Source: a virus. Taken from it: a DNA stretch of 64,000 nucleotides. The stretch lies in IMG/VR virus record IMGVR_UViG_3300045988_184134; one strand, written 5' to 3'. Both the position numbers and the translations under genes were made by a program. The notes under the pieces were generated by a model that searched no databases, was not told where the DNA came from, and saw nothing but the letters and a program-made list of their open reading frames with translations. Positions 1 to 64,000 of the stretch are shown piece after piece. Numbering within the stretch: the stretch's first letter is position 1; the number at the start of each line of letters is the position of its first letter.

Positions 1-313
1 TGTCATCACATCAGAATCCCGCTGGCAGGTATAATTCGGGTCTACCTGTTTGATGACGCTATAAATCGTCGCGCGGTTCATGTTGTATTCTTTCGCCAGC
101 TCAACGGCCGTCACACCCTTGCTGTACTTGCGAGCAATTTCTTTGTCTCGTTGTTTCTTCCATTTATGGAAGTCCATAGAATGTTCTTTACGACTTGCTT
201 CACGAGATACCCTGTAGCAGATGTGGTTTGATACATGATGCTTTGCGGCAGCGTCTTTGATAGACATACCACTCTTCAAGTCCTCGACAATGAGCCGATT
301 CCTTTCTAACATT
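1..313 (-). CDS. HTH DNA-binding protein (tandem helix-turn-helix repeats), 5'-part only; ORF runs off window start
   Basis: Minus-strand ORF with ATG at 313, absent from the ORF track because it is truncated by the window edge. Translation MLERNRLIVEDLKSGMSIKDAAAKHHV...IARKYSKGVTAVELAKEYNMNRATIYSV shows two Y..G.S...IA.KY.V-type HTH units like those in 8883..9683. Confidence 0.45.
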
Positions 314-423
314 GCCTCTCTATCAATCAATGTTCTGTCCTCCTTGCATATAAAAAAGCAGGCTCGTAAAAGAACCTGCTTTAGTGGTCGTTAATGCACT
401 TTTTGGTTTACAATACCCAGTTT

Positions 424-450
424 ACTCAATTCGCACAAACGTGCAAGAAG
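424..450 (-). promoter_or_regulatory. promoter-like element TTGCAC-GTTTGTGCGAATTG for the HTH gene ending at 313
   Basis: -35 and spacer motif are clear; -10 is weak (TAAACT). Confidence 0.35.
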
Positions 451-466
451 GCAACATAAAACGGTT

Positions 467-943
467 TTATTTCCATTCCATATATGGAATATGTGCCAGC
501 ATAAGCAAACACACTTCAAGATTTGATTCGATGTAACGAGCAATTGTATCGAATCGTTGATTCAGACTCAATGACTCAAAAGTGTAGCCGGATTCAGAAA
601 GAAGCATTTCCTCGCTGCTGGTATACAAAACATTGAGCATTGCCGTCAATGCTTGCAGAATTTCCGTATCGCAGTTCTTCTTTGTGAAGAAGAAATATCG
701 TGTTGAGTTCCCATCGGTGATGCCGATTTTGCCTTCATAGTCATCAAAATTTGCAAGGTCACCAAATAGGCTGCAAGCAATATAGCCAAGCTTTTCTTCA
801 ACCGGCACAGTGACCCACAAAGGATAACGCTCGTTTGGCTGAAAATCAGTCTTGCCACAGTTATACTCCCACTCGATGAAAGCACGAATACTGATAACTT
901 CTCCGTACGGCGTAATAATTTTGACGTTTTCCAATTTACTCAC
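467..943 (-). CDS. hypothetical protein (158 aa)
   Basis: ORF-track ORF with a GTG/TTG start region and a GAGGTGA RBS; no recognisable motif. Confidence 0.45.
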   Translation of the reverse strand: MSKLENVKIITPYGEVISIRAFIEWEYNCGKTDFQPNERYPLWVTVPVEEKLGYIACSLFGDLANFDDYEGKIGITDGNSTRYFFFTKKNCDTEILQALTAMLNVLYTSSEEMLLSESGYTFESLSLNQRFDTIARYIESNLEVCLLMLAHIPYMEWK

Positions 944-963
944 CTCACTTGTGCGTCACATGA

Positions 964-1027
964 CTTTATTGTATTCAATTCGCAATGAAAAGCAAAAAGA
1001 GGGGCCGCCTGACGGCAGTCCCTCTTA
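964..1027 (-). promoter_or_regulatory. terminator of 1038..1547 followed by a promoter (TTGCTT-N16-TACAAT, spacer TTGCGAATTG) for 467..943
   Basis: Hairpin AAGAGGGACTGCCGTCAGGCGGCCCCTCTT plus U-run, then the promoter. Confidence 0.45.
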
Positions 1028-1037
1028 TGCAATGTGA

Positions 1038-1547
1038 TTAGTATTTTCCGGCTTGTACACCGGGAATGGCTTCGATTTTCTTGAGGATGTTCTCGAAGTT
1101 GTGCATGACATACGAAGAAATCTCGCACATCTTCTCCTCGTGGTTCAGGGTGTCGAATTTGGCAAAAGCGCCGTTTTCCTCATAAGCAGCTTTCACCTCT
1201 GCGTAAACACGCTTGAAAACATTCGCGCTTTCGATGGCAACCTTGTCTGCGTAAAACGGGCACCAGACCTCTTTGGTGGTGTTGGCGGTTTTGATGAGGA
1301 TAGGCTCTCCCCTGTCGTCGCCATTGCCCAGCATTTGGAACAATGACATAGACATAGCCTGCATCATCTGGGACGGAGTCAACTCCTCCCATTTGGTGTC
1401 GGGCTCGGCAATCTTGCAGCTGTTGAACTTGGCGTATGCACAGCCGGTCTCGGCCTGGTAGTTCTTGTCGCGGGTTTCTGCATAGAGAAATTCGGCAACA
1501 TCTTTGGTCGGCATGGATTTGCCCATCAGAATAACAGTTTTGCTCAT
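1038..1547 (-). CDS. hypothetical protein (169 aa)
   Basis: Intact ORF followed by an intrinsic terminator at 994..1027. Confidence 0.5.
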   Translation of the reverse strand: MSKTVILMGKSMPTKDVAEFLYAETRDKNYQAETGCAYAKFNSCKIAEPDTKWEELTPSQMMQAMSMSLFQMLGNGDDRGEPILIKTANTTKEVWCPFYADKVAIESANVFKRVYAEVKAAYEENGAFAKFDTLNHEEKMCEISSYVMHNFENILKKIEAIPGVQAGKY

Positions 1548-1571
1548 GGTGGTATTCTCCTTTTTGAAAAA

Positions 1572-3005
1572 TTACATCGTCGGACTTTGCGGCAGCCACT
1601 GCTGCGGATAAGAACGAAGCAGATTCTTCGGCACACAATCATTCAGTGCAGAGTTCTCAGCAAGTGCCATGTCGATGATGTAGTAATCATCACCGTTGCG
1701 CATCACATCAACACTCCACTGCCCTGTCAGCTCTACGTGCGGGATAACCTTCTTCAGCTCATCCAGAACAATCTGGACACTCTCCTTGTAGCGCTTTTCC
1801 AGCACATCCTCGTGCATCTGGTAGATAACGTAGTCGTGCCGTTCCTGCGGACTGCTCACTTCCTGGAATTTGCCCTTCATCACATCGCTGCGCCAGTAAG
1901 GACTCACTCCGAGAATTGTCTTGGCATCGAAGTCCACAAACACGCGGTATTCAGTGTGCAGCGGCAGACCGTTATAGATAGTCGGGTTTCCTTCCTTGTC
2001 TTTGATATACTCTCTGACAACCCATTCATTGGTCGTATTTGCCCCATAGAAGCAATGTCCATTGGTGGGCGCTGCCATAGAACAGGTCAGGTGGTTCAGA
2101 AACAAGAAATACTCGCCTATCTCACGGACCTCTTGCGGTTCCTGGACATGAGCATTGCGAAACTCGTACTTGGAAGAGTAGGTGCCGGTTTTGATAAAGT
2201 AGTCGCCGTCATCGTTCAGATGGAAGATTCTCTTGCAGTAACGGTTCACAATCGCCTTCGTCACGGGATTCAGCGTCTCAAAGCCGAGTCTCGTGAGTTG
2301 GAGCATCGTGATGGGCACATGTAGGAGTTTCGTCTCCGGCACCTTGAAGAACTTATTACCGTCTAAGCCTTTAACCAACGGCGGCAGCCAGTAGCTCATG
2401 GTGTTCGGATTCATTTCGAGCATCTGATATGTGATGTCATCGAGGTCCAGAATATCGAGGCCCTGGCGGAACATGTGATACTGCATCGCCTTGTTTCGGT
2501 CATTTCTCGCATCGAGATACGCCTTGTAGTGGCTGAGCAGCACCTTGTAAGATGGCTCAGAAATGTCAATCTTCATCAGATTGCCGGTCAGCTGCGGCCG
2601 AAGTTCTTCCGGGAACTTCTTGAGGTCCTCATTCGTAACCGGCGGAAGGATATGCTGGTTTGCGGAATATCGAACGTAGTAACCACCGCGTTTCGGCTCA
2701 TAGATGTACAGTCTGGTGTCATCCATCAGCTCGGCAACGATTTGGTCAATGAGATTGTCCAGCTCTTTCGTAAAAGGCACGCTCTTATCGAGCATTGCCT
2801 TTACGGTTGCGGTATCCCACTGGAGAAGATTGTCAGACAGTGTCCCACTTTCCAGCACTTGGGTTTTGTAGACATCCTCAAAGGTTTTAAGAGCATCAGG
2901 GCTTGTTTTCAGCATCGATGCAAGCTCTTCATAGGAAAACAGCTTATTTTCTTTCTTAGATAGCATTGCACCGATTTGAGCAAGCATGTCATTGAACTGA
3001 GCCAT
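1572..3005 (-). CDS. ATP-grasp-like domain protein (477 aa)
   Basis: C-terminal half has an ATP-grasp-like pattern (…TGTYSSKYEF…VREIGEYFLFLNH…WSVDVMRNGDDYYIIDMALAENS). Start overlaps the stop of 3005..3337 (ATGA). Confidence 0.45.
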   Translation of the reverse strand: MAQFNDMLAQIGAMLSKKENKLFSYEELASMLKTSPDALKTFEDVYKTQVLESGTLSDNLLQWDTATVKAMLDKSVPFTKELDNLIDQIVAELMDDTRLYIYEPKRGGYYVRYSANQHILPPVTNEDLKKFPEELRPQLTGNLMKIDISEPSYKVLLSHYKAYLDARNDRNKAMQYHMFRQGLDILDLDDITYQMLEMNPNTMSYWLPPLVKGLDGNKFFKVPETKLLHVPITMLQLTRLGFETLNPVTKAIVNRYCKRIFHLNDDGDYFIKTGTYSSKYEFRNAHVQEPQEVREIGEYFLFLNHLTCSMAAPTNGHCFYGANTTNEWVVREYIKDKEGNPTIYNGLPLHTEYRVFVDFDAKTILGVSPYWRSDVMKGKFQEVSSPQERHDYVIYQMHEDVLEKRYKESVQIVLDELKKVIPHVELTGQWSVDVMRNGDDYYIIDMALAENSALNDCVPKNLLRSYPQQWLPQSPTM

Positions 3006-3337
3006 CAGTAGCCCTCCTCATCGGGAATCTCATCTGCCGTCAGGTCTTCGTTGAAGTCCACGGTCAAATCAGCAACCGGCGCGTCCAGCTTTTTAAGGCC
3101 GAACGACTCATAGAAGCCATCAGGAATCTCGGCCGCATCACCCCAGTTGAAGTAGCCACTGTTGAGTCGCAGCGTCTTTTTGCCTTCTTCGGTATCCAGA
3201 TAAGACTTTACGGCGTTGCGTACTTGCGTGAGAACGTCATACGCTTTTTCAGAGTCATACTCAAACTGCAACATGGTCGTCTCGGTGCTGAATGGGCCGA
3301 TGATTTCGTTTGCTGCGATAGTAAAAATTTTAGTCAT
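3005..3337 (-). CDS. hypothetical acidic protein (110 aa)
   Basis: AAAGGAG RBS 8 nt before the ATG; first gene after leader/terminator module copy 1. Confidence 0.55.
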   Translation of the reverse strand: MTKIFTIAANEIIGPFSTETTMLQFEYDSEKAYDVLTQVRNAVKSYLDTEEGKKTLRLNSGYFNWGDAAEIPDGFYESFGLKKLDAPVADLTVDFNEDLTADEIPDEEGY

Positions 3338-3364
3338 GGTAAATACACTCCTTTGTTTTGACGC

Positions 3365-3494
3365 AAAAAGAGCGGGCCTCCCGCGTGGGAAGTCCGCTCT
3401 TCAAGCGAAATTGTGAATACGAAGGGCAAGTCGCCTTTTCGATTATGTTATCTATCGTACACTTTTATCTTACGCAATTCGCATATTTTGACAA
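3365..3494 (-). promoter_or_regulatory. module copy 1 (TTGTCA-N16-TAAGAT promoter, leader, terminator) upstream of 3005..3337
   Basis: Same P1, P2 and conserved CGTATTCACAATTTCGCTT box as copy 4; terminator AGAGCGGAC…GCCCGCTCT plus U5 at 3365..3400. Confidence 0.55.
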
Positions 3495-3666
3495 CCGGGT
3501 GCTTTTGTTGGATGAATGACTGGATACGAGTGGCATCGTCATATTCGAGATGAAGGGTCGCGTTTACCATATTAGTAATAGATTGGATTGGTTATTGGAT
3601 AGAATTGGATAGATTTTGTATTGCTATGAGTTAATATCTAATCAAGAACGGAACAGTTGATACCCT

Positions 3667-4824
3667 TTACGGCTTGCAATACCCGCAAGGTGTATAGCCC
3701 TGCTCGATTAGGTCATCGCGGGAACCTGTATAGTCTTTGCGGTTTGCATCGCTCATTTGAGCTACGGCGGAGCAGTCAGGCTTATGAAATTTCATAGAGT
3801 TTGTGTTCAGGACATAGGTACTGACCGTCGTATCCTTTTGCTGTGACTCCTCGACCTCGACTGTATCGGTGGTAGTGCTTTCTGCCGCCTGGTGATATTC
3901 GCCATAAGTGAAAGTGACGTCCTTACCGTCCGATGTGCAGTAGATGTCTCCCATCTCGTCAGTTCTGAAAACCTCAATGTCTTTGCTCTGGAGCTTTGCC
4001 AAAGTGATGTCGTGTGGATGACCATAGCTGTTGTCCTTGCCACAGGAAATAACAGCATAGGCTGGATTCACTGTGTCGAGGAATGCTTCGGATGTGGAGG
4101 TTCGAGAACCATGATGCCCTACCTTCAGAACAGTAGATTGGATGTCTTGTCCAGACTGTAGGATAACATCTTCGGCAGGCTCTTCTGCATCACCCGTAAA
4201 CAAGAATGAGGTTTCTCCATATACGATGCGTAGGACAATGGAGGTATTGTTGGTATCATCCGGCACTGAGTTCACGGCGATAACAGTCACTTCGGCATCG
4301 CCAAGGGAGAATGTATCCCCTACCGACGGAATCGTAAGGCCGTTGCCTCTTTCTTCCGCTCGCTGCTTGAAGTTCCGAAAAGCTTTACTGTCGTACTCTG
4401 TGACAGGGCAATACGTGACATCAGCCGTCACGGCTTCGAATGCACCGGAAAGACCTCCGATATGGTCTTCATGGGCGTGCGTGCCAACAACATAATCCAG
4501 ATGTCCGTCTGTCTCACGTTCCAGAACAGAATATACGAGGTCAGAATCATCAACATTGCCACCGTCAATGAGCATCGAATGCCCATCACAGGTAACAAGA
4601 GCAGAGTCCGCCTGCCCCACATCAATGAAGTGGATAGTAAAGCTGCCGTCTTCCGTTACGCCAGCCGTCTGCTCGCTGTCAGAGACAGGACTTTCTGAGA
4701 CGACCCCGGATACAGGAAGACTACCCGAATCAATCGGGGTCTGACCGCAGCCTGCGAAGCTGAGGGTGAAGAGTGCCGCAATCGCTGCCGCTGCTCTCCG
4801 CAAGAATGTGTTTTTGCTTTGCAT
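3667..4824 (-). CDS. MBL-fold metallo-hydrolase lipoprotein with C-terminal Cys/His zinc-ribbon-like tail
   Basis: Lipobox LSFAGC after the signal peptide; HAHEDHIGG (HxHxDH) metallo-beta-lactamase motif; C-terminal H-K-P-x-C…C-G-Y-C-K-P motif. Confidence 0.7.
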   Translation of the reverse strand: MQSKNTFLRRAAAAIAALFTLSFAGCGQTPIDSGSLPVSGVVSESPVSDSEQTAGVTEDGSFTIHFIDVGQADSALVTCDGHSMLIDGGNVDDSDLVYSVLERETDGHLDYVVGTHAHEDHIGGLSGAFEAVTADVTYCPVTEYDSKAFRNFKQRAEERGNGLTIPSVGDTFSLGDAEVTVIAVNSVPDDTNNTSIVLRIVYGETSFLFTGDAEEPAEDVILQSGQDIQSTVLKVGHHGSRTSTSEAFLDTVNPAYAVISCGKDNSYGHPHDITLAKLQSKDIEVFRTDEMGDIYCTSDGKDVTFTYGEYHQAAESTTTDTVEVEESQQKDTTVSTYVLNTNSMKFHKPDCSAVAQMSDANRKDYTGSRDDLIEQGYTPCGYCKP

Positions 4825-4844
4825 TGGAAATTTCTCCTTTCAAA

Positions 4845-4983
4845 TAAAAAAGAGCGGGCCTACCCCGGAATGGGATAAGTCCGCTCTTAAAACAGATTGT
4901 GAACGATAGAAAATCGTAACATCTTTATGTGTTTGGTATCTATCGCACAATCAATATTGTAGTCAATTCGAAAGGAATGGCAA
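4845..4983 (-). promoter_or_regulatory. module copy 2 (TTGCCA-N16-TACAAT promoter, leader, terminator) upstream of 3667..4824
   Basis: Divergent leader that keeps P1 (GCGATAGA…TCTATCG) and CGTTCACAATCT; terminator AGAGCGGAC…GCCCGCTCT plus U6. Confidence 0.5.
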
Positions 4984-4988
4984 GGCCT

Positions 4989-5210
4989 TCACTTTTGGTT
5001 ATGGGACACTTTAAGGTCAGCATAAATGCAGCACCCAATAAGACCCAGGCTGCAGATACATCCAAGTGCTATATGGCGAGGATAAAGAATAAGCCAAGTG
5101 GGGTCAGTCATCGCCTTTGCCCAAAAAAGAACGTCCGCCAAAGCAATGGTGAGCGGAATGATAATGGTCTTTGTGACCTTCCAGATTTTCAGTAGTTTTT
5201 CCTTTGACAT
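4989..5210 (-). CDS. small membrane protein (73 aa)
   Basis: Two hydrophobic segments; AGGAG-like RBS; lies immediately downstream of the sortase-like gene. Confidence 0.4.
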   Translation of the reverse strand: MSKEKLLKIWKVTKTIIIPLTIALADVLFWAKAMTDPTWLILYPRHIALGCICSLGLIGCCIYADLKVSHNQK

Positions 5211-5222
5211 CTTTTGGCACTC

Positions 5223-5996
5223 CTAAGCAGACAGCGTGGCTCTGACGACATAGCGTTGGTTTGTGGTTTGGTAGTATCCGAACGGATAGCAGGTATACAT
5301 CACGAGCCGGTCGGTGGTGTCCGAAAGGTCCACAAGAATGGTTCCATCATCGGCCACCACAGTGCCCGCGTCTGCCGTTACCGTTCCCGGCCTGGCAGAA
5401 TCTACCGTATATACGTATTGTCCGTAGTCTGTAGTGACCACAAATTCGTCACCAATACTTACGTATTGAAGCAAAGCCAAAGTGCTGTCGTTATGGGAGC
5501 AAAGAAGATGACAACCACCGTAGCCTACCTGATAGGAGCCTGCGTACTGATATACACCGCTGCGGCTGTCGAGGAGAGCTTGGTCATCGCCCCAGATAAG
5601 GGAAGCGTTGATACCTACGCTGCTGCATGAGACTGTCCCGTAGGAAGCGCCATACGTGGCAGGCACCACATCACCCCATACGCTGGTCGTGAGTGGAGCC
5701 GGAGTATCTGTAGGGACCGGTATTGGTGCTTCTGTCGGTTCAGGCGTCTGTGTAGGAGTAGGCTCTGGTGCAGCTGTTGGTTTCGACAAAGGAGCATGAG
5801 GTGTGGGTTCCGGGATGCTGTCGGTGCTTAGATAAATCGCATCATTCGCTGTCTCAGCCGTTGCCGCTGATTCCGTTGTGCTGGCAAAAGAGTCTGGTGG
5901 TACTGATACGGGAGTAGATGCACTACTCGCGCAAGCTGTGGCAAAGGTCAGTACGCCTACTGCCACAGCAGTTATCACTGCTTTTGTCCGTCTCAT
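5223..5996 (-). CDS. sortase-family protein (secreted/lipoprotein, Pro/Thr-rich linker)
   Basis: N-terminal signal/lipobox (FATAC); PT-rich linker. C-terminal domain carries the sortase signature order: His (GGCHLL), Y.Y.V, TLxTC-like LVMYTCYPF, and Arg in RYVVRA. Confidence 0.5.
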   Translation of the reverse strand: MRRTKAVITAVAVGVLTFATACASSASTPVSVPPDSFASTTESAATAETANDAIYLSTDSIPEPTPHAPLSKPTAAPEPTPTQTPEPTEAPIPVPTDTPAPLTTSVWGDVVPATYGASYGTVSCSSVGINASLIWGDDQALLDSRSGVYQYAGSYQVGYGGCHLLCSHNDSTLALLQYVSIGDEFVVTTDYGQYVYTVDSARPGTVTADAGTVVADDGTILVDLSDTTDRLVMYTCYPFGYYQTTNQRYVVRATLSA

Positions 5997-6038
5997 ATAA
6001 CAAGTCCTTTCTGGTCGTTAGTAAAAATCAAAGCTGCC

Positions 6039-6704
6039 TCAATGCTTAACGAATCGAGGCAGCTTTTTGGCAACGGACATGATAAGCCATTTTTGCGTTT
6101 CTTCTGAGAGTTGGTGCGGTTTGCACTCTACCTTCTTGCGGATACCATAGGTGCTTTCACCGTCATAGTAAATCAGGACACCGATGCCATCGGGAATTTC
6201 GCCTTTCACTTTTTTATAGAGAGCCGTCGGCATAGCATAGTAGTTGCAATGCCCTACAAAGTTGTGCCCGTGGTCAGAGTGAAAGTCCCCTACTGAGATT
6301 TTAATTTCTACACAGGTGATGACGGTATCAATCGTGTAGAGATGCTGTGTCTTATACAACCTACAGAACCGCTCGGTGCAAGGTTCGTTGCGAAAATTCC
6401 AGTTGGAGATGTCCTTCGGACAATTCACTTCCTGCGTCCATTGTTCGATAGACGGCATAACGAGGTCTTTATCCTCGTCGGAGTACATCGACAATTTGCA
6501 AGTTCCACACTTTGTCTCAGAAGTAAAACACTCCTGCACACGGACGAAATCTACAAGCCCAGAGCGTGTCGTGCCGCACTCCACAGGCACTTCAAGAGCA
6601 TCGAAGCCCTGGCGGAATGTATCCGTTCTATACCCGCCGTAGTTGGTTGGATTCCAGTTATGGAGCGCCACCTCAATTTCGCGGGTCAATTGTGTTTTAG
6701 CCAC
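6039..6704 (-). CDS. Cys-rich hypothetical protein, possible PD-(D/E)xK-like nuclease
   Basis: Candidate D…E-x-K arrangement (LVDFVRV … VITCVEIKIS) and several CxxC pairs; weak. Confidence 0.35.
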   Translation of the reverse strand: MAKTQLTREIEVALHNWNPTNYGGYRTDTFRQGFDALEVPVECGTTRSGLVDFVRVQECFTSETKCGTCKLSMYSDEDKDLVMPSIEQWTQEVNCPKDISNWNFRNEPCTERFCRLYKTQHLYTIDTVITCVEIKISVGDFHSDHGHNFVGHCNYYAMPTALYKKVKGEIPDGIGVLIYYDGESTYGIRKKVECKPHQLSEETQKWLIMSVAKKLPRFVKH

Positions 6705-6710
6705 TTGTGT

Positions 6711-6830
6711 TTACCTCAGAATATCATGGCCCAGCTGAATCATCTTTTTACGCTTTTTGTGCAAAGAGACAAGATGCGCAACGGCAGCTGCGATACCGGC
6801 TACCATTACCATTTTCAGAAACTTCTTCAT
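6711..6830 (-). CDS. small hydrophobic peptide (39 aa), below the ORF-track cutoff
   Basis: Strong RBS AAAGGAGAACCCCC-ATG. Translation MKKFLKMVMVAGIAAAVAHLVSLHKKRKKMIQLGHDILR. Sits between the ParB-like gene and 6039..6704. Confidence 0.4.
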   Translation of the reverse strand: MKKFLKMVMVAGIAAAVAHLVSLHKKRKKMIQLGHDILR

Positions 6831-6848
6831 GGGGGTTCTCCTTTCAGG

Positions 6849-7715
6849 TTACGCCTTTTTCTTGGCTTTTTTGGCTTCAGGCTTTACGATACGTCCCGTG
6901 GCGTCGTAGATGTTGTACGGGAAATCACCGTCATTGATGCGCTTTGCGACACGCTGGCCGGTGGCAGTCTTATAATACTGGTTCAGTCGGTTCGCAGTAC
7001 GGTAGAAGGCATACTTCGCATACTGTGTGCCGGTTTTGGAAGTGTTGTTGCGAATCAGGTCATCACGCAGCATGACGGCATAGTGCTCGGCTTCATTGGT
7101 CGTGAAACCGCTATAGAAAACTTCGAGAAACTTGGCGATATAGGCTTCGGGCACATCGTTTATCGCTGCCACAATCATGGCGGCGGTGATACCGGCGGAA
7201 GACAGGCCACGCATCGAACCACGCTTAATATGGCTCGTGACCATCTCAATCTGAGGCCGATACTTGGCGAGCCACTCGGTCAGGTCTTCCTCATGGCTTA
7301 AATTGGAGCCGGAAAACATACGGCCGATAAGGTTGGCTGCCGAGAGAATTGTTTTGTCGGTCCAACTCATGTCGTAGTCTGACATCTGGACACGGTTCGC
7401 CATCGAGCGGCTGTTGCCGGAATCGATGTGCTGAGACTTGGGCGCATTGAAGGTCACGTTCATGCGTACTGTAACGCCGGACTCTACTACCGCCATCAGA
7501 CGGTGCTGACCATCGACCAACGTGCCATCGGTGGCAATCGCAATGCCCTGATGAGTCGTGTCCCAGTGACCCTCGCGCATATCCTTTGCCATTTTCTTGA
7601 CCTTGGCAAAGTTCACATTGCGGTTGTTGGTGTTCTTCTCAAGCCACTGCTTTGCAAGCGCCGGAGTGACGACATAGCCGTCACGAGTATGCTGTTCAAA
7701 ATTATAACGTCCCAT
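6849..7715 (-). CDS. ParB-like nuclease domain protein
   Basis: LVDGQHRLMAV matches the ParB/sulfiredoxin-fold DGxHR signature; basic C-terminal tail. Confidence 0.65.
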   Translation of the reverse strand: MGRYNFEQHTRDGYVVTPALAKQWLEKNTNNRNVNFAKVKKMAKDMREGHWDTTHQGIAIATDGTLVDGQHRLMAVVESGVTVRMNVTFNAPKSQHIDSGNSRSMANRVQMSDYDMSWTDKTILSAANLIGRMFSGSNLSHEEDLTEWLAKYRPQIEMVTSHIKRGSMRGLSSAGITAAMIVAAINDVPEAYIAKFLEVFYSGFTTNEAEHYAVMLRDDLIRNNTSKTGTQYAKYAFYRTANRLNQYYKTATGQRVAKRINDGDFPYNIYDATGRIVKPEAKKAKKKA

Positions 7716-7793
7716 TGTGATTTCCTTCCTGTTTGATAGGCATGTAATATGACTGATTTGTATTTACTGTGATTTGCCGATAAATGAGATAGA

Positions 7794-8345
7794 TTAGATG
7801 ACGGGCTTTTCCGCAGAATACTGCCGATTGACCAGTTCCTGTGTACTCATGGCGCAGAACCCTGCATCAGCGGCCGCGTCAACCGCCTTGAAGTAGTCAT
7901 CCACAAAGAGAATTTGGGAAGGCTCTAAGCCGTAGACTTTGGCAAACATCTGCATAACGGTCACTTTGCGTTCCGGGCTGGATGTGCCAAGCATGTCATG
8001 GAACTGGCCCGGAAAGTGCATTTCAAGCCATTGTTTTTTGAACGGCAGCGTGATGCTGTCCTGCACAAAAGAGATACAGTATTTCGGAATGTCGGGGCAG
8101 CTCTCAAGGAAGTGCTGGATGAGGTCATTGGGCTCACCGATTTCATCAAAGACTCGGTAGCCGTCCTTCGTTTCTTTTTCCCGGCGCAGGAGCCGTTCCC
8201 TGTGGGCCTCTCCCGTAGCATCGAGCCGATGTTCCCGATAGTGGATAAGCAGTGTATCATCAAAATCGAAGAACATCATCTTGATTTTTGAAAGGTTCAT
8301 GTCGTTTTCTCCTTTATTTGTAGGCAATTTCATGGTTTGTGACAT
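7794..8345 (-). CDS. HAD-superfamily phosphatase
   Basis: Motif I FFDFDDTLL (DxDxT) and motif IV LFVDD. Confidence 0.65.
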   Translation of the reverse strand: MSQTMKLPTNKGENDMNLSKIKMMFFDFDDTLLIHYREHRLDATGEAHRERLLRREKETKDGYRVFDEIGEPNDLIQHFLESCPDIPKYCISFVQDSITLPFKKQWLEMHFPGQFHDMLGTSSPERKVTVMQMFAKVYGLEPSQILFVDDYFKAVDAAADAGFCAMSTQELVNRQYSAEKPVI

Positions 8346-8607
8346 CAGATTCTGTCAGGAAAACATCACTATAGTCGTCCTCATCCGTTCCAGCGCAAAC
8401 ATGGTGTTCATAAGGCATAGAGCCTTCTTGCTCCACATCAATGCGCCAGATACCGTCGGTGTAGTGGACGAACAAAACCGTGTCATCTTCCAGAAAGAGC
8501 CAGACACCGGCCACATCATAGCAGCCGATTTCATCCACTGCATAATTTGAATTGTCCAAGCAGACGAGGTCGTCGCTCGAACCGTAGATTTTAACCATCA
8601 TATACAT
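8314..8607 (-). CDS. hypothetical acidic protein (97 aa)
   Basis: ORF-track ORF overlapping the start of the HAD gene by about 30 nt. Confidence 0.4.
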   Translation of the reverse strand: MYMMVKIYGSSDDLVCLDNSNYAVDEIGCYDVAGVWLFLEDDTVLFVHYTDGIWRIDVEQEGSMPYEHHVCAGTDEDDYSDVFLTESDVTNHEIAYK

Positions 8608-8698
8608 CCCTGCTTTACTTCACGATGCAATCTTTTACCGCAGCTTCTGACTCTGCGTACTGCCGAGCATGACTTTTGGCTGCCACCAGCAGAGCATC

Positions 8699-8899
8699 CT
8701 ACTCAACCTGAAGCACTGCCTGCATTGAGGTGTGCTGTTTCCGCTTTGCACGTGAAACGGCATGCTGCCTGACCGCCTGGCGGATGGCTGCGTTTGTGTG
8801 TTGGATGCTGGCGGTTTCCTCACGCGAAAAGTTTTTGTCCGTATTTCCTTGAAGATTAGACTCAGTTACAGCCTTTGCAAACTTAATAGATGTCGTCAT
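8699..8899 (-). CDS. small basic protein (66 aa)
   Basis: Internal ATG at 8899 preceded by GGAGG-CAGCT; trimmed from ORF-track 8699..8935. Confidence 0.3.
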   Translation of the reverse strand: MTTSIKFAKAVTESNLQGNTDKNFSREETASIQHTNAAIRQAVRQHAVSRAKRKQHTSMQAVLQVE

Positions 8900-9683
8900 A
8901 GCTGCCTCCGATTCCGGCCCAAAGAGCTTCATCACTCAAGTCGTTGCGAGGGCACTTGATAATGCCCGCTTCTCTTAAAATTTGTCTTGCTTCCTTTGGC
9001 GTTAAGCCGTATTGCTTGGCGAGATTCGATAGAGACTGATTTGGGATAGCTCTGGCTTGTGTAATCAATCGCCTTTTCTTTTCTGTCCAATCGATTGCTA
9101 AGCTCTTGTTTTTTGGAGCTGAGAGAGCGGTTCTTTCAAGGTCTTTTTCGAGGTCTTTTTGGTATTTTTTTGCGGCCGCCTGAATGCCGCTGACCGTCAT
9201 TCCCCATTTATCAGCAATCTTTTTATAAGACATGCCACTGATGTAGTCTTCATATATTTGTTTGTTTCTGGCGTGCTTTTCCTGAACATCTTTCTGGCGA
9301 TAGAGGCGCGTCTTCGCCAAACCTTCACGCTCTTTTTGATACTTTTTCACGATTGACCGAACGCAGCTACTGGTAACGCCCCATTTCTCCGCTATTTTGA
9401 TGCAAGACGCACCACTTATAAACTCTTCATAAATTTGCTTGTTTCTGGTATGTTTTGCCTGTGCATTTTTCTGCCAGTCAAGGCGTGTCTTCGTTAAACC
9501 ATATTTGGGGTCAGAACGTAGAATTTCGACAATTCTATAGCAAGAAAGGCTATATTTGTCCGCCAACTCCAAGACACATACACCATCCATATAATCTCTG
9601 TAAATGGCGTCATTGCGTTCTTTCAAAGATTCATAGACGCCGTTATTCTTTGCCTTCATCATAGTATCGCTGCTTCTCATCAC
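8883..9683 (-). CDS. transcription regulator with four tandem HTH repeats (sigma-70 region-4 / HTH_23-like)
   Basis: Repeated units YRDYMDGVCVLELADKYSLS / YEEFISGASCIKIAEKWGVTSS / YEDYISGMSYKKIADKWGMTVS / SLSNLAKQYGLTPKEARQIL. Confidence 0.55.
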   Translation of the reverse strand: MMRSSDTMMKAKNNGVYESLKERNDAIYRDYMDGVCVLELADKYSLSCYRIVEILRSDPKYGLTKTRLDWQKNAQAKHTRNKQIYEEFISGASCIKIAEKWGVTSSCVRSIVKKYQKEREGLAKTRLYRQKDVQEKHARNKQIYEDYISGMSYKKIADKWGMTVSGIQAAAKKYQKDLEKDLERTALSAPKNKSLAIDWTEKKRRLITQARAIPNQSLSNLAKQYGLTPKEARQILREAGIIKCPRNDLSDEALWAGIGGSYDDIY

Positions 9684-12508
9684 AGACCTCCAAACGAAAG
9701 TTGCTCGCCCGTTGTCTGAGGCTTTGCTTCACTCTTTTCTTTCTTCTTGGAACCAAAGCTGCCACCATTACGCCGCTTGTAGCCGTACCCCTTATGCGCA
9801 GCCTGGACGGATTTGTACCCATACCCGTTTGCATCATCCAGCACAGTGTTGGAATCCTCTTCCATGATGACATAGCGTACATCACCGGGTTTAGATAGCT
9901 TGGAGGAGCGAATAACTCGATATTCGGCCGGAAACGCTTCTTTTTCTTTCTTATACTGCTCTTCTCCGTCCTTCCACCAGCCGACAGGTTCAGAGTCATA
10001 CGTCTGACGCTCCGGCGGCAGACGCTTGTACTGGGAGAAGTCATAGGGTTCGGTTGCGGTTTCTTCTGCAACTTTGACATCCACACCCATGCTCTGCAAG
10101 CTGTTCAGCATTTGCTCGAAACTATCAGCCGGATTCAAAACCACCTGTTTCGAGGCTTGAGCCGGGCTGTACTGGGTAACAGGCTTTGGACGCTTCTTCT
10201 CGCGGACTTTCCAGACCTTGAGAAGCTGACGCTCATTGAAGTCGATGACCAAGCCGCAGTCTTTAAGCATCTTGCGAACCACATAAGTAGAGAAGTTCGA
10301 ATAACCCGAATAGGGGCCGACATGGTTCTCAATATCGACTGCCACGCAAGACATCTGATGTTCGAACTCTGCATGGTCATCAAGCCACTGTTCAATGACA
10401 TGGAGAAGTTCTTTCTTATTGACCGATTCTTCCGTAGCTTTCTTATTCTGTTTCACGTATGCTTCGCAGGCGGCCAGAATTGTGTCATAGCCGTTTACTG
10501 CCGTACCGCCCACGATAGAGCGAGTTCCCGCATCCAGGATGACATACTGCTCACCCTGCTTGATAATAGCAACACCTTCGTCCTGCGGCTTTTCCTCAAC
10601 AATGTTGCCGCCGGTATCAAATTCAGGCAGCGAAGTGTCGGACATAACACGGTCGAGAATCGTGTCAAGGCTCTGGGAGTAGTCTTTCTCCAGATTGTAG
10701 GCGAGAGCTTCCGTATAGACGCCCTTGGTGATGCACTTCACTACCGCATTCAGAAAAGCCGTGCGGTCCGGAATTTCGACTTCATACATCGTGTTATCCC
10801 GGATGTTCCAAAGAACGCCGGTAGGAAGGCCTGTGGCGAGCATATAGCAGGCGCACTGGATGAAGTGCTTGTGTGCGAGGTTTGATACGAACTTCAGATA
10901 ATAGACCTTGTTGTCCTTGACTACATCGGCCATACCGCTAACGATAAGCGATGTGACAGGCTGCTTCAGTTCATCCTGTTCTACCACAATGTTTAGTTCT
11001 GCGCGTTCCTGAACCTCTTCATCATGGGTAAACATCGTAGAGAGGCGGTCAGTCAGCGCTTTTGCCTGTTCCGGCGTGATGAAAGGCAGTTCAACCTGCT
11101 TGATGTAACGGTCCTGACTCGTCATCAGCATCGTCAGGAACAGGACTTTTTGCTCCACTGATTTCCAAGAGGTCGGGACCTTCGCCATCTTGTCCTTGTG
11201 TAGGTACATGAAGAAGGCGATGGCGCTGTCGATGTCGTAAAAATCGAAGAAGTTTGCCTGCTGGTAGATACCGATGCAGGGAGACAGGTCAATCATCGCA
11301 TCGGAGTGCTTGATTTCGATTTCCGTCTGGTCTTTCTGGAATACCTGCTTGGTTGTGATAAGGTTGTAGCACGCATCCACATCCTCATCAAACTTGAAAT
11401 CGAACATTTCACTGATGTCGAATTTGTCCTTAAAGGTGGTGCGAGTCTTGACAGGGGTCATCAGTGTCTTGTCACTCACGAGGCTACGCTTATCAGGCTT
11501 AACGAAGATGACTTCTTGCTTGCCACGGCTCGCAGCTACGCAAAAGAGGTTGCGCATGATTTCGTAGCGAGTCAGAGGCTGGCGCATACGGGTCGCCCAG
11601 TAATCCTCGGTAAAATCGAAGACCACGCAGATAGGACGTTCCATGCCCTTGCTGCCGTCGAATGTCGTGAAGATGCCCACATTGCTGTTCGGAGCTACGC
11701 TTTTTTCGCCGTCGTTGTCCTTGATGCTGGCATAAACATGTTTTTTGTCGTAAAGGTTATCGGGGCGCTCTTCCAAGGCATTCAAAACTGCGGCCATCTG
11801 GCCGGTACGAGCGCCAAGGCATAGGACGTTCTTCGGGTCCAAATCGTTGAGGTACTCGATGACCTCATCCTTCGTCATGGACTTGACTTTGCAGTTCTCG
11901 TTGACTCCGTTGATTTCCTTATTCCAGATAGTGCCAAGGCGCTCGGCCAAGTCGTGGGACAAGCGGAAGCATTGGGTAAAGTTGACCTGCGTGTGTTTGC
12001 CGAGGAACTTGTTGATGAAGTTCCAGATGTCCAAGGATGTGGTGTCGTAGATTTTCTGCGCCATATCCCCCACCGCAATAATTTGCATGGTGGGGTTTTC
12101 TTCCTTGATATATTCAAGCATTCGAGAGATTTCTTCGTTAATATCTTGGTACTCATCGATGATGAGCACGTCATAGCGACCGACCGGAACATGCAAATCG
12201 AGCGCCTTCTTAATTTGCTCGCCCTGTCCAATATTACGAACTCCGTGCCGATAGAGGAGTTTTGAAGCAAAGCCGTGGTAGTTCTGGACGACAACATTGT
12301 CGTTTAGGATTTTTTCTTGCGCGTCGAGTTTTAGCAGACGGTTATAGGTCAGGTACAGAATCTGTTTGGAGGCGTCAAACTCGTTACACAACACGTTGAT
12401 GGTCGATGTTTTACCGCTGCCGATGCAAGCGTCACAGAGTATATTTCTGCCTGCGAGAGCCAGGCGTACAAGGTCCTGTTGCTCAGTAGACAGGTTAGCG
12501 AGAGTCAT
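9680..12508 (-). CDS. UvrD/PcrA-like superfamily-1 DNA helicase (942 aa) with long C-terminal extension
   Basis: Motif I GSGKTS, motif II IIDEYQD, FTTFDGSKGME, motif VI VAASRGKQEV; preceded by leader/terminator module copy 6. Confidence 0.8.
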   Translation of the reverse strand: MTLANLSTEQQDLVRLALAGRNILCDACIGSGKTSTINVLCNEFDASKQILYLTYNRLLKLDAQEKILNDNVVVQNYHGFASKLLYRHGVRNIGQGEQIKKALDLHVPVGRYDVLIIDEYQDINEEISRMLEYIKEENPTMQIIAVGDMAQKIYDTTSLDIWNFINKFLGKHTQVNFTQCFRLSHDLAERLGTIWNKEINGVNENCKVKSMTKDEVIEYLNDLDPKNVLCLGARTGQMAAVLNALEERPDNLYDKKHVYASIKDNDGEKSVAPNSNVGIFTTFDGSKGMERPICVVFDFTEDYWATRMRQPLTRYEIMRNLFCVAASRGKQEVIFVKPDKRSLVSDKTLMTPVKTRTTFKDKFDISEMFDFKFDEDVDACYNLITTKQVFQKDQTEIEIKHSDAMIDLSPCIGIYQQANFFDFYDIDSAIAFFMYLHKDKMAKVPTSWKSVEQKVLFLTMLMTSQDRYIKQVELPFITPEQAKALTDRLSTMFTHDEEVQERAELNIVVEQDELKQPVTSLIVSGMADVVKDNKVYYLKFVSNLAHKHFIQCACYMLATGLPTGVLWNIRDNTMYEVEIPDRTAFLNAVVKCITKGVYTEALAYNLEKDYSQSLDTILDRVMSDTSLPEFDTGGNIVEEKPQDEGVAIIKQGEQYVILDAGTRSIVGGTAVNGYDTILAACEAYVKQNKKATEESVNKKELLHVIEQWLDDHAEFEHQMSCVAVDIENHVGPYSGYSNFSTYVVRKMLKDCGLVIDFNERQLLKVWKVREKKRPKPVTQYSPAQASKQVVLNPADSFEQMLNSLQSMGVDVKVAEETATEPYDFSQYKRLPPERQTYDSEPVGWWKDGEEQYKKEKEAFPAEYRVIRSSKLSKPGDVRYVIMEEDSNTVLDDANGYGYKSVQAAHKGYGYKRRNGGSFGSKKKEKSEAKPQTTGEQLSFGGL

Positions 12509-12540
12509 GGTTTGAATCCTCCAGAATACGTATTAACGCA

Positions 12541-12634
12541 AAAAGAATACCCCGGCAGGCACGCATGGTGTTCCGCCGGGGTACAATTATTTATCTTACA
12601 ATATCAATTGTAGGCAATTCGCACAGATGGTCAA
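12541..12634 (-). promoter_or_regulatory. module copy 6, short form (TTGACC-N16-TACAAT promoter, then terminator, then RBS of the helicase)
   Basis: TGTGCGAATTG spacer motif; hairpin TACCCCGGCGG…CCGCCGGGGTA plus UUCUUUUU. Confidence 0.5.
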
Positions 12635-12914
12635 GCGCTTTTTATCGTATTTTGTTTTGAGTTTTGCGAGCACAAAAACAACGTCCACCCGTGATTTACG
12701 GATGGACGTTCAATCTTACGCAGCTACATGTGCTGCTACGATGCTTTCGGACGACATGTAGTCGATACCGTCCTCGTTTCAATCTTACGCAGTCACACGG
12801 GCTGCTACGGCAAAATTACATAACAAAGAATTTTGCATATATTCAGCATTGTATATTCTGCCACTATTGGTTCTACGTTATTTTTGTTTGCTATCACCGC
12901 ATCTCTTTGCGGTT

Positions 12915-13922
12915 TTACATAATTCGATGCAGATAGGATTTGTTGATTTCTACGAGCAACTCCTCGATTTTCGCAAAATCGGGTTTTGCCGGGAGTTCCG
13001 TTTTCTTCACGTCACGCTGGAATTTCGTTTCGAGCTGGTCCACAGACTCGAAGAATTCGGGTGCATACGACCCATCCTCACGCATATACTTGCCGTTGCG
13101 GATAGCCAGCAGTTCTTCGTGCTCCTTGTCCCGGCGGGTGATGATGCGTCCTTGCTCCAGAATGTCAAATGCTGTGTAATACAGTCTCACAAGGTGCATG
13201 GCGTGCTTATTGATATGGGCAGCATCCTTTTGCGCTTTCGGATGCTGCGGCTGTTCATACTGGTCGATAGTCGTTGTCAGACCTCGAAGCAGGGACTTGA
13301 GAGAGTTGACAGGATAGTTACTCAGATTTCCAGAAATCAAGAGAGGATGTTTGCCTTCAGAATCGACATCTTCACTGATGCTGATTTTGAAAACGTCATC
13401 TTTCCCTTGGCCTGCAACCAGGCGTTCAAGACTTCTCTTCTCAAACTTGTTTTTGAGTGCTTCCGGTGAAGTGCCATTACGAAGGAGACCCATCTGCAAG
13501 CGTCTGAGCTGGTCGTTTGCAAAGCCACCATAGCTATAGGCAACGCGCCGAGTCAGAAAAAGCTCCTTATTATCGAGCAGCATCTGTCCTTCAGAGGTCA
13601 TATTCACATACAGCTCCGGGTCGTTGCCAAGAAGCTCGATGACATTAGGATTGCATTGGACAAGCAAGTTTACGAACTTATTGATAACGTAGATAACTGT
13701 GTCTGTCTGATTATTGATAACTTGCTCAAAGCGGTTAAATCCCAAGATTTCAGGCGAACCGGCCGCACCACGGATGTCAACATCCGAGCCCTCGATATTC
13801 GTGCCGTAGGCGTGGCTGCCTCCGACGGTCAAAAACAGGATATTGTCTCCCAGATGCTTGATGGTACGTAAAAAATCGTATTCTTCGCGCTGGAGGATTG
13901 CTTTCAATTCTTCGTTGGTCAC
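12915..13922 (-). CDS. Pol-beta-superfamily nucleotidyltransferase with helical C-terminal domain
   Basis: GGSHAYGTNIEGSDVDIRG, the [GS]x9-SDxD NTase signature, followed by a third acidic position in TDTVIYV. Confidence 0.55.
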   Translation of the reverse strand: MTNEELKAILQREEYDFLRTIKHLGDNILFLTVGGSHAYGTNIEGSDVDIRGAAGSPEILGFNRFEQVINNQTDTVIYVINKFVNLLVQCNPNVIELLGNDPELYVNMTSEGQMLLDNKELFLTRRVAYSYGGFANDQLRRLQMGLLRNGTSPEALKNKFEKRSLERLVAGQGKDDVFKISISEDVDSEGKHPLLISGNLSNYPVNSLKSLLRGLTTTIDQYEQPQHPKAQKDAAHINKHAMHLVRLYYTAFDILEQGRIITRRDKEHEELLAIRNGKYMREDGSYAPEFFESVDQLETKFQRDVKKTELPAKPDFAKIEELLVEINKSYLHRIM

Positions 13923-13942
13923 TAAATCACTTCCTTACTACT

Positions 13943-14362
13943 TTATGTCAGCGCGGTGCATTCGGATTCAACCCGAATCAACTTTTCAGTCCGCCAATCA
14001 TATTCCAGCACGTCTTTGGCAACCACTGTGCTTCCCTCGATATATTCCAGAATTTGCCGCACACGCATGGGACGTTTCGCATCCTGTGCTATCCGTAGCG
14101 CTGCATCTCTGTACTCAACTGTGTATGCAGGCTCGTAGGTTACATACGGGCAGCCATCGGGTTGTGTCTGACGACTCAGCTCAAAGCGCGACCGGACGTA
14201 GCCGTTGTGCAGGGCATTACGGATGGCGCAAGCACTTTTTCTTTCGCCACTCTGTTCAAAGGTTTGTGCAATTTCCTCCACACACCGACAAAAATGCGTG
14301 GCATCTTGGCTGTGTTTTGCGAAAATCAGTTTTCGAATCAGCAGTGCTTCATCTTGACTCAC
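13943..14362 (-). CDS. hypothetical protein (139 aa)
   Basis: Intact ORF in operon arrangement downstream of the NTase. Confidence 0.45.
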   Translation of the reverse strand: MSQDEALLIRKLIFAKHSQDATHFCRCVEEIAQTFEQSGERKSACAIRNALHNGYVRSRFELSRQTQPDGCPYVTYEPAYTVEYRDAALRIAQDAKRPMRVRQILEYIEGSTVVAKDVLEYDWRTEKLIRVESECTALT

Positions 14363-14374
14363 GGCTCTCTCCTT

Positions 14375-14710
14375 TCACTTCTTCGTCGAGACCAAGAAGA
14401 CTCTTTTGGAGAAAGTTCCCTTCTCTGCTGCCTTCTGGCTTCTGACCTGTTCCACTTCCCTCTTAGAGACAGCGCAAGTCTTGCCCATAGCGTACAGAAC
14501 CTCCATGACGTCTGATATTTCCTCTGCAAAGTCCAGAACGCTCCGTTGCTTGGCGGTGTAGGCTTCCAGCAGTTCGGCAACCTCTTCTTTCAGTTTCTCA
14601 GCCAGAGCATCTTCGTACTCCTTATCAGACAGCTTACGGGTCACGCAGGTTTCTCCGTTTTTCTCAATAATAGCCGGGATATTATCCCGAACCAGCTTTT
14701 GAAACATCAT
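14375..14710 (-). CDS. MazG/HisE-like all-alpha NTP pyrophosphohydrolase
   Basis: KLVRDNIPAIIEKNG…EEVAELLEA…DFAEEISDVMEVLYAMG pattern. Start trimmed to the internal ATG so the gene abuts the upstream stop. Confidence 0.55.
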   Translation of the reverse strand: MMFQKLVRDNIPAIIEKNGETCVTRKLSDKEYEDALAEKLKEEVAELLEAYTAKQRSVLDFAEEISDVMEVLYAMGKTCAVSKREVEQVRSQKAAEKGTFSKRVFLVSTKK

Positions 14711-14714
14711 AGTT

Positions 14715-15131
14715 TTATCTTTCCTCCAGTTTACAGCGCCGCAGCGGTATGCGCAGCTCATGACAGGTGTATGCGGTTTCTCGTTCATCATCGGTTCCTT
14801 CAAAGACTACACAGCCTTTCTGCTGTTGCTTGGAAAGGTATGCGGGTAAATCATCGTTTGTGACAGATACAAATAGGTATCCACGCTCACTGGCGTACAT
14901 CGCAGCCAAGGCCGCAATCTTCTGCCCTGATTCTGCTACAATGACAACCTTATCTCGTTTTGCCAGCATCTTGTCGAGATACTCAGCTACCTGTTGGCGG
15001 TGCTTCCCCATCGCTTGCTGCGTGGCAGTAACACCACAAAAGAACCAATCCTTTTCGCAGATTCTGGCATCGCATTCCTTGCACTGAAGGTGGACCACGT
15101 TGCCATCTGTATAGGGGCAATAGCTGCTCAT
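14715..15131 (-). CDS. Cys-rich hypothetical protein (138 aa)
   Basis: C-x-x-C pairs CPYTDG…CKEC and ICEKDWFFC. Confidence 0.45.
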   Translation of the reverse strand: MSSYCPYTDGNVVHLQCKECDARICEKDWFFCGVTATQQAMGKHRQQVAEYLDKMLAKRDKVVIVAESGQKIAALAAMYASERGYLFVSVTNDDLPAYLSKQQQKGCVVFEGTDDERETAYTCHELRIPLRRCKLEER

Positions 15132-15390
15132 TTAACACCATCACACCTTTTGACACAATTTATTTACTACCTATATTTTCTCATAAGCAAGAAGAAATTG
15201 CGATTGTATGTTCTATTTGTTTACGGATTGTACATATTCCGGTTTGCCGCAAAAAGAAACACCCAAGCACCTGTTAAAGTGATAGGGTGTTCTCAATCTT
15301 ACGCAGCACGAAGCTGCTTCATTTTTATCTTGGCAGACGGTAACGTGTCGGTCTTCATTAGTGACGTTTTAATCTTATACTCGTTTCTTT

Positions 15391-15603
15391 TTACACTTTT
15401 TTGAAGTATTTCTCGACATATTCATCCGGCAGCTCCATGCGCATCTTATCCGGTCCAGTGAATTCCTTGAAGCTATATTGCCCGCCGCACCATACCAGAT
15501 GCCAGATGTTCCTGCGTTTGACACGGTATGGCTTCTTTTTGCCATCTGGACCATCATACCATAGTGTCAGCGGCTTGACGCATTTGTAATTTGTGTTATA
15601 CAT
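15391..15603 (-). CDS. small protein (70 aa)
   Basis: AAGGAG-CGAT-ATG RBS at the internal Met; the longer ORF-track version 15391..15897 overlaps the macro gene and is rejected. Confidence 0.45.
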   Translation of the reverse strand: MYNTNYKCVKPLTLWYDGPDGKKKPYRVKRRNIWHLVWCGGQYSFKEFTGPDKMRMELPDEYVEKYFKKV

Positions 15604-15652
15604 ATCGCTCCTTGTTTTTGTTGGTGGATTCTCCAACCCGTATTCATTTGTC

Positions 15653-16132
15653 TTATCTCTTATTCGGCGACAAAACCCAAATCTCCACATTAGCGTTCCA
15701 CGCCTCAGCAGCTTCAGCAATGAGAGAAAAGACAGTGTCCCAATCACCGCCCGCCAGGCCGCAGCCGATGCTGCTCGGAATACGGATAGTTGCTTCCGGC
15801 GCAATTCTCGAACAATCTCGCATAAACGTAAACAATGCCGTTGCAAAGGCCGCATAGTTCGTCTGGCGTTCACCAATTCCATAGTTGTTTTGCCCAAACA
15901 GGTTCACCACATGAATGTTTGGCTCAACCTGGACTTTCTGGTAACTGCCAAGGAACTCCTTCCATGCCGGAATTTCCATATATTGCTGATACACAACGGG
16001 CCACTTACGGCGAATTTTGAGAGCAAGCCCCGCGCCCATCACGCCTCGACAATTCACCTGTTGACAGATGTAGACATCCTTGTTAGTAGGAAGATTCGTC
16101 AGGATGTCGCCGGAGATAATCTTGATGCTCAT
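15653..16132 (-). CDS. macro-domain protein (ADP-ribose binding / ADP-ribosylhydrolase-like)
   Basis: IISGDILT…DVYICQQVNCRGVMGAGLALKI fits the macro-domain N-terminal glycine-rich signature. Confidence 0.7.
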   Translation of the reverse strand: MSIKIISGDILTNLPTNKDVYICQQVNCRGVMGAGLALKIRRKWPVVYQQYMEIPAWKEFLGSYQKVQVEPNIHVVNLFGQNNYGIGERQTNYAAFATALFTFMRDCSRIAPEATIRIPSSIGCGLAGGDWDTVFSLIAEAAEAWNANVEIWVLSPNKR

Positions 16133-16136
16133 GTCC

Positions 16137-16736
16137 TCACTCCTTTATGACGGTATAGTTGCCCGTGGCAAAGCCCAGCAGCTTGTTGTAAAGTTCCGCA
16201 GCAATTTCAATGAATGTCTCGCTGCAAGGGCTTATCCTGTGCAGGAATCGCTTGTCTTGCTGCATAGACGATGCCATGTTAAAGGCAATGGCAAGAACCT
16301 TTTTCTGCATACGGCCGAAAGTCACGCCTCTCATTTCCACACTGTCAGGCGTCGCTGCCCACACGGATGCCTGTACTGTAATGGCCCACAGGTCCGCATC
16401 CCAGAATCGAGCGTTTTCGTTGCCCATCAAAGGCCGCATAATGCGCCAGGCGTTCGCATAGCTTTTGCCTTCGACATTATCAATGGCAGGGCCAAAGAAA
16501 CCGTCGGTTTTGTTGCTGAGTTCAATGAGACGCTCAGCCATCTTGGTGGCAGCGTAGGCCAGAGACTTGGCATCGGTGTCGTTCATTTCGATAGTCAGCT
16601 CTTCCCCATCGGGCTTGATGTACTTATACTTGTTCTCACCGATGGCTGCACTCTCCCACAGGATGCAGGGCAGTTCCTTCAGCACGGTCTTGCTTGCACC
16701 AGCCTTCGCTTTTTCAATATAACTGCTGTTTGACAT
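16137..16736 (-). CDS. hypothetical protein (199 aa) translationally coupled to the macro gene
   Basis: Stop is 4 nt from the macro start codon. Confidence 0.5.
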   Translation of the reverse strand: MSNSSYIEKAKAGASKTVLKELPCILWESAAIGENKYKYIKPDGEELTIEMNDTDAKSLAYAATKMAERLIELSNKTDGFFGPAIDNVEGKSYANAWRIMRPLMGNENARFWDADLWAITVQASVWAATPDSVEMRGVTFGRMQKKVLAIAFNMASSMQQDKRFLHRISPCSETFIEIAAELYNKLLGFATGNYTVIKE

Positions 16737-16774
16737 GTTGTGTTCCTCTCAGCTCAAATGACAGATGCTTTGAC

Positions 16775-17173
16775 TCAGTTCAGCTTGTTTCCCGGATAGA
16801 GCGCATAGTCATTGCGGGATGCACGCTCCTCGCTATGTATCAGCATTACGTTTGCCATGCTGGTGTAGTAGTCCTTGTCTCCGCTCATCGTGTCTTCGAC
16901 CTCAAATTTGATGTTCAGACCACCATCGATAATCTCGTACTTTACGAGCTTGGCTATGACCCACTGATTATTATGCCGGTAGTAGATGTAATCATAGTCC
17001 GTCTCTGCTGATTCTGCCGTACTGGGCTCGGCTGTTTCACTCGTAGCAAACAGCTGTGACGGAATGTCCTTCAGTTCTTCCAGCGTCTGGTCTGCTACTT
17101 CACCGCAGCCCTCGAAGGCTACTGCAACGACCAAAATCACGCACACGACCAGTGCTTTCTTTGCAAATCGCAT
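16775..17173 (-). CDS. lipoprotein (about 132 aa)
   Basis: MRFAKKALVVCVILVVAVAFEGCG signal peptide and lipobox; start trimmed to this Met. Confidence 0.45.
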   Translation of the reverse strand: MRFAKKALVVCVILVVAVAFEGCGEVADQTLEELKDIPSQLFATSETAEPSTAESAETDYDYIYYRHNNQWVIAKLVKYEIIDGGLNIKFEVEDTMSGDKDYYTSMANVMLIHSEERASRNDYALYPGNKLN

Positions 17174-17499
17174 AATCTGTTTCAAGTGAATCACCACCAT
17201 TTTTGTGGATGCAATGTGCTTTTTTCCTTCTTTATTTATAATTTTACCTGTAAAAACAGAAAAACACAACGATAGTAGCTTGTTTTTAATTTTCTGTACA
17301 CATTTTGAAAGAAAGTCTTTGCCATCGAATAGAAAAGAAAAGACCCGCCTGTTAGCAGCAGGCAGGCCGTTCTCGCAGTGAGCGTTTTAGGTCCGCTCAA
17401 GACCCTATTCGTCTCTACCGAAGCAACACTATCAGCGCCGTTCAGTATCTATTAGTATACGGTGGTCGCATATCGTGTCAACTGGATATCGCGGCAATG

Positions 17500-17545
17500 C
17501 AACAGAAAAAGGAGCCTCGCCCGTTTTTGCAGGTAAGACTCCTCG
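17500..17545 (-). terminator. terminator of paralogue cassette 17556..17876
   Basis: Hairpin plus U5; a near-identical sister terminator lies at 18010..18060. Confidence 0.45.
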
Positions 17546-17555
17546 TTCGTTTGGC

Positions 17556-17876
17556 TTAGCCTTCGATATCGAAAGTGTAGCCCTTCACGGTCATAGTGAC
17601 CAGGCCGCTGCAAGACTTGCACTTTACGCCGTCCAGGCTGACATCGAGAGTCAGGCTGGAATCTTCGTTGTCCAGCCAGCTGGGCCGCATGTAGGCAGCG
17701 AGGTCGTGCAGCGCACCGATGACGTAAGCAACCAGGTCCTCATCATCCAGAGTCTGAGCAATCACGTCGTTTTCCTTGTCAGCGGGAAAGCCGATGGAAG
17801 CGGTGATGCTGTCAAGGGTGTTGTCGCCCTTGGAACGGAAAGCGGTGGCGCTGAACTCAATCAGGTTGGTACTCAT
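17556..17876 (-). CDS. hypothetical protein (106 aa), paralogue of 18065..18385
   Basis: Shares FSATAFRS…WLDNEDSSLTLD… with the neighbouring cassette; has its own promoter and terminator. Confidence 0.5.
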   Translation of the reverse strand: MSTNLIEFSATAFRSKGDNTLDSITASIGFPADKENDVIAQTLDDEDLVAYVIGALHDLAAYMRPSWLDNEDSSLTLDVSLDGVKCKSCSGLVTMTVKGYTFDIEG

Positions 17877-17919
17877 AATGGTATTCTCCTTTGTATTTCT
17901 TATTATTTCCTATGGTACT

Positions 17920-17955
17920 TTTATTGTATTCAGTTCGCATATTGCGTCAACTATC
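17920..17955 (-). promoter_or_regulatory. promoter TTGACG-N16-TACAAT (spacer ATGCGAACTG) for 17556..17876
   Basis: Sequence match. Confidence 0.5.
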
Positions 17956-17958
17956 GCA

Positions 17959-18012
17959 CCTATGGTTCGTTGCAGCTACGCTCCCTCCCCTGTTCTTGGC
18001 TGCAGCTACGCA
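17959..18012 (+). repeat. two or three further RGCTACGSY copies, 30 nt apart
   Basis: agctacgct at 17974 and agctacgca at 18004, plus variant acctatggt at 17959; in the spacer between the paralogue cassettes. Confidence 0.45.
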
Positions 18013-18060
18013 ACAAAAAAGGCCTCACCTGTTTTTGGCAGGTAAGGCTCCTAACTGGCT
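18010..18060 (-). terminator. terminator of paralogue cassette 18065..18385
   Basis: GCCTTACCTG-CCAAAAA-CAGGTGAGGC plus U6. Confidence 0.5.
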
Positions 18061-18064
18061 TCGT

Positions 18065-18385
18065 TTAGTCTTCGAAATTGAAGGTGAAGCCACTTTCTTT
18101 CATAGCGACAAGGCCGCCGCGCGTCTGACATTTGTTTCTATCGAGAAAGGTTTCAAGCGTCAGGCTGGTGTCCTCATTGTCCAGCCATTTGGGGCGCAGG
18201 TCGCTGATAAGGTTGTACAGTGCTGCGACAGCATGGACAATCAGTTTCTCTTCGCCCAGCATGTTTCCAATCACTTCGTCGTCGTTCTCCACAGGGACGC
18301 TGATGGAAGCCGAGAGACTTTCGAGGTTGTTGTTGTCATCGTTGCGGAATGCGGTAGCTTCGAATTTGAGAGTACAAGTGTTCAT
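18065..18385 (-). CDS. hypothetical protein (106 aa), paralogue of 17556..17876
   Basis: AAAGGAGAA RBS before the internal Met MNTCTLKFEATAF; similar terminator to the sister cassette. Confidence 0.5.
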   Translation of the reverse strand: MNTCTLKFEATAFRNDDNNNLESLSASISVPVENDDEVIGNMLGEEKLIVHAVAALYNLISDLRPKWLDNEDTSLTLETFLDRNKCQTRGGLVAMKESGFTFNFED

Positions 18386-18435
18386 TTTTGATGTTCTCCT
18401 TTGTATGTTATTTGGTTTTCCTTGCACTTTAAATT

Positions 18436-18470
18436 GTACGCAGTTCGCAAGGGTAGTCAATCGGTCCAAT
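18436..18470 (-). promoter_or_regulatory. promoter TTGACT-N16-TACAAT (spacer TTGCGAACTG) for 18065..18385
   Basis: Sequence match. Confidence 0.5.
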
Positions 18471-18551
18471 AGCGCAGAATCCGGCTGGGTCGGATTTTGC
18501 AAAAAAAAATTTTGCGCAGTTAATTTTTCCTTTTACATATTTTTTATAAAT

Positions 18552-19403
18552 TTAGTCTTTAATGGCGTAGTATATATTTACTTCGTTATTTCGGCAAACA
18601 GTTTTGACATTTGTTATACTTTTGGATTTATTGAGCCTGAAAGTATCACATATTGCTATGTTTTGCCTTTTACATACCTTTTCTAAATTGATTGTATTAA
18701 AATACAGTACCTTTTCGTTCGAAGTTCCCCATGTATCGTGCATAACCAAAAAAACGTCTTCAATTCCACTAGACGCAGCTTCTCTTAGAACTGAAATAAA
18801 ATCTTTTGTAATTGGAAAATGATTATGGTCCACTATTTTACGTTTGTCGTTGTTGACTTCCCATTCTGCTGAGCATGGAATTGTTAACTCAATTAAGAAG
18901 CAGATTTTATTAGGGGCGCAACCAATCCTTTCGCAATATGAATTCACTTTTCGAAGGTGCTTTCCAATGATTCTCTCGAATTGTTTGATAAACTCATCAT
19001 AGTCGAAAGCATTAACGCTTTGCACATCGTCCAATGCCACTTTGAATAGAGCTTCGGGTGCATCTCCTTCATTTCCTTCCAAATTGTTATGGTACTGATT
19101 ATAGGTTTCTTTCCCCTTTTCTTCTTGTAGCTTTGAAGAAATCCTGATTGCGCCGTCGTTGGAGTAAATAAGACCGATTGCGAAATGCTCTATGCCACCC
19201 ATTGCCATTTTTGTTTTTGGCTCGACTATTGTAAAATCGAGCGGCAAACATGAAGCGCCGGGAACGACATCATAGCTTCCATTATTGGTTATTTTTGCAA
19301 GTGCCGATTTTACAGCTGGTGTTTGATTATCCTTCTTCAGAACAATGTTTAAACAATCGCTTTCTGCTTTATATTGCGATTCCGGACCATTGACGTCTAC
19401 CAT
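18552..19403 (-). CDS. hypothetical protein (283 aa) in AT-rich island
   Basis: Visibly lower GC than surrounding DNA. Confidence 0.45.
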   Translation of the reverse strand: MVDVNGPESQYKAESDCLNIVLKKDNQTPAVKSALAKITNNGSYDVVPGASCLPLDFTIVEPKTKMAMGGIEHFAIGLIYSNDGAIRISSKLQEEKGKETYNQYHNNLEGNEGDAPEALFKVALDDVQSVNAFDYDEFIKQFERIIGKHLRKVNSYCERIGCAPNKICFLIELTIPCSAEWEVNNDKRKIVDHNHFPITKDFISVLREAASSGIEDVFLVMHDTWGTSNEKVLYFNTINLEKVCKRQNIAICDTFRLNKSKSITNVKTVCRNNEVNIYYAIKD

Positions 19404-19521
19404 AGTGGCTCCTTTCTACAAAACAAAAAGGCCTCCCACCGCAGTCAGTATGATACTGATTACGATAGGAGGCTGTGAACCTGTTGCTATGTCTGTATTA
19501 TATCATGATTTGCGTTGCGAT

Positions 19522-20967
19522 TCAACCGCCAACCAAAAAGGCGCTGTCCAGCCTGGCAATGCTCTCCATCTCTTCTCGCAACTCCCTGTTTGCCTCCGCA
19601 TCCCCTACCATATCTCTCAGCACCACAAACAAAGCTCTCACCACAATGCAAGAGCCATGATAACGCCCAACGCGCTGGTGCTTTTCAGAGTCGCAACTGT
19701 CATGCAGTATCGGTGCTTGCCTAAATGCAATAGCTGCGTTAAGCGCCATTGCAATGGGCGCTCCGATGGTAAACTCGCCATCTGAGACCAATGCAAGCTT
19801 TGCAAGCCAGATATAGGAGCGGAAAATAAAGAGTATCTCCTCAAGGGATAGAAGGCTCCAGTCGGGGATGGAGTCGTTTCCTTGGATGGCGACAATGGCT
19901 TTCTTGAAGCCATCCTTCGCCTGCTGATACTTCCTTTCGACCGCATCCAGCCATGCAATTTGAAACATAGCCTTGTAGTAGGTACTATCCAGATGTAGAG
20001 CTTTCTGGAAGCATTGCAAGGCCCTCTCGCTATCCGCGTACATCTGCTTTTCAGACAGGCCGTATTTCAGGAATATCTCAGCTGTAAAAGGCATCGTCTC
20101 TTTGGAGGCATGCTCTATAGCATCACGCAGGTACGGTCGCGCATCAAGAGCGAACTGTGGTTGCCCTTCGCACAGTGCGGCGGCCAGGTGGTACATGGAT
20201 ATGAAGTCTGGCTCGACGCGGTGGATTTTGTTCAGTTCCGAAAGTAGTTTCTCTACCGGCTCAAGGACCGAGAGTAGTCTTATCCTCAACGGAGAGTAAG
20301 TCTCCAACGCGGCCGTAAGCTCTCTTAGATGTCTCTGCGCGTTCACATAAGCGTACACGGAATAGACGCTCTGAGGCCCTATTCGGCATTGCTTTTCCAG
20401 CTCAATGAAAGAATCTGCCATCTCGTTGAGGTAGCCGTCATCTGGCAACTTGTAATCACTTCTTGGGTTAAGAGCTTTTAGTTCGCTCATTTTCAGAGCC
20501 TGAAACGTACTCTTGATTTGCAAGTGCGCGAACATGTCAAACCGCCAGAAGGTCTCATTGATGTGCTGGAGACTCGCTACTGCCATCGCATCTTCTCGCC
20601 AAACGTGACGAATGATGTCATTAAGCGCTTCCTTCTCAAACCGCATCACAGAGGAACGGCCTTGTATAGCATCAGCACCATTGATAATCAGTTTCTGTTC
20701 CTTGATGCTGAAAACGCACCACAATTCATTCTCAGCCGGTTCTGAATCACCGGGATAGCAGTCAGTGAGAAACAGATACGCTGTCTGTTTATTCTCAGGA
20801 TGCGCCAATATCTTATGTTGCTTTGACATGTCTTCGGCCGACATCCTGGTTGTTCTGACCAGGCAGCCAACGAAGGTAAAGAATGTTCTCAAGACTTCTT
20901 TTTCTGCTCCGGCTTGCGGTTCGTAGCAAATCTTGATAGCCATAATTGGCTTGATTGCATTGCTCAT
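19522..20967 (-). CDS. TPR-like repeat protein (481 aa)
   Basis: Helical repeat segments such as YYKAMFQIAWLDAVERKYQQAKDGFKKAI. Confidence 0.5.
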   Translation of the reverse strand: MSNAIKPIMAIKICYEPQAGAEKEVLRTFFTFVGCLVRTTRMSAEDMSKQHKILAHPENKQTAYLFLTDCYPGDSEPAENELWCVFSIKEQKLIINGADAIQGRSSVMRFEKEALNDIIRHVWREDAMAVASLQHINETFWRFDMFAHLQIKSTFQALKMSELKALNPRSDYKLPDDGYLNEMADSFIELEKQCRIGPQSVYSVYAYVNAQRHLRELTAALETYSPLRIRLLSVLEPVEKLLSELNKIHRVEPDFISMYHLAAALCEGQPQFALDARPYLRDAIEHASKETMPFTAEIFLKYGLSEKQMYADSERALQCFQKALHLDSTYYKAMFQIAWLDAVERKYQQAKDGFKKAIVAIQGNDSIPDWSLLSLEEILFIFRSYIWLAKLALVSDGEFTIGAPIAMALNAAIAFRQAPILHDSCDSEKHQRVGRYHGSCIVVRALFVVLRDMVGDAEANRELREEMESIARLDSAFLVGG

Positions 20968-21029
20968 GATTGCTTTTTATAACAAGAAACGCACGCGTGC
21001 GTTCAAAATCACATGCGTGCGTTTTAAGA

Positions 21030-21647
21030 TTATTTCGTTTCTTTCTTCGGATAGACACCGCTCGTTGTAGCCGTAAACAGCTTTTGGAAGATTGCTACAG
21101 CTACCAGGCAGAACCTCTCTGATTTTGTTCTTCCTTCTACTTGCAGGCAGCCGCTTTCCTGAATTTGTAGCAGCGCCTTATAGATGGCTCCATAGATGGT
21201 CTTTCGGAGGTCTGCATCTTCTTTGAGTACAACCACGATGTCTTTCGATGCCCAGGTGCAGACGCACATGAGTTCTGAAAACTTTTCGTCTTCTCCTTCA
21301 AAGGCCAGCTTCCCGCCGGGTGCGAAAGCTGCAAGTGCCAGTTTGTAAAGCTCCTCGTCATCTTTTGGCGTTTCGAGTTTGTCAGACTCTTTTGTGGCAT
21401 CCCATACTTTAAGGATGCCGTCAGCATATTTTGCCGACATGAAAGCAAGTCTGGTTCGCGTAAAATCGTTTGCCTTTACACGCTGCTCAGTTTCGGGATT
21501 GTAACAGGTCGTACTATCTACAATGTACTGCTGCTTCATCGTCGTCTCGATAGCTCGAACTGCAGGCATCAGACTTTTTGTATAGCTTTCAAGGGCTTGA
21601 AAGCCTTTATCCCCTTCGCTATTGCGATTCTTGTAATTGCACTTCAT
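21030..21647 (-). CDS. hypothetical protein (205 aa)
   Basis: Intact ORF in operon spacing. Confidence 0.45.
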   Translation of the reverse strand: MKCNYKNRNSEGDKGFQALESYTKSLMPAVRAIETTMKQQYIVDSTTCYNPETEQRVKANDFTRTRLAFMSAKYADGILKVWDATKESDKLETPKDDEELYKLALAAFAPGGKLAFEGEDEKFSELMCVCTWASKDIVVVLKEDADLRKTIYGAIYKALLQIQESGCLQVEGRTKSERFCLVAVAIFQKLFTATTSGVYPKKETK

Positions 21648-21658
21648 AGATGACTCCG

Positions 21659-22270
21659 TTACGCAATAGAATTAACCATATCCAGCTCCATACAGAAAAG
21701 TACGAAGGCCAGGTTGGTGATTTTATCGGCATCTGTATCGAGATGCCTGCCGAGTTCCTTGACCGCGCCGCCGTCCTTGAGGCTCTTGGCCGCCTGGTAG
21801 ATGAGCATGTAGGTGTTGACGTAGATAGCCTGCTGTTTCACGCGGTCCTTGGTAATGTGCTCCGGCATGCAATCCTCTGACAGCGACTTAATGAGCGGAT
21901 ACCAGCAGGAAAGGTACAAAGCACCATCCTCATCGTTCATCGCCTGCTGAATCTTGACCTGATACTTCGGGTAGTTGCCATTCACGACCTCAATGAACTC
22001 GGTATCTTTGAACTCATCGCGGTGGCAGTGAAGCCACAGGATAGCGTTGGCAAGGTCCATGCAGATAAGCGCCAGCTTTTCGGCTTTGGAATCATCCAGC
22101 TGAACCGTATCGAAGCTGTCAGCATCGATGTCATACTGCTTGTAAATGTTCACCAGCTTGTAGCTGTTCTCCCCTGCGCGTACCTTCTTCTTGATGAAGT
22201 CGGTAAAGTCGTGCGCCAAGGCCTCATAGGCTTTCTGCTGCTCTTCGGCAATCGTATTCTGTTCGCTCAT
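21659..22270 (-). CDS. hypothetical protein (203 aa), paralogue of 23498..24109
   Basis: Start trimmed to the Met with AAAGGAGAA-CTCAAC-ATG. Shares YKLVNIY and EDCMP…KSLK.GG…DADKI.NLAF with the paralogue. Confidence 0.5.
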   Translation of the reverse strand: MSEQNTIAEEQQKAYEALAHDFTDFIKKKVRAGENSYKLVNIYKQYDIDADSFDTVQLDDSKAEKLALICMDLANAILWLHCHRDEFKDTEFIEVVNGNYPKYQVKIQQAMNDEDGALYLSCWYPLIKSLSEDCMPEHITKDRVKQQAIYVNTYMLIYQAAKSLKDGGAVKELGRHLDTDADKITNLAFVLFCMELDMVNSIA

Positions 22271-22284
22271 GTTGAGTTCTCCTT

Positions 22285-22728
22285 TTATCTTAATTTGGTC
22301 CTGATTTCTTCGAGCATCATGCCCAGTTTGTTCTGACCGTGAACGCCCTTGCATCTGGGACACTGGCAGTCGCCCCAATAGTTATCGTGCCAGCCTGTCG
22401 TGTCCTCAATAATGTGCCGGTCGCCTGTAGCGAGCAGTCGCTGTTTGAACTCTTCGTTCTGGTTGAACTTGGCATACAGCACCCGGCGCATCGCTTCGTC
22501 TCGAACTTTGTCCCAATCTGGAGAAAGTTGGACCCGGCGGCCGAGTCGCTTAGCCTCGTTCGGCATGAGACAGGCAAACTGGCGTCTTTCCTCCGGCGGG
22601 ACCTTTTGTGCCTGGAACGCTGCCTCCGCGTTGAGGTAGTAGATTCCATCTAGCACAAAGGAGCAAGGATAATAATTGCTCAGAAACCCGTAGGTCGGGT
22701 CGTCTTTCTTAAACCGCAGCAGATTCAA
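22285..22728 (-). CDS. NADAR-domain protein (YbiA-like N-glycosidase / ADP-ribose processing)
   Basis: YGFLSNYYPCSFVLDGIYYLNAEAAFQAQK…EAKRLGRRV…DWDKVRDEAMRRVLYAKFNQNEEFKQRLLATGDRHIIEDTT matches the NADAR signature. TTG start with GGAGGG RBS, overlapping the upstream stop. Confidence 0.65.
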   Translation of the reverse strand: MNLLRFKKDDPTYGFLSNYYPCSFVLDGIYYLNAEAAFQAQKVPPEERRQFACLMPNEAKRLGRRVQLSPDWDKVRDEAMRRVLYAKFNQNEEFKQRLLATGDRHIIEDTTGWHDNYWGDCQCPRCKGVHGQNKLGMMLEEIRTKLR

Positions 22729-23371
22729 TGTGCATTCCCTCCATAACCCCGGCGGGCGTATCTTTGAGAACCTTGTAGCGCATCGTCGTGGCACCAAGCA
22801 GACCGTTGAAGACGGTCACGGCGGTATGCACGAACAGAGGGTTCTGCAAGGTCATCTTGCCGTTTGTATCCCACTGGCCTTTGAGTTCAGCGGCCGCATC
22901 GTACACAACCATCATCATGGCTTCATACATGTCGGACATCAGCTGTCGGTCGTACTTCTTCAAAGCATAGTAGCTTGGTAGGTTGTAAACGCGGCCGAGG
23001 AGCGGCTCGTCATACAAGGGCGAACCTTTCGCAACCATCGTATTGTAGACTTTGGGCCAGGCAGCTTCTTTCGGCTTGCCGGTGGTTGCCTGCATCTCGA
23101 TGTTCTTGAAACCAGCCGTCATGTTGTACAGCACCATGAGCCGCTCGGCAAGCAAGACGGAAGATTCAGCCAGGTGCTTTGCTTCCTCATTGGTCATCGC
23201 AACCTGCATGGCCGTGCTGTCCGAGTCGTTGCCATAATAGAAATACTGCTTGCGCCCGGCGGCAGCTTTCTGTACGAGCTTCTTTGCCAGCTGGCTTTCG
23301 ATGTAATTGTAGATGTCGTTTTCCAACTCACAGGTGATGTGCGTTGCGGTATAATGGATATTTTTGTTCAT
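22709..23371 (-). CDS. hypothetical protein (220 aa) co-transcribed with NADAR
   Basis: Stop overlaps the NADAR start; preceded by leader/terminator module copy 7. Confidence 0.5.
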   Translation of the reverse strand: MNKNIHYTATHITCELENDIYNYIESQLAKKLVQKAAAGRKQYFYYGNDSDSTAMQVAMTNEEAKHLAESSVLLAERLMVLYNMTAGFKNIEMQATTGKPKEAAWPKVYNTMVAKGSPLYDEPLLGRVYNLPSYYALKKYDRQLMSDMYEAMMMVVYDAAAELKGQWDTNGKMTLQNPLFVHTAVTVFNGLLGATTMRYKVLKDTPAGVMEGMHIESAAV

Positions 23372-23403
23372 TGGTTTACCTCTTTGTGTATAATAAAAAG
23401 AAA

Positions 23404-23490
23404 GAGCGGTCGAGCCGCTCTCCTCAAAACACTTATTTAGCTTACAATTTTCATTCTATGCAATTCGCACAGACACGCAAGGCAAAATGG
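23404..23490 (-). promoter_or_regulatory. module copy 7, short form (TTGCGT-N16-TAGAAT promoter, then terminator, then RBS of 22709..23371)
   Basis: TGTGCGAATTG spacer motif; hairpin GAGAGCGGCTCGACCGCTCTTTC plus U5. Confidence 0.5.
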
Positions 23491-23497
23491 CGACGCC

Positions 23498-24109
23498 TCA
23501 CGGATTCATCTCGTAGGCAATCAGTGCATCGTTGAAATACTTGAAAGCAAGATTTCCGATTTTATCTGCGTCTTTCGGCAGCTTGTCCACCATGCGTTTG
23601 ATGGAACCACCTGTCTTGAGAGACTTCATTGCCAGGTGAACATTCCAGTACATGTTGGTGTATACCAGCTGCCACTTCTTTTTGTCTCCAACATAGGCAT
23701 CCGGCATACAGTCTTCTGCCACAAGGCGAATAAGCATGTCCCACGCATCCAGGTAGAGAGGACTTGTATCATCGTTCAGCTTATGGATGATTTGCTTCAG
23801 ATAGGAAGTGTAGTCTTCCCCACTGATGTCAACAAGCTCGATGTCTGCGAACTTGTCGCGGAAGTAATACAGCCAAAGCGTTGCTTTCGCAAGGTCACAG
23901 CTGGCCGCAGCAAGCAGCTGAGCTTTCTGGTCCTGCAAAGTCACAATCTTGGCATCAGGGTCATCCAAGCCCTTCTCACCATAGAGATTGACCAGCTTGT
24001 ACTGGTCTTTGCCGACTCTATCCTCTCTGCGGATAAACTCTTTGAAGTCTTCCACGAAGGCAATGTATGCCTGGACCTGTGGGTCGTTTTTCGGGTTGAA
24101 CTCACTCAT
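23498..24109 (-). CDS. hypothetical protein (203 aa), paralogue of 21659..22270
   Basis: AAAGGAGAAGCGCAC-ATG; promoter with CGTTCGAATTG spacer at 24133..24165. Confidence 0.5.
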   Translation of the reverse strand: MSEFNPKNDPQVQAYIAFVEDFKEFIRREDRVGKDQYKLVNLYGEKGLDDPDAKIVTLQDQKAQLLAAASCDLAKATLWLYYFRDKFADIELVDISGEDYTSYLKQIIHKLNDDTSPLYLDAWDMLIRLVAEDCMPDAYVGDKKKWQLVYTNMYWNVHLAMKSLKTGGSIKRMVDKLPKDADKIGNLAFKYFNDALIAYEMNP

Positions 24110-24132
24110 GTGCGCTTCTCCTTTACTTTAGT

Positions 24133-24165
24133 CTACCTACAATGATACTCAATTCGAACGGATGA
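24133..24165 (-). promoter_or_regulatory. promoter TTGTTC-N17-TATCAT (spacer CGTTCGAATTG) for 23498..24109
   Basis: Sequence match. Confidence 0.4.
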
Positions 24166-24299
24166 ACAAGGAACCTTACGACATGTACATGGTTTCTTTA
24201 GAAATTGTTATCACGCTTTTAATAAACAGCGTCAAATCTCGCATTTTTGTATTCCATGTGTTATAAATGCAAGTAGAAAAGAAGGATGAGGCGTTTTTT

Positions 24300-24734
24300 A
24301 TGACACAAACTGATACTAAGACCCGTATCACTGGTTTTGGCTTTTACCTGGATGAAATCGAAAAGCTGATATTTTACATTTTCCTTGAGAATCATCATCA
24401 GACTACAGATGCAATGACCGCTTCGGATAATGTTCGGGTGTTCCTTGACCGTATTTGTCTCGATAACGGCCGCATTAACTACGATGAAGCGGATAGGCTT
24501 TTGGCAAAGGATGACGATTGTGCCTTGATGGGCGAATGCCTTACTGCTATCCTCAATTATGAGTTTGGAGAAGAGCTACTCTCTTGCCACTGTAGTGGTT
24601 CGACCGCCATGAACCGCCCGTGCCTTATACTTTCATCTGAAAAAGACCATGATGAGTCGGCTGCGGCGTATATGAAGAAAGCTACGAAGGAACTTCTCGT
24701 GGATTTTGAGCATGCGTGTCACTATATCCTGTAA
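24300..24734 (+). CDS. hypothetical Cys/His-rich protein on plus strand
   Basis: One of the few plus-strand genes; followed by a bidirectional terminator at 24737..24795. Confidence 0.4.
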   Translation: MTQTDTKTRITGFGFYLDEIEKLIFYIFLENHHQTTDAMTASDNVRVFLDRICLDNGRINYDEADRLLAKDDDCALMGECLTAILNYEFGEELLSCHCSGSTAMNRPCLILSSEKDHDESAAAYMKKATKELLVDFEHACHYIL

Positions 24735-24736
24735 AA

Positions 24737-24795
24737 TAAAAAAGAAGGCTGCCACACCGGAGTTTGAGGTAACAGCCTATTTTTATTTTGCTCGG
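24737..24795. terminator. bidirectional intrinsic terminator between convergent genes
   Basis: Hairpin AGGCTGCC…CAGCCT with A-run on one side and T-run on the other. Confidence 0.5.
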
Positions 24796-24980
24796 CCATT
24801 GTAAAGCGCCGCAACCATATCCAATGCTTCTTCCGGTGATTTGCACTTGTAGCTGATGACGGTCCCGTTGCCCACGAGCATCGAGCCGCAGCGCCAGAAG
24901 GCTTTGCCATCGGAGGTATAGATTGTGTTGCCATTAGATACTCGAAGCGTTACTCCGCTATTGGTTCTGATTTCATCCAT
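24783..24980 (-). CDS. small protein (65 aa), tandem paralogue of 24973..25173
   Basis: GGAAGGAGA RBS at the internal Met; shares SGV[ST]LR[IV]…NG…F with the neighbour. Confidence 0.4.
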   Translation of the reverse strand: MDEIRTNSGVTLRVSNGNTIYTSDGKAFWRCGSMLVGNGTVISYKCKSPEEALDMVAALYNGRAK

Positions 24981-25173
24981 TGATTGTCTCCTTCCTGCCA
25001 CCATACTTTGCAAGTACGATTGCAACTGCGTCTTTCATGGTTGTGGCTTCTCCTTCGATTTCGCCATCACTCCGAATTAGGCGGCCATTGATGAACCAGT
25101 AGGATACATTATTGGAAGCAAAGATGACCGTACCATTGATACGAAGGCTGACGCCTGATTTCGTTTCAATCAT
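24973..25173 (-). CDS. small protein (66 aa), tandem paralogue
   Basis: MIETKSGVSLRINGTVIFASNNVSYWFINGRLI; paralogue of 24783..24980. Confidence 0.4.
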   Translation of the reverse strand: MIETKSGVSLRINGTVIFASNNVSYWFINGRLIRSDGEIEGEATTMKDAVAIVLAKYGGRKETING

Positions 25174-25366
25174 AACAAATTACGCCTCCTCCCCTTATAA
25201 CTTTTTAGGAGTTGCTTTTGCTACAATACGTCCCGTTTCCGAAACATTGTGTTCCAACTGGAACGAATTGCGTTTATGACTAACAATAGCACTTGGTTTA
25301 GGTGTATAAGCTCTGACTCGATTGGCATTTGCTCTATTTAGCATTTCAAAGCATGTAGGGCAGATT

Positions 25367-26257
25367 TTATACATGGTTCACCTCCAGGCATTCATTACAG
25401 ACAGTGCGGTAATAATCTGCCGTAGGCTGCTCGCCTTTAGGAAGCGGCATGATGGGCTTGACATGAAGGCTCACACCCTCCGTCGGTGAGCGGCCGCAGA
25501 GAGTGCAGCGGAACCCATCACGCTGCAGGACTGAGTGACGAAGCTCGGCAGATGCTGCTTTGCGAGCTGCTGCCCGTCTTTGCTTTTCTGCCTCATGTTC
25601 CTTTGCCAGCCTGACAAACTCCTTGGCCTCTGCCATAGAATATGTACGTGTCTCAGAGAGTGTCTTCCCTCTTGTGGGAGTATACTGCTTGACAGCATGG
25701 AAGACCGGCTGCGTGACAGGCGTGCCATATACCGCATCATTCACGAGTTTCTGTTCCCACTTGTGATAGAGGCAAAACGGCACTCGGCGGCCACAATCGT
25801 CATCTTTCTCCGTCCAGTTGGGCAGGTCTTCGAGTTCTTTTTTGTACATTCCAAACTGGACGTTGTTGCTATTGGCCCAACCGAAGACCTCTTCAAACGC
25901 ATCAATTTTCTTCTGGACGGTGCTCATAAAGAGCCGGTCAAAAGAAGCGTTTTCATAGTCTTCCTTCGTATCTTGAGGATACTCCAGCGTGATTTCCGCA
26001 TCGACATCATAGAACTCATAGCCTTGATTGATTTCTCGTAGCCCATCGAGGATGTTACTCGTCTGTTCTACATTCTTCTTGGCATGACGTGTGACCAGAA
26101 ACCAGATGAGCCCGATAATTCCCAGCAAGCCTGCTGCCACCAGCACAATATCCAAGGGCGTTATCATTGCCATTTGGTCCTCAATCCAGAACGAAAACTC
26201 GTCCGGCATGTCAATCAGCCAATCACCAAAGTCAATTGGCTTACCGTAGTTGTACAT
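25367..26257 (-). CDS. membrane protein with C-terminal degenerate HNH-like zinc finger
   Basis: TM helix near the N-terminus. C-terminal FRCTLCGRS…LHVKPIMP…TVCNECLEVNH resembles HNH, with the D-H pair replaced by K-P. Confidence 0.45.
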   Translation of the reverse strand: MYNYGKPIDFGDWLIDMPDEFSFWIEDQMAMITPLDIVLVAAGLLGIIGLIWFLVTRHAKKNVEQTSNILDGLREINQGYEFYDVDAEITLEYPQDTKEDYENASFDRLFMSTVQKKIDAFEEVFGWANSNNVQFGMYKKELEDLPNWTEKDDDCGRRVPFCLYHKWEQKLVNDAVYGTPVTQPVFHAVKQYTPTRGKTLSETRTYSMAEAKEFVRLAKEHEAEKQRRAAARKAASAELRHSVLQRDGFRCTLCGRSPTEGVSLHVKPIMPLPKGEQPTADYYRTVCNECLEVNHV

Positions 26258-26359
26258 GTTTCACCTCTTTCAGTTCAAGCCATTTTCATCATACTTGTCG
26301 CTCTTGCCAAGATTACAGATGCTGCAAAGAGTCCGCAGGTTGAATAGCCTGAAAGTCCT

Positions 26360-26785
26360 TTATGCAAATATAGATAGAATTCGATATACGATGCCGACTG
26401 CAACAAGCATAAGCACCGGAATCCAGCTACCGAATGTCATGGGCTGGTCTTCCCTGCAGCAAAATGCTCTTTTTGGGTTCCCGCTCGGAAAATAGAACAT
26501 CCTTGGCTCCGGGTAGTCATTCTGTTGGCGGCGCTTTGTATATATCCTGCCTTCAAACTCAAATTGATATGTGACGGAATAGTTGTGGCTCTTATAGGCA
26601 GGTTCATTGGAGTTATACGGCTTGTCTTGGATTTTGACAGGCGTTGCCATAGCGCAGTAGCCTTTGTCTTTTGCCGAATGTATTTTCTCTTCATAGGTTT
26701 TAAACCAACGAGGGTGGGTAGCAACCGGAATACCAATACAGATGATGACGATAAATGTTGAGATTGCGAATAAAGCGATATTCAT
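26360..26785 (-). CDS. two-TM membrane protein (DUF3592-like topology)
   Basis: N- and C-terminal hydrophobic helices flank a beta-rich middle. Confidence 0.45.
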   Translation of the reverse strand: MNIALFAISTFIVIICIGIPVATHPRWFKTYEEKIHSAKDKGYCAMATPVKIQDKPYNSNEPAYKSHNYSVTYQFEFEGRIYTKRRQQNDYPEPRMFYFPSGNPKRAFCCREDQPMTFGSWIPVLMLVAVGIVYRILSIFA

Positions 26786-28056
26786 TGCCAGTCTCTCCCA
26801 TAAACTCTGATATCAGGAGGATATTCGGTAAGCGTTTTGTATTCTTCTTCGCTCGCATCTACCCGTCCCCAAATGAATTTACCGTCAGCCAAAATATAGA
26901 CTTGAGCAATAGTAAGGTCAGAAATGAGCTCCGCCTGTTTCTTGGTAAGATGGCATACTTTTGCCACCTCTGGAACTAGATGGCTCCAAATGTGGTGATA
27001 TACCTGAACATCGGCATCAAGCATAATTTCGTGAAGAAACGCAAGGTCTTCGTCATAGTTAAAGACGCTGGTTGCGGAAATTACTGTGCAGTTGTTCAGC
27101 ATTGCGTTCTGGCAAATATATTTACTCCAGCCCAGCGTGGTGTCTTGCTCCAGCATATAAGGACCATACTTCATAACGTCTTGACTTTCGCCAAAAAACA
27201 CATCGCACAACAAGATGGCTTTTTTGTCTGCATCGTTTTGCATCCGTTCACTCAGGATTTCAAAACAGTAAGCCATCATAAATTCTTTGGCGCTGTTATC
27301 TTTGTTGATTTTGCCTTTATACTCCATAAAGTCCAAAACAAGGAATGGACTGTCCCAATCAATATCTGTCTTGTAGTTGAACCAGCCATAGGGACCGTCA
27401 ACGAAAAGCGAAAGCCGGTCAGCAAATTCTTCAAGCTCTTTCACTTTTGAAAGTTTAATGGTCATGTACAGGTCTTTGATGGTAGGAAACTCTTTGTACT
27501 GGTTTGTCCCTTCTACAAACAGGCTCGCGTTGTCAAGCGTAATGCCTTTCTTTTTGTAAACCTCATGCAGCATCATGTCCAAAAGAGCAGTTTGCTTTGG
27601 TATAATGCCGGGCATCAGAGTCTTAAACACAGCCAGCAATTCACGAATTTTTCTCTCCAGCACAGAACCTTTACATCTATCCTCGTTTGGTTTACGTATA
27701 TCGAACAAATTGATGTGAGCGTTTTCGCCAAGGAAAACGGTTTTACCGCCCAACAGGTCGCACATATATCCATATTTCTGTCGGCTCAACCCGCTCACAA
27801 GAACTGTTGCCTGCGCCCCTTCTTTGCAAAGCCGATAGAGAATAAGCTTGCTGGTGAAATTCTTGCCTGTACCGTGGCTCCCCACGATAGAAATGACCGA
27901 GCTCCTGTGCTTAGAAGAATCTGTCATATTGAAGGACAGTTCTCCTATTTCCGGCTCAAACCACCAGCGATTGGCAATGCAAATGCCACCATCTTCGTGA
28001 ATAACGTCTGGTTCAGGCGCTTTGACCGGCTCCTTTTTCTTAAAAAATGGAAACAT
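26782..28056 (-). CDS. P-loop NTPase (HerA/FtsK/VirB4-like ATPase domain)
   Basis: Walker A SIVGSHGTGKNFTSK; Walker-B-like ILLCDVFFGES. Confidence 0.5.
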   Translation of the reverse strand: MFPFFKKKEPVKAPEPDVIHEDGGICIANRWWFEPEIGELSFNMTDSSKHRSSVISIVGSHGTGKNFTSKLILYRLCKEGAQATVLVSGLSRQKYGYMCDLLGGKTVFLGENAHINLFDIRKPNEDRCKGSVLERKIRELLAVFKTLMPGIIPKQTALLDMMLHEVYKKKGITLDNASLFVEGTNQYKEFPTIKDLYMTIKLSKVKELEEFADRLSLFVDGPYGWFNYKTDIDWDSPFLVLDFMEYKGKINKDNSAKEFMMAYCFEILSERMQNDADKKAILLCDVFFGESQDVMKYGPYMLEQDTTLGWSKYICQNAMLNNCTVISATSVFNYDEDLAFLHEIMLDADVQVYHHIWSHLVPEVAKVCHLTKKQAELISDLTIAQVYILADGKFIWGRVDASEEEYKTLTEYPPDIRVYGRDWQ

Positions 28057-28094
28057 GTTCTTTTCCCTCCCAATGTGTATCGCTTTCTATTATC

Positions 28095-28130
28095 TGCAAT
28101 TCGCACAATTCATCAAATTTTCGCAGATAC
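28095..28130 (-). promoter_or_regulatory. promoter TTGATG-N17-ATAATA (spacer TGTGCGAATTG) for 26782..28056
   Basis: Sequence match; conventional terminator, then promoter order here. Confidence 0.45.
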
Positions 28131-28131
28131 G

Positions 28132-28165
28132 AAAAAAGCAGCCACCTCCCGAAGGAAGCGGCTGC
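28132..28165 (-). terminator. intrinsic terminator of 28182..29066
   Basis: GCAGCCGCTTCCTTCGGGAGGTGGCTGC plus U6 on the minus strand. Confidence 0.6.
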
Positions 28166-28181
28166 ATATCACTAATCCGAA

Positions 28182-29066
28182 TTAGAACTTGAAGAATCGA
28201 GGCACAATACCATCTTTGTCCATGTCCAGAATCATGGCAGCGAAAGTATCCATCTGAATCGGCACAAACTCAGCCGTATAGCTGAGCGAGCCGCCGGACT
28301 CCTCCGCAATGTCGAGCATCGTCTTGAGGAATGCTGTAAAATCCTGAATCTCGTTAGGCTTGAGGGTGACGCTCGTGCAGATGGAAAGGCAACTCTCATC
28401 CACGTCTGCCACATCGCCTTCCTTGCGGCCAAAGACGCTCCAGACAGACTGAACTGCAGCCAGCATCTTATCGACCTGCTGAACGGTGAAGGTATCTCCC
28501 GCTTCCAGCTCCATCTCGAAGGTGTAGCAGAACCAGAAAGGAATATCCTTTACCGCTTCTTCCGACACATAATCGGGACTGTCGCACAGCGTCTTGCCAT
28601 CAAATGTCAGCATCGACACATGGCTGTCCACGTCGTAGTATTCAAGGCCCTGATACCGAACAGATTCAGCCCCGCAATCCTGCAAAATATCGCTCCAGAA
28701 TGCAGAGCCGTAGAAGATGCTGTGGCTGAAGTAGTGAATCATGCCGTAAGACAGAAACGCTTCAACGTCCACATCTTCGAGGATACGCGAAACGGCATCC
28801 TCCACTTCCGGCGTGCTCTGCCAGCTGGTATCGAGACCATCAAGCCCCTTCCCGCCGGTCTTGTTGTGAATGTCCAGAGCAGTTTTCCCGTCAAGTTTGA
28901 TGACCATTGCGCTAAGACTCATGGACTCGATGCTGGCGGTATCGAGGAACTGGCGCAAATACCGCGCCAAATCTTTACGTACCTGCTCGGCACCCTTCTC
29001 ACCTTTCCCGATAATGATGCGCTCAATAGCGACCAATTCAGTGCTCATAGTATCTCCTTTACTCAA
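28182..29066 (-). CDS. hypothetical protein (294 aa)
   Basis: Intact ORF with an intrinsic terminator at 28132..28165 downstream. Confidence 0.5.
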   Translation of the reverse strand: MSKGDTMSTELVAIERIIIGKGEKGAEQVRKDLARYLRQFLDTASIESMSLSAMVIKLDGKTALDIHNKTGGKGLDGLDTSWQSTPEVEDAVSRILEDVDVEAFLSYGMIHYFSHSIFYGSAFWSDILQDCGAESVRYQGLEYYDVDSHVSMLTFDGKTLCDSPDYVSEEAVKDIPFWFCYTFEMELEAGDTFTVQQVDKMLAAVQSVWSVFGRKEGDVADVDESCLSICTSVTLKPNEIQDFTAFLKTMLDIAEESGGSLSYTAEFVPIQMDTFAAMILDMDKDGIVPRFFKF

Positions 29067-29233
29067 TATGGACAGGCAGCTTGATTTCTGTCTCGCTCTG
29101 TTTCAGAGGCGGCAAATCCTGTACGTACTCAGCAATCTTCTCAGCCAGTTCGGCAGCGCTCAGCATTTTGATTTCCGGCGGAACAATGCAGCGGTCATCA
29201 ACGACATAGTTCTTAGTGCCCATAGGCATTCAC

Positions 29234-29734
29234 TCACAGTGCAGCCAGATAGTGAATCGCCATCTTTGCAAACCCGATAGCAGATACAAGGCACCATCCT
29301 GCTTTTCCAGCCCAGATAACCTTTGTATAGATGGGTAATACCTTTCGGACCGGCTCCAATTTCCCGAATGCAAGAGGAATTGCAGATACCATCAGCAGCG
29401 AAATATCAAACGCTAAACAAACAAATACAGTTAAACAGTAGTTCAGCATGAGTTGAGCTTCGACCTTATTGACTTCAATTAAGCGCAAAGCCAACAAAGC
29501 AAATGCCGTTGAAATCACACAGCTAATGACAAGGATTCGTACCGTATGGTTCAGAGTATCCTCGGGTGATAGGTATTTTCTTTTGCCGCAGCAATAGGTT
29601 ACTTCTTGGAAGGCTTTACGCCCAAAATACAAGTTATAAACACCACTTGCGGCAAAAAGGATAGCAGTCACAAAGAACAGCGCCGCTCTGCAAATATCAA
29701 CGATACCCATAGGAATCAGAAGGAGAACTTGCAC
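29234..29734 (-). CDS. multi-pass membrane protein (166 aa)
   Basis: Four or five hydrophobic segments. Confidence 0.45.
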   Translation of the reverse strand: MQVLLLIPMGIVDICRAALFFVTAILFAASGVYNLYFGRKAFQEVTYCCGKRKYLSPEDTLNHTVRILVISCVISTAFALLALRLIEVNKVEAQLMLNYCLTVFVCLAFDISLLMVSAIPLAFGKLEPVRKVLPIYTKVIWAGKAGWCLVSAIGFAKMAIHYLAAL

Positions 29735-30603
29735 TCACGGCGCTCGCGGCCATTGCCGCACCAATAGTGCCGCCAGGTGGGAGCCTTACCGTTCGCTTCC
29801 TTCTTGTAACGCTCCATCAGATAATGGCCCACCACAAAGGTCTTGATATTGACTTTCTTGGTCTGGCCCTTGAACGTAAAGACAGGACGTTCGTCCTTTT
29901 TCGGGCTGTCCAGACGAATCTCCACGCCTTTGCTGGCAAGGTAGTAGGCACACAGCATTGCGAGACGGACATAGGGCGTGCCTTCGCCGTAAACAGACGG
30001 GATAGCGTCCAGCGTTTCAGGAATAGTGATGTCATCTTTATCGCGGGTCGAAGATGCCTTTTCGATGTACTGTTTCGTGCTGCGAGTCGCCTCCGTCAAG
30101 CTCTGACCCTCCTTAATCCAAGCGGGAAGGGACAGGAACGCGAAGTTCTCCTTCTCGTTCTGGACGGGGCCGACAAGGACGATGCCAACGAAGGTGTCAT
30201 CCGTCTTTGTATCGAACTCGATATGCACGAACATGCCGCAGTAGTCCACGCTGTTGTACAGAGGCACATAGAAGTTCTTGAACGGCAGGCGCTCCAGCAC
30301 CTCGCGATGGAGAGTGAGGTCATCGGTATCCATCAGCAGTTCCAGAAAATCCTTGCCGAAATCGTAGATGACCTTGGTCTTGTTCCAGTTGGCGATGGTG
30401 TAGCACGGGAAAATCTGGGCAGCCAGCACCTTTTCAAATCCAGGCTGCTGCATCTGCTGGGCAACACGCAGGCACTGAAGCGTAGCGCTCTTGGTGAATT
30501 CGTCCAGCGTCTTGCCGCAGGGGTCCTCAAAATCGAAGCCGGTACGGGTCGAGCGAGTAACGGCATTGGCGGTGAGTGCGATACGAACCTGTTCAGAAGT
30601 CAT
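29716..30603 (-). CDS. hypothetical protein (295 aa)
   Basis: GGAGGA RBS. Confidence 0.5.
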   Translation of the reverse strand: MTSEQVRIALTANAVTRSTRTGFDFEDPCGKTLDEFTKSATLQCLRVAQQMQQPGFEKVLAAQIFPCYTIANWNKTKVIYDFGKDFLELLMDTDDLTLHREVLERLPFKNFYVPLYNSVDYCGMFVHIEFDTKTDDTFVGIVLVGPVQNEKENFAFLSLPAWIKEGQSLTEATRSTKQYIEKASSTRDKDDITIPETLDAIPSVYGEGTPYVRLAMLCAYYLASKGVEIRLDSPKKDERPVFTFKGQTKKVNIKTFVVGHYLMERYKKEANGKAPTWRHYWCGNGRERRECKFSF

Positions 30604-30663
30604 AAATATCCTCCAAAATATGTTATTTGTTTTCGGTTTCCCGATGGTTTGTTAGAAAGCAAA

Positions 30664-30746
30664 GTTGTCTGCCAGCCGTAGCTGTTGCCCGCTGCCCGCC
30701 TCGTGGAGGCCTCTTTGCGTAAAGGCAGCTGCGGGGAGAACCCCGC
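30664..30746. other. conserved intergenic structured element, copy A
   Basis: GTTGCCCGCYGC…GCC(Y)CGTGGAGGC…GGCAGC plus terminal hairpin GCGGGGAGAACCCCGC; abuts the stop codon of 30747..31343; no U-run. Confidence 0.4.
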
Positions 30747-31343
30747 TCAAGATTTGATGTTTAGGCGTCTATTGATTTCTTTCACGCCGAGTTTCCGAGA
30801 TGTAAATACAGGCTTTACCTCTTGCCCGTGCTGTTTCACAAACCGTTCGAGCACTGTCCATGACGGCTCGCTTCCATCCTCAAAGGAATACGGGTCAAGG
30901 TTCAGAAAGAGCCAGGTCTTGGTGTGTTCCCTGCCGGCCAGATAGTGAATGAGTGATGCCGTAATGGCAAGAACCCCCTTATGCCATGTGTAGGTCATAG
31001 TTCGGCTCACATCATGGACAATAAGTTGGGGCTGCTTTCCCATCGCCATATCGACTTCGATGGTATGCGCCACAACGGGCTTATCGTCCGTAATCTTATA
31101 TTGATGCAGAATCATCGGAATGCGGCCCGGAACGATACGGTCATGGTCCAGTACAAAGTCCGCGTACTCCCCTGTCACATCAAAGACAATGATTCGGTCT
31201 GATATGGTACGCAGCGTCTTGGCAATCTGACGCTTACACCAGAACGTCTTCCCTACCCCTTCATTGGCAGATACGAGAGTATAGTAGCTGGTTTCAATGA
31301 TATTAGGTTCTATCCTTTTCATTCCTTGATGTACTCCTCGCAA
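30747..31343 (-). CDS. small P-loop NTPase (198 aa)
   Basis: Walker A SANEGVGKT; hhhhD Walker B IIVFDVTGE. Confidence 0.45.
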   Translation of the reverse strand: MRGVHQGMKRIEPNIIETSYYTLVSANEGVGKTFWCKRQIAKTLRTISDRIIVFDVTGEYADFVLDHDRIVPGRIPMILHQYKITDDKPVVAHTIEVDMAMGKQPQLIVHDVSRTMTYTWHKGVLAITASLIHYLAGREHTKTWLFLNLDPYSFEDGSEPSWTVLERFVKQHGQEVKPVFTSRKLGVKEINRRLNIKS

Positions 31344-31849
31344 AACTCCAGTTTGCGTTCTGCATAACTCTCATCACCCGTAACATTGACCAGAAATTCT
31401 TGCAATTCCGCTTCGAGCTTCTTCTCGGTCAGAGTGGCGAGCTTTTCGTTATACTCTTTCGGCGGCCAATCAATGGCGCAGAAAACCATCGTGTTGCCAT
31501 CGTAATCAAACGTACTGAAAAAGCTCCCGGAGGGATAGCCGTAACACTTTTCAAAAACGAGACACAGGGCGTTTGCATAGATGATATGGGCTTCTTCCTT
31601 CAAGCAGTCACTTCCGTAGTCCTTAGCCCGGTGCAGATTATACCAATCACCGGCTGCCGCAACGAATTTCATGCCCAGCGGCCAGGATTCATACCCTTCG
31701 AGGTCTTCGTTTTTGAAAGACGGCACTAAGGCAAGAACTTCTTCTTTAGTCGGAACATATCTCGCCAGAAAGTCCTCGTTGTAATGGACTTCCTCACCGT
31801 CTCCAAGGTTAATACCTTTCCCGGTGTTGTTTACGTGATACCACCCCAT
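31319..31849 (-). CDS. hypothetical protein (176 aa)
   Basis: Intact ORF. Confidence 0.45.
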   Translation of the reverse strand: MGWYHVNNTGKGINLGDGEEVHYNEDFLARYVPTKEEVLALVPSFKNEDLEGYESWPLGMKFVAAAGDWYNLHRAKDYGSDCLKEEAHIIYANALCLVFEKCYGYPSGSFFSTFDYDGNTMVFCAIDWPPKEYNEKLATLTEKKLEAELQEFLVNVTGDESYAERKLEFCEEYIKE

Positions 31850-32423
31850 TAGTTGTTTGCCCCTCCATTTGCATTTTGATTAGCAGAACTGCGCTTGTTG
31901 CAGACAGCAGTGAAAGAAATCCGCACAGAAACGATGCCCAAAAATTCTCGGCGTCGGAGCTGCTGTCTACGCTGATATAGTACGGATATGCGTTCATGTC
32001 TCCAATTGCTTCCTGATATTCCTCCAGGTGTTCTGCCGGTACAGCCAGGATATTGCCTTTAATAGGAGCATGGCTATAGATATAGGAGCCTTTTTCGCTA
32101 TCATCAAACTCGGCCGCGATGATATAATCATCACCACTTTTGGTGTATACCTTTATCGGGTAGAAGGCTGTTACGTAGTCGCCGGACGGCTCATCACTTG
32201 CGGCCTGATGCCGTTCCCACATGATGATGTTGGATACAATGTTATAGTCTTCCGAATCCAGCGCAATGGATTTTTTCTCATACTGCTCCAATTGAGAAGG
32301 CTCAACCGTAGCCAGGTTCGTTCTGATAACCTGCTGCATGTAGGAAATCGGTACGAATGCAAACAGTACCGCCATCACCAACATAAGAAGTATCTGCATA
32401 ATGGCTTTCGTTTTCTTTTTCAT
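31809..32423 (-). CDS. membrane/secreted protein
   Basis: MKKKTKAIMQILLMLVMAVLFAF signal anchor; C-terminal second hydrophobic helix. Confidence 0.4.
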   Translation of the reverse strand: MKKKTKAIMQILLMLVMAVLFAFVPISYMQQVIRTNLATVEPSQLEQYEKKSIALDSEDYNIVSNIIMWERHQAASDEPSGDYVTAFYPIKVYTKSGDDYIIAAEFDDSEKGSYIYSHAPIKGNILAVPAEHLEEYQEAIGDMNAYPYYISVDSSSDAENFWASFLCGFLSLLSATSAVLLIKMQMEGQTTNGVVSRKQHRERY

Positions 32424-32509
32424 AGTTATCTCCCGTGTGCTGCATACCAAGCATAGAAGCCATCGTATTGCTCCCGCCCTGGTCTGCCTTCGCTCAAACT
32501 CGCGGGTAT

Positions 32510-32773
32510 CTACAAATGACTATACCGTCCGGCGTGCAAGCCTCTACCACAGGCTTCTTTTTCGGCTTCTTTGAGTTTCTCAGGAAATTCCCGTTCTTCC
32601 TTCTCGTTTTCTCGGAAGGCTTCCGCAAACGCTTTGTACAAGTCGTAAGTATCTTTTTCAGGATTAAAAGGCACGGTCCTATAATACTCCGTTATGAACC
32701 ATTTTTTACCATCGATGCTTGTCAGATAAAATCTTGTATTTGGGATTGGGATACTTCCTATCATGTTACTCAC
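32510..32773 (-). CDS. hypothetical protein (about 88 aa)
   Basis: Trimmed to the internal Met so it does not overlap the upstream gene. Confidence 0.3.
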   Translation of the reverse strand: MSNMIGSIPIPNTRFYLTSIDGKKWFITEYYRTVPFNPEKDTYDLYKAFAEAFRENEKEEREFPEKLKEAEKEACGRGLHAGRYSHL

Positions 32774-33162
32774 CATCCTCCACGAGATAAGCGAACCCAC
32801 TCTGTCCTTGTCCCGCTGTAATACGGAGTATGAGTATACGCTTCGTAGGCCCATTTGCGCTCTTGCTCTTCCCTCAATGCTTGCTCCTCCTTCAGTTCCT
32901 TGACTGTGGCGATGAGCTTGTTTTCTTTGCCTTCCGCTTCACCTTTGGCAAAAGCGGCTTTTTGGGCTTCGTCAATACGCTGGTATCTGTTCTTTCGTTC
33001 TTTCTCGATATAGAGTAGTCCATTGGCTACTGCATCGAGAAATGCTTGTGTCTCAAAGGCAGAAATAGGTTCTTTTCCATCCTTATCTTTGGATACACAG
33101 AAAAAGCCGTTTTCGTCATAGCAGATGAAATAGGGAGAGTTTGGGACCTGTTGTGTTTTCAT
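32770..33162 (-). CDS. hypothetical protein (130 aa)
   Basis: Glu/Lys-rich; GGAGAAAGCC-ATG RBS. Confidence 0.45.
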   Translation of the reverse strand: MKTQQVPNSPYFICYDENGFFCVSKDKDGKEPISAFETQAFLDAVANGLLYIEKERKNRYQRIDEAQKAAFAKGEAEGKENKLIATVKELKEEQALREEQERKWAYEAYTHTPYYSGTRTEWVRLSRGGW

Positions 33163-33196
33163 GGCTTTCTCCCCTTCTTTTTCGTTCTGAAGACTA

Positions 33197-33293
33197 TTTG
33201 CCAGGAGCCTTTCCCGTTGCCCGCCGCTTGCCCCGTGGAGGCTGTCTTCGTTGAGCGGCAGCAGCCCTCAATGGGCTGCGTGATGAACCTCAA
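33197..33293. other. conserved intergenic structured element, copy B
   Basis: Same conserved blocks with covarying stems (CCGC/GCGG instead of GCTGCC/GGCAGC; terminal hairpin CAGCCCTCAATGGGCTG); abuts the stop of 33294..34688. Confidence 0.4.
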
Positions 33294-34978
33294 TTATTTG
33301 TTGGGGCCCGTCTTCTTTTTATACGGATTGGTTTTGTTGGTGGTAGCATGCTTCTCAGCTGCCTTGGCGTGAGCATCCATGATGGCCTTTTCCTCGTCCG
33401 TAAAATCGGGACGGAAAGAAGTTTTATCTTCGCCGGTGATAGGGTCTTTCTCATGGAACATCCAACCATCTTCGACACGCTCGGAGGTGATGTGAGATTT
33501 TGGCTCGTCCAACTCCACACCATCGATATGGATGTTGCGGTCCGTCTTAGCCTGGATGCTATTGGCACGAACAATCTCACCCATGTCGATACCGGTTGCC
33601 TCCTTCACCGTCTGCATGGTCTGGGCCATGAGCACCGGGACGTTACCAGACACACCGGATACGCCGGAAGCATCACCACCGATGATAGACACCTTGTCGA
33701 TGCTGGACAGGGGCTGGGCCACGCTCTTGGCGATGTCAGGCAGAACCTTGATAAGCATTTCGGCAACAGCTGCGTCGTTGTACTGTTTGTAGGCTTCGGC
33801 TTTCTGCTTCATAGCCTCTGCCTCAGCCAGACCTTTCTGGCGAATGGCTTCAGCCTCAGCCTTACCGACCATCTCGATGCCTTCTGCTTCCTGCTGCTTA
33901 GCGAACTTTTGCGCTTCGGCTGCACGCTCCGCCTCGTATTTTTTGGCTTCTGCTTCTTTCTGACGGCGATAAAGGTCTGCATCAGCCTGTTTACGGACTT
34001 CTGCGTCCAGTTTACGCTGCTGGACTTCGGCTTCCTGCGCAGCAAGGTCAACCATCTTCTTCTGCTTGGCAATCTCTGCGTCAGCCTCAGCTTCTTTGAT
34101 TTCCTTGGCACGGAGGTTCATCTGGATACGACCGGCAGCATCTGCGTCGGCCGCAGCCTTGTCAGCTTCTGCCTTCAGCTTTGCCTTGGCAAGCTGCAAC
34201 TCGTTGTTGCGCTGTGCGATAGCGGTCTGGGCTTCAACTTCCTTGGCGTTCGCTGCCATCTCAGCATCTGCTTTGGCACATGCCACATCGCGAGCAGCCT
34301 GGGCACGGGCAATCTCAGCCTGCTTCTTCACCAGTTCTTCCTGCTCGATACCGATAGCTTCGATGACACCGTGATTGTGGCCCTGTGCATCAATCGCGTC
34401 CCTAATGTCTTGAACATTGAAGGTCACGACCTCAAGGCCCATCTTGGCGAGGTCTGGACGAGCGTTCTCAATGACGCTCAGTGCCATCTGCTTGCGGTTT
34501 GTCAGAATCTGGTCAACGGTCATGTCGGAGACAATCTCACGCAGGTTGCCCTGCAGAACGTCATTGACCTTGTCGTTGATGCCCTGCTCGTTCATGCCAA
34601 GAAAGTTTGAGATAGCTGCCTGCTGGCGGGACATGATATACGCCTTGGCGTCCTTCAGACCAGATGCTTTGACCTCATCGTCCAGCACAGTGGAGTTCTC
34701 ACTGTAGACCTGAATCGTTACGACAGAATCAGCGACACGCCATTCTGAGTCTTAACGCCTGTTTCCGGGGTCTTGACATCAATCTTCAGAAGCCGCATGT
34801 TCAGTTTGTCTGCTCGTTGCAAGACAGGAAGCACAAACGTGCCTTTACCGGATACTACTTTTGGCTTTGACAACCCAAAGCCGGTCACGACGATAGCCTC
34901 CGTCGGAGGGGCCTTCTTGTAGCACAGAAAGCCGAAGATGATAATAAGGACTGCTACAATCCCGATGATAAGCGCCAT
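33294..34978 (-). pseudogene. flotillin/SPFH (YqiK/FloA-like) gene interrupted by a 1-nt frameshift near 34735
   Basis: N-terminal fragment 34718..34978 (TM helix plus …VVSGKGTFVLPVLQRADKLNMRLLKIDVKTPETGVKTQNGVS) and C-terminal ORF 33294..34688 (SPFH core …TFNVQDIRD… plus long Ala/Glu/Lys coiled coil) are in different frames. Reading across them, …NGVS|ADSVVTIQVYSENSTVLDDEVKAS… is continuous apart from one missing base. Confidence 0.65.
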
Positions 34979-35040
34979 ATTCATACTCCTTTCGCTCATC
35001 ACAACCAATGCCTGTCTTTTGTGCAGGCGCGAATACAAAC

Positions 35041-35073
35041 AAAAAAGCTGCGGAAGCAAAAGCAACCACAGCC
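35041..35073 (-). terminator. intrinsic terminator inside the flotillin leader, about 60 nt before its RBS
   Basis: Minus strand GGCTGTGGTTGCTTTTGCTTCCGCAGC plus UUUUUUG. Confidence 0.5.
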
Positions 35074-35220
35074 TTTTATATGAACCACCGGCCCAGGAAA
35101 AAGCCGATGGGGTGAATACAAGCGGAAAGCAAACATGTCAAAGTGAGAGGAAACCACGTCGTACACACCGGCAGGAAGAGGTTAAGACCCGCCGGAACCC
35201 AATTCCGCTTGTACAATTCT

Positions 35221-35260
35221 AATTCTACGCAATTCGCACAAATGCACAAGACATTATTTC
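35221..35260 (-). promoter_or_regulatory. promoter TTGTGC-N16-TAGAAT with TGTGCGAATTG spacer motif; heads the about 230-nt leader of the flotillin gene
   Basis: Sequence match; an upstream intrinsic terminator at 35271..35310 insulates it. Confidence 0.5.
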
Positions 35261-35474
35261 GATAAGCAAAAAGAATCCCCGCTGCTCTTTGCGGGGAAAG
35301 CAGCGGGGTCCGTAAGAAAGGATGTAAGGAACGAGGTGACTGCATGAAAGCAGATAGAACCGTCGGAGAGGGACGGCAAATGTTGTGAGAACTCAGGCAC
35401 TGTACCCTGCCCCGGTTTGCATGGCTGCCATCGACAGCACCGTCGGGTCTTTGTCCTTGCCCTCTATATTGTAT

Positions 35475-35492
35475 TATACCACATGTGGTATA
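35475..35492. promoter_or_regulatory. 18-bp perfect palindrome TATACCACATGTGGTATA (candidate operator)
   Basis: Exact inverted repeat in the non-coding region 35261..35640, next to a TGTATAAT -10-like sequence at 35541..35548. Confidence 0.4.
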
Positions 35493-35642
35493 CAAAATCA
35501 AGATGCAATCCGAAAATATGGCACATTTAGTGCTTTGTCTGTATAATGAGTTGAACTTTTTTGCCTCTGTTTGTGGAGCTCAATCCAAAAAGATAGCCGT
35601 TTTCCAACCTTTTGGGAAATGAGATACACTTTTAACTTTAAC

Positions 35643-36153
35643 TCATTCCTGAAGCAGAGTAATGATGACGGTTCTGGCATTGGAGTAGTCCGAGGCACAG
35701 GTCGTCAGTGCCAACACCTTATAAGCTCCAGCATCTTTTTTGTAGGCTGCGAGTACATCCTGATTTACGTTCTCTGCATTTTCTTCTACATGTCTCGGCA
35801 GCAAAGCCAAACGGTGCGTAGACGCTTTCCAGCTGTTCAGCCGTTAGATAGTAGCGTTCCCGGCCAGCCAGGTGTTCGGGTCCTTGCAGGTCTGTGGTAC
35901 TGCCCACCTTTGCCCAGTCACCATTGATGCAAGCAAAGAAACCGGCAGCCGAGCCGTCCTCGCTTTCAAGTTTGATGTCTGCTTCTTTGTCTTCTTCAAG
36001 GCTGCTTTGCATTGCTATTTCGGAGGTCGCAATTGATGTTGTATTCTGTCCCTTCTTATCATCTGCGTAAGCCGCCGGTATGAAAGGAGTAAACAACTGC
36101 GCGGCGAGCAAAATGGCAGCCGATAAGCTTGTGATTCTTTTTGCGTCTGTCAC
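35643..36153 (-). pseudogene. secreted protein with probable frameshift about 35825 (or assembly indel)
   Basis: GTG start with signal peptide TDAKRITSLSAAILLAAQLFTPFIPAAYA. After …YAPFGFAAET the annotated frame becomes Arg/Cys/Lys-rich junk, while an alternative frame reads protein-like (HVEENAENVNQDVLAAYKKDAGAYKVLALTTCASDYSNARTVIITLLQE-stop). Confidence 0.3.
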
Positions 36154-36380
36154 TGTATCACACCTTTGCTGATATTTTGCGAAAAAGTTATAATGTGACA
36201 ACCATTGCAATGGATATTGTTGCCAATTCGCACGTTTTGGCAACAAAAAGGCCCGACCGCTTTGGGTCGAGCTTAATGCTTCTTATTATATGTTGCTGGT
36301 TTTGCGTTTTCTTTTGGGACAGTGAAGTGTTTGCAAACAATTCATCACACACTGTCGAGATTTATTATGATATGGTATAA

Positions 36381-36389
36381 TGGGTATAG
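36381..36389 (+). promoter_or_regulatory. extended -10 (TGgTATAAT) for the GNAT-like gene
   Basis: Sequence match 23 nt upstream of the RBS. Confidence 0.35.
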
Positions 36390-36411
36390 AAAATGAGAGG
36401 AATGATGTGTA

Positions 36412-36825
36412 ATGCAAACCTCAATGCAGAGACTGTGTCTTTCAAACGAGCAGATTGAACGGCTTCAAGCTATCATAGAGTCAAAGCAAAACTGCAAGTG
36501 CCAGGCGGATGTATCGTTTGGCACTGTATGGATTACATCGGATGATGAACTCAATGAGCTGCGAGTCTCTTTTCTGGGTGATTTCGAGCTTGTCGTGTCC
36601 CGCGTTGGCTTTACTCATAAGCGTCGTGGTACGATGACTTCTGTTCTGGAAGAACTGAAGAAGATATGCACCGAGGTCGGCGTTCCCAGGATTGTGATAC
36701 AGTCTGTTCTGACACCTGAGATGCAGGCATTCTGCCAGGCGCATCATATTGAGCCTGACAAGAACACAACCATGCAGGTTGGTGATGTCTTGGTAGGCGA
36801 CTATTATCTTATGCTGGATACCTGA
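36412..36825 (+). CDS. GNAT-family acetyltransferase-like protein (plus strand)
   Basis: FTHKRRGTMTSVLEELKKICTEVG resembles GNAT motif A; extended -10 (TGgTATAAT) at 36381..36389. Confidence 0.45.
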   Translation: MQTSMQRLCLSNEQIERLQAIIESKQNCKCQADVSFGTVWITSDDELNELRVSFLGDFELVVSRVGFTHKRRGTMTSVLEELKKICTEVGVPRIVIQSVLTPEMQAFCQAHHIEPDKNTTMQVGDVLVGDYYLMLDT

Positions 36826-36831
36826 ACCTTT

Positions 36832-37221
36832 TCAGCATTCGAGAACTTCCGGGTCTCCATCGAAATTCTCTCCCCTGTCGAGGCGCTGCCCCACAGAGAA
36901 GTTGATGACAAGGGGGTCCTTGTCATATTCAGAATAGTCGAAGTCTTCCCTCTCACCGTCACTCAACGCTGGGTCATACTCAATTGTTGCGAGCCAAGCA
37001 TCGAACGGCATTTCATCATGGGTTGCGATGTATTTGGCGTACTGCCCAAACAGTTCGCAGCATCTGGGCCACGGCAGAGGATTGTCAAGATAAAACTCAA
37101 GCTGCCAGTCCTCATACGGAGTCAGGTCGTTCACGCCGTAACGCTGGAGCCCCTTGAGTGCTTCCTGGCCTTCCTTGCTGGTAAAGAGATAATCGTATCC
37201 GTTCATGTTCATTTCCGTCAT
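36832..37221 (-). CDS. hypothetical acidic protein (129 aa)
   Basis: Converges on the GNAT-like gene. Confidence 0.45.
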   Translation of the reverse strand: MTEMNMNGYDYLFTSKEGQEALKGLQRYGVNDLTPYEDWQLEFYLDNPLPWPRCCELFGQYAKYIATHDEMPFDAWLATIEYDPALSDGEREDFDYSEYDKDPLVINFSVGQRLDRGENFDGDPEVLEC

Positions 37222-37380
37222 CTTTTACAGGTCCTTTCTTTATTTGTGTTTCTTCCAAGTTCGTGGTGGTCGGCCGAGTCCCTGCCCCCTTTCTTTGTGG
37301 GGTCACTCTATAAAGAGATATTTTCTATAAAAATGTAAACCGCTATATACAAAAAGCCTCCAAAATTCTGGCGGCTGCTG

Positions 37381-37905
37381 TTATTTGTGATGGAGAGGTG
37401 CTGCTCCGAGTAATGCTGTCACATCAAACGACGATGCGTTATAGACTGTCAGCTGTTTCTCAAGCGCGTATTTCACAGTATAAGCTGTGCCGCCTGTCTG
37501 CTTCGTGCAGTAAGAAATGCAATAGTCTGAGCAATCGACCAGATGCCTGTCACGGGTCAAGTAAGCACTCTTGCTCGGCTCTTTACTGACATAGACGATT
37601 TTGTCCATCTTTTTGTCTAAGTTCTTAGCATGGAGCTGCTGTTCTGGAGTCCATCGGTCGCGGTAGCCTTCAAAAGGAAGCACCTCGATGATGCGCAGGC
37701 GGCCGTTTTCTTTCTTCAGCTCAATGAGCATCTCCGCTACGAGGGTATCGAATCCTAAAGCACCGCCTACTCCATAGTAGATAATTCCGCTCTGGATGAG
37801 TGGGATAAGCCGATGCCTTACTCTGGTTAGAATCTTTGTTTGCTCTCCCGGCGGGATGTTTCGATGCCCCGTAAAGCAGCATGTTTGCTTCTTAAATTTT
37901 CCCAT
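37381..37905 (-). CDS. SLOG-superfamily protein (DUF1273/YpsA-like)
   Basis: CCFTGHRN…GGALGFD pattern typical of YpsA/DprA-like SLOG Rossmann domains. Confidence 0.4.
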   Translation of the reverse strand: MGKFKKQTCCFTGHRNIPPGEQTKILTRVRHRLIPLIQSGIIYYGVGGALGFDTLVAEMLIELKKENGRLRIIEVLPFEGYRDRWTPEQQLHAKNLDKKMDKIVYVSKEPSKSAYLTRDRHLVDCSDYCISYCTKQTGGTAYTVKYALEKQLTVYNASSFDVTALLGAAPLHHK

Positions 37906-37975
37906 ACCGGCTCCTTTCTGTCAATTGGACAATTTATCATCTTTTGTCAATTCCGCTCACAAATAAAGTGACGAT

Positions 37976-38003
37976 ATTGACGAATTAGCGCAATTCCGTA
38001 TAA
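37976..38003 (+). promoter_or_regulatory. plus-strand promoter TTGACG-N16-TATAAT for the BlaI-like / XRE regulator pair
   Basis: Near-consensus hexamers; spacer contains CGAATTAGCGCAATTCCG. Confidence 0.5.
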
Positions 38004-38035
38004 TTGAAATCAGCATTACAGAATAACAATGAAAG

Positions 38036-38431
38036 TTGGTGTTTTCTATGGCAGCTTCCAGCCATGCGCCCCGTCCGTATCATCTGACTCCCGCAGAGGA
38101 AACCGTTATGAAAGCTTTCTGGAACAGCAAAAAGCCGCTGTGCCAGCAGGATATCCTTGACCATGTGAAAGAGAATGGTGACCTGTTCTGGAAAGAGCGT
38201 TCCATCTTCGCCATCATCAATTCTCTGATGAAGAAAGGCTGTATCAAGGAGGATGGGATGGTTCGCGCCGGTAAAACCTATGCCAGAACTTTTGCTCCCG
38301 CAATGAGCCGTGCAGAGTTCTATGCGGGCATGGTGACGAACGCGCTGACGAAGAAAGAGCTGGTCGAGTTCCGTCGCGCTATGCGTCAGTTAGCGAACGA
38401 AGATTCTGAATCTTCCGATGAGGAGGCTTGA
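38036..38431 (+). CDS. BlaI/MecI/CopY-family winged-helix transcriptional repressor
   Basis: LTPAEETVMKAFW…QQDILDHV…ERSIFAIINSLMKKGCIKEDGMVRAGKTYARTFAP matches the penicillinase-repressor family. Confidence 0.6.
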   Translation: MVFSMAASSHAPRPYHLTPAEETVMKAFWNSKKPLCQQDILDHVKENGDLFWKERSIFAIINSLMKKGCIKEDGMVRAGKTYARTFAPAMSRAEFYAGMVTNALTKKELVEFRRAMRQLANEDSESSDEEA

Positions 38432-38437
38432 CTTCAT

Positions 38438-38746
38438 TTGGAGGTGACTCTTATGCCGAATGCACGGATATTAGGTGCTTATATCAGGCAGAGGATGAAA
38501 GAGAAAAATCTTTCCGTAAGTGCTGTTGCCTCTATGCTTAGTTGTAGCGAGGTGGATGTGCAGAGGCTTTTATGTGGCCGGGCACTTGCTTCATACCCAC
38601 AGATGCAGCGCCTGGCGGAAGGCTTAGGTTTATCTGTGCCTGCACTGCTGCGGAATGCCTCCAGAATTGAGACAAACGCTTCCAGAGAAAAGATTCTTGA
38701 CATTATCTGGGACTACATGGATGTCCGAGATGCGGTACTATGTTGA
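38438..38746 (+). CDS. XRE-family HTH regulator
   Basis: LGAYIRQRMKEKNLSVSAVASMLSCSEVDVQRLLCG helix-turn-helix. Confidence 0.55.
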   Translation: MEVTLMPNARILGAYIRQRMKEKNLSVSAVASMLSCSEVDVQRLLCGRALASYPQMQRLAEGLGLSVPALLRNASRIETNASREKILDIIWDYMDVRDAVLC

Positions 38747-38768
38747 CTACACGCCACAGTGGTGGGCC

Positions 38769-39041
38769 TTAACAAGGGTCTGCTGCCGTGGCGTTTTTTC
38801 TTGCTTCCACGAACCATTTATCTACTTCATAATAGAGGTATGTTCTGGCCCTTCCAATCTGGCATGTATAGCGGACTCCCACTCCGCCAGTCTTGGAGTA
38901 TTTGCGCGGCATCACCTCTGAGATGTTGGTGATGTCGAAGCGTTGGCCCGTATCCCAGATAACGGTCTGTGGCATGAGCGTTCCGTCCGGCTGAAAGTCA
39001 GCGATGACCTCAACATATTTCTTGATTCTCTGTTCTGGCAT
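38769..39041 (-). CDS. small protein immediately downstream of the Y-family polymerase (YolD-like by position)
   Basis: In SPbeta-type elements the uvrX-like Y-polymerase is followed by yolD; positional inference only. Confidence 0.3.
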   Translation of the reverse strand: MPEQRIKKYVEVIADFQPDGTLMPQTVIWDTGQRFDITNISEVMPRKYSKTGGVGVRYTCQIGRARTYLYYEVDKWFVEARKNATAADPC

Positions 39042-39044
39042 GGA

Positions 39045-40313
39045 TTATATGCTCCCTTGTAAGTATCCGTGTGGGTGAATCGTATGGTCTGCCCTCGCGT
39101 CGCAATGCGAGAGGAGTCGGTCCTTATACATCACAGCTCGCTGTACAGAATAGTATCCAAATCGGTTTCTGACCCCATCAATGGCAGATTCTAAGCGTTC
39201 CATCTCTTCTTGCTTTTCGGCACTGAAGTCGAACGAGATTTGGCAAGGCTCCGTATCCGGCTGTAGGTCTATGGCCCGCACGCCAATGGAACGAAGATGC
39301 TCGCTCCAATGATAGTGCTTTTTATATAACGTGAACGCGGCGGTCGCTATCTCTTGCTCTTGCATTGTCGGCAGGGACAGTTTCATCTGGCGCTCGAAGC
39401 TGAATAGGTTGGAGTCCCTCAAACTCACCTCCACGCCTCGGCATCGGAAATGGTTCTCTCGGAGGCGTGCCGCGACACTCTCTGCGAGTAGGTAAAGCAC
39501 TATCCAAACATCCTGGTCGGTCTTTAAGTCCCGTGGTGTCGTCCAGCTATTTCCGATGCTCTTGATGGGAGCAAGCACCTCCCGCTGCTCGTACTTCGCC
39601 ACCGGGTCAGAGTCCAGGCCGTTGGCAAACCTCCAGAGCAAGAGTCCTACCTTGCCGAGCTTCTCCTGCAAGAACTGAGGTCTGGTCTTTGCCAAGTCTC
39701 CAATGGTATGTATAGCATAGCTATCTAACTTAGCAGCCGTTTTCTTTCCTACATATAGCAAATCCGAAGCAGGCAGCGGAAAGACTATCTTCTCGAAATT
39801 CTGTCTATTGATGACCGTAATGGCATCTGGCTTTTTGTAGTCCGAGCCGAGCTTTGCCATCGTTTTATTCCAACTGACTCCGACCGAGCAGGTAATGCCG
39901 AGTTCGTCCTTGACGGTGTCGGAGATTTTCTTTGCTATCTCCTCCCCTGTCCCAAAGAGAGACTGACTCGCGGTACAATCGAGCCAGGCTTCGTCCAAGC
40001 CAAACGGTTCGACCTGGTCGGTATAGCGCAGGAAGATTTCTCTGGTATAGCCGCTGAATCGGGTGTATAGGTCATAGTGAGCCGGAACAAAGGTGATGTC
40101 TCTGCAATGTTGCTGTGCCTCCCAAAGCGGCATACCAGTTTTCACGCCCATCCGCTTGGCCGGATACGAAGCTGTCAATACGATGCCGCTCCGCCGTTCT
40201 GGGTCACCGCATACTGCAATCGGCTTGTCCCGTAATTCAGGATGGTAGGCCATCTCACAGCTGGCATAGAAGCAGTTCATATCGCAATGAAGGACGGCTC
40301 GTTCTTTTGCCAT
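39045..40313 (-). CDS. Y-family DNA polymerase (DinB/UmuC/UvrX-like)
   Basis: MAKERAVLHCDMNCFYASCEMAYHPELRDKPIAVCGD… N-terminal signature. Start trimmed to MAK because the TGYGCGAATTG promoter motifs at 40326..40365 lie inside the longer ORF-track version. Confidence 0.85.
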   Translation of the reverse strand: MAKERAVLHCDMNCFYASCEMAYHPELRDKPIAVCGDPERRSGIVLTASYPAKRMGVKTGMPLWEAQQHCRDITFVPAHYDLYTRFSGYTREIFLRYTDQVEPFGLDEAWLDCTASQSLFGTGEEIAKKISDTVKDELGITCSVGVSWNKTMAKLGSDYKKPDAITVINRQNFEKIVFPLPASDLLYVGKKTAAKLDSYAIHTIGDLAKTRPQFLQEKLGKVGLLLWRFANGLDSDPVAKYEQREVLAPIKSIGNSWTTPRDLKTDQDVWIVLYLLAESVAARLRENHFRCRGVEVSLRDSNLFSFERQMKLSLPTMQEQEIATAAFTLYKKHYHWSEHLRSIGVRAIDLQPDTEPCQISFDFSAEKQEEMERLESAIDGVRNRFGYYSVQRAVMYKDRLLSHCDARADHTIHPHGYLQGSI

Positions 40314-40325
40314 AATATACAACCT

Positions 40326-40365
40326 CAATTCGTACAGATGGTTCCTAATTCGCATATAACAACCG
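40326..40365 (-). promoter_or_regulatory. two tandem TGYRCGAATTR motifs immediately upstream of the Y-family polymerase start
   Basis: TATGCGAATTAG and TGTACGAATTGAGG on the minus strand; -10 TATATT abuts the ATG. Confidence 0.35.
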
Positions 40366-40508
40366 ACTGTTGTTATTATAGCCTATCAAGTGGTGGGATG
40401 CAAGGGGTATGGAAGAATTTGCCGTTTGCAATCCCATTAGTTACTCTACAACTGTGGAAGACCTTGACAAAAGAAAGAGAGGAGCTTGTTTAGCTCCCCT
40501 CTTTTACT

Positions 40509-42218
40509 TTATTCTGTGATATTCAGTTTTTTGAGTTCCTCGTACACGCTCTGCTCTACAAGACTTAGCGATGTGACATCACGGATATAGCCTACTGGAA
40601 CGCCTTTTCGTCCGGCAAGGTCTTTGATTGGCGTATACTCTTTATGGCCCATGCTGTCAGTCTTGAAGAGTACGGCGGCCGCACCGTCCAATTGCCTATC
40701 GGCCGTCATTGCTTTATCTTTCTCGACGACAGCGGCTTCCGGGTATTTCTGAGCGAATTTGCCCATGATGTTTGGATGCCCACCAACGAAGACGATTTTC
40801 TTAGCCGAGAAGATTTTTGAAAGTTCCTCCTCATAGTTGATGTCTGTTTCCGCCGGGGCAGCCTCTACTCTTTCTTCGGTCGGTTGAGCTGGAAGCTGCT
40901 GACGCAGCCTGGCGTTCTCTTCCCGCAGGGCTTTGAGTTGTTCCTCAAGGTCTGTGATTTGCTTTTGCTGGGACTCGACCTTGGATTGGATGCCTGCATA
41001 GCGATTCCTGGCATCCTCGGCCGCACGCTCTGCCGCATCGGCGCGGACCTTGTATTCCTTCAGAGACTCTTTCTGCTGTTTCAGCAGCTCACCGTCCCGT
41101 TCCATCTGTCGCTTGCACTTCTTCAGTTCATTGTTTAGGCGGGTCCCCTGCGGATTGAAGAAGTAGTCCTGTAATCCTTCCAGCACAGTTTTCTTCGTTT
41201 GCTCGCAAAGCATCGTATAGTAAGTAGCATTAAAGAGTGCAGTACGGAATATTTTCACTTTCTCTTTTGCTATCTGTATGGTTTCGTCATCGTAAGCAGA
41301 TTCGTTTTCTGCGTCAATCGCTTCCCATACCTTCTCAAGCGGTGCATCTACTTTATCGATACTGGCGGCCGTATAAGCAGCAACTGCCATGTGCATCAGC
41401 ATTTCCTTGGACAGCACCTGCTTATCCATTCTTTGCTGGTTCATTACGCCACTGGCCGTGAGTGTCGCGATAAGAGGCATCTGAAGAGCGTTTTCTTCAT
41501 CGCGTTCTATACCTGTTTTCCGGCGCATCGTATTGGAGTCGTTAATCCAGGTGGCACCGAAGCTTTTAGCAGCAAATCGCGGCCGTACTATGGTTCGATA
41601 CAAATAGTCGTAGCGTTCCATGTAGCGAACCTTGGCAGTGGTATTGATATTACCCAACAGCATCATCGCCAAGAGTGCATTGGTGTAGATGTCATTGCTG
41701 CAAGAATCGAAATTCTTGTATCGCGGTGCATATACCGCAAAGAAGGCTCTGGATGGCGGATTCAGTTTATGTTCTGTAAAAGCGTCATACGCTATGGTTT
41801 GCTTGCTCTTGTCGTCATCAGGGGTTGACTCTATCTTACTGTATACTGCTTCGAGCGCCTTCTCGTTAATCGCAGGCAATTTTTCTTTCTTTGTGTTTTT
41901 CAGATAGGTTGATAGGAGGTCTTCGGTAAACTGCGGCTTATCATCTTCGTCGCTGCTTAGAATACATGCCAGGCATAGGACTGCATTGCGGCTCTGCACT
42001 GTATCTAAGCCTAATATGTACTGGAGCGTTTTCTCTCCGTGGCAGATTGCTTTGATATGCTTATCTACCTTATCCTGATGCTCACTGTAGTATTTGCCGG
42101 ACAACTCTATGCACGCTTTGCTTCGGCTCGCAAATAGCGCCATGCGTTCGGCGTACTTATCGTACAATGCGCCCACTGTCATGGTTTTTGGAATTTTGTT
42201 CTTTGCCACGTCATTCAC
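40509..42218 (-). CDS. coiled-coil protein with conserved C-terminal VFVGGHP domain (569 aa)
   Basis: Long Glu/Lys/Arg coiled coil at about aa 370..460. C-terminal KKIVFVGGHPNIMGKF… is paralogous to the C-terminus of 43808..44452. Confidence 0.5.
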   Translation of the reverse strand: MNDVAKNKIPKTMTVGALYDKYAERMALFASRSKACIELSGKYYSEHQDKVDKHIKAICHGEKTLQYILGLDTVQSRNAVLCLACILSSDEDDKPQFTEDLLSTYLKNTKKEKLPAINEKALEAVYSKIESTPDDDKSKQTIAYDAFTEHKLNPPSRAFFAVYAPRYKNFDSCSNDIYTNALLAMMLLGNINTTAKVRYMERYDYLYRTIVRPRFAAKSFGATWINDSNTMRRKTGIERDEENALQMPLIATLTASGVMNQQRMDKQVLSKEMLMHMAVAAYTAASIDKVDAPLEKVWEAIDAENESAYDDETIQIAKEKVKIFRTALFNATYYTMLCEQTKKTVLEGLQDYFFNPQGTRLNNELKKCKRQMERDGELLKQQKESLKEYKVRADAAERAAEDARNRYAGIQSKVESQQKQITDLEEQLKALREENARLRQQLPAQPTEERVEAAPAETDINYEEELSKIFSAKKIVFVGGHPNIMGKFAQKYPEAAVVEKDKAMTADRQLDGAAAVLFKTDSMGHKEYTPIKDLAGRKGVPVGYIRDVTSLSLVEQSVYEELKKLNITE

Positions 42219-42279
42219 TCCTTTTCTATCTGTATTATACCAAGAGCGGTATCAACAACCAATGTTGGCGGTAAGAATG

Positions 42280-42744
42280 TTACAGATTCTTCAGTTCTTC
42301 TTTGATAAACGCCCATAAGTCAGGAAGGTGAAGAGCTGTGCGGAGGTAATCTGAAAGTTCTTTGTACTGGCTAAGGCCTACTCGGCCGCGATAAAGATAC
42401 TGCTCCCCTGCATCGTTTGTCAGGGTCAGATACCAGCGGTCGGTATGATGGCTGTCCTCCGTCTGCAGGAGCATCGGCAAATCATGTTTTACTTTCTCGA
42501 ACACGGAATGTATTGCATCAGCCGGTAGATGATGAATGGTGTAGTGGTCTCGGACCGGTTCGTCTTCATCCAGATATTCGAGCTGTTCGAGATATACATG
42601 ACCTCCCTGTTCTGCCACAATGAGCCGCTGCTCTGATTCTTTGTTCGGTTCTGCATCGAGACTTAGTTTCGTACAGGTGGTACGAAGCTGCAATCTGATG
42701 ATGTTTTCCTCGAACCGCTTCGAGTTATGGTCTGTAAGTGCCAT
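42280..42744 (-). CDS. hypothetical protein (154 aa)
   Basis: Intact ORF. Confidence 0.45.
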   Translation of the reverse strand: MALTDHNSKRFEENIIRLQLRTTCTKLSLDAEPNKESEQRLIVAEQGGHVYLEQLEYLDEDEPVRDHYTIHHLPADAIHSVFEKVKHDLPMLLQTEDSHHTDRWYLTLTNDAGEQYLYRGRVGLSQYKELSDYLRTALHLPDLWAFIKEELKNL

Positions 42745-42855
42745 GAAGATGCCTCTTTCTGAGTACGATGTGTCTCTGTATAGTTTATCGCCCTATGCAC
42801 AACTCGTTTTCATTTTCCGCATGACGATGTTTGTATTTATAGCACGTAGCGTGCT

Positions 42856-43662
42856 TTATGGTTTGCGGCTCTCAAGGTTTTCCTTCTCACGCTGATAAGC
42901 AGAATCAAACTCTCTTTGTTTCTTCTCTCTCATAACATCTGAAAAGAGAATCAAGTTCTTGCGTTGCCCCATCTGTTCATCGTCTTGGAAGCCCTCAAAG
43001 GTCAGTTTGCAGTCGAGGGCCATCTCTAAGCTGACGATACGGGAATAGTCCTTATTGAGTGGAAGCTCGTGCTCTTCGTCATCCAAAAGCAGGATACTAT
43101 AGAGCCATCTGGCTGGTCCTTCGATAAAGTCAAGGTCAATCTTTGTGTCGAACAGTTCTTCGCCTGGGAACAGCGGTGATTTGACTTTCGGACATTCTTC
43201 ATCGAAGCCGAAATTATAAATCAGCTCGCAGTAAGGTGATGCGGGTGTTATCGTGCAGCGGTATTTTTCAGTCGGAAAGGCAATGCACTGTGTTAGAGTG
43301 TAGGCAAATGGCCCGGCGCTGCGAGTTGCAAGGTTGAAGTATTCCGCCCAGGCATTGAGGTCTGTTGTTAGATAGGAAATCGCTGCTTCCTGTATTTGCT
43401 TGATAGCATCCTTTCGGTTCGCATTCAGAAGCCCGCCTTCCGGGGCCTCTTTGCCCTGCTGCATCTGGAAGCCTTCTGCTTCGTCGTAGGATGCTTTCAC
43501 CTTTCCGGCTTTGATTTCAAGACGAGAGAATCCAAAGGCTCCATCATAGTGCAGAAAGCTGTACTTCCGTGTGTCGATATAAAGTGTTCCTTTGATGATA
43601 AACTCTGTGTCATAGAAGCCTATATGGTGGTAGCCGGAAACTTCCGTACGGATGATACTCAT
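42856..43662 (-). CDS. hypothetical protein (268 aa)
   Basis: Intact ORF. Confidence 0.45.
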   Translation of the reverse strand: MSIIRTEVSGYHHIGFYDTEFIIKGTLYIDTRKYSFLHYDGAFGFSRLEIKAGKVKASYDEAEGFQMQQGKEAPEGGLLNANRKDAIKQIQEAAISYLTTDLNAWAEYFNLATRSAGPFAYTLTQCIAFPTEKYRCTITPASPYCELIYNFGFDEECPKVKSPLFPGEELFDTKIDLDFIEGPARWLYSILLLDDEEHELPLNKDYSRIVSLEMALDCKLTFEGFQDDEQMGQRKNLILFSDVMREKKQREFDSAYQREKENLESRKP

Positions 43663-43807
43663 ACCAATACCCTCTTTTGATTTTTAGGAAACAGAGATTT
43701 TTTCAGAGAAAATTTTCAAAATTGCGAAAGCGGCTTGTAGCAAAGATTTAGCAAGTATTAGCAAGCTGCGTAGATAGTTTGCTCTGAGCTGAAGCAAGTA
43801 CCAGCTC

Positions 43808-44452
43808 TTATTGATGCAGGTCCGCGTCGACCACCTGTTCTGCGCATTTCGTTGCGGAAGCCGAAGTGAAATAGCGCAGTGGGATGTTCTTGCTGCGGAC
43901 AATGTCGATGATTTTGTAGAAAGCCTTATGGGAAAGGTAGTTCGTCTGCAGCCACACAATTTCAGCGCCCTTGATTTGTTCAGTGCTCGGTACACCATCC
44001 ACGAATTTCACATCAGGAATCATCGGCCGTATTGCTTTCAGCCAAGAAGGATGCCCGCCAAATACGATATGCTTCATGGTAGTGTGGTACGGGAACTCTA
44101 CCTGCGTTTTGGTATCTTTCCCGGCGGCAGAGTCTGCGTCGTTGGTCAGCGCAAACACCAGCTCACGAAGGTCGTTCAGTTCTTGCTTTTCTTTCTCGTG
44201 TTCTACAGAAGCCTTCTCTATGGCAGTAGTTAGTTCACCGATTGTCTTTTCAGCTTTATAGAGTGCCTGCTTATTCTTTTCGTGCGTATTCTTGAGTTTC
44301 TCAATCTCTGCTTCATACGTATCGCATTTGGCGCGTAAAGCATCGCACTCATCTTTTGTGTCGTTTGGAAAGTCGATACGGTCTTTCAAGTTGGACAGTA
44401 GAGATATGTATGCGGCGTATACAGCTCTACCTTCCGGCGCGGTTACGCCCAA
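43808..44452 (-). CDS. coiled-coil protein with C-terminal VFGGHP domain (paralogue of the 40509..42218 C-terminus), possibly a fragment
   Basis: HIVFGGHPSWLKAI…VDGVPS… domain after a coiled coil. Preceded by two further ORFs in other frames with only small gaps or overlaps. Confidence 0.45.
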   Translation of the reverse strand: MGVTAPEGRAVYAAYISLLSNLKDRIDFPNDTKDECDALRAKCDTYEAEIEKLKNTHEKNKQALYKAEKTIGELTTAIEKASVEHEKEKQELNDLRELVFALTNDADSAAGKDTKTQVEFPYHTTMKHIVFGGHPSWLKAIRPMIPDVKFVDGVPSTEQIKGAEIVWLQTNYLSHKAFYKIIDIVRSKNIPLRYFTSASATKCAEQVVDADLHQ

Positions 44453-44478
44453 ATCGGTAAGGGCTGTTTCTACTGGGT

Positions 44479-44817
44479 CTACGCTGGCTGTGTTACGTGG
44501 AACGAGGACTCCATCGGTATAGGTGTATACGGCACTGGAGTCTTTGCATCTGCACCTTCTTGTTGTACCAAGGACATTGTATCCCAGCAGATTGGCACAA
44601 CACTGCTATCTCTTGTCAGGTTGTCTTCCATTAGATGGAGCTTGGCTGTATTTGCATCGATATAGGAAGCGGACTGACCTGTTGCATCCAAGCATTGTTT
44701 GACTGCTCCTCCACACCACGGTAGTTGCGCCGCTGCGTAGGAGAGAAGCACACAGGATGGATAGTAAAGCCACGGAAGATTATCGCCGTTATCTATCATG
44801 TAATAGAATGCGAGCAC
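44479..44817 (-). CDS. ORF fragment (112 aa), possibly part of a frameshifted larger gene
   Basis: Separated from the flanking ORFs by a 26-nt gap (44453..44478) and a 22-nt overlap (44796..44817), in different frames. Confidence 0.25.
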   Translation of the reverse strand: MLAFYYMIDNGDNLPWLYYPSCVLLSYAAAQLPWCGGAVKQCLDATGQSASYIDANTAKLHLMEDNLTRDSSVVPICWDTMSLVQQEGADAKTPVPYTPIPMESSFHVTQPA

Positions 44818-45938
44818 ACTGCATACGGGTCCATGACTTCAAACATCACCGCACGCTTTGCTACTGCTGCCGAATATTTCTTTGTCCATGTCTCTTCTGT
44901 CCAATAGACACATTCGGCACTGTCATAAGCAAAGTCTCGTTCCAACTCGTTGAGCTTTTTGAGTTTGGTTTGCATTGCCTCTAACTTTGCAACGATAGTT
45001 TCTCCGCGTTCTGCAATAGAATGGAGCCCGATTGTCATTTCTGTTTTTGTACCGACTCCAGGCATATTATTTTTAGCAAGCGGCAGGGCTTTTGCTTTGA
45101 CCATAGAATGCGTCTTTTGGGAAAAAGCATTTGCTTCATCGCTCACTTTATTAAGCTCGTCATCAAGGCGATGAATTTCATCCAGACATTTCTTCTCTTC
45201 CTTGACCCACTTGGAGCGGCAACAGAAATAACGACTTATGGCTCCTCTTACCTGTATTGCATACGTATTTACAGCATTATCGACCTTATCCTCCGGGAGC
45301 AAACCAATAATGGCATCAAACACATTTCTGGACAGTACATTCTGATGCTGCTTACCCGCAACGGTATAGCTATCAGTGACAGGATACTTGAGTGGAGGCT
45401 TCTCCGGGTTATTGATGCCAACACAGTCCTCGTTTCGATGCAGAATGATATAAACCATACTGCGAATCACAGCTTCACTATAGCAAGGAGATACACAAGA
45501 CGGTAGTTCGATAGATGCGAGCTGTTCCTCGTCTTTTGGCAACAAAGCGAGTGCTTCATCCATCTTGTGGTTCGCTCTGATGGCATCCAGCATCCAGATA
45601 GCAGCGGCGAGCGAGTAATTGAACTGTCGCTCACCTATGTTGAACGGAGGAGTCATCACCATATTCAGGCGGACCCATTCGTCCTCGTATCGCACCTCAA
45701 GGTCTTCCGGTATATATTCTTTGGCAATAGCTACTGCCATATCTCGTGTTTCGGCAATGGCTTCTACTCGCCTATCTATTGTTTTGTTGTCAATGTCAAA
45801 CTCAAAGGCAACGCTTGGGTCCTTCTCCATCTCGCCGCCGAATCCGGCTATGTTTTTAAGCAACGCCCGTTTGCATCGTTCTTTGAAGCTGCTGGTTGGC
45901 TTCTTGCTATTGCGTTTTGCCTTGCCTTTGCCCATCGT
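44796..45938 (-). CDS. hypothetical protein (about 380 aa)
   Basis: AAAGGAGAACACG-ATG at the internal Met MGKGKAKRNS…; the longer ORF-track N-terminus is unsupported. Confidence 0.4.
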   Translation of the reverse strand, partial: TMGKGKAKRNSKKPTSSFKERCKRALLKNIAGFGGEMEKDPSVAFEFDIDNKTIDRRVEAIAETRDMAVAIAKEYIPEDLEVRYEDEWVRLNMVMTPPFNIGERQFNYSLAAAIWMLDAIRANHKMDEALALLPKDEEQLASIELPSCVSPCYSEAVIRSMVYIILHRNEDCVGINNPEKPPLKYPVTDSYTVAGKQHQNVLSRNVFDAIIGLLPEDKVDNAVNTYAIQVRGAISRYFCCRSKWVKEEKKCLDEIHRLDDELNKVSDEANAFSQKTHSMVKAKALPLAKNNMPGVGTKTEMTIGLHSIAERGETIVAKLEAMQTKLKKLNELERDFAYDSAECVYWTEETWTKKYSAAVAKRAVMFEVMDPYAVCSHSIT

Positions 45939-46453
45939 GTTCTCCTTTGTCTGGGTTGCGCCAGATTTCTCTAATATAACATTATACGACATGTTGCGGT
46001 ATTTATCAATCACCACACTTTTCCGTGTACGGCAAGCTTCACATTTTCCCGACGAGTTTTTGCTGATTCCGGCACTTTTTACAACGAGTTCCGTTCTACT
46101 GTTTGTGGTTTGCGTGAACGCCGCACTCGGCTCCCACATAGAGTTGCTTGCCAACTGTGTCATGGTTGGCTGCTCTGATATGATGTCTGGCAGCGCTTGC
46201 TCGCTATGAAGCGCGTGCCGGATGTACTGGACCGTGCCCCTTGCCGTGGTTCATCCAGCACAAAGAGAACTTACACGCCGTGCAACAGAATTCGTCTATA
46301 GCTTACACGCGTGTAACTATCCGTGTAAGTTATTCACAGCGCCACAAGGCCGCCTGCCACGAGGTATTTCATGCTTAGACCGATATTGTTCCTATACAAC
46401 AAGAAAAGCACGCCACAGAAGCCCGTAGGCCCCTATGACGTGCGTATCGTTAT

Positions 46454-47296
46454 TTAGAGATAGTTAGATAGCTTAATGACGGATACTCCGTATGGAGATG
46501 TATCAATGTCGAGGTATGTGCAGCCGGAGTTGGGTCTATCCATCCGAGTGATTTCTTTATGAGGGATATGGCCGAAAACATAGAGCGTATCCCGATGGCC
46601 GGTCAGCATTTCATCTTTATCATAGTCAAAGACTCTGCCGAACGGATTGTTGTGTGTCACCACGACTTGTTTGAATCGAGAGCCAGGCGGAGGTGTGATA
46701 TTGAGTTCCTGCGTTTGATTCTCAAAGACGGCTTCAAAGCTTTCCCTTGTCCTTTTCGTGCCAGACAGGTACTCGTAGATGGTATGCTCTGCTTCATACG
46801 GTGTGCCACACATATTGTCGAGCAAGTATACGACCATCTGCCAAAGCCCATCATTCTCCCACGAGAGAGTATAAGTGATGAAGAGCTTCTGCCACCCGGC
46901 GAATGTATGAGGTCTTGCGGCGAGAATCTTCTTTCTTTCCTCCATGCTGCATCTGAGCGTTTCGAGTTCTTCTTTTGTTCTGAAGATGTGCTCTCCTTGC
47001 TTGTAGTGTAGGAAGACCCAGGCTGCGAGCTTTCTGACGGTCGGAGACTGTGCGAGTGCTTTATAGTATCGAAGCATCTGCCTATGTTCGTATTCGTGGT
47101 TGCCAAGAACGAGATGGACTGTATCTGGATGTTCCGTAATGAAGTTGACGACCTTTGCGTTTTCCTTGCCACGGTCTACTACATCACCAACGAAGACGAG
47201 CTTGTCGGTTCCTTCATTCCATCCGGCGGCCATGAGGGATTCGATGAGACCTTTGTAGTTCCCATGCACATCTCCTGCCACATAGATGTCGCTCAT
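46454..47296 (-). CDS. calcineurin-like metallophosphoesterase (Ser/Thr phosphatase / ApaH-like)
   Basis: GDVHGN, GDVVDRG and GNHE motifs in the canonical order. Confidence 0.75.
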   Translation of the reverse strand: MSDIYVAGDVHGNYKGLIESLMAAGWNEGTDKLVFVGDVVDRGKENAKVVNFITEHPDTVHLVLGNHEYEHRQMLRYYKALAQSPTVRKLAAWVFLHYKQGEHIFRTKEELETLRCSMEERKKILAARPHTFAGWQKLFITYTLSWENDGLWQMVVYLLDNMCGTPYEAEHTIYEYLSGTKRTRESFEAVFENQTQELNITPPPGSRFKQVVVTHNNPFGRVFDYDKDEMLTGHRDTLYVFGHIPHKEITRMDRPNSGCTYLDIDTSPYGVSVIKLSNYL

Positions 47297-48081
47297 TGGT
47301 TATCACCTTCTTTCCCAAAGTCGTCCGTGTTTATTTCCGCAATCTGGTTGTACAGCACTCTGAGCTTGTACATCGGTTTATCGATGTCTTGGTGCATGTG
47401 GCCGCAACACCATTGTTTAAACTTCACCCGGCGGTAAATTTCATCAAGGTATACGCCAGTCGGGTCGTGAATCGGGCTGATGTCTCTGAAATAGATTGGC
47501 ATGAGCATCTGTGGAAGCATGTGCGTCAGGATGATGTCTACTTTATTCCCATGCTCATCCAATGCGTCAAGACCGTGCCACATCTCTTTCTGAGATGGGA
47601 CTTCTTCCCTCCACCAAGTGACGCCTTCTGTACGGTATGCTTTATCGATAGACTCTGCACCTCCCATACACCATACAGTCATACCATCAATCGTGTAGTA
47701 TTCGCCGCGCATCAGGTGGATGACATTCGGTGCTTCCGGCAGGCGTTGAATCAAGCCGCCATTCCACCGTTCAGTAGGCTGCTCTGCCCAGAAGGTGTGG
47801 TTATCGTGGTTACCATCGATGAAGAGGATATTGCAAGGAAAAGACTTCATCCAGTCGGTGTACATCTGGTACGCTCGCGCTGACTTGATACAGTGTTGCG
47901 GCATGTCCAGTGTCTTGAGGTCGTCCGCCGGGATGCGGTCTGTCGGAAAGAACGGAAATCCGAAGTCTCCGCAAACAACAATCGCATCATCTTTTGTGAT
48001 GTCACGGTTAAGGAACCGTTTCGGATTGATTTTGGAAATCTCATCCGGTCCATGTGTATCGCCAAAAATATGAAGAAGCAT
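47293..48081 (-). CDS. second calcineurin-like metallophosphoesterase
   Basis: GDTHG, GDFG and GNHD motifs; start overlaps the stop of the first phosphoesterase. Confidence 0.7.
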   Translation of the reverse strand: MLLHIFGDTHGPDEISKINPKRFLNRDITKDDAIVVCGDFGFPFFPTDRIPADDLKTLDMPQHCIKSARAYQMYTDWMKSFPCNILFIDGNHDNHTFWAEQPTERWNGGLIQRLPEAPNVIHLMRGEYYTIDGMTVWCMGGAESIDKAYRTEGVTWWREEVPSQKEMWHGLDALDEHGNKVDIILTHMLPQMLMPIYFRDISPIHDPTGVYLDEIYRRVKFKQWCCGHMHQDIDKPMYKLRVLYNQIAEINTDDFGKEGDNQ

Positions 48082-48140
48082 CCGTCGTCATCTCCTTTCT
48101 GTTCTGCGTTGATTTTGTTCTGGATGGATTATAGGGTGCC

Positions 48141-48899
48141 TCACAGCATCGCGAGCAGTTTCTCTGCTTCATGGTTTTCCTTGTAGGCCGCAATCGCCAT
48201 ATTCCGCCGGTCTCTCTCCTGCTCTTCTTCGGGATACCAGTCTTCGGTATAGTCGTCGCCCAGCAGCTTCTTTACGACATCCTCAAACGGAATGCCCTTG
48301 CTGGGTTCGCCGCTTTCAGCAAGGTCTTTCTTTTCTTCCTCAAGGTTCGCATCGATTTCAGCTTTGGCGTTCTCCATACCTTCAGGTTCGATGCCAAAAA
48401 AGGTCATCTCCCACAACACGCGGGAAAGGCACCACTCAAGGCCGTAGATATAGATACTGGACGGTGCCAGTTTCCAGCTGAGAATCTCTTCCCAACTGCA
48501 AAACTCAAAGGCGTATTGTGTCGGCAAGTCCTGCTTCATTACGGCGGCCATGATGTCGTCGGTGCTCATAAAGGTAAGCATCTCGTCGCTGATGGTTTCC
48601 GCTTCAGGAACTTTTGTGTGCTTCTCTTTCCACTCGCGAAGGTCACTAGCTTCAATGCAGACGGTGTCATCTCCTACATTGCCAAAGCCCTTGCAGACGA
48701 AGAGCAGTTTCTGCTCCGGCTCTACTTTCAGGGTGAGTGTCTTCATGCGCATGAATGCAGCATTGACCTCTTCTTTGGCATCTGCAAGCCTGTCGCGTTC
48801 TTCGCCGCCACTGTGATACATAGCTGCAAACTCCGCAGCCAGCTTGTCTACGTCACAGTGCATGAATGCCTGATAGGTGTTCTCAAAGTTCGTGGTCAT
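48141..48899 (-). CDS. hypothetical acidic protein (252 aa)
   Basis: Intact ORF. Confidence 0.45.
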   Translation of the reverse strand: MTTNFENTYQAFMHCDVDKLAAEFAAMYHSGGEERDRLADAKEEVNAAFMRMKTLTLKVEPEQKLLFVCKGFGNVGDDTVCIEASDLREWKEKHTKVPEAETISDEMLTFMSTDDIMAAVMKQDLPTQYAFEFCSWEEILSWKLAPSSIYIYGLEWCLSRVLWEMTFFGIEPEGMENAKAEIDANLEEEKKDLAESGEPSKGIPFEDVVKKLLGDDYTEDWYPEEEQERDRRNMAIAAYKENHEAEKLLAML

Positions 48900-49004
48900 A
48901 ATTGCCTTTCCGGCTGTTCACTTCAGCCCAATTCTTGTGTATTCCAAAGTGCTGCTTCATAGTTCTTGATGAACTTATATCAGGCAACAGCTTCATCATA
49001 TCTC

Positions 49005-49238
49005 TTATTTCTTCGTTTTCTTCCCGGCTTCTTTCAAAATAGTCACCTTCGTCTTCGGATGCAGCTTATCCTTTACAGCTTCATATTCTTCTGTCGTCCC
49101 CTCAAAGGTGATTTTACTACCTCCTGCTACCATCGCTTTTTGCATATCAAGAGAGTCAATGCACTGTGCGGATTCCGTATGAACTCCAATGATAGTTCCT
49201 GTTCCGCGTCCTCTCGGACTTATCACTTCATATACCAT
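49005..49238 (-). CDS. small protein (77 aa)
   Basis: Intact ORF just downstream of 9-mer repeat cluster A. Confidence 0.4.
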   Translation of the reverse strand: MVYEVISPRGRGTGTIIGVHTESAQCIDSLDMQKAMVAGGSKITFEGTTEEYEAVKDKLHPKTKVTILKEAGKKTKK

Positions 49239-49243
49239 GTTTG

Positions 49244-49416
49244 GCTACGCCTCCTAAAAAGAAAAAGAACGACGGCTACGCAACCAGCGACCAGTTTCAT
49301 GGTGGCAGCTACGCTTCCGTCGTTCATAAGCTCCTTTGCTATTGGCAGCGATGCTTTCATCCTCTGCCTACGGTTCGTTCCACGCGCACCTACGGTTTCA
49401 CCCGCCGGGCTACGCT
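49244..49416 (+). repeat. 9-mer repeat cluster A: six copies of RGCTACGSY in 173 nt
   Basis: Copies start at 49244, 49274, 49308, 49366, 49388 and 49408, all in the same orientation; the first three are spaced about 30 to 34 nt apart. Confidence 0.6.
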
Positions 49417-49605
49417 TTAATCATCGTCGTCTTTGAGTGCGTTATAGGCAAAGAACCCATAAAGGCCAAAGAAGTACAGCGTAATAACCCAAGTGGGAAG
49501 GTATTCAGTCACGCCGGTCAGCGTGAAGACAACAGCCATAATACAAGCCGTTACCAGGAACTGCGAATCGACGTACAGCACCAATCCGATGTTAAAGCCT
49601 TTCAT
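49417..49605 (-). CDS. small two-TM membrane protein (62 aa)
   Basis: Two hydrophobic helices; acidic DDDD C-terminus. Confidence 0.4.
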   Translation of the reverse strand: MKGFNIGLVLYVDSQFLVTACIMAVVFTLTGVTEYLPTWVITLYFFGLYGFFAYNALKDDDD

Positions 49606-49607
49606 CT

Positions 49608-50273
49608 TTATGCCTCCTCAAAGTAGTCTCTCAGCGAGTCAGAGACTTTAACTCGTACAGTGTCATCCCACGAGTCGTATTTGTTCTCCGGGTACGAAAC
49701 ATCTTCGACAGAACTCAGCTTCCAGGTAGAAACAGGCTCACCGTCTTCGATGCGAACAATGGTAGGAGCGCCGATACGCTTCTCTCCAATCTCGTACTTG
49801 TTCTTGTCCTTATCACTTACCGTGTAATCTGCCAGGTAGTCTTGCAGCCAATTGAGAAGTTCATCATACCCTTCCCCTGCTGCTTTTGTCATCACAGGAG
49901 CACCAGCATTCTCGTCGTATGCGTAGATGTCGCGGTACTCATCGATTTGGCAGTAGTAAACGGTCTGGTTCTTTTCTTTGGCAATACCGGTAAGTTCAGG
50001 AATCAGGTTGCGGCAGTAAGGGCAGCGAGGATACGCAAAGATAACGATGCCATCTTTGATTTCTCTCGCCTGTGTCGCAGTCACTTCAACATAAGTGTTA
50101 TTCCAGGGAATGCCTACGGTTTGATAGGTATAGTCAGCAGCTACGCTCGGCTTCTGGTTGTTGTATCCAGAGTAGCTTCTTGCAACTACGGCTCCATCAC
50201 TACTGGCTACGCTAATTGCAGCAGCCATTGCCAGCGATGCAACTACGTAAGGAACAATGAATTTCTTAGTCAT
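49608..50273 (-). CDS. secreted thioredoxin/glutaredoxin-fold protein (CPYC active site)
   Basis: Signal peptide MTKKFIVPYVVASLAMAAAISVASS; IVIFAYPRCPYCRNLIPEL CxxC motif. Its first 55 codons carry five copies of the RGCTACGSY 9-mer. Confidence 0.6.
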   Translation of the reverse strand: MTKKFIVPYVVASLAMAAAISVASSDGAVVARSYSGYNNQKPSVAADYTYQTVGIPWNNTYVEVTATQAREIKDGIVIFAYPRCPYCRNLIPELTGIAKEKNQTVYYCQIDEYRDIYAYDENAGAPVMTKAAGEGYDELLNWLQDYLADYTVSDKDKNKYEIGEKRIGAPTIVRIEDGEPVSTWKLSSVEDVSYPENKYDSWDDTVRVKVSDSLRDYFEEA

Positions 50274-50490
50274 TTCTCAAAACCTCAAGTGCCTACGGTC
50301 AGGAGCTACGCTTTGAGGTTTGTAGTTCTTCGGCTACGCTTCGGCAGCTACGCTCCTTCCGTGTTTCGTCTTCTTTATTTTCATCGCCATTATACCACGA
50401 ATTCGTAATTGTCTCAATTGTGGTCCTTCGATGTTCATAAAATAGTAATATTTGCTTTTGAGGTTTTTGACGTGCGCTATCAGCTACGCT
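50112..50490 (+). repeat. 9-mer repeat cluster B: ten copies of RGCTACGSY spanning the 5' end of the thioredoxin-like gene and its upstream region
   Basis: Copies at 50112, 50138, 50183, 50205, 50240, 50291, 50304, 50332, 50346 and 50482. Two of them sit in the loop of the inverted repeat AAACCTCAA…TTGAGGTTT (50281..50322). Confidence 0.6.
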
Positions 50491-50505
50491 TCTTTTGAAT
50501 GAGAC

Positions 50506-51708
50506 TTAAAAGAGACTCTTCTGTTCAGCGGTGTTTGCCGCTTCCATCGCTCGCGCCTCACTCTCTTTAGCAGCATCCAACTGTTTCTGCAACTGTTCAA
50601 TTTGCTTGACCAGTGCATCCTCATTGGAGTTCTTCGTGCCGCCAAATAGCTCATTGGAGATAGAGCCTTTCAGTTCATCGTTGTATGCTTCGCCGAGACT
50701 GCGAATTGCGATGTACATAGGCAGCATCGTGTTATAGAGATTGACGATAGCAGCCACAGCAAGACTTGATGTTTCATCCGCCAGGATTCGGCCATTGTCA
50801 TCAATTTTGATGTGCTCATCGTCCATCAAGGAGAAGAAATCGCCGCGCACCACTTTGCCATCTTCACCGACCTTGGTAAAGTATAAGCTCTTGGCAACAG
50901 CACGCTGAGCTTCGGTGAATTTTTGCTTCGTAATGGTACGGTCATAAGCCGGGCTATTTGCAACACCGGCATCCAACAGGGCCAGCGTGCTCAGCATTTC
51001 GGCGGAACAAGACACGCCGTAGTTAGAGAAAGAGAACCAGTCAAAATGACCAATATCTCCATCGTCATCTTCTAACATGAGGTCATTCGTTCCAGATACC
51101 AGAACTGCATTCGTCACGAGGTCAGAGAAGTTCTTCTGGTTTGTCATACCATATTGGACAAAGAATTTCTCTTGCTCAGACAAAGGCTTTTCTGCATCTG
51201 TCTTTCGGGTCATCTGAGATAATGTGTTGCAAAGACGCGAAAAGCCCATTCGGTTCTGTTCCAGATAGCTTTCAGGACTCGCAAGCAGGAAAATGGCAAA
51301 GACTGCCACATTCCCAATCTCGCTTCCATAAAGGCCAGACATACGCTTTGCCAATTTCAGCATGCCATCTTTTTCGTTTTTATAAATTTCACTGACAAGA
51401 GAAGCGACAGAGCCATATTCTTTGCCAAACAGCATTACCAACTTTGTGTATTTGGGTGCCTTATCCGCATACAGCAAATAATAAAGGACAGCTGCGATTT
51501 TTAGTCCCTCCGTGCGCTTGGCACAAGGCAGCACAGTAACGCCATAGAAATTCCCGTCTGCAATAAGTTCTTTTGCGCAGCGACGATAGCAAAGGTTGCT
51601 CTCGTATTCTTCGATGAACCGTTTGCGAGGACCGCCCGTGTGCGTCAGGTCAGCAGCGATAATGCTGCACCACATTGGGTCAAATGGGATAGATTCGTTA
51701 TATTTCAT
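50506..51708 (-). CDS. hypothetical protein (400 aa)
   Basis: Intact ORF with a C-terminal coiled coil. Confidence 0.45.
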   Translation of the reverse strand: MKYNESIPFDPMWCSIIAADLTHTGGPRKRFIEEYESNLCYRRCAKELIADGNFYGVTVLPCAKRTEGLKIAAVLYYLLYADKAPKYTKLVMLFGKEYGSVASLVSEIYKNEKDGMLKLAKRMSGLYGSEIGNVAVFAIFLLASPESYLEQNRMGFSRLCNTLSQMTRKTDAEKPLSEQEKFFVQYGMTNQKNFSDLVTNAVLVSGTNDLMLEDDDGDIGHFDWFSFSNYGVSCSAEMLSTLALLDAGVANSPAYDRTITKQKFTEAQRAVAKSLYFTKVGEDGKVVRGDFFSLMDDEHIKIDDNGRILADETSSLAVAAIVNLYNTMLPMYIAIRSLGEAYNDELKGSISNELFGGTKNSNEDALVKQIEQLQKQLDAAKESEARAMEAANTAEQKSLF

Positions 51709-51876
51709 AAAGAGTTTTCTCCTTTCAAAAGAAAAACCGCTCGGTGTAGCAACCGAACGGCAGGAATTGTGAATTATATAAAGGAATAGTATCTATGCTA
51801 CATTCATAATTGTACGCATATCGCACAGTCGTGCAATAGAAAAAGCCGCCCTCTTGAAAGAGGACGGCAGTTAATG

Positions 51877-52827
51877 TTATTTGTTTTCCAGGGCTACAGT
51901 TACGCGCTTAGAAACCTCGCTCCGAATATCTTCGGGGACCCCGAGCGTATCCAATGCCTTATCAAGCGTAAGATTCAAAGAGTGCATTAGGCTCTCGATG
52001 TTTTTCACCGTAGCCTCAATACGTCCCTGCTCGACGCCTTTTTTGATGCCCTTTGCTTCCACAAGGTCACTATAGTTGCACATGCTATCAACTCCTTGTC
52101 GGATGTTATTTGTGATTTTAATTCCGCAATTGCGGACGGTTTCAAGTTTTTCTGCGATAGGCACATCAGAACTATACACTGTAGAGAAAAGACGTACCAA
52201 ATCGTTATCAGAAGTAATGTCACCAAGACACGCCATTACTACACAAAGTTTATCATATTGCTGCTTGGGGAAACGATATTCTTTGGTAAGGCATTCCTCG
52301 GTAAGTTCATAGCGATTGATTACTCCACTCGCCTTCTCGTTCGGAGAGATGCACAGCCAGATGCTGTATACTTTGCGAATCTTTCCGTATTGCGAGTTGT
52401 GGAAGACAGTCTCTTTCTGGGAAGAGAGAAGCCTGCCACAATAGAATACAGCGCGAGTAAGTAAGGGGTAGCCGGGGTAGTAATTGTTCTGAGCTTCAAT
52501 GTCGATGATGACCTTTGCCTTATTGCTGTCTGGAAGATGGATGTCAAAGAGGACATCGTAATAAAGGGTTCCTTCGTTTACACTCTTTGACTCAACATTT
52601 TTATCATCGATTCTTTCGGGCAGGTCATCGACATTATGAAGTCCAATTTCCGGTGTTCCAACAATTCGATTTGCAATTTCATCAACAGACATGCCTTCAA
52701 ATTCTGCAATGCAGTTCTTTACCACAAAGGCCGCAATAGCCTTGCAGCCAAGAAGCGCTTTACATCCGGCATCCAAATTGCTCTTGTCATTGCTCACGGC
52801 ATGGCCGACGGAATTGAGAGATTCCAT
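51877..52827 (-). CDS. Rpn-family (transposase_31 / PD-(D/E)xK) recombination-promoting nuclease-like protein
   Basis: YYDVLFDIHLP…VIIDIEAQN core. C-terminal AKGIKKGVEQGRIEATVKNIESLMHSLNLTLDKALDTLGVPE resembles the Rpn C-terminal tail. Confidence 0.5.
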   Translation of the reverse strand: MESLNSVGHAVSNDKSNLDAGCKALLGCKAIAAFVVKNCIAEFEGMSVDEIANRIVGTPEIGLHNVDDLPERIDDKNVESKSVNEGTLYYDVLFDIHLPDSNKAKVIIDIEAQNNYYPGYPLLTRAVFYCGRLLSSQKETVFHNSQYGKIRKVYSIWLCISPNEKASGVINRYELTEECLTKEYRFPKQQYDKLCVVMACLGDITSDNDLVRLFSTVYSSDVPIAEKLETVRNCGIKITNNIRQGVDSMCNYSDLVEAKGIKKGVEQGRIEATVKNIESLMHSLNLTLDKALDTLGVPEDIRSEVSKRVTVALENK

Positions 52828-52971
52828 TGGGTTTTGCCTCCTATATTATATCACGTGACGCATACGCCTGCAACTGTTCACTGGTATCCACCTCCTTTAA
52901 CGTGAACATTGCGATAAATAAAAAATGGCCCACCCGAAGGGGTGAGCCATCCGCCAAAGGAGAATAAGCTG

Positions 52972-53271
52972 TTACTGCTTTTCCTCCTTCTTCTTCTCGA
53001 ACGCCTTGGTAGCCCGTTCGTAGCCAGCCTTGAAGTGCTTGGTGCGCTTCACAAGCTGGTACGGCAGGAAGATACCGAAGAGGCCAGAGAACGTCAGCCC
53101 AAAAGCTGCCTTAGCGAGAGACCACAGCACATTGAGTGCCACGAAACCAATCGCCTTGACAGCCAGGATGACGGCCAATACGGCAACGGTAGCGGCGGCA
53201 ACGACCACGAAGGTCTTACCGGCTATGTTGCCAATGGATTTGACGGACTGGGACATTTTCTGCTTGTTCAT
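52972..53271 (-). CDS. membrane protein (99 aa)
   Basis: Two or three hydrophobic helices. Confidence 0.4.
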   Translation of the reverse strand: MNKQKMSQSVKSIGNIAGKTFVVVAAATVAVLAVILAVKAIGFVALNVLWSLAKAAFGLTFSGLFGIFLPYQLVKRTKHFKAGYERATKAFEKKKEEKQ

Positions 53272-53471
53272 TTTTGCTACCTCCTAATGGTGCTGAACAA
53301 GATAGCCTTGGACGTATTCCAAGACTATTGTGATTAAAACTGGATGTAACGGTTACATCCAGTGCAGGGAAACAACGGGTAAGCAAGCCTAAAAGGAATC
53401 AGTTCAAATGAAGTTATCAATCAAGTGCTCGCGAGTCACTCGAAATCATCTTCGCTATCACGTCAAACCTC

Positions 53472-53795
53472 TTAACGGCAGTAATGGATGAAACCATCAC
53501 TTACGCCTGCATCGATGTCATGCCAAGCGGGCGCAACATTGCGCCACTGGTAGACACCGTCGTCAATCTCCTCGAATACGGGAACTTCCTCTTCGCCCTC
53601 GTCACGAACGCGGCTCGGGTAGAGGATTTCTTCCGCAAACTTAGCGAAGGAAACTCGATGGGTAGGGACATCATCAGGCCGGTCGAATAGACTGACAAGA
53701 CGATTTTTGAGACTGACATAAACAATATCGTCAGCCTCGATGGATAGGTGTGGGTCCAGCGCATTGCGGACCGTGGATATGCAATTGACGTTCAT
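53472..53795 (-). CDS. hypothetical protein (107 aa)
   Basis: First gene after module copy 3 and its long leader. Confidence 0.4.
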   Translation of the reverse strand: MNVNCISTVRNALDPHLSIEADDIVYVSLKNRLVSLFDRPDDVPTHRVSFAKFAEEILYPSRVRDEGEEEVPVFEEIDDGVYQWRNVAPAWHDIDAGVSDGFIHYCR

Positions 53796-53930
53796 TTTTT
53801 CGTTCTCCCTTCCAAGAGACAGTTAATTAGTGAGCAGAAAACCATATAGGCTTCTGTATCGCAAGATAGCGATTCGGTCAATTTATTCAAAACAGCACCT
53901 AAGGGCAAGGTACTGGTAGTCCGCCAAATA

Positions 53931-54112
53931 AAAAAGAGCGGGCCTCCTGACGAATCAGGAAGTCCGCTCTTGGCAGTTTGTTAAGGGTCAAAGCTCAAGC
54001 AGCCGGATTGGTTCCGGTGGACAACTTACAACATAGTAAGTTTCCAAATTGCTTGCGATAAATGGTATCCATTAACTGCTTTTTATTATAGGCAGTTCGC
54101 AAGCAGCGTCAA
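53931..54112 (-). promoter_or_regulatory. module copy 3 (TTGACG-N16-TATAAT promoter, different leader, same terminator hairpin) upstream of 53472..53795
   Basis: Terminator AGAGCGGACTTCC…GGAGGCCCGCTCT plus U6 at 53931..53970; about 130 nt more of leader before the RBS. Confidence 0.45.
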
Positions 54113-54136
54113 CATCATAACAGAAGATTTTTCTAG

Positions 54137-55318
54137 TTACTTTTTTGAGGCCTTTACACTAAAGCTGCGACTCGTTTCTCGCTGCGGAATCAGGCAGTCG
54201 TTAAAAGCCTTGGGATACAAAGCCTCCAGCTTTTTCATGTCAACGGAAGTGCGGCTCATGCGAGGCGTGTACTTGATAAGCCATGTAGTGCCATCAACGC
54301 CCGTGGCTTCGCCAGCAACATTCGCACCGAGCGCAGCAGCGAACGGGACAACCATATCCTTGCACTGCTCGTCCAGCAGCTCATACGCCTTTTTAGTGGC
54401 ATCACGTTTGGCCTTCAGGTCGCTGTACTCCTTGCACATCTGAGCAAACTCAGAGCCAAGCAGCATGGCAGGAGCCTTTTTGTTCGCATCCCCCGCGTAC
54501 TTGTGAATCGTGTCCAGCACAGCCTCCGCGTTGCCAATCGGCTCAGGCGGGTTCATAGGAAGAACATGATTCAGCCAGAAGTCATCAATTCCTTCAATGA
54601 TGCGCATTTCCTCGTCGAGGTCACGCTTAATGGTGTTAGCCACGATAGTATCGCGGTCAAACATGCAGACAACAACACATTCCCAGACACCCAGGATTGC
54701 CATATATGTGCGCACCTGATAAATGTAAGGAAGAGGGATGTTGCCGTTCTCCCATTCAGACTTCTTGAAAGAACTCGCCGTTTTGATTTCGACAAGGCAG
54801 TAGGAGCCGTCGGGTTTGCGCATCATACGGTCGATGTTGGCCGTAATATAAGGCTTGCCTGGCATGGCGTAAATGTTCGTATCCGTGATAATTTGGTTGT
54901 ACGGATAGCGCTCAGACAGCCACGCATCCACATACTCCTCGGAGATGTGGCCCCACAGCTTGTTTAATCTCGACTGGGATGTTTCCTGCTCAACGACCAG
55001 AGGCTTCTTGCCCGTCTTGGCATAGTACAGGTCAAGGTTCGTCTTATAGGCATTCGCGCCAAAGATGGCAGAAATGTCAGAGCCTCCAAGGTGAGTGGCA
55101 CGGCGGTCCTGCCACTGGGTATCCGTCAGCGTGCTGGCATCAACCTCAACTTCGGGGCCATTGTAACCATCCGGGTCACAGAACTTGATAGCTTCGGGCG
55201 AAGCCTGGCCCATTGCCTCATTGTAAAGGCTGCGGGTGTACTCCGTCCGAATTTCCCAGTACGGAAGGTGCTGAGCGCACCCCGCGCTGGATTTGTTAGT
55301 ACCGTCATAGCTTGCCAT
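54137..55318 (-). CDS. YqaJ/lambda-Exo-like 5'-3' exonuclease (PD-(D/E)xK)
   Basis: LGGSDISAIFG…, RKPDGSYCLVEIKT (D…E-x-K) and a C-terminal extension. Confidence 0.65.
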   Translation of the reverse strand: MASYDGTNKSSAGCAQHLPYWEIRTEYTRSLYNEAMGQASPEAIKFCDPDGYNGPEVEVDASTLTDTQWQDRRATHLGGSDISAIFGANAYKTNLDLYYAKTGKKPLVVEQETSQSRLNKLWGHISEEYVDAWLSERYPYNQIITDTNIYAMPGKPYITANIDRMMRKPDGSYCLVEIKTASSFKKSEWENGNIPLPYIYQVRTYMAILGVWECVVVCMFDRDTIVANTIKRDLDEEMRIIEGIDDFWLNHVLPMNPPEPIGNAEAVLDTIHKYAGDANKKAPAMLLGSEFAQMCKEYSDLKAKRDATKKAYELLDEQCKDMVVPFAAALGANVAGEATGVDGTTWLIKYTPRMSRTSVDMKKLEALYPKAFNDCLIPQRETSRSFSVKASKK

Positions 55319-55414
55319 AGAGCAAACTCCTTTCTTGTGATGAGATTCAGCGAGTTAAGCCGTAAATCAATACGGCTGCGATAAGAAGCATCAAGAAATT
55401 GCGAGGCTTTACCA

Positions 55415-56560
55415 TCACAGTTCCTCCTTGCCGGGCAGGTCCACATCGCTCCAGCGAACGCGGGCGCAACGTGCAACGCAATCGGCCGCAGCAAAGAGTT
55501 TCTTGGCATCCTTTGCATGATTCCGTACCACACTGCCGTACGCATCGCAAACGGACAGATAGATGTCTGCCGCCGTGACAGACGCATTGCCGAAGATAGA
55601 GTCGTAAGCTGCAAATGCTTCTGCTGCTTCAGCTTTCGGCATGCCGCCGCTCTTCAAAACGCGGACGAGAGCAGCTTTGCCGTTCTTCACCTCGATGGTT
55701 TGAAGCTTGCTGATGTCAGTGCTCGCATCATCGAAGTAGGCCAGCAGCGCGGTAAACGCATTGGTAACGCGCCCTTTGATGTCTTCGCCGATATGAGGGA
55801 TAGCAACATCCTTCGCCATAGGCACAACGATACCGCCGCCCATATCAAGGCACGGAATCAGGCGCACAGCGGACGCCGCGACATCCGAGCTAATCATTTG
55901 CACCGCAGGGCTGTATCCGCTGCAGAATTCAGCGGGCAACTTGCGGAAGAACTGGGCCTTGTACGCATCAAGACCGACTACGACGCTCATCATCTCATGG
56001 GACACATACCCGCTCACCATCTCGCGTTCGGGCCAGTTGGTCCGCATGTAGCTGTTCATAATCTCCAGCAGCTCGGCGTTGCTGATGTCGGCGTAGCGGG
56101 CAGAATGCACTGCGCGAATCTTTTCGTGGCTGAATTTGACACGAATCGAGCCCTGGCGTTCTGCCAGAATCAGGTTCAGGACTTCTTTGAGGCTGCCGCG
56201 ATTGTTCTTTCGCAGCAGTTCATAGCAGTTGAGACCAATCATGCCACGGTCGCAGATGCTCCGAATAGCGCTGTCCCCTACCGGCTTGGTTCCGATAGAA
56301 GTCGTGAGATTCAGCCCGGCATGTTCCTGTGTGTCGATGACCGCATCAGTGCTGACCTTCAGGTGCTTTGCATACTCGGGAGCGCAGAGCGGCTCATCAT
56401 AGCTTGCTTCGAAGCGAACATCACGGATGCCCTCATCGAGCCACTGGGTTTGGTTTGCATCCTCTTTGCAGAACTCAACAAGCTCATCAAGCTGGCCGAA
56501 ATCAAAGAACTTCTCGGCACCATCGAGGACGAAATTGGGGGTTTTAGCTGTGTTGGACAT
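55415..56560 (-). CDS. hypothetical protein (381 aa); candidate recombination partner of the exonuclease
   Basis: AAAAAGGAGAA-TGTAAT-ATG; directly upstream of the YqaJ-like gene; driven by module copy 4. Confidence 0.45.
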   Translation of the reverse strand: MSNTAKTPNFVLDGAEKFFDFGQLDELVEFCKEDANQTQWLDEGIRDVRFEASYDEPLCAPEYAKHLKVSTDAVIDTQEHAGLNLTTSIGTKPVGDSAIRSICDRGMIGLNCYELLRKNNRGSLKEVLNLILAERQGSIRVKFSHEKIRAVHSARYADISNAELLEIMNSYMRTNWPEREMVSGYVSHEMMSVVVGLDAYKAQFFRKLPAEFCSGYSPAVQMISSDVAASAVRLIPCLDMGGGIVVPMAKDVAIPHIGEDIKGRVTNAFTALLAYFDDASTDISKLQTIEVKNGKAALVRVLKSGGMPKAEAAEAFAAYDSIFGNASVTAADIYLSVCDAYGSVVRNHAKDAKKLFAAADCVARCARVRWSDVDLPGKEEL

Positions 56561-56584
56561 ATTACATTCTCCTTTTTTAGACGC

Positions 56585-56719
56585 AAAAAGGCGGACCCCC
56601 GAAAATTTCGGAAGGTCCGCCTAAAAGCGAAATTGTGAATACGAAGGGCGCTTTGCCTTTTCGATAACTGTTATCTATCGTACAACTACCATTGTATTCA
56701 CTTCGCACAGCTGTGCAAG
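56585..56719 (-). promoter_or_regulatory. module copy 4: promoter (TTGCAC-N17-TACAAT), conserved structured leader, intrinsic terminator, then RBS of 55415..56560
   Basis: On the minus strand: TTGCACAGCTGTGCGAAGTGAATACAAT; P1 CGATAGATAAC…ATCG; P2 AAGGC-AAAGC-GCCCTT; box CGTATTCACAATTTCGCTT; hairpin GGCGGACC…GGTCCGCC plus U5; AAAAAGGAGAA; ATG. Confidence 0.55.
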
Positions 56720-56722
56720 CAA

Positions 56723-57172
56723 TTATTCGGCAGCCGTTTCGGCGGTAGCCGCTTCACTGCTCTGCATAACGATTACTTGACAAGTATCCGATAAAGCCCC
56801 ATCCTTCGTTGAAAGAGTCAAAGTAGTAGTCCCGGCGGATACGCCACGCAAAACGCCAGCCTGTTCATCATAAACAGCAACCGATTCATTGGCCGTTGTC
56901 CATACAAGGTCGAGCTTATTGACTGCCGCTATCACCAGGTCGTTATCCTGCACTTTAGCAGTTGCCACATTAAAGCCGACCGCTTGGGCCTCGCCTACAT
57001 TCAGCTCAACTGTACCATTCAAGACAAGTTGGGTGATTTCCACCTTGTTTGCCTTAGATACCTGATAACTGAAAGCCAGAATGAGTGCCAAGATAGCAGC
57101 AATGACTGCAACGATAAAAGCGGGCTTTTTGAAAATCGGTTTTGATTTCTGCGTGGATTTGCTATTTTTCAC
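56723..57172 (-). CDS. membrane-anchored Big_2 (bacterial Ig-like) domain protein
   Basis: N-terminal TM helix; …AVYDEQAGVLRGVSAGTTTLTLSTKDGALSDTCQVIV Big_2 pattern. Confidence 0.5.
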   Translation of the reverse strand: MKNSKSTQKSKPIFKKPAFIVAVIAAILALILAFSYQVSKANKVEITQLVLNGTVELNVGEAQAVGFNVATAKVQDNDLVIAAVNKLDLVWTTANESVAVYDEQAGVLRGVSAGTTTLTLSTKDGALSDTCQVIVMQSSEAATAETAAE

Positions 57173-57175
57173 GAT

Positions 57176-57751
57176 TTATTGTCCTTTCTGCTGTGCTATA
57201 TCATTGTCTGTGGTTTCGGGAGTTCCAATCGGGATACTATAGTAGACCTTTGAAAGAATGTTATCTCTCGGCACAAAATGTTCATCCCAATAACGTGAAT
57301 CGTATGAGTTATTTCGATTGTCCCCCATCATAAAGTAGCATCCACTGGGTATCTGAAAGGGACCAAAATCCAAATCTTCTGGAGTTTCTCTCAAGTACGG
57401 CTCATCATAGATTTCACCATTGATATAGGTTTGCCCGTGCTTGATTTCAAGAGTGTCTCCCGGCATTCCAACAATACGCTTGGCATATATCTTTGAATTG
57501 CCATCTGCTCTTTTGAAAAGCACGATGTCTCCCCTTTCAGGTTCTTCAAACCAGTAAGTGGCTCTTGCGCTGAAGGAGAAACACGGAGAGGGCAATGTCG
57601 GATACATAGATGCGGTAGGGATAATAGCAGTCAGGAAAACGAACTTGAATAAGATAAATGCAACTGCGAAGCAGATAACGGGGAATCTCCATTCCCGCCA
57701 GAACTGTTTCACCCTTGCGGTGTGCGACTGCACATTGTTATTTTCGTCCAA
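57176..57751 (-). CDS. signal peptidase I (S26 family)
   Basis: Box B ASMYPTL (catalytic Ser), box D KRIVGMPGDT (catalytic Lys), box E GDNRNNSYDSRYW. Confidence 0.8.
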   Translation of the reverse strand: MDENNNVQSHTARVKQFWREWRFPVICFAVAFILFKFVFLTAIIPTASMYPTLPSPCFSFSARATYWFEEPERGDIVLFKRADGNSKIYAKRIVGMPGDTLEIKHGQTYINGEIYDEPYLRETPEDLDFGPFQIPSGCYFMMGDNRNNSYDSRYWDEHFVPRDNILSKVYYSIPIGTPETTDNDIAQQKGQ

Positions 57752-57758
57752 AATAAGT

Positions 57759-58133
57759 TCACCTCGGTAAATTAGAATTCACAAAAGCTATAAGCTGCTG
57801 TAGGTAATAGGAAACCTGGGTCAGGATTGCTTGATAGTCAACCTCGATGCCAAGATACTGCATAAGATGATACACCGCATATAGCGTGATGCCACCCAGT
57901 ACGATTGTCTCAAACACTCGACTGACACCGCGAGCAACAAACCAAACCACCATAACAATCAAAGCAATATCGACTACAACTCGAATATCACCAGACTGCA
58001 CAAGAGAATTGATGCTGTTCGCCACATCGTTCATGGCAGACATAAAAATCGCCTCCTTTGCGTTGATGCTACCATTTTTTATCCTACGCCGTTCGCACAT
58101 TTCCGCAATGAAACGGCATAACTCGTAAAACAT
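57759..58133 (-). CDS. membrane protein (124 aa)
   Basis: Central hydrophobic helices IVMVVWFVARGV… and GGITLYAVYHL. Confidence 0.4.
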   Translation of the reverse strand: MFYELCRFIAEMCERRRIKNGSINAKEAIFMSAMNDVANSINSLVQSGDIRVVVDIALIVMVVWFVARGVSRVFETIVLGGITLYAVYHLMQYLGIEVDYQAILTQVSYYLQQLIAFVNSNLPR

Positions 58134-58183
58134 TCATAATAAAAAAGGGCAGCACCACGAGGATGCTGCCGATATGTGTGGGA

Positions 58184-59152
58184 TTACTTAATAGCCTTGC
58201 AGTTTGCAACGTACAGGTACGCAGATTCGTCGCCGCGATACAAGGTTACCACGAAAATACCACGGTTGCCGTTAAGGATGTTCTCCTTTGCGGCCTCATA
58301 GTCCTTGTTGTCACGACGGACCCAGTTGCCATTTTTCCTCATATCCGTGATTTGCCGCTGGAGGGTCTCCAGGGCTTTCGCAGAGGTGATAGCAACTTCC
58401 ATAGCGCTGCCAATAGAGTCGTACACGACGTAGACCCTATCGGGGACGCTGCTGGCAGCCGGTGCAGCCGGAGCCTGAGGAGCAGGCAAAGCCGAGGTTG
58501 CAGCAGGCTTCGGAGCAGCGGGTGCATTGTCGGTCACACCCGGAATCTTGCGGCCGTGAATCTCAAGGTAGCCCGCCGGGTTTGCAATGTATGCAGCCCA
58601 GTGCATCTTGATGGCGCTTGCCATAGCGACCAGTTCCTGGCTGGTGCATCCAACCGTAATGAACGTAGCCTTTGCACCCTGTTTCTTCTGATAGCCACCA
58701 AGATTGTTCTTCTCGCCTTCAGCTTCCGTAACCGAGATTGCATAGTCCATCTTAGAGCCAGGGGCAAGAGCAATCTGACGCCACATGACGGGGCGGTCGC
58801 CTTTGGCATCACTGCCGCCATTGTACGTAAAAATAGCCTGCGGGTACTTTTCTCCTGCTGCTTTTGCATCATTCAGAGCCTTCTGACGGCGTTTGTGCAT
58901 CACACCACTCAGAATTGCCTCGCAGAAATACAAGGCACCGTCGCCTCCATTGATGCGCAGAGCGCCCTCAACGTGGGCAATCGGGGAGCAGCCATTTGCG
59001 CGGCCCGTGTGCGACACGAACGAAAGATGAACTTTGTCAATATTGGCCCAATCCATCTTGACCTTGAGGAAACTCTTCGGCCCCTGGATTTGGTAAATGA
59101 CGCTATCATCTTTTTCCTTTACCTTTGTGTTGCGTGCGTTGCTGTTTTCCAT
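58184..59152 (-). CDS. hypothetical protein with Pro/Ala-rich linker (322 aa)
   Basis: Two globular parts joined by …PAAPKPAATSALPAPQAPAAPAAS…. Confidence 0.45.
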   Translation of the reverse strand: MENSNARNTKVKEKDDSVIYQIQGPKSFLKVKMDWANIDKVHLSFVSHTGRANGCSPIAHVEGALRINGGDGALYFCEAILSGVMHKRRQKALNDAKAAGEKYPQAIFTYNGGSDAKGDRPVMWRQIALAPGSKMDYAISVTEAEGEKNNLGGYQKKQGAKATFITVGCTSQELVAMASAIKMHWAAYIANPAGYLEIHGRKIPGVTDNAPAAPKPAATSALPAPQAPAAPAASSVPDRVYVVYDSIGSAMEVAITSAKALETLQRQITDMRKNGNWVRRDNKDYEAAKENILNGNRGIFVVTLYRGDESAYLYVANCKAIK

Positions 59153-59168
59153 TTTCTTAGTTCCTTTC

Positions 59169-60386
59169 TTATGCAGTTACATTTAAATCACGAGGAATAA
59201 ACGGGATATACTTGAATTCCTGTTTTTCCGCGCATTTTACGATACTTTGATTGGCGGGAATGAATGGTCGTAAAGCCTTTCCCTGCGATACTGCAAGGAA
59301 GTAATCATCCACGCCTTTGTAAGCCGTGCCCCAGTTGAAGCGCGTCATAGTGATGCCATAACGAGCTGCAATCGCATAGAGCTTTTTCAGCGCATTGCGA
59401 ACATGCTCATTGCTTTCTCGGTCCGAATCGAAGGCATCAGCCACATGAGTAACGCCCAACGCTTTGAGGTGCTCACAAGTCGCTTCCCATTGGTTAAAGC
59501 AGTTGACTCCAGCAAGGGCAATGTACGGATTCGAGTTACCACTCAGCGTGCAGGCAATGTGAGCTTTCAAAGCTCCTTCCGTGATGTACACGGTCTTGTC
59601 CTTTGCGCATTTGGGCATAACTCCCGGAATACCATAGCTTGCGATGTTTTTGGCGCTACACCCGTTCTCATAACCTGGAGATGAGAACCAACGATAACGC
59701 TTGTCACCATCATCGAACCGAATCTGCATACCAACAATCTGATTATCGGCATTAAAGTACGGGATGAAGAATCCGGGCTTCGTACAAGCAGAGAAGGCTT
59801 TTCCGTTTTTCTCATAGAAGCCGGGAATTCCAATAAAGGAAATCTTCAGCTTCTTGAGTCTCACGAATACGCCAGCCCAGTGTTCAGGAACAGAACGATA
59901 CAGGCATCGGTCGATGACCTCGTCCGTCAAACCTCGCTTGCGCAGATTTTCTCGATGCTCAGGATTCAGAGTCAGCTCATTCAGAACCGCTCTATACACC
60001 TTATCGAGTTCTGCATCAGGACGTGCCTGTAAGCTGAGGTCAATGTCCGATTCCGGCCTCATCACAATTTTACATTTTGTGTGCGCTGGTTTGCCGCTGA
60101 GGTCCATCGAAATGGCATGCTTGGCGAACTGTCTGTCGTTAGGGTCAATTCCCGTAAACATGCAGTAAAGGTCAATCATGCCGCCACTGTATGGGCATCC
60201 GCTGCAACAATGGAAGCAGTTGTACTGTCCCTTTGCAACATTGACGCTGAAATAGACTGGTTGCTTATTGCGCCCGCATACGCCATGCGGGCACTGCACC
60301 TCTATTTCACCGGCACGCGTAACCTTTCCACGGGTCTTGGCCCCCACAAGGTCCAAAACCGTGTCCATAGAAAAGCTCCATGCCAC
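59169..60386 (-). CDS. DnaG-type DNA primase (CHC2 zinc finger + TOPRIM)
   Basis: CPHGVCGRN…YNCFHCCSGCPYSGG zinc finger; TOPRIM Glu (TVYITEGALKAHIA) and DxD (ADAFDSDRESNEH). Confidence 0.8.
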   Translation of the reverse strand: MAWSFSMDTVLDLVGAKTRGKVTRAGEIEVQCPHGVCGRNKQPVYFSVNVAKGQYNCFHCCSGCPYSGGMIDLYCMFTGIDPNDRQFAKHAISMDLSGKPAHTKCKIVMRPESDIDLSLQARPDAELDKVYRAVLNELTLNPEHRENLRKRGLTDEVIDRCLYRSVPEHWAGVFVRLKKLKISFIGIPGFYEKNGKAFSACTKPGFFIPYFNADNQIVGMQIRFDDGDKRYRWFSSPGYENGCSAKNIASYGIPGVMPKCAKDKTVYITEGALKAHIACTLSGNSNPYIALAGVNCFNQWEATCEHLKALGVTHVADAFDSDRESNEHVRNALKKLYAIAARYGITMTRFNWGTAYKGVDDYFLAVSQGKALRPFIPANQSIVKCAEKQEFKYIPFIPRDLNVTA

Positions 60387-60428
60387 TGAGGTATCCCCCT
60401 TTCATTGAAATTTTGTAGGAAAATGCGA

Positions 60429-61331
60429 TTAGAGGTTGTACTGTCCCGCAATCAGGCGAGCGGCAGCCTGAATCGGTTTACCGTTGTACTGAGGCCGCAG
60501 GAAGTAGGTGATGGCCCCACCGTTACCGGAGTCCATCATTTCCTTCATGGTCTGCCCAGCAAAACGACCAGCCATAACTTTGAACGCCAGAGCTTTTTCA
60601 AGCGTCATAGGCTCATTGTCGGGAGTCGGATTTGCAGCCGGGACAGGCGGAACAGGGAAAGTGTTCTGAACAGGCGCAGCGACAGGCTTTACAGGTTCAT
60701 CCACTTTTTCTTCAACCTGAGTCGGAGCCGCTTTCGGTGCAGCTTTTTTGACGGTCTTCTTTGCAGCAGGTACATCAGTCTTGGGGTCGGTCTCTTTTTC
60801 CTTCTCCTTGACCTTGTCCTGAAGCTGCTGCGGCACAGGTGGCACCGGGAAATTCGTCAAAACGCCGCCGTCAACGGGGGCATCCGGCAAATCGGCCGTT
60901 GTCTTGTACACGGTAGTGACATCTTCGATGTACTCAGCGTCCGCCGGGGTGCCAAATCCGCAGTTGCCGAGGGCTTTGCGAATCGCGGCCGTACCGGCGT
61001 TCTGGATGTAGTCCTTGCCGAACTGGTCATCGCTGTGATAGCGGGTGGCGAAAGCGTTCGCCAAAAGGTTGCCATTTTCGTCGATGACGCGGCCCTCGAC
61101 CGTTGCCATCTGGTCATTGGCCCGATAGACAATCTGTTCCAAGCGCCCGCCGGGGTGCTTCAGTCGGAACCACAGCATAGCAGGCTCTGCCTGGAGATAC
61201 ATGCGGTTGTTACCTTCCGCATCCTGAAAGCAGGACGTTACCAGGCGGGGGTCAAAACCATCTACTGCATTGACATTAGCCATTGCCGTGAGAGTCTTCT
61301 TCTGGGCATCTTTGATTGTTTCTTTGGTCAT
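60429..61331 (-). CDS. possible Rad52/Sak-like single-strand annealing protein with Pro/Lys-rich linker
   Basis: …GRVIDENGNLLANAFATRY…QNAGTAAIRKALGNCGFG resembles the Rad52 …[20 protein letters not shown] region; weak. Confidence 0.4.
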   Translation of the reverse strand: MTKETIKDAQKKTLTAMANVNAVDGFDPRLVTSCFQDAEGNNRMYLQAEPAMLWFRLKHPGGRLEQIVYRANDQMATVEGRVIDENGNLLANAFATRYHSDDQFGKDYIQNAGTAAIRKALGNCGFGTPADAEYIEDVTTVYKTTADLPDAPVDGGVLTNFPVPPVPQQLQDKVKEKEKETDPKTDVPAAKKTVKKAAPKAAPTQVEEKVDEPVKPVAAPVQNTFPVPPVPAANPTPDNEPMTLEKALAFKVMAGRFAGQTMKEMMDSGNGGAITYFLRPQYNGKPIQAAARLIAGQYNL

Positions 61332-61370
61332 TTCGATTTACTCCTTTTGTTTTTTTGTTGGTTACAAATA

Positions 61371-61505
61371 CAAAAAGAGCGAACCTCCCATAATAGGAAG
61401 TCTGCTCTTTAAGCGAAATTGTGAATACGCAGGGCTTTCGCCTTTTCGATTGTTATGGTATCTATCGTACAACTATCATTGTATCCACTTCGCACAAATG
61501 TGCAA
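61371..61505 (-). promoter_or_regulatory. module copy 5 (TTGCAC-N16-TACAAT promoter, leader, terminator) upstream of 60429..61331
   Basis: P1; P2 with a GAAA loop (AAGGC-GAAA-GCCCTG); conserved box; terminator AGAGCAGAC…GTTCGCTCT plus U5. Confidence 0.55.
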
Positions 61506-61558
61506 GCAACCTATGACACAAAAAATGCCGCCTACCCGAAGGCAGACGGCAAATGGTA

Positions 61559-63283
61559 TCAGAGGAGATTCTTCTTGACGATGTTGCAAAGTACACGAGG
61601 CATCGTTTCAAGATTGCTGATGTCGATGAAATTGTCACCAAATTCATGTTCAACGCTGCCACGGGAAGAACCGATACCTGCACCAATGACGATGATGTTG
61701 TACTTCTTCCTCAGGTCTTTGATAACCTGCTGGATGCTTTCGCGGCCACCGTCAGAGCAACCATCCGTACTAACAATCAGCAGGCGCTTCTCTGCCTGTT
61801 CGCGTCTGAGCTTTTCGCCCATATAGCGCATAGCAGGCATAGTAGGCGTGCCGCCGCGAGATGCCATACCGGTGATGCGGTACTTGTCCTTGCCATCAAT
61901 GTCCTGGTCAACATACTCAAGAATCTGCGTTCCGCCATAGTTGCTTGCTGTAGTGTATCCGCAGATATAACACGGCAACTCCATGCGTTCACAGAGGTCC
62001 TGAATGATGATGCCGGTACGAACCGAAGCCTGAATTGCAGACCCGCTCATAGAACCGGATTCGTCACAAAGGTAGCCAACTGCAAGGCGAGGGTTGTCTC
62101 TGGGGAAATTCTTGCGGCTGAAGATTTTTCCGTCCTGATGATAGGCAAGCCGAGCCTCTACGCGGCTGCCCATAGGCAAACCGGCAACAGCATCGTCATT
62201 CTCTTCATCACGGATTACGGTCTTCAGTCGGCGTTCGAGATTCTTTGTGACACCGAGCAAATCGCTGGACAGCCTTTTGTAGGTTGCCACATTGGAGTCA
62301 CTTACCTTCTCTGCCCGAGTGACTTCGAGTCTCGTACCAACAGTCTTCCTCATTTCCGCAGCTTCTTTTTTGAGCTGTGCATTGAGTTCTTCGTTAGCCT
62401 GCTCAGTAGCTGCCTCAATCTTGCGCTGGTTTTCGATGCTCTTCAAGTCCATCGTTGCAGCGCCCAAATCAGGTTGACCAATAGAAGAACCTTTCTCGTG
62501 AGACACATTGTTATGGTCAGTACGGCCAGTGTCGGATTCACTCGCTGCCTGTTTTCCGTTGCTATAATCCTTAGCTTCCTTAGAACGAGCGCCTTTGTCT
62601 GTAATGCTCTGGGAGTCACGGTCGCCCTCTTTGGTTGCGCCAGCGCGGTTAGCAGCCTTTTGGGCGGCTTTTGCTGCCTTTTGAAGTGCTTTCTGCAGGA
62701 CACTCTGAGGAATGTTCTGGATAGAATCATTCTGGCCCTGCTGACTGCTGTTGTTTCCGTTCTGGCTCTGCTGGTTATTGCTATTGCCATTTTGGCTTTG
62801 GCTCTTATCGCCGGAGGAACCGTTCTGCCCAGAAGGGCCGCTGTTTCCCATACCACCAGAAGGTGAGCCGGAATCTCCACCGCCTGCGCTCTGGTCCATC
62901 TTTGTTTCCTTCTTGATGAAGTCTTTCAAAAGCGGATACAGGGCGCAGCACAGTTCGTTGACGCCTTTGAGTCTTTTTAACGAGTCGCGTTCGTATTTGC
63001 AGTCGTCAATAAGTTCGATGCACTCGTCGAAGATGTCATCGTATTCTGACGGCATATCTTCGGTCATAGTAAAATCGAACTTTGCATACAGCAAAACTTG
63101 CTCCATCATAGCCTCAAACGGAGAGCTCTTCTTCAGCGTTTCGCCAAAGCTCTGGCTCTTGGAAATGAGTGCGTCATTGATAGTAGCCAGTTCGGTAGAA
63201 GCCAGGCCGCCGTACATGGAACGAATCTCACGCTCAATGAAGCCGTCTTCGATGGAATTCTCAATGTTCTTAGCAATGCTCAT
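61559..63283 (-). CDS. von Willebrand factor A (vWA) domain protein with Ser/Gly/Asn/Gln-rich low-complexity centre
   Basis: MIDAS motif LCDESGSMSG (DxSxS) plus downstream IVSTDGCSDGG; about 90-aa low-complexity stretch (GGGDSGSPSGG…QNGNSNNQQSQNGNN). Confidence 0.65.
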   Translation of the reverse strand: MSIAKNIENSIEDGFIEREIRSMYGGLASTELATINDALISKSQSFGETLKKSSPFEAMMEQVLLYAKFDFTMTEDMPSEYDDIFDECIELIDDCKYERDSLKRLKGVNELCCALYPLLKDFIKKETKMDQSAGGGDSGSPSGGMGNSGPSGQNGSSGDKSQSQNGNSNNQQSQNGNNSSQQGQNDSIQNIPQSVLQKALQKAAKAAQKAANRAGATKEGDRDSQSITDKGARSKEAKDYSNGKQAASESDTGRTDHNNVSHEKGSSIGQPDLGAATMDLKSIENQRKIEAATEQANEELNAQLKKEAAEMRKTVGTRLEVTRAEKVSDSNVATYKRLSSDLLGVTKNLERRLKTVIRDEENDDAVAGLPMGSRVEARLAYHQDGKIFSRKNFPRDNPRLAVGYLCDESGSMSGSAIQASVRTGIIIQDLCERMELPCYICGYTTASNYGGTQILEYVDQDIDGKDKYRITGMASRGGTPTMPAMRYMGEKLRREQAEKRLLIVSTDGCSDGGRESIQQVIKDLRKKYNIIVIGAGIGSSRGSVEHEFGDNFIDISNLETMPRVLCNIVKKNLL

Positions 63284-63341
63284 ATAGCATCATCACTTTC
63301 TGCCACAACTTTATAAACCTTATCGTCATCCAATACAAATC

Positions 63342-63740
63342 TTACCATTTCAGTAATTCGTCCCCCATCACAATCTTCCAGTCATCTACTTGACCTTTCC
63401 AGTAGCGGCGAGAAATTTCCAATTGCTCAATAGATGCTTTCTTCTCAAGATTTTCCCGAGTTTCGACCTCGACAATCACAATGCGTTCATCTATCAAATA
63501 AATCATAAAATCTGTTTTCCATCCAATTGTAAGGTAGGCATCTCTGAGTCCTGTGGCATCTATCTTTTCAGCCACTTTTTCAAGCGGAACATCTGTATCG
63601 TAATGCTCTACTCTATCATCGTTTTCAAGTAATCTCGCCACTTCACGAGCAATAACGGAATGCACCATAATAACCCTTCCGTTCTTTTTACTCATAAATG
63701 AAATATCGCGTATGTTTTTTCGATTTTTGTTCATATTCAA
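63342..63740 (-). CDS. hypothetical protein (132 aa), possible PD-(D/E)xK-like fold
   Basis: DFMIYLIDERIVIVEVETRE arrangement; sits next to an AT-rich repeat region. Confidence 0.35.
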   Translation of the reverse strand: MNMNKNRKNIRDISFMSKKNGRVIMVHSVIAREVARLLENDDRVEHYDTDVPLEKVAEKIDATGLRDAYLTIGWKTDFMIYLIDERIVIVEVETRENLEKKASIEQLEISRRYWKGQVDDWKIVMGDELLKW

Positions 63741-64000
63741 ATTCCTTTCTATGATTTATTTCAAAAAATCGCATTACATATTCCATAAAATGGAAATTAT
63801 TGGCGATTTTTTACGATATAATTTTTTAATTTCAAATAATTTCAAACATTTTTTATTAAAATTTTCGTTGCTGTTTGAAATTCATCGCATCATCGTCGAT
63901 TACCGCTCTAAAATTTTAGAATAAATAATTTCGGAATAAAACTATATGTAATCACCTCTCGTGCCGTGTCCAATGGAACCAATATAATGTCCGTATTGGT
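63741..64000. repeat. AT-rich region with direct and inverted AATTTCAAA-type repeats
   Basis: atttcaaaaaatcg, taatttcaaataatttcaaacat and inverted gtttgaaattcat; a sharp GC drop compared with the rest of the window. Confidence 0.4.

Follow-up and report, generated by a model that had tools for sequence, protein, structure and literature searches.

Predicted ADP-ribose erasers coupled to members of a new protein family in a probable human-gut phage

Several systems described earlier bear on the locus reported here. SCO6735 frees DNA of thymidine-linked ADP-ribose and relieves the toxicity of DarT, and it requires an Asn, a Gln and residues of a Gly-rich loop to do so (PMC9411070). Among phage proteins, the stand-alone macro protein AdfM (PhiKZ gp104, about 160 aa) acts against DarT2 and defeats DarTG (PMC13309987). 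AdfN, a phage orphan NADAR protein exemplified by T4 30.3, reverses the guanosine ADP-ribosylation of DarT1 and likewise defeats DarTG (PMC11825919). T4 AdfN is fully effective only during T-even infection, and an additional phage protein has been suggested (PMC11825919). AdfM and AdfN were described only recently, as single orphan enzymes. Here we describe viral DNA in which a macro-domain gene and a NADAR gene each follow a gene of one and the same protein family, not described before.

A four-gene unit with a stand-alone macro domain

We analyzed a 64,000-nucleotide stretch of viral DNA (the window). Nearly all of its roughly 90 genes lie on one strand, and there are matches to DNA polymerase, helicase and tail proteins; DNA polymerase gave its best matches with Oscillospiraceae, Evtepia and Clostridium phages of human faecal origin. 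The window is best explained as DNA of a large phage of human-gut Clostridia. The neighborhood of the locus also carries a MazG-like pyrophosphohydrolase and an RlaP 'RNA repair' nucleotidyltransferase. A nucleotide search of positions 12800..19500 against 50,697 phage records gave no match, and an Rfam scan of 12000..25000 returned no RNA family.

The gene unit at 15391..17173 consists of four minus-strand open reading frames, all present as set out in the preliminary description. The first gene (16775..17173, with its start at 17173 or 17200) encodes an acidic, lipoprotein-like or membrane-anchored protein with a hydrophobic N-terminus followed by A-F-E-G-C, which is conserved in most homologues. 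The Phe at position -3 and the Glu at -2 are unusual for the lipobox pattern [LVI][ASTVI][GAS]C. Its adjacency to the next gene is not constant, the two being about 2 kb apart in five related loci. The second gene, which we call partnerA (16137..16736; 199 aa), starts with an ATG behind GAGAGGA and lies directly upstream of the macro-domain gene (15653..16132; 159 aa). Between the TGA stop of partnerA and the ATG of the macro gene stands only GGAC, a gap of exactly 4 nt that confirms the earlier reading, and the Shine-Dalgarno sequence of the macro gene, AAGGAG, falls within the final codons of partnerA. The last gene (15391..15603) has its own AAGGAG ribosome-binding site and encodes a basic 70-aa protein (pI 9.5) that had no family match in Pfam, PHROGs, NCBIfam or PADLOC; almost every related locus has this gene behind the macro gene. 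As had been proposed, the lipoprotein-like and 70-aa genes complete the unit, which is bracketed by terminator-like hairpins on the minus strand. The upstream hairpin, with its T-run (17342..17368), closes the preceding unit. The downstream hairpin, followed by UUUCUUUUU (15251..15290), is the likely terminator of the four genes, a tentative boundary given a fold little better than those of shuffled sequences (z = -1.5).

The preliminary description credited the 159-aa protein with a clear macro-domain signature. The macro domain is real, but the Pfam match is weaker than claimed, at 14.6 bits against PF01661, below the cut-off of 22. Membership of the macro domain superfamily is instead evident from phrog_335 (7.6e-35; labeled 'phosphatase', for Appr-1-p processing) and from solved macrodomains, namely SCO6735 (5e3b, 2.1e-14, residues 7-141), BT1257 (2fg1, 1.3e-10) and Thermus DarG (5m3i, 1e-5). 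DarG models are also matched, in their macro part only (NCBIfam, 2e-12; PADLOC, 8.5e-14). Against the DarG equivalog model NF048014 the protein scores 46.9 bits, with a cut-off of 250, over model positions 1-149 of 338. It stops after the macro domain, with no C-terminal DarT-binding domain, and the catalytic Lys80 of DarG (FPTK-type motif) is absent. In its place is Gln81, within the motif NLFGQNN, the equivalent of SCO6735 Gln85. Asn27, Gln81 and the loop G123-CGLAGG-129 are invariant across 37 distinct orthologues (56-97% identity). All residues that mark the SCO6735-type branch are thus present: the Asn, the Gln that replaces the catalytic Lys of DarG and TARG1, and the Gly-rich diphosphate loop, the same set that SCO6735 requires.

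By these signatures the protein falls in the SCO6735/BT1257 branch of the DarG/TARG1 (ALC1-like) class. It is a predicted ADP-ribosyl (DNA) glycohydrolase and most likely erases ADP-ribose from DNA, like AdfM. A counter-defense reading of the macro gene, offered earlier, gains support from this class, from the phage genome and from the precedents of AdfM and AdfN (PMC13309987; PMC11825919). The gene itself is a further member of an already known kind: macro genes of the same class occur in 684 other phage records, with no partner homologue. Beside the macro genes of two other phages there is no counterpart of the upstream partner; Geobacillus virus E3 has an ORF6N-domain protein in that place, and in a phage contig from the human gut, the upstream ORFs are small and unrelated, and a PRPP-synthetase-like gene lies downstream.

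The partner family and a second predicted eraser gene

PartnerA is a real coding sequence, because its dN/dS is 0.17 against a 93%-identical orthologue and it has about 70 homologues. It represents a new, lineage-specific alpha-helical family whose fold has no detectable relatives. The family is present in 51 IMG/VR viral contigs of 33-389 kb and is confined to a single clade of large phages from the human gut. Human-gut metagenomes contain it in abundance, with individual clusters at 90% identity exceeding 1,000 members; a tblastn search of the 50,697 phage records gave no match.

Searches of partnerA in Pfam, NCBIfam, PADLOC, PHROGs and PDB sequences yielded no DarT/DUF4433/ART, NADAR or DarG signal, and none of 47 family members matched DarT, DUF4433 or any ART model. 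These 47 sequences, from a family widened by a full HMMER scan and a profile search, were the input for AlphaFold2. The best model (pLDDT 91) is an alpha-helical bundle, the other four of the five being far less confident (73, 73, 60 and 40), and structure searches with the model found no meaningful neighbor. Sequence and structure searches therefore both bear out the earlier remark that the 199-aa protein has no recognizable fold. Apart from N75 and T77, the positions invariant in the family are mainly hydrophobic residues and Gly; none of these invariant residues is kept in the p203 relatives introduced below, and across the wider family there is no conserved residue of catalytic type.

Judged by sequence and model, partnerA is not a DarT-like toxin, not an ADP-ribosyltransferase and not any known kind of enzyme. 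The suggestion of a toxin-like ADP-ribosyltransferase partner in a DarTG-like module finds no support: the predicted helical bundle is not an ART fold, and the adjacent DarT, DUF4433 or ART fold by which a DarTG system is recognized is missing from the locus. A DarG C-terminal domain, a NADAR domain and a sponge-like protein were likewise ruled out by sequence and structure searches. The charge of the protein, near neutral (pI about 6), lends no clear support to a role as a DNA mimic or a DNA binder.

A paralogue, partnerB (22709..23371, minus strand; 220 aa), lies directly upstream of a gene for a NADAR-domain protein (22285..22728, minus strand; 147 aa). BLASTP aligns partnerB with partnerA at 24% identity over 177 aa (E=1e-11). 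PartnerB has its own ribosome-binding site, a terminator-like hairpin upstream, an orthologue of 91% identity and a dN/dS of 0.08. The NADAR gene starts with a TTG behind GGAGGG and overlaps the end of partnerB by 20 nt, an overlap also found in three other loci. Its product belongs to the NADAR superfamily, matching PF08719 over model positions 2-163 of 163 (100.4 bits against a cut-off of 35.1; E=1.7e-28), and weakly matches the T4 Gp30.3 model as well. The pair lies about 6 kb from the macro locus and was missed in the preliminary description; we regard it as the most informative fact.

Two further members of the family flank this pair. Upstream of partnerB is a remote paralogue, p203a (23498..24109, minus strand), which hhalign aligns with the partner profile at E 2.8e-5; the profile of the p203a family aligns with the partner profile over 179 colinear columns (Prob 93.2%, E 2.9e-7), and the HMM matches are reciprocal. 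Directly downstream of the NADAR gene is p203b (21659..22270, minus strand), a paralogue of p203a at 42% identity. The phage thus has at least four paralogues of the family, three of them clustered around NADAR. A candidate fifth, p205 (21030..21647), was not significant (hhalign E 0.18; HMM E 0.15-1). In two other contigs, p203-type members adjoin unrelated genes, either followed by DUF6557 or alone, and adjacency to an eraser is therefore not a trait of the whole superfamily.

Partner-eraser coupling and its possible meaning

The window may encode two counter-defense cassettes on one plan, in which each eraser has a co-translated, non-catalytic helper; we place the chances of this explanation a little short of even. 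Each cassette would comprise an alpha-helical partner of about 200 aa and, immediately behind it, an ADP-ribose eraser: partnerA with the SCO6735-type macro domain in one, partnerB with NADAR in the other. The erasers would clear phage DNA of the ADP-ribose added by DarT-type toxins of the host, allowing phage replication to proceed. The predicted substrate is thymidine-linked ADP-ribose for the macro protein, by analogy with DarT2 and AdfM, and guanosine-linked ADP-ribose for the NADAR protein, by analogy with DarT1 and AdfN. The partner could keep its eraser attached to the substrate or at the site of replication. Alternatively, it could bind the toxin, and the cassette would then be a split version of DarG, which joins eraser and DarT binding in one chain. 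A more specific proposal, which we think unlikely, is that the partners represent a new type of anti-DarT factor associated with erasers, in which each paralogue forms a complex with its own hydrolase and supplies toxin binding or targeting to modified single-stranded DNA.

One could also envision that partner and eraser are neighbors without a shared job. The partner would then be a multi-copy, fast-evolving accessory family with some other role (e.g. anti-defense or host takeover), and the macro and NADAR genes would be independently acquired morons in an accessory island. The four paralogues in the window, three of them around NADAR, fit this scenario, as do the p203-type members beside unrelated genes, the strong Shine-Dalgarno sequence of the macro gene's own and the 684 phage records with a macro gene and no partner. 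However, two different erasers each stand directly behind a member of the same subfamily, which is unlikely by chance among about 90 genes. The related loci, found via a closer-clade alignment, speak in both directions. The roughly 60 loci with partnerA and macro do not count as independent, because a single syntenic phage clade supplied them all. Of 62 related loci, 58 have a partnerA-macro junction of -4 to +4 nt (2, -4 or 4 nt), and it persists while both proteins diverge strongly, with identity falling to about 35% in partnerA and about 57% in the macro protein. The conserved 20-nt overlap between partnerB and NADAR also argues for a shared job. Intact partnerA was found at no locus without a downstream eraser, and the four macro-less variants (P0013, P0021, L060 and L068) have all lost or truncated partnerA too. 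Against these observations stands locus L007, where an insertion of a mini CRISPR array plus a foreign NADAR gene sets partnerA and the macro gene 1095 nt apart; tight coupling of the two is therefore not obligatory. In L012 and one other locus, the macro gene follows a methylase fused to the C-terminal two-thirds only of the partner. The region is a rearrangement hot spot, with deletions (P0013, P0021 and L068), a Cas7 fusion (L060) and the methylase fusion of L012, as would suit an accessory island. Taken together, neighbors without a shared job seem to us a somewhat unlikely explanation.

The erasers may be real and nevertheless have other substrates, in that the cassette quenches signaling or cleans up metabolites by acting on small ADP-ribose derivatives, whether Thoeris-type immune signals or RNA-repair by-products (ADP-ribose 1''-phosphate). 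We hold this to be improbable. It would suit the 'phosphatase' label of phrog_335 and the nearby MazG-like and RlaP genes, but the closest characterized relatives, SCO6735, DarG and TARG1, act on macromolecular ADP-ribose (SCO6735 on thymidine-ADP-ribosylated DNA), all phage NADARs tested so far reverse the guanosine modification of DarT1, and there is no Tpt1/KptA or RNA ligase among the scanned ORFs.

Finally, it is very improbable that the partner is a toxin or 'writer' of new fold with macro or NADAR as its antidote, in two toxin-antitoxin-like or writer-eraser pairs mirroring DarT2-macro and DarT1-NADAR: the gene order (a protein of about 200 aa, then an overlapping eraser) and the alternation of macro and NADAR do mirror DarTG2 and DarTG1, and macro occurs with a truncated partner while intact partnerA never lacks an eraser, an asymmetry expected of a toxin-antidote pair, but the family has neither a DarT or ART match nor invariant residues shared with its p203 relatives, and neither p203a nor p203b lies next to an eraser of its own.

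Comparison with known systems

The pairing of erasers with this putative helper family is a new variant, and the paralogue coupled to NADAR is new here. The presence of both eraser types in one phage clade suggests exposure to thymidine- and guanosine-directed DarT systems in gut Firmicutes. Under the explanation that we favor, two cassettes with helpers, the partners would be functional subunits and counter-defense erasers could be two-component. This would offer a candidate explanation for those erasers, T4 AdfN among them, whose action is confined to the context of their own phage.

SCO6735 and BT1257 (5e3b, 2fg1) are the best solved-structure matches of the macro protein, with which they have in common single-domain size, Asn27, the Gln in place of a catalytic Lys and the GCGLAGG diphosphate loop. 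Like the window protein, a predicted eraser, SCO6735 is an 'orphan' eraser with no cognate DarT. The two differ in that Lys89, which helps SCO6735 to bind DNA, is a Gly in the window protein, and position 25, with a backbone role only, is a Gln rather than a Val. In addition, the window protein is phage-encoded and has a coupled upstream partner gene, which SCO6735 lacks.

The window protein resembles AdfM in its N-terminal ...VN..GVMGAGLA... motif (43% identity over 51 aa, E=7e-8) and in the predicted removal of DarT2 ADP-ribose from phage DNA. The similarity is limited to the first third, and AdfM has the DarG-type FPTK lysine motif where the window protein has FGQ. AdfM is imported into the phage nucleus, and no partner gene has been described for it. 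AdfN and DarG1 have their likeness in the second cassette, which also carries a NADAR protein; here the NADAR gene overlaps translationally with a gene of the partner family, and no such partner has been described for AdfN. If the partners form complexes with their erasers, they may exemplify the 'additional phage protein' that T4 AdfN is suspected to need. AdfB (ICP1 Gp145) and AdfA are non-enzymatic phage proteins that neutralize DarT by direct binding, which is one role proposed for the partner; AdfB has 77 aa, the partner about 200.

DarG, the antitoxin of DarTG2, has a C-terminal DarT-binding domain, Lys80 and an adjacent DarT, all absent from the window's macro locus, and the partner is a separate upstream chain with no sequence match to DarG. 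The window macro protein matches the first 149 positions of DarG models, and an eraser with a second, non-catalytic protein would reproduce the two activities of DarG, hydrolysis and DarT binding. Should the partners prove to be complex-forming anti-DarT factors, orphan erasers of this kind would become complete, split antitoxin mimics.

A large gut phage and its macro gene unit

Nearly every gene of the 64-kb window is on the minus strand; among the products matched are a DNA polymerase, a UvrD-like helicase, tail proteins, a Mor-like activator and a sortase. Relatives of the unit's genes are carried by 51 IMG/VR viral contigs (33-389 kb) and one gut 'Clostridiales' MAG, and the DNA polymerase best matches human-faeces phages of Oscillospiraceae, Evtepia and Clostridium. 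On the strength of this gene content, the viral-contig relatives and the faecal-phage polymerase matches, we conclude that the window comes from a large phage, as yet uncultured, of gut Clostridia. A nucleotide search with 12800..19500 against 50,697 deposited phage genomes returned no match. Elsewhere on the minus strand are the phage-encoded sortase (5223..5996), the Mor-family transcription activator with several HTH matches (8883..9683) and two side-by-side calcineurin-like metallophosphoesterase genes of 280 and 262 aa (46454..48081).

The preliminary description reported a macro gene beside a 199-aa partner, and re-reading the open reading frames on the minus strand bore out both this observation and its coordinates. 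On that strand, a terminator-like hairpin (17368..17342) at the upstream end is followed by a lipoprotein-like gene (16775..17173) and the 199-aa partner gene (16137..16736). Four bases (GGAC) separate the latter from the 159-aa macro gene (15653..16132), whose ribosome-binding site, AAGGAG, lies within the partner's last codons; a gene for a basic 70-aa protein (15391..15603) and a hairpin with a U-run (~15290..15251) follow. Just 5' of the unit are two paralogous small minus-strand genes (17556..17876 and 18065..18502; 106 and 145 aa), each followed by a terminator-like hairpin and neither matching any family. Accessory genes 3' of the macro gene, in conserved synteny with it (12915..15131, minus strand), encode a 138-aa Cys-rich protein, a MazG/PRA-PH-like pyrophosphohydrolase of ~111 aa (within 14375..14803), a 139-aa protein of no assigned family and a 335-aa RlaP-family nucleotidyltransferase (12915..13922). 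This gene set looks like a nucleotide/NAD-related accessory island.

Two predicted erasers behind one protein family

The macrodomain assignment is secure at the level of sequence, despite a Pfam Macro score of 14.6 bits, below the threshold of 22. The protein matches phrog_335 (7.6e-35) and the solved macrodomains SCO6735 (5e3b; 2e-14), BT1257 (1e-10) and Thermus DarG (1e-5). Its Asn27, Gln81 and GCGLAGG loop align with Asn27, Gln85 and the Gly-rich loop of SCO6735, and are invariant across 37 distinct orthologues of only 56-97% identity. In SCO6735, Gln85 is essential and stands where DarG and TARG1 have a catalytic lysine; the enzyme strips thymidine-linked ADP-ribose off DNA and relieves cells of DarT toxicity (PMC9411070). 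Given these shared residues, and a Gln in place of the lysine, we assign the macro protein to the SCO6735 branch of the ALC1-like class. DarG models (NCBIfam, PADLOC) match it over their macro part only, and we rejected its identification as DarG at 46.9 bits against an equivalog cut-off of 250; unlike DarG, it has neither the C-terminal DarT-binding domain nor Lys80. Likeness to PhiKZ AdfM, a published anti-DarT2 phage macrodomain (PMC13309987), is confined to the N-terminal third. Phages commonly carry macro genes of this class (684 records), and the gene by itself is ordinary for a large phage and of a known kind. The closest deposited homologue (41% identical; L071 2998..4289, from MT835492.1), in an unrelated human-gut phage, overlaps a PRPP-synthetase-like gene and may be part of an NAD/ADPR salvage pathway.

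Some kilobases upstream in a syntenic contig lies a NADAR gene, directly 3' of a distant partner-family member (P0026). The window has the same arrangement: a 220-aa protein (22709..23371, minus strand), 91% identical to P0026, overlaps by its last 20 nt the TTG start (22728) of a NADAR gene (22285..22728, minus strand; Pfam 1.7e-28). The two partners are paralogues (24% identity over 177 aa, E=1e-11). NADAR proteins erase the ADP-ribose that DarT1 places on guanosine, and those of phages (AdfN) overcome DarTG1 (PMC11825919). The phage is thus predicted to encode an eraser of each of the two known classes that act on DNA ADP-ribose. Macro and NADAR each lie directly 3' of a member of one otherwise uncharacterised family.

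The partner family and its rearrangements

Searches of the 199-aa partner and its relatives against Pfam, PHROGs, NCBIfam, PADLOC and PDB sequences recognised nothing. Close homologues numbered 13 among 5.8 billion clustered proteins, a complete HMMER search through 1.8 billion proteins gave 23 family representatives and a profile search 73 matches, from metagenomes throughout. The family is narrow, and some of its clusters are very abundant (>1,000 member sequences). For the 199-aa gene, a dN/dS of 0.17 indicates purifying selection. A shallow alignment gave no usable AlphaFold model; with 47 sequences, the best reached pLDDT 91.3 and pTM 0.89, the other four being weaker. The predicted fold comprises seven helices together with a small sheet of three strands and one long ordered loop bearing the family signature LxNKTxGFxGPxI....GK. 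No catalytic-type residue is kept superfamily-wide, and the protein's charge is near-neutral.

Flanking the NADAR pair are two 203-aa proteins (23498..24109 and 21659..22270, minus strand), 42% identical to each other and remote homologues of the partners (hhalign Prob 93.2%, E 2.9e-7, 179 colinear columns; HMM matches are reciprocal). One superfamily therefore has at least four copies within 8 kb. A DUF6557 gene follows a member of the 203-aa type in L067, and the window encodes a DUF6557 protein at 48141..48899.

The region is an accessory island, often rearranged. Chimeric ORFs in related contigs (P0013, P0021, P0113, L060, L068) mark independent deletions or replacements, each of which starts inside the 199-aa partner (residues ~80-115) or the downstream 203-aa protein and removes the macro gene. 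The partner's N-terminus is joined to RlaP or the 139-aa protein (P0013, P0021), its residues 1-108 are fused to a Cas7-like ORF (L060, 4001..5275), and in L068 (7001..7762) the 203-aa protein leads directly to the helicase. In L012 (5001..6095; P0074, also P0069 and P0033), a C5 cytosine methylase is fused to the partner's C-terminal two-thirds, and the retained macro gene overlaps the fusion's stop; two more methylase genes lie upstream. L007 carries a three-copy, 34-nt, type I-C-like CRISPR-like repeat (6699..6947) and then an AT-rich NADAR gene, both inserted between partner and macro; type I-C cas genes (Csd1, Cas7) occupy 1..1627. Just after the macro-containing block, on the opposite strand, L004 (8967..10921) and L067 (3421..5375) have an RloB and AAA_15/AAA_21 ATPase pair that looks like a defence system.

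Proposed partner function and comparison with DarTG

We tentatively propose, at somewhat below even odds, two counter-defence cassettes. The macro protein would remove DarT2-type and the NADAR protein DarT1-type ADP-ribose from phage DNA, each co-translated with a partner acting as a non-catalytic helper. The helical fold, near-neutral charge and lack of a superfamily-wide catalytic-type residue argue for the non-catalytic role. In 58 of 62 related loci, partner and macro genes meet at a junction of 2, -4 or 4 nt, even though identity has fallen to ~35% (partner) and ~57% (macro), and the partner-NADAR overlap recurs in L001, L009 and L068. Intact partner is absent from every macro-less variant (only four such events), and none among the related loci lacks a downstream eraser. 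Joint loss fits a functional unit and, in principle, a toxin-antidote pair.

That partners and erasers are merely neighbours within the accessory island is rather unlikely, given these junctions. The partner-macro loci all come from one syntenic clade and so are not independent, and members of the 203-aa type in other contigs adjoin no eraser. Improbable, too, is that the erasers' substrates are small ADPr derivatives or by-products of RNA repair, a case that Iyer et al. made in general for phage Macro and NADAR; the DNA activities of SCO6735 and AdfN are the precedents here. A novel-fold toxin or writer paired with its eraser is very improbable: the DarTG-like toxin suggested in the preliminary description found no support, with no library match, a helical model and no conserved catalytic-type residue, whereas its counter-defence proposal gains support from homology and precedent.

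Under the helper reading, the partner could target or stabilise the eraser, or it could bind DarT in the manner of AdfB and the C-terminal domain of DarG. T4 AdfN, which reportedly seems to depend on a further phage factor (PMC11825919), makes a role of this kind plausible. What is new, and open to test, is a paired paralogous family with coupling to two unrelated erasers, and the phage's two pairs echo the way DarTG2 and DarTG1 alternate between macro and NADAR.

Follow-up and report, generated by a model that had tools for sequence, protein, structure and literature searches.

Organization of the NADAR locus

A gene for a NADAR-domain protein and an overlapping upstream gene for a 220-aa protein were found on the minus strand of the window, the 64,000-nucleotide stretch of viral DNA (IMG/VR record IMGVR_UViG_3300045988_184134) that was analysed as a whole. 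The features of the pair, in the order of transcription, are:

23401..23423, minus strand: terminator-like hairpin with T-run, located by pattern scan between an upstream paralogue and the 220-aa gene
22709..23371, minus strand: 220-aa helical partner, subfamily A, with a helical model and no database match
22738..22742, minus strand: GGAGG ribosome-binding site of the NADAR gene, read from the sequence, inside the partner gene
22285..22728, minus strand: NADAR gene, 147 aa, predicted YbiA-type ADP-ribosyl / N-glycoside hydrolase (PF08719 and TIGR02464)

The 220-aa gene was found to be a real open reading frame that begins with ATG behind an AGAGG ribosome-binding site and whose product has the N-terminus MNKNIHYTATHIT; its overlap with the NADAR start, proposed in an earlier sequence-only reading of this DNA, was confirmed as its last 20 nt. 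The NADAR gene starts with TTG at 22728, 9 nt downstream of its GGAGG element, and the same 147-aa product was called by gene callers on related contigs. The location of this ribosome-binding site within the coding sequence of the partner suggests translational coupling of the two genes. A putative terminator (9-bp stem with 5 G-C pairs, T-rich tail) lies just upstream of the 220-aa gene, while no terminator-like site was found by pattern scan between the 220-aa and NADAR genes. The next gene begins 14 nt past the NADAR stop codon; thus, the pair heads a longer polycistronic block and is not an isolated two-gene operon. Compared with a 91%-identical relative, the 220-aa and NADAR genes had dN/dS values of 0.07 and 0.09, respectively, and all six genes examined were found to be under purifying selection.

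The NADAR protein is a predicted YbiA-type hydrolase

The assignment of 22285..22728 to the NADAR family held when examined by profile search, as the product matched Pfam NADAR PF08719 over profile positions 2-163 of 163 (E 9.9e-29, 101.1 bits, cutoff 35.1) and is thus a full-length member of the superfamily. Members of this superfamily carry (i) an active-site Glu and Lys, equivalent to E43/K50 of the P. nicotianae NADAR and E88/K95 of the E. coli C7 NADAR; and (ii) an ADPr-contacting Trp/Asp. The window protein has the complete catalytic set (E35, K42, E108, D115, and W118), with E35 and K42 spaced 7 residues apart, and these five residues were invariant across 166 relatives. Among solved structures, the best matches were E. 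coli YbiA (2b3w, 2e-16) and 8bau (2.5e-12), with the catalytic residues aligned, including D115 and W118 in both. The YbiA subfamily is distinguished by a Glu at the E125-equivalent position, a core fold without extension, and a score above the TIGR02464 cutoff. E108 in 'IIEDTTGWHDNYWG' was found to align with the Glu of YbiA 'LVEHTENDAYWG', the NADAR domain starts at residue 6 with only 5 residues before it and no N-terminal extension, and the TIGR02464 score was 87.5 bits (cutoff 73.7). A CxCxxC insert is present at residues 121-126. Based on these residues and profile scores, the protein is of the YbiA type, as opposed to the DarG1 (DarT1-linked) or T4 AdfN type, and is predicted to be an active hydrolase.

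Relatives of this protein were found in about 700 deposited phages, and orphan NADARs of mobile elements are therefore a type already known. In phages and Clostridia, those at 40-50% identity reside amid NAD-salvage genes and are flanked by genes for NAD synthase, NAMPT, nicotinamidase-like/isochorismatase-like proteins, Prs, Tpt1, and macrodomain proteins; judged from these neighbors, an anti-DarT role would be plausible. The same neighbors fit a metabolic or NAD-linked role, in which the NADAR would serve nucleotide/NAD-related metabolism and not the reversal of nucleic-acid ADP-ribosylation. The enzyme could, for example, clear reactive riboflavin intermediates like YbiA, or ADP-ribose-derived small molecules in NAD turnover or NAD-depleting defence. 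Passage of the TIGR02464 cutoff (the NCBIfam name of which is 'riboflavin biosynthesis intermediates N-glycosidase') and the closeness to the YbiA structure also speak for this explanation. However, the window as a whole yielded no gene for NAD salvage or riboflavin, each NADAR class tested, YbiA included, hydrolyses ADPr-guanine in vitro (PMC11125620, PMC11833690), and the DarG-class macrodomain of the parallel cassette described below points to ADP-ribosylated macromolecules. We consider a metabolic role improbable.

The upstream partner belongs to a family of helical paralogues

The partner and its paralogues matched nothing in Pfam, PHROGs, PADLOC, and NCBIfam scans. Only 14 matches to the 220-aa protein were detected among 1.84 billion representative proteins, and a tblastn search of 50,697 phage records with the partner gave no match. 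The AF2 model of the partner (pLDDT 79, pTM 0.78) was helical with a 3-strand sheet, no structural homologue of this model was found, and no fold or sequence likeness to any PDB chain was detected; the partner-family profile matched designed helical proteins alone (E about 0.5) among the PDB sequences. The sequence-only reading had noted that the segment NIHYTATHIT faintly recalls a DarT motif and had called for a remote homology search. This resemblance did not survive comparison, as the segment is not conserved across the family. DarT proteins are recognized by an ART fold with an NAD-binding motif and catalytic Glu, and by a profile match (DUF4433 / PADLOC DarT); the remote homology search returned neither an ART/DarT profile match nor a structural homologue, and the model is helical, not an ART fold.

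The pair could in principle be a toxin-antitoxin module like DarT1-NADAR or YarT-YbiA, with the 220-aa protein as a novel toxin and the NADAR as its antitoxin. In its gene order (candidate toxin, then NADAR), its overlap, and a first product of about 220 aa, the pair resembles DarT-DarG, and the ART YarT has a YbiA-type NADAR as its proven antitoxin (PMC11125620). Counter to this, the partner has no DarT or ART profile match, several paralogues have no antitoxin-like neighbor, and the NADAR has been lost from two variants in related loci (L183 and L184) that retain the partner, a loss that a toxin could not survive. The candidate toxin was rejected on its fold, its paralogy, and these variants; a module of this type is very improbable, and the partner is not DarT-like and is probably no toxin.

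Fused forms of the two proteins were also considered. Proteins P0052 and P0054 were rejected as Rosetta-stone evidence since they are frameshift read-throughs, and P0031, P0009, and P0033 since they are deletion chimeras. The AF2 model of P0054, taken as a natural partner-NADAR fusion and proxy for the complex, was uninformative (pLDDT 44, pTM 0.40).

By sequence comparison, the partner belongs to a tiny, element-specific helical family with four to five copies in the window. Its other members and the associated eraser gene are:

23498..24109, minus strand: 203-aa paralogue, subfamily C, upstream of the hairpin (profile matches 3e-10 and 2e-6)
21659..22270, minus strand: 203-aa paralogue, subfamily C, starting 14 nt after the NADAR stop codon
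21030..21647, minus strand: 205-aa possible fifth paralogue, marginal (profile E 0.005 among 295 window ORFs)
16137..16736, minus strand: 199-aa paralogue, subfamily B, directly upstream of the macrodomain gene
15653..16132, minus strand: 159-aa macrodomain of the SCO6735/DarG/TARG1 class, the second eraser, identified by PDB matches

The two subfamily C products are 42% identical, and the product of 21659..22270 was matched by profiles of other family members (4e-9 and 8e-7). The 199-aa paralogue aligned with the 220-aa protein by BLASTP at 24% identity over 177 aa (E 1e-11), and a subfamily B profile built from members in other elements detected the 220-aa protein at 3e-19. The marginal candidate at 21030..21647 has a C-terminal motif that aligns colinearly with the family. 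The membership of the partner in a set of paralogues, a second of which is likewise coupled to a macrodomain, is an addition to the sequence-only reading. Two to three of the paralogues have no adjoining eraser.

A parallel macrodomain cassette and conservation of the pairings

A macrodomain in the same element had also been proposed and was verified at 15653..16132, 6 kb from the NADAR gene. Its product scored below the Pfam Macro cutoff (E 0.033, 14.6 bits, cutoff 22) but was homologous to solved members of the class across the fold, with PDB matches to SCO6735 (5e3b, 2e-14 over residues 7-141) and BT1257 (2fg1, 1e-10), and weaker matches to DarG (5m3i/5m31, 1e-5) and TARG1 (0.01). The stop codon of the 199-aa paralogue and the macrodomain start downstream of it are 4 nt apart, and the last codons of this paralogue contain AAGGAG, the ribosome-binding site of the macrodomain gene. 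The window thus has two parallel cassettes in which a helical partner is followed by an ADP-ribose eraser, and the two eraser folds are unrelated.

Each pairing is kept in diverged relatives, though each eraser is also found without its partner. A subfamily A homologue was found directly upstream of the NADAR gene in the sister clade as well as the window clade, with the partners at 36-41% and the NADARs at 60% identity, and with both the upstream and downstream neighbors differing between the two clades. Among 81 related IMG/VR loci, a subfamily B gene precedes the macrodomain gene in 49, the two being separated by -4 to +4 nt (partner 36-41% and macrodomain 54-58% identical); the other 32 loci have the macrodomain but no subfamily B gene. 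The genes further downstream are likewise conserved in the related locus L010, so the conservation of the B-macrodomain pair is partly ordinary synteny. The NADAR gene is without a nearby subfamily A gene in L010 and L095-L099.

These exceptions are relevant to the possibility that adjacency reflects common descent with no functional link, the helical family being an independent accessory set (e.g., other anti-defence factors) and the erasers acting alone. Consistent with this idea, there are erasers without partners and paralogues without erasers, NADARs have been described as generally single-domain proteins in function (PMC11257639), and deletion chimeras and rearrangements abound in the island. 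Furthermore, about one gene in three of the local cluster is a paralogue, so chance adjacency is plausible and the adjacency is not significant from the window alone. Opposing it, the pairing is subfamily specific (A only with NADAR, B only with macrodomain), it has been retained between clades whose partners are about 40% identical and, for A-NADAR, with changed flanks, and every junction falls between -4 and +22 nt, the partner gene containing the ribosome-binding site of the eraser. On balance we regard common descent alone as a serious contender, though an unlikely one.

Genomic context of the element

The window was found to be one unidirectional gene block that includes an AcrVA2-like gene, and cas genes adjoin the same island in related elements; both are counted here as context for a counter-defence reading. 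The NADAR gene sits in an accessory, anti-defence-rich part of the element. Related contigs of up to 84-346 kb are viral in the IMG/VR listing. The source is a large phage-like mobile element of gut bacteria (gut Firmicutes). Megablast of 18-30 kb against phage and plasmid collections returned zero matches, and within the window no structural or conjugation gene was clearly identified. The MBL protein encoded at 3667..4824 was considered as an Apyc1-like anti-defence protein and rejected, as it is of the ComEC type.

Proposed role of the NADAR and its partner

ADPr-guanine, in DNA as well as in RNA, is hydrolysed by all NADAR classes tested, including YbiA, and DarTG1 is neutralised by a diverse range of phage NADARs (PMC11543638, PMC11125620, PMC11257639, PMC11833690); the latter point, raised in the sequence-only reading, is backed by published work (PMC11257639, PMC13309987). 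Phage macrodomains likewise neutralise DarTG2 (PMC11257639, PMC13309987), as exemplified by AdfM (PMC13309987), and SCO6735 has been discussed as a remover of thymine- and phosphate-linked ADPr (PMC11833690). We infer that the NADAR would act as an orphan eraser, taking ADP-ribose off guanine bases in the DNA or RNA of the element once these have been attacked by host defences with a DarT1- or ScARP-type ADP-ribosyltransferase, and that the macrodomain would perform the equivalent removal for thymine- or phosphate-linked ADP-ribose. With subfamily A translationally coupled to the NADAR, and subfamily B to the macrodomain, the partner may be an accessory without enzymatic activity whose synthesis keeps pace with that of its eraser, and which most plausibly would bind and block the cognate transferase, or direct the eraser to its substrate. 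An eraser with an accessory, serving in counter-defence against nucleic-acid ADP-ribosylation, is the most likely role of the pair, and we give it an even chance of being correct. One point against it is that the window NADAR is of the YbiA type, and one study found no rescue of cells from DarT1 by E. coli YbiA or the T4 NADAR, despite their hydrolysis of ADPr-guanine in vitro (PMC11125620).

A more far-reaching version of the counter-defence proposal is that the helical family represents a new class of accessory subunit, with subfamilies specific to non-homologous erasers, forming split, DarG-like two-component counter-defence cassettes. In such cassettes the partner would bind the host ADP-ribosyltransferase and inhibit it, or would guide the eraser to the modified nucleic acid, while the enzyme would remove the modification. 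We put this forward as speculative and rather doubtful. Orphan NADAR and macrodomain erasers are already known as phage counter-defences against DarTG, and the window enzymes are new members of these groups. What is new is a small, previously undescribed family whose members occur, across many phage-like elements of the gut, beside two unrelated eraser folds and in the same coupled layout. If these partners bind host ADP-ribosyltransferases or steer erasers, they would represent a new type of anti-defence component and, if so, would help explain erasers that protect only in their native context. The repeated partner-eraser pairing is likewise new, and it can be put to the test.

Comparison with known systems

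The window NADAR is most similar among solved structures to E. coli YbiA, with which it shares the core and the E, K, E, D, and W residues. YbiA, however, is encoded in a LexA-controlled chromosomal operon or as a riboflavin fusion, whereas the window NADAR is on a mobile element in an anti-defence-like context and has the CxCxxC insert. In the YarT-YbiA system of myxobacteria, a YbiA-type NADAR also adjoins a small uncharacterised protein, but YarT is of ART fold and downstream of YbiA, while the window neighbor is helical by its model, upstream, and has paralogues. DarG1, the DarT1-associated NADAR antitoxin of the BC4488 subfamily, has the superfamily and expected reaction in common with the window protein. 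It differs in (i) the basic N-terminal extension of the YbiA fold, which is absent here; (ii) a catalytic Asp (D171 of the C7 NADAR) two residues before the conserved Glu (PMC11543638), where the window protein has Ile two residues before E108; and (iii) an adjoining DarT1 gene, which the window NADAR does not have. The DarT1-linked G. lovleyi NADAR (PMC11543638) was unmatched by phmmer against the PDB at E<=0.01, assuming that it is present in the PDB copy searched.

Phage orphan NADARs that act as anti-DarTG1 erasers (T4 AdfN/gp30.3, NADAR-Bas32, and NADAR-Bas60) are, like the window NADAR, single-domain proteins with no N-terminal extension, located on a mobile element without a cognate toxin and expected to take ADP-ribose off guanine. 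The AdfN group is set apart by a His in place of the conserved Glu and a match above the PF08010 cutoff (PMC11257639), whereas the window NADAR keeps the YbiA-type Glu and scored 33.3 bits (cutoff 36). A coupled helical partner is found with the window NADAR and is not reported for these phage proteins. In function, the partner may be analogous to AdfA (T4 gp61.2) and AdfB, phage proteins of similarly small size (about 200 aa) that are non-enzymatic and inhibit DarT directly; homology is not indicated, as the partner profile was aligned with T4 gp61.2 by hhalign at a probability of 0.1%. An analogy can also be drawn with DarG2, which combines a macrodomain with a C-terminal DarT2-binding domain, in that the window would offer an eraser and a putative non-enzymatic helper. 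This likeness is by analogy only. No similarity of the partner to any PDB chain was detected, and the window order is partner first, eraser second; unlike in the fused DarG2, a coupled gene beside that of a macrodomain or NADAR would encode the helper as a polypeptide of its own. Finally, the window macrodomain is closest to SCO6735 and detectably like the DarG macrodomains, and it is a phage-borne orphan as is AdfM of a chimallivirus, yet it differs from AdfM in having a helical protein of subfamily B as its partner.

The NADAR gene and its overlapping partner

Every gene in the NADAR region of the window is carried on the minus strand, and the locus comprises the following features:

23423..23401 (-), terminator-like hairpin preceding the 220-aa ORF
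23371..22709 (-), 220-aa ORF with an ATG start and a ribosome-binding site
22728..22285 (-), NADAR ORF with a TTG start at 22728 and GGAGG 9 nt upstream

The two ORFs share 20 nt at the NADAR start, and gene callers gave the same 147-aa NADAR product in related contigs. As the next gene starts 14 nt past the NADAR stop, the pair forms the head of a longer polycistronic block. Comparison with a 91%-identical relative gave the 220-aa gene a dN/dS of 0.07 and the NADAR one of 0.09; thus, both are real, constrained genes. The overlapping arrangement proposed from the sequence alone was confirmed.

The Pfam NADAR model matched the protein end to end (E 1e-28), and the closest solved structures were E. 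coli YbiA (2b3w, 2e-16) and P. nicotianae NADAR (8bau, 2.5e-12). In the alignment, residues E35 and K42 occupy the positions of the catalytic Glu/Lys pair that Schuller et al. (PMC11543638) defined, while E108, within IIEDTTGWHDNYWG, aligns with the YbiA-type Glu; these residues, together with D115 and W118, were invariant in the 166 NADAR relatives collected. By contrast, the functional Asp of DarT1-linked NADARs precedes the E108 position by two residues, and T4-like AdfN has a His at the E108 position itself. The protein passed NCBIfam TIGR02464 (87.5 bits vs a cutoff of 73.7), scored far below the DS32_2 'NADAR anti-phage' model in the NCBIfam scan, did not reach the PF08010 (gp30.3) cutoff in the Pfam scan, and in PADLOC matched PDC-M42C only, with no match to the DarG models. 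Based on these residues and model scores and on the missing N-terminal extension, the NADAR is classified by sequence as YbiA-type and as neither DarG1-like nor AdfN-like. A CxCxxC insert, GDCQCPRCKGVHG (residues 121-126; window 22361..22378), occupies the place of the YbiA loop 'GDGGHGKG'; it is shared by about 44 of the 166 relatives and may be a zinc knuckle.

NADAR relatives are common among phages, with 710 deposited phage records matching and the top matches (SPbeta-like, AR9 and PBS1) at 46-50% identity. Neighbors recurrent at 40-50% identity form a classic 'NAD and ADP-ribose' context, including: (i) NAD synthase, NAMPT, nicotinamidase-like isochorismatase and Prs; and (ii) Tpt1/KptA, Thg1, a macrodomain and an RT-SLOG protein. 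None of this neighbor set (NAD synthase, NAMPT, Prs, Tpt1 and the like) was reported within the window by Pfam and the other annotation searches. On phage contigs, a fusion of reverse transcriptase with a YAcAr SLOG domain recurs beside NADAR relatives (L117 8520..9950 and 11 other loci), in loci that also hold NAD-salvage genes and Tpt1/KptA.

The partner is one of a family of paralogues

No match to the 220-aa partner was found in Pfam, PHROGs, PADLOC or NCBIfam, nor by tblastn against 50,697 phage records. Three near-identical proteins were detected in a 5.8-billion-protein set, and 14 matches among 1.84 billion representatives. An AF2 model built on an alignment of 11 sequences was reasonably confident (pLDDT 79, pTM 0.78) and predicted a bundle of helices plus a small sheet of three strands. 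Since this model is helical and database matches were absent, an ART or DarT identity was excluded. The sequence-only reading of the pair as an anti-DarT module thus stands in part: its faint likeness of the partner N-terminus to DarT did not hold up, as the THIT string is kept only within subfamily A and the modeled fold is helical. T4 gp61.2, which is AdfA per the strain table of PMC11257639, showed no similarity to the partner by hhalign.

A profile that excluded the other window copies was run on the 295 window ORFs and matched 16137..16736 (199 aa, 1e-83), 23498..24109 (3e-10), 21659..22270 (4e-9) and, marginally, 21030..21647 (0.005). Conversely, a profile made solely from other elements' subfamily B members matched the 220-aa protein at 3e-19, and BLASTP aligned the 220-aa and 199-aa proteins at 24% identity over 177 aa (E 1e-11). 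By these sequence comparisons the partner is one member of a paralogue family within the window:

Subfamily A, the 220-aa protein and 184-aa relatives
Subfamily B, the 199-aa protein and 203-208-aa relatives
Subfamily C, two 203-aa window proteins, with no adjacent eraser (ADP-ribose-removing enzyme)

A second cassette pairs subfamily B with a macrodomain

The macrodomain-like tail of a chimeric relative (P0033) pointed to a further window ORF:

15653..16132 (-), 159-aa protein matching solved macrodomains

Matches included SCO6735 (2e-14), BT1257 (1e-10), DarG macrodomains (1e-5) and TARG1 (0.01), and the Pfam Macro model missed the ORF (E 0.033, under cutoff); the macro domain previously noted in the same element is thus present. 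Its ATG lies 4 nt past the stop of the 199-aa gene, and its ribosome-binding site sits within the final codons of that gene. The 199-aa gene is coupled to the macrodomain as the 220-aa gene is to the NADAR; therefore, the window has two cassettes built alike, one with subfamily A ahead of the NADAR and one with subfamily B ahead of the macrodomain. A block 3' of the macrodomain (12915..15131, -), also kept in the related locus L010, encodes 70-aa, 138-aa and 139-aa genes and:

14375..14803 (-), MazG/PRA-PH-like pyrophosphohydrolase
12915..13922 (-), RlaP nucleotidyltransferase

This setting of the macrodomain may be RNA-repair or nucleotide-related.

Conservation and loss of the pairings

The A-then-NADAR order was found in window-type elements (L001, L007, L092 and L093) and in a sister clade (L094 and L175-L182; partner 36-41% and NADAR 60% identical), where a 731-aa DEAD/SNF2 helicase lies upstream and the downstream genes differ. 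In this clade the partner is abundant, forming 86 clusters at 90% identity, of which one occurs in 141 index blocks. The B-then-macrodomain order was found in L010-L012 and in 49 of the 81 IMG/VR loci with a macrodomain relative, at gaps of -4 to +4 nt and identities of 36-41% (partner) and 54-58% (macrodomain). The main rival explanation is that the partners are unrelated neighbors of the erasers, held together by descent. Genes 3' of the macrodomain in L010 are syntenic with the window, and therefore the conservation of B with the macrodomain is partly ordinary synteny. Pairing is also not obligatory: (i) the remaining 32 loci have a sister-clade macrodomain without subfamily B; (ii) L095-L099, with NADARs 54-57% identical, have no family member inside 6 kb; (iii) the L183 and L184 variants keep subfamily A and have lost the NADAR; and (iv) L010 has a NADAR (5920..6882, 56% identical) with no subfamily A and instead about 170 extra C-terminal residues of no recognized family, which might stand in for the partner.

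The island carrying the partner genes is a rearrangement hot spot. Deletion or recombination among paralogues or adjacent genes has produced many chimeric ORFs (P0006/L184 6001..6702, P0024, P0026/L007 10001..10762, P0010, P0031 and P0033/L183), which join a partner to HNH, a macrodomain tail or a NADAR C-half, or a P-loop ATPase to a partner.

The element

The window is nearly all a single unidirectional block of mostly uncharacterized products; those recognizable include an AcrVA2-like protein, Y-family polymerase, UvrD-like helicase, RlaP, YpsA SLOG protein, sortase, S26 peptidase, ComEC-type MBL, YqaJ and a Toprim primase-like protein. Proteins identical to those of the window occur on 197-237 kb metagenome scaffolds, and IMG/VR lists related contigs of 84-346 kb. 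No close relative was found among GTDB representative genomes (top NADAR match 53%), and SPbeta-like phages were the best annotated match for some genes. We provisionally call this a large phage-like element of gut Firmicutes, which may be a phage or a conjugative element. Further observations concern the following genes:

29716..30603 (-), 295 aa, possible anti-CRISPR gene within the same island; homologues 59% identical in L094 and L184, syntenic position in L001, L007 and L173; AcrVA2-like (PF26125) is a precomputed Pfam match on close homologues, and was not reported for the product itself by Pfam scan (E<=1e-3)
3667..4824 (-), MBL-fold protein nearest the ComEC/Rec2 nuclease domain (TIGR00361 8e-40, under cutoff), with weaker matches to Avs1a and 6A-MBL defense MBLs and a faint precomputed Apyc1 match
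18065..18502 and 17556..17876 (-), adjacent apparent duplicates, matched at 54% and 49% by one 106-aa L184 protein
25367..26257 (-), 296 aa, C-terminal HNH-like motif (PHROG HNH matches ~1e-4)
26782..28056 (-), 424-aa P-loop ATPase, weak TraG/Torsin-like matches

In related elements, type I-C cas genes (Cas3, Cas5d, Csd1 and Cas7) border this island and lie a few kb from the cassettes in L010 (18329..20612), L182 (4733..6750) and L183 (8372..11944), with L182 also carrying an IS605 OrfB/Cas12f-like TnpB.

Proposed role and relation to known systems

Phage NADARs including AdfN neutralize DarTG1 (PMC11257639), the macrodomain AdfM neutralizes DarTG2 (PMC13309987), and NADARs act on RNA as well, reversing its guanine ADP-ribosylation (PMC11833690). 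Counter-defense against nucleic-acid ADP-ribosylation is the best-supported candidate role for the window NADAR and macrodomain, with the caveats that the NADAR is of the YbiA class and that one study saw no rescue of cells from DarT1 by E. coli YbiA or the T4 NADAR (PMC11125620). AdfA and AdfB, in turn, inhibit DarT directly (PMC13309987).

The two erasers are themselves ordinary orphan enzymes on a mobile element, of kinds already known. What is out of the ordinary is a helical family whose subfamilies each couple to an eraser of different fold. By analogy with DarG2, AdfA and AdfB, we propose that the partners are accessories without enzymatic activity, which would either bind the transferase or direct the eraser to its substrate. 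Less probably, the cassettes could represent split DarG-like partner-eraser systems, a parallel we draw tentatively. In DarG2, an eraser domain is joined to a toxin-binding domain within one protein, whereas in the window partner and eraser are encoded by separate, coupled genes.

Follow-up and report, generated by a model that had tools for sequence, protein, structure and literature searches.

The window, a stretch of 64,000 nucleotides from the IMG/VR virus record IMGVR_UViG_3300045988_184134, carries on its minus strand a short-form regulatory module between an ORF of 203 aa and an operon that begins with the genes of a 220-aa protein and of a NADAR-domain protein (Table 1). The hexamers TTGCGT and TAGAAT, found 16 nt apart at 23480-23453 and 82 nt upstream of the operon ATG, have the spacing of the sigma-70/sigma-A type and are followed by a start-site box; from the sequence, transcription is predicted to start at about 23446-23445. 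Behind the box lies a hairpin of nine pairs, five of them G-C and two G-U at the base, with a 7-bp core formed by AGAGCGG and CCGCTCT. A consensus scan returned it as a minus-strand terminator-like site with the same nine pairs, including five G-C. Its plus-strand side has no T-run, so that hairpin and U-run together bear the signature of an intrinsic terminator solely in the minus-strand direction. Inspection by eye found no alternative promoter in the roughly 20 nt (23391-23372) that separate the U-run from the ATG. The hexamer pair TTGCGT-N16-TAGAAT, the hairpin with its U-run, the Shine-Dalgarno sequence and the ATG that a first-pass annotation had listed are all present, on the minus strand. 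Its range, 23404..23490, stops short at the 3' side, where the end of the stem, the U-run and the ribosome-binding site fall outside.

Table 1 Features of the module at 23404-23490 and of the neighbouring genes
Feature	Position	Strand	Remarks
Family promoter (34-mer) of the upstream 203-aa ORF	24172..24139	-	plain type, without leader terminator
Upstream 203-aa ORF	23498..24109	-	TGA at 23500-23498, 17 nt ahead of the -35 hexamer
-35 hexamer TTGCGT	23480-23475	-	TTGc position invariant in the family logo
Spacer motif TGTGCGAATTG	23471-23461	-	inside the 16-nt spacer; family-specific
-10 hexamer TAGAAT	23458-23453	-	16 nt past the -35 hexamer
GAAAA between -10 hexamer and start-site box		-	
Start-site box TTGTAAGCTAAATAA	23447-23433	-	begins 5 nt past the -10 hexamer; exact match to TTGTAnGnTAnATAA
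Hairpin GGAGAGCGG / CTCGA / CCGCTCTTT	23423-23401	-	29 nt past TAGAAT; 5-nt loop
U-run CTTTTTATT	23400-23392	-	directly 3' of the hairpin
Shine-Dalgarno AAAGAGG	23385-23379	-	7 nt 5' of the ATG
ATG of the 220-aa ORF	23371	-	
220-aa protein, first operon gene	22709..23371	-	
NADAR-domain gene, 147 aa	22285..22728	-	Pfam 9.6e-29; Phage_30_3 5e-08
203-aa paralogue of the upstream ORF	21659..22270	-	gap 14 nt
205-aa ORF	21030..21647	-	gap 11 nt
481-aa TPR-like ORF	19522..20967	-	gap 62 nt

The 220-aa protein belongs to no Pfam or PHROG family and has no plasmid match. Only three homologue clusters were found among 5.8 billion proteins, and a single-sequence structure model was unusable (pLDDT 37); identical copies of the protein are encoded on contigs of 177-244 kb as well as on contigs of 686 kb and 2.6 Mb. 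The end of its gene is overlapped by 20 nt by the start of the NADAR gene, and neither a strong terminator nor a family promoter was found between the operon and position 18463. The 220-aa gene, the NADAR gene and three more genes probably form a five-gene operon. The upstream 203-aa ORF, of which the operon contains a paralogue, matches neither a Pfam nor a PHROG family. Orphan NADAR enzymes of T4-like phages neutralise DarTG1 defence (PMC11825919). The second operon gene does encode a NADAR protein, as had been proposed, and for this gene the label of a candidate anti-defence operon is reasonable; it does not extend to the first gene, which has no family assignment, so that NADAR by itself carries the label.

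All genes of the window point one way. They encode, among others, UmuC, YqaJ, a UvrD-like helicase, a DUF3854/YodL-type primase-like protein, a sortase, a signal peptidase, an SPFH protein, an MBL-fold protein with a faint Apyc1 match and NADAR, and relatives of the element carry genes for a 3195-aa Cna_B adhesin, TopoIII, LigA, RecD2, RecG, TnpB and McrBC. The closest annotated neighbourhood is an integrase-flanked region of the Vescimonas plasmid pMM35_02 with genes for YqaJ, RecD, YodL/DUF3854, AcrIIA9, PcfJ and LigA. Neither phage structural nor type IV secretion genes were seen in about 190 ORFs scanned, and searches of phage and plasmid collections returned no nucleotide match. In its genes, the window is reminiscent of the accessory or establishment region of a large mobile element of Gram-positive bacteria; IMG/VR labels the record as viral, whereas the genes look more like those of a Gram-positive conjugative element or megaplasmid. 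In a Pfam search of about 78 window ORFs, the 64 kb covered being part of an element that measures at least about 200 kb, we found no antiterminator-type protein (Q, N, NusG/LoaP, KOW, ANTAR or BglG). The only regulator-like protein seen, encoded by an ORF at 8883..9683 behind the helicase, contains four tandem Mor/sigma-region-4-like HTH repeats.

Promoter family and box-terminator cassettes

The promoter at 23480-23453 belongs to a family with the 34-nt consensus nnnTTGcnnatnTGTGCGAAtTGcnTAcAAT, of which the window holds 17 near-identical copies, each located 5' of a gene. The core of the spacer, TGCGAA, carries about 2 bits per position, similar to the TTG of the -35 hexamer and more than the 3' half of that hexamer. 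The full motif can be written TGCGAAyTG, is present in the 23480-23453 copy and is a candidate site for a regulon-wide DNA-binding factor. To our knowledge, it has no real match in the Spo0A box, the LexA (Cheo) box or CRP half-sites; that the protein of ORF 8883..9683 acts on it is speculation. The promoter logo is identical with or without a following box. The promoter-plus-box pattern was found in at least 120 stretches on IMG/VR contigs of 30-389 kb, mostly from human-gut samples, and the promoter matrix identified 306 copies in related loci, 129 of them non-redundant. The family promoter is also present on a 224-kb contig of a metagenome-assembled genome labelled Clostridiales bacterium HRGM_Genome_2451.

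The bare hexamer pattern is not above chance, with 7 matches at up to two mismatches against 5.8 expected, and was dropped as evidence. Likewise, the folding energy of the hairpin (about -12.6 kcal/mol; z = -1.05 to -1.3 against shuffles) is unexceptional for its composition. The 34-nt promoter weight matrix, by comparison, gave 17 window matches above 30 bits, all of them minus-strand, while the plus strand had no match; the next-best score in the window was 10.6 bits, and shuffled sequence yields about 0.4 matches above 12 bits. With 37.6 bits, the 23480-23453 copy is among the best. The 15-nt start-site box TTGTANGNTANATAA has five matches where 0.15 are expected, and all five adjoin a promoter. 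It is the 34-nt matrix, the box count and the conservation among orthologues, and not the hexamers or the hairpin energy, by which the site exceeds chance.

Conservation was assessed on five orthologous copies from other samples, three of which are distinct from that of the window. The promoter is unchanged except for one substitution in the -10 hexamer, the U-run and the Shine-Dalgarno sequence are invariant, and the start-site box is conserved. The stem is also invariant apart from a G-to-A change in one orthologue (L002) that breaks one pair, these copies being too similar to reveal compensatory changes. Variation is found in the loop, which differs at two of its five positions, and in the spacers from stop codon to promoter and from Shine-Dalgarno sequence to ATG.

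In plain units of the family, the ribosome-binding site and the ATG follow the -10 hexamer within 30-45 nt; those of the window include the units whose promoter 34-mers start at 58111, 28119, 24172, 18463, 17953 and 998. Box units have the start-site box, whose distance from the -10 hexamer does not vary between copies, followed by an intrinsic terminator ahead of the ribosome-binding site. Among the 129 non-redundant promoters, 58 have box and terminator, 14 the box only, 11 the terminator only and 46 neither, several of the exceptions being misses of our crude detectors; the association between box and leader terminator is strong in this set (odds ratio 17, Fisher p = 2.6e-12). A separate terminator lies within 160 nt upstream in 33 of 65 box-plus-terminator cassettes, which shows that the leader terminator belongs to the cassette itself rather than only ending the preceding gene. 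Within the window, 8 of the 17 promoters are followed by box and terminator, and another 2 by a leader terminator whose box is degenerate or variant; leader terminators lie, for example, at 3372-3397, 4852-4886 and 61376-61408 and, after the 56721 promoter, at about 56590-56620. The minus strand has 29 strong terminators, the plus strand 5. Ribosome-binding site and gene lie within about 20-50 nt of the U-run of each cassette (up to about 65 nt), and the genes behind the cassettes have no visible promoter of their own. Since the window contains no strong internal terminators downstream of cassettes, the leader terminator is the only one that needs to be passed.

These copies support what had first been proposed for the site, a promoter-like element followed by a leader terminator and then by a ribosome-binding site and gene, repeated as a family. 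Neither Rfam nor a literature search on the motif strings returned a description of the cassette. The promoter-box-terminator family thus appears undescribed, and it is more interesting than its degenerate member at 23404-23490.

Long and short leader forms

Most box units have a structured RNA of about 50 nt between box and terminator. Helix P1 is formed by UUGUACG of the 5' box and a downstream CGUACAA and encloses a UAGAU/AUCUA hairpin (P2) and a variable G+C-rich hairpin (P3), which gives a three-way junction. The 3' part consists of a conserved tail, AAUUCACAAU, and a terminator of 12-14 bp. Both the box and this tail are conserved and are single-stranded in prediction. A covariance model of the long form, R1, was built from 14 sequences with a structure specified by hand and retrieved 106 copies in 47 sources. 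In the resulting alignment, which is fitted to the model itself, 91% of the cells are paired and both partners have changed in 11 of 17 pairs, with about 26 double changes per pair in P3; slid controls, in which the partners were shifted by 1-3 columns, reached at most 63%. The long-form terminators covary at 8 of 11 pairs. Alignment of the long leaders with MAFFT followed by RNAalifold misaligned the variable hairpins and recovered only the terminator.

The box of some copies pairs in another register, either in a long imperfect hairpin or, after the 4986 promoter, as CGAUAGA/UCUAUCG. Such alternative registers suggest that the sequence of the box is fixed for a reason of its own and that the partner adapts. 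A further helix between tail and terminator (UUCGC/UCUGC with GCGGA/GCAGA; C-G 17, U-A 13, U-G 6, C-A 1) is suggestive, and is confounded by subfamily structure and by a CGC/GCG clamp around the U-run. The family also includes a highly conserved RNA that is about 175 nt long. Rfam 15 gave no match at gathering score in the whole window, and its matches at 23300-23560 are at chance level (best E = 1.4).

The copy at 23404-23490 consists of the family promoter, the exact box and a terminator. A cmsearch with R1, run with filters off and E <= 10, matched five other copies in the window (3405-3462, 56627-56685, 61413-61472, 4891-4945 and 51761-51803) and found nothing at 23372-23450, so that the label of a short form given in the first-pass annotation is apt. 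The AAUUCACAAU tail is absent between box and hairpin, and the hairpin, at -12.6 kcal/mol, is about 1.8 SD weaker than those of the long forms (-19.3 +/- 3.6 kcal/mol). Lacking the three-way-junction RNA and having the weaker hairpin, the copy represents a reduced form. Its AGAGCGG and CCGCTCT are also found in the lower stems of the long-form terminators after the 3497 and 4986 promoters, relative to which the upper stem is replaced by a 5-nt loop, and for this reason the copy looks like a deletion derivative. The shared AGAGCGG/CCGCTCT is a direct observation, MAFFT having failed to align short- and long-form terminators.

Short forms are rare. They occur in three gene contexts, namely the 220-aa/NADAR operon, a helicase operon after the 12637 promoter and the unit after the 449 promoter, or in four if a reduced form before a 400-aa gene (50506..51708) is included. 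The box can be recognised in a distant relative of the helicase operon, where the hairpin stem has a completely different sequence. We found no convincing competing antiterminator helix in the short form. The 23404-23490 copy has no separate upstream terminator, its hairpin being the sole terminator available to the upstream 203-aa gene.

Proposed read-through at the leader terminator and its alternatives

Our preferred explanation, held with moderate confidence and drawn from sequence comparison, is that the site is a reduced promoter-leader-terminator cassette, in which a sigma-A promoter and a leader attenuator would control an operon that is reached by read-through. The sigma-A-type promoter would start the RNA at about 23446, so that its first nucleotides are the box UUGUAAGCUAAAUAA, and about 23 nt into the transcript, roughly 20 nt before the operon ATG, the polymerase would meet the intrinsic terminator. 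Most polymerases, whether from the site promoter or from the upstream 203-aa gene, would stop at the hairpin and leave a terminated leader RNA of about 50 nt, and the five-gene operon would be transcribed solely by the read-through fraction, perhaps with the aid of an antitermination factor. That polymerases transcribing the operon pass the hairpin is indicated by the roughly 20 nt without alternative promoter at 23391-23372. They may have started at the site or at the promoter of the 203-aa gene, as no separate terminator lies upstream. A regulon-type sigma-A promoter, taken jointly with a leaky leader attenuator that also ends the upstream gene, is somewhat favoured on balance. From these features we infer the start site, termination itself, how much transcription reads through, and whether and which factor takes part, and the module may control the 220-aa/NADAR operon in a regulated fashion.

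The presence of a strong terminator directly behind a strong promoter in about half of the units argues that, across the family, passage is conditional. In the long forms, read-through would most likely need an antitermination step, either via a factor that recognises the leader or via an RNA that acts on the polymerase. The 23404-23490 copy would probably act as an attenuator that leaks and is largely constitutive, its promoter being controlled like the others of the regulon. No competing antiterminator helix having been found, the long form looks less like a classical riboswitch; by analogy, it looks more like a polymerase-acting RNA (put, EAR, canT) or a factor-binding one (nut/N-like).

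A simpler reading, which we consider unlikely, takes the hairpin as the plain terminator of the 203-aa gene, with genome compaction having put the next promoter upstream of it and passive leak feeding the operon. The 17 nt from the stop codon to the -35 hexamer fit this reading, as does the fact that no other terminator serves the 203-aa gene, and the hairpin is weak and tolerates the mismatch in L002. Plain promoters of the family have a terminator just upstream in 37 of 56 cases, one terminator per intergenic region being the norm. However, the box, which marks terminator-bearing cassettes, is present and conserved at this site. Across the family it predicts a leader terminator (p = 2.6e-12), half of such cassettes also have a separate terminator upstream, and the order of promoter before terminator recurs in the window, in the eight full copies and in the two whose box is degenerate or variant.

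A promoter-proximal model at the DNA level stays alive because the box sits at a fixed distance from the -10 hexamer and persists in short forms, in which it has no RNA pairing partner. A Q-like or RfaH/ops-like factor would be loaded at the box, acting as a -10-like pause signal in the non-template DNA; the modified polymerase would resist the terminator, and polymerases arriving unmodified from upstream would stop. Such loading would explain why the promoter is placed upstream of the terminator, and the succession of promoter, spacer motif, -10-like element at about +2 to +7 and gene-free terminator is the PR'-qut-tR' layout. We nevertheless regard it as decidedly doubtful: promoters lacking box or terminator have the spacer motif to the same extent, the covarying RNA of the long forms would be superfluous, and no Q- or NusG-like protein was seen in the window. 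In addition, where the box of the long forms contains the -10-like hexamers TACGAT/TAGATA, that of the 23404-23490 copy reads TAAGCT/TAAATA, and TAAGCT is a poor match.

The layout of strong promoter, short RNA and terminator would equally suit a small-RNA gene. Its terminated product of about 50 nt (about 100 nt in long forms) would act in trans, the paralogous RNAs having a regulatory role or acting as decoys of a host factor, and the downstream genes would be expressed by incidental read-through. Conserved segments that are predicted to be single-stranded (the box and, in long forms, the tail) and the highly conserved 175-nt family member are in line with this reading. It is very doubtful all the same, as each cassette leads into a ribosome-binding site and a gene without a visible promoter of its own, no complementary target of the box was found in the window except the cis partners, and the short form keeps almost no RNA-specific features. 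A single-stranded DNA promoter or single-strand origin (Frpo/ssi/sso) on a transferred conjugative strand, to which the unidirectional genes and the likeness to a Gram-positive conjugative establishment region might point, is barely credible and largely refuted: there is no inverted promoter copy that could make a -35/-10 duplex (the matrix has no plus-strand match), the terminator stem is the only local inverted repeat, and G-U pairs in the covarying helices favour RNA over DNA.

Two further candidates were rejected. A 19-codon frame that starts at TTG, crosses the hairpin and stops at an ATGA overlapping the start codon might have indicated leader-peptide attenuation; it has no Shine-Dalgarno sequence, and its preservation is trivial in the absence of indels. 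The palindrome TACAAT-N4-ATTGTA, formed by -10 hexamer and box and considered as a discriminator against upstream transcripts, is broken in the TAGAAT copies, including 23404-23490.

Returning to the promoter-leader-terminator cassette, its wider interest lies in the genes behind it. Mobile elements need counter-defence genes to be switched on quickly and briefly upon entering a new cell. Here, one promoter type is reused before at least 17 transcription units, about half of which add a leader terminator. If the gate is conditional, the cassette would be a compact and portable switch for unrelated cargo (NADAR, the Apyc1-like MBL-fold protein, the helicase and others). A more far-reaching version, which is clearly unlikely, would be gating across the whole element, with each early or establishment operon behind a promoter-proximal terminator that is passable only from a family promoter via the box. 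The box would then be the permission signal with or without the three-way junction, 15 nt alone would be sufficient, and it would represent a new qut/ops-like or nut-like signal for an unknown element or host factor. Alternatively, the roughly ten leader RNAs per element could be a multi-copy small-RNA decoy against host defence. The short form, as the minimal version, offers a natural test case for the need for promoter motif, box and terminator. With the promoter and box patterns, more than 300 such units can be located in contigs from gut metagenomes, and the patterns can thereby be used to mark candidate anti-defence cargo.

Relation to known systems

The PR'-qut-tR' region of phage lambda has a promoter that leads directly into a terminator, and yields a short RNA unless Q modifies the polymerase near the promoter. 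A conserved element lies between the -35 and -10 hexamers, a -10-like hexamer is located just past the start, and the arrangement occurs once per phage. Our cassettes likewise run from promoter to terminator with no gene between, and have a conserved spacer element and a candidate -10-like hexamer. They differ in that the window yielded no Q homologue, that promoters without terminators share the spacer motif, and that RNA structure is present in the long forms. In the type III toxin-antitoxin system ToxIN, promoter, non-coding RNA, terminator and gene follow each other and the terminator sets the ratio of RNA to mRNA. The cassettes differ in having no tandem RNA repeats and in their downstream genes, which are diverse and unrelated to ToxN-type toxins. 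The plasmid-wide repressor regulon of IncP KorA/KorB is a looser parallel.

The put RNA of HK022 and EAR of B. subtilis are structured RNAs that allow terminators in the same transcript to be passed. In Tn916, the terminator T1, an insulator, is combined with the cis-acting antiterminator RNA canT (PMC11658703). The long forms resemble canT, put and EAR in that they have terminators in their own path and would need no switch between terminator and antiterminator. Whereas those RNAs occur once or twice per element and take the polymerase processively through many terminators, about ten cassettes are found in 64 kb here, each with its own terminator right after the RNA, and the short form has no such RNA.

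A zipper-type attenuator, cATT, with ConAn1/conAn2, is found as a single 456-nt leader in pLS20 (PMC13401043, PMC8191782). As in our cassettes, an intrinsic terminator in the 5' leader of an operon of a Gram-positive mobile element sets the level of transcription. The pLS20 antiterminator works through extension of a long stem, whereas no competing helix is evident here and the leaders are many.

In pLS20 and p576, conserved sequences named EGeRS1 and EGeRS2 precede several operons of establishment genes (PMC8708921). EGeRS2 is a strong sigma-A promoter with an element-specific operator, and EGeRS1 blocks read-through from upstream (PMC8708921). The two systems have no sequence relation: the dual heptamer operator that flanks the EGeRS2 promoter, TTATCCCnnTTATCCC, has only two window matches at two mismatches, neither of them at a promoter. 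They also differ in that the motif here lies inside the promoter spacer and the cassette adds a box, an optional three-way-junction RNA of about 50 nt and a terminator. None of the systems compared combines a spacer motif, a box, an optional three-way junction and a terminator in about ten copies per 64 kb. Judged by analogy, the closest concept is EGeRS, followed by T1/canT of Tn916: in EGeRS, as here, one regulatory sequence is repeated before variable establishment or anti-defence operons of a Gram-positive mobile element.

Leader RNAs behind the family promoter

In the full-size leaders, a three-way-junction RNA some 50 nt long begins at the predicted transcription start; it is followed by the conserved tail AAUUCACAAU and by a strong terminator. 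A covariance model of the full-size leader RNA recovers 106 copies from 47 sources, among which helix P3 exhibits strong covariation; Rfam contains no match to these leaders. The closing stem of the roughly 175-nt structured RNA (UUGUACAAGCGGAA/UUCCGCUUGUA) is followed by AUUCAC and then by a terminator. A close relative of this RNA is found, almost unaltered, in more than 20 IMG/VR contigs, and the RNA likewise has no match in Rfam.

The leader behind the weak family-like promoter is closed by a strong terminator (17372-17338). The unit is conserved in locus L055 of a related contig, and its leader may be another non-coding RNA. The leader behind the promoter with the degenerate box is longer, at about 112 nt, and precedes a terminator of the type seen in long-form cassettes, which carry the junction RNA; this variant is also present in locus L063 of a related contig. 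From about 14087 onward in locus L056, again on a related contig, a tRNA-like sequence (gctctgtagctcagatggcagagc...), in place of a protein gene, appears to be driven by a family promoter.

Features of the window associated with family promoters, leaders and neighbouring genes
Feature	Position	Strand	Remarks
Full-size leader RNAs	3362-3461, 4845-4950, 56583-56685, 61370-61472	minus	junction RNA, tail and terminator
Reduced copy of full-size leader	51736-51803	minus
Structured RNA, ~175 nt	~35040-35252	minus	driven by family promoter, ahead of next gene
Weak family-like promoter and leader	17338-17484	minus	10.6 bits; leader ~110 nt
Family promoter with degenerate box	53936-54115	minus	box GTTAATGGATACCA
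ORF with four tandem helix-turn-helix repeats	8883-9683	minus	Mor/sigma-region-4-like
Two 32-nt direct repeats	12709-12740, 12778-12809		88% identical, 69 nt apart
203-aa paralogous ORF pair	23498-24109, 21659-22270	minus	function not assigned
106/108-aa paralogous ORF pair	17556-17876, 18065-18391	minus	function not assigned
MBL-fold protein	3667-4824	minus	behind long-form cassette

Candidate regulators and a probable further promoter type

The ORF with four helix-turn-helix repeats contains a DNA tandem repeat (9147-9500) and is translationally coupled with a 942-aa UvrD-like helicase. The helicase unit has its own terminator and promoter preceded, a short distance upstream, by the two direct repeats. 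A second Mor-like ORF is located just outside the window, past its low end, in locus L132; both ORFs are candidates for regulating promoters with the TGCGAAyTG motif.

No family promoter was found in the roughly 15 kb between 36250 and 51840, although genes lie there and strong terminators occur on the minus strand at several places, among them 46443-46408 and 40503-40475. The units of this stretch must use a different promoter type.

Paralogous ORFs and a possible counter-defence gene

The 203-aa paralogues flank the 220-aa/NADAR genes on both sides, and each of the 106/108-aa paralogues has its own plain family promoter, with no leader terminator. The MBL-fold gene is a possible second counter-defence gene of the window, its product showing a faint precomputed match to the anti-Pycsar Apyc1 family.
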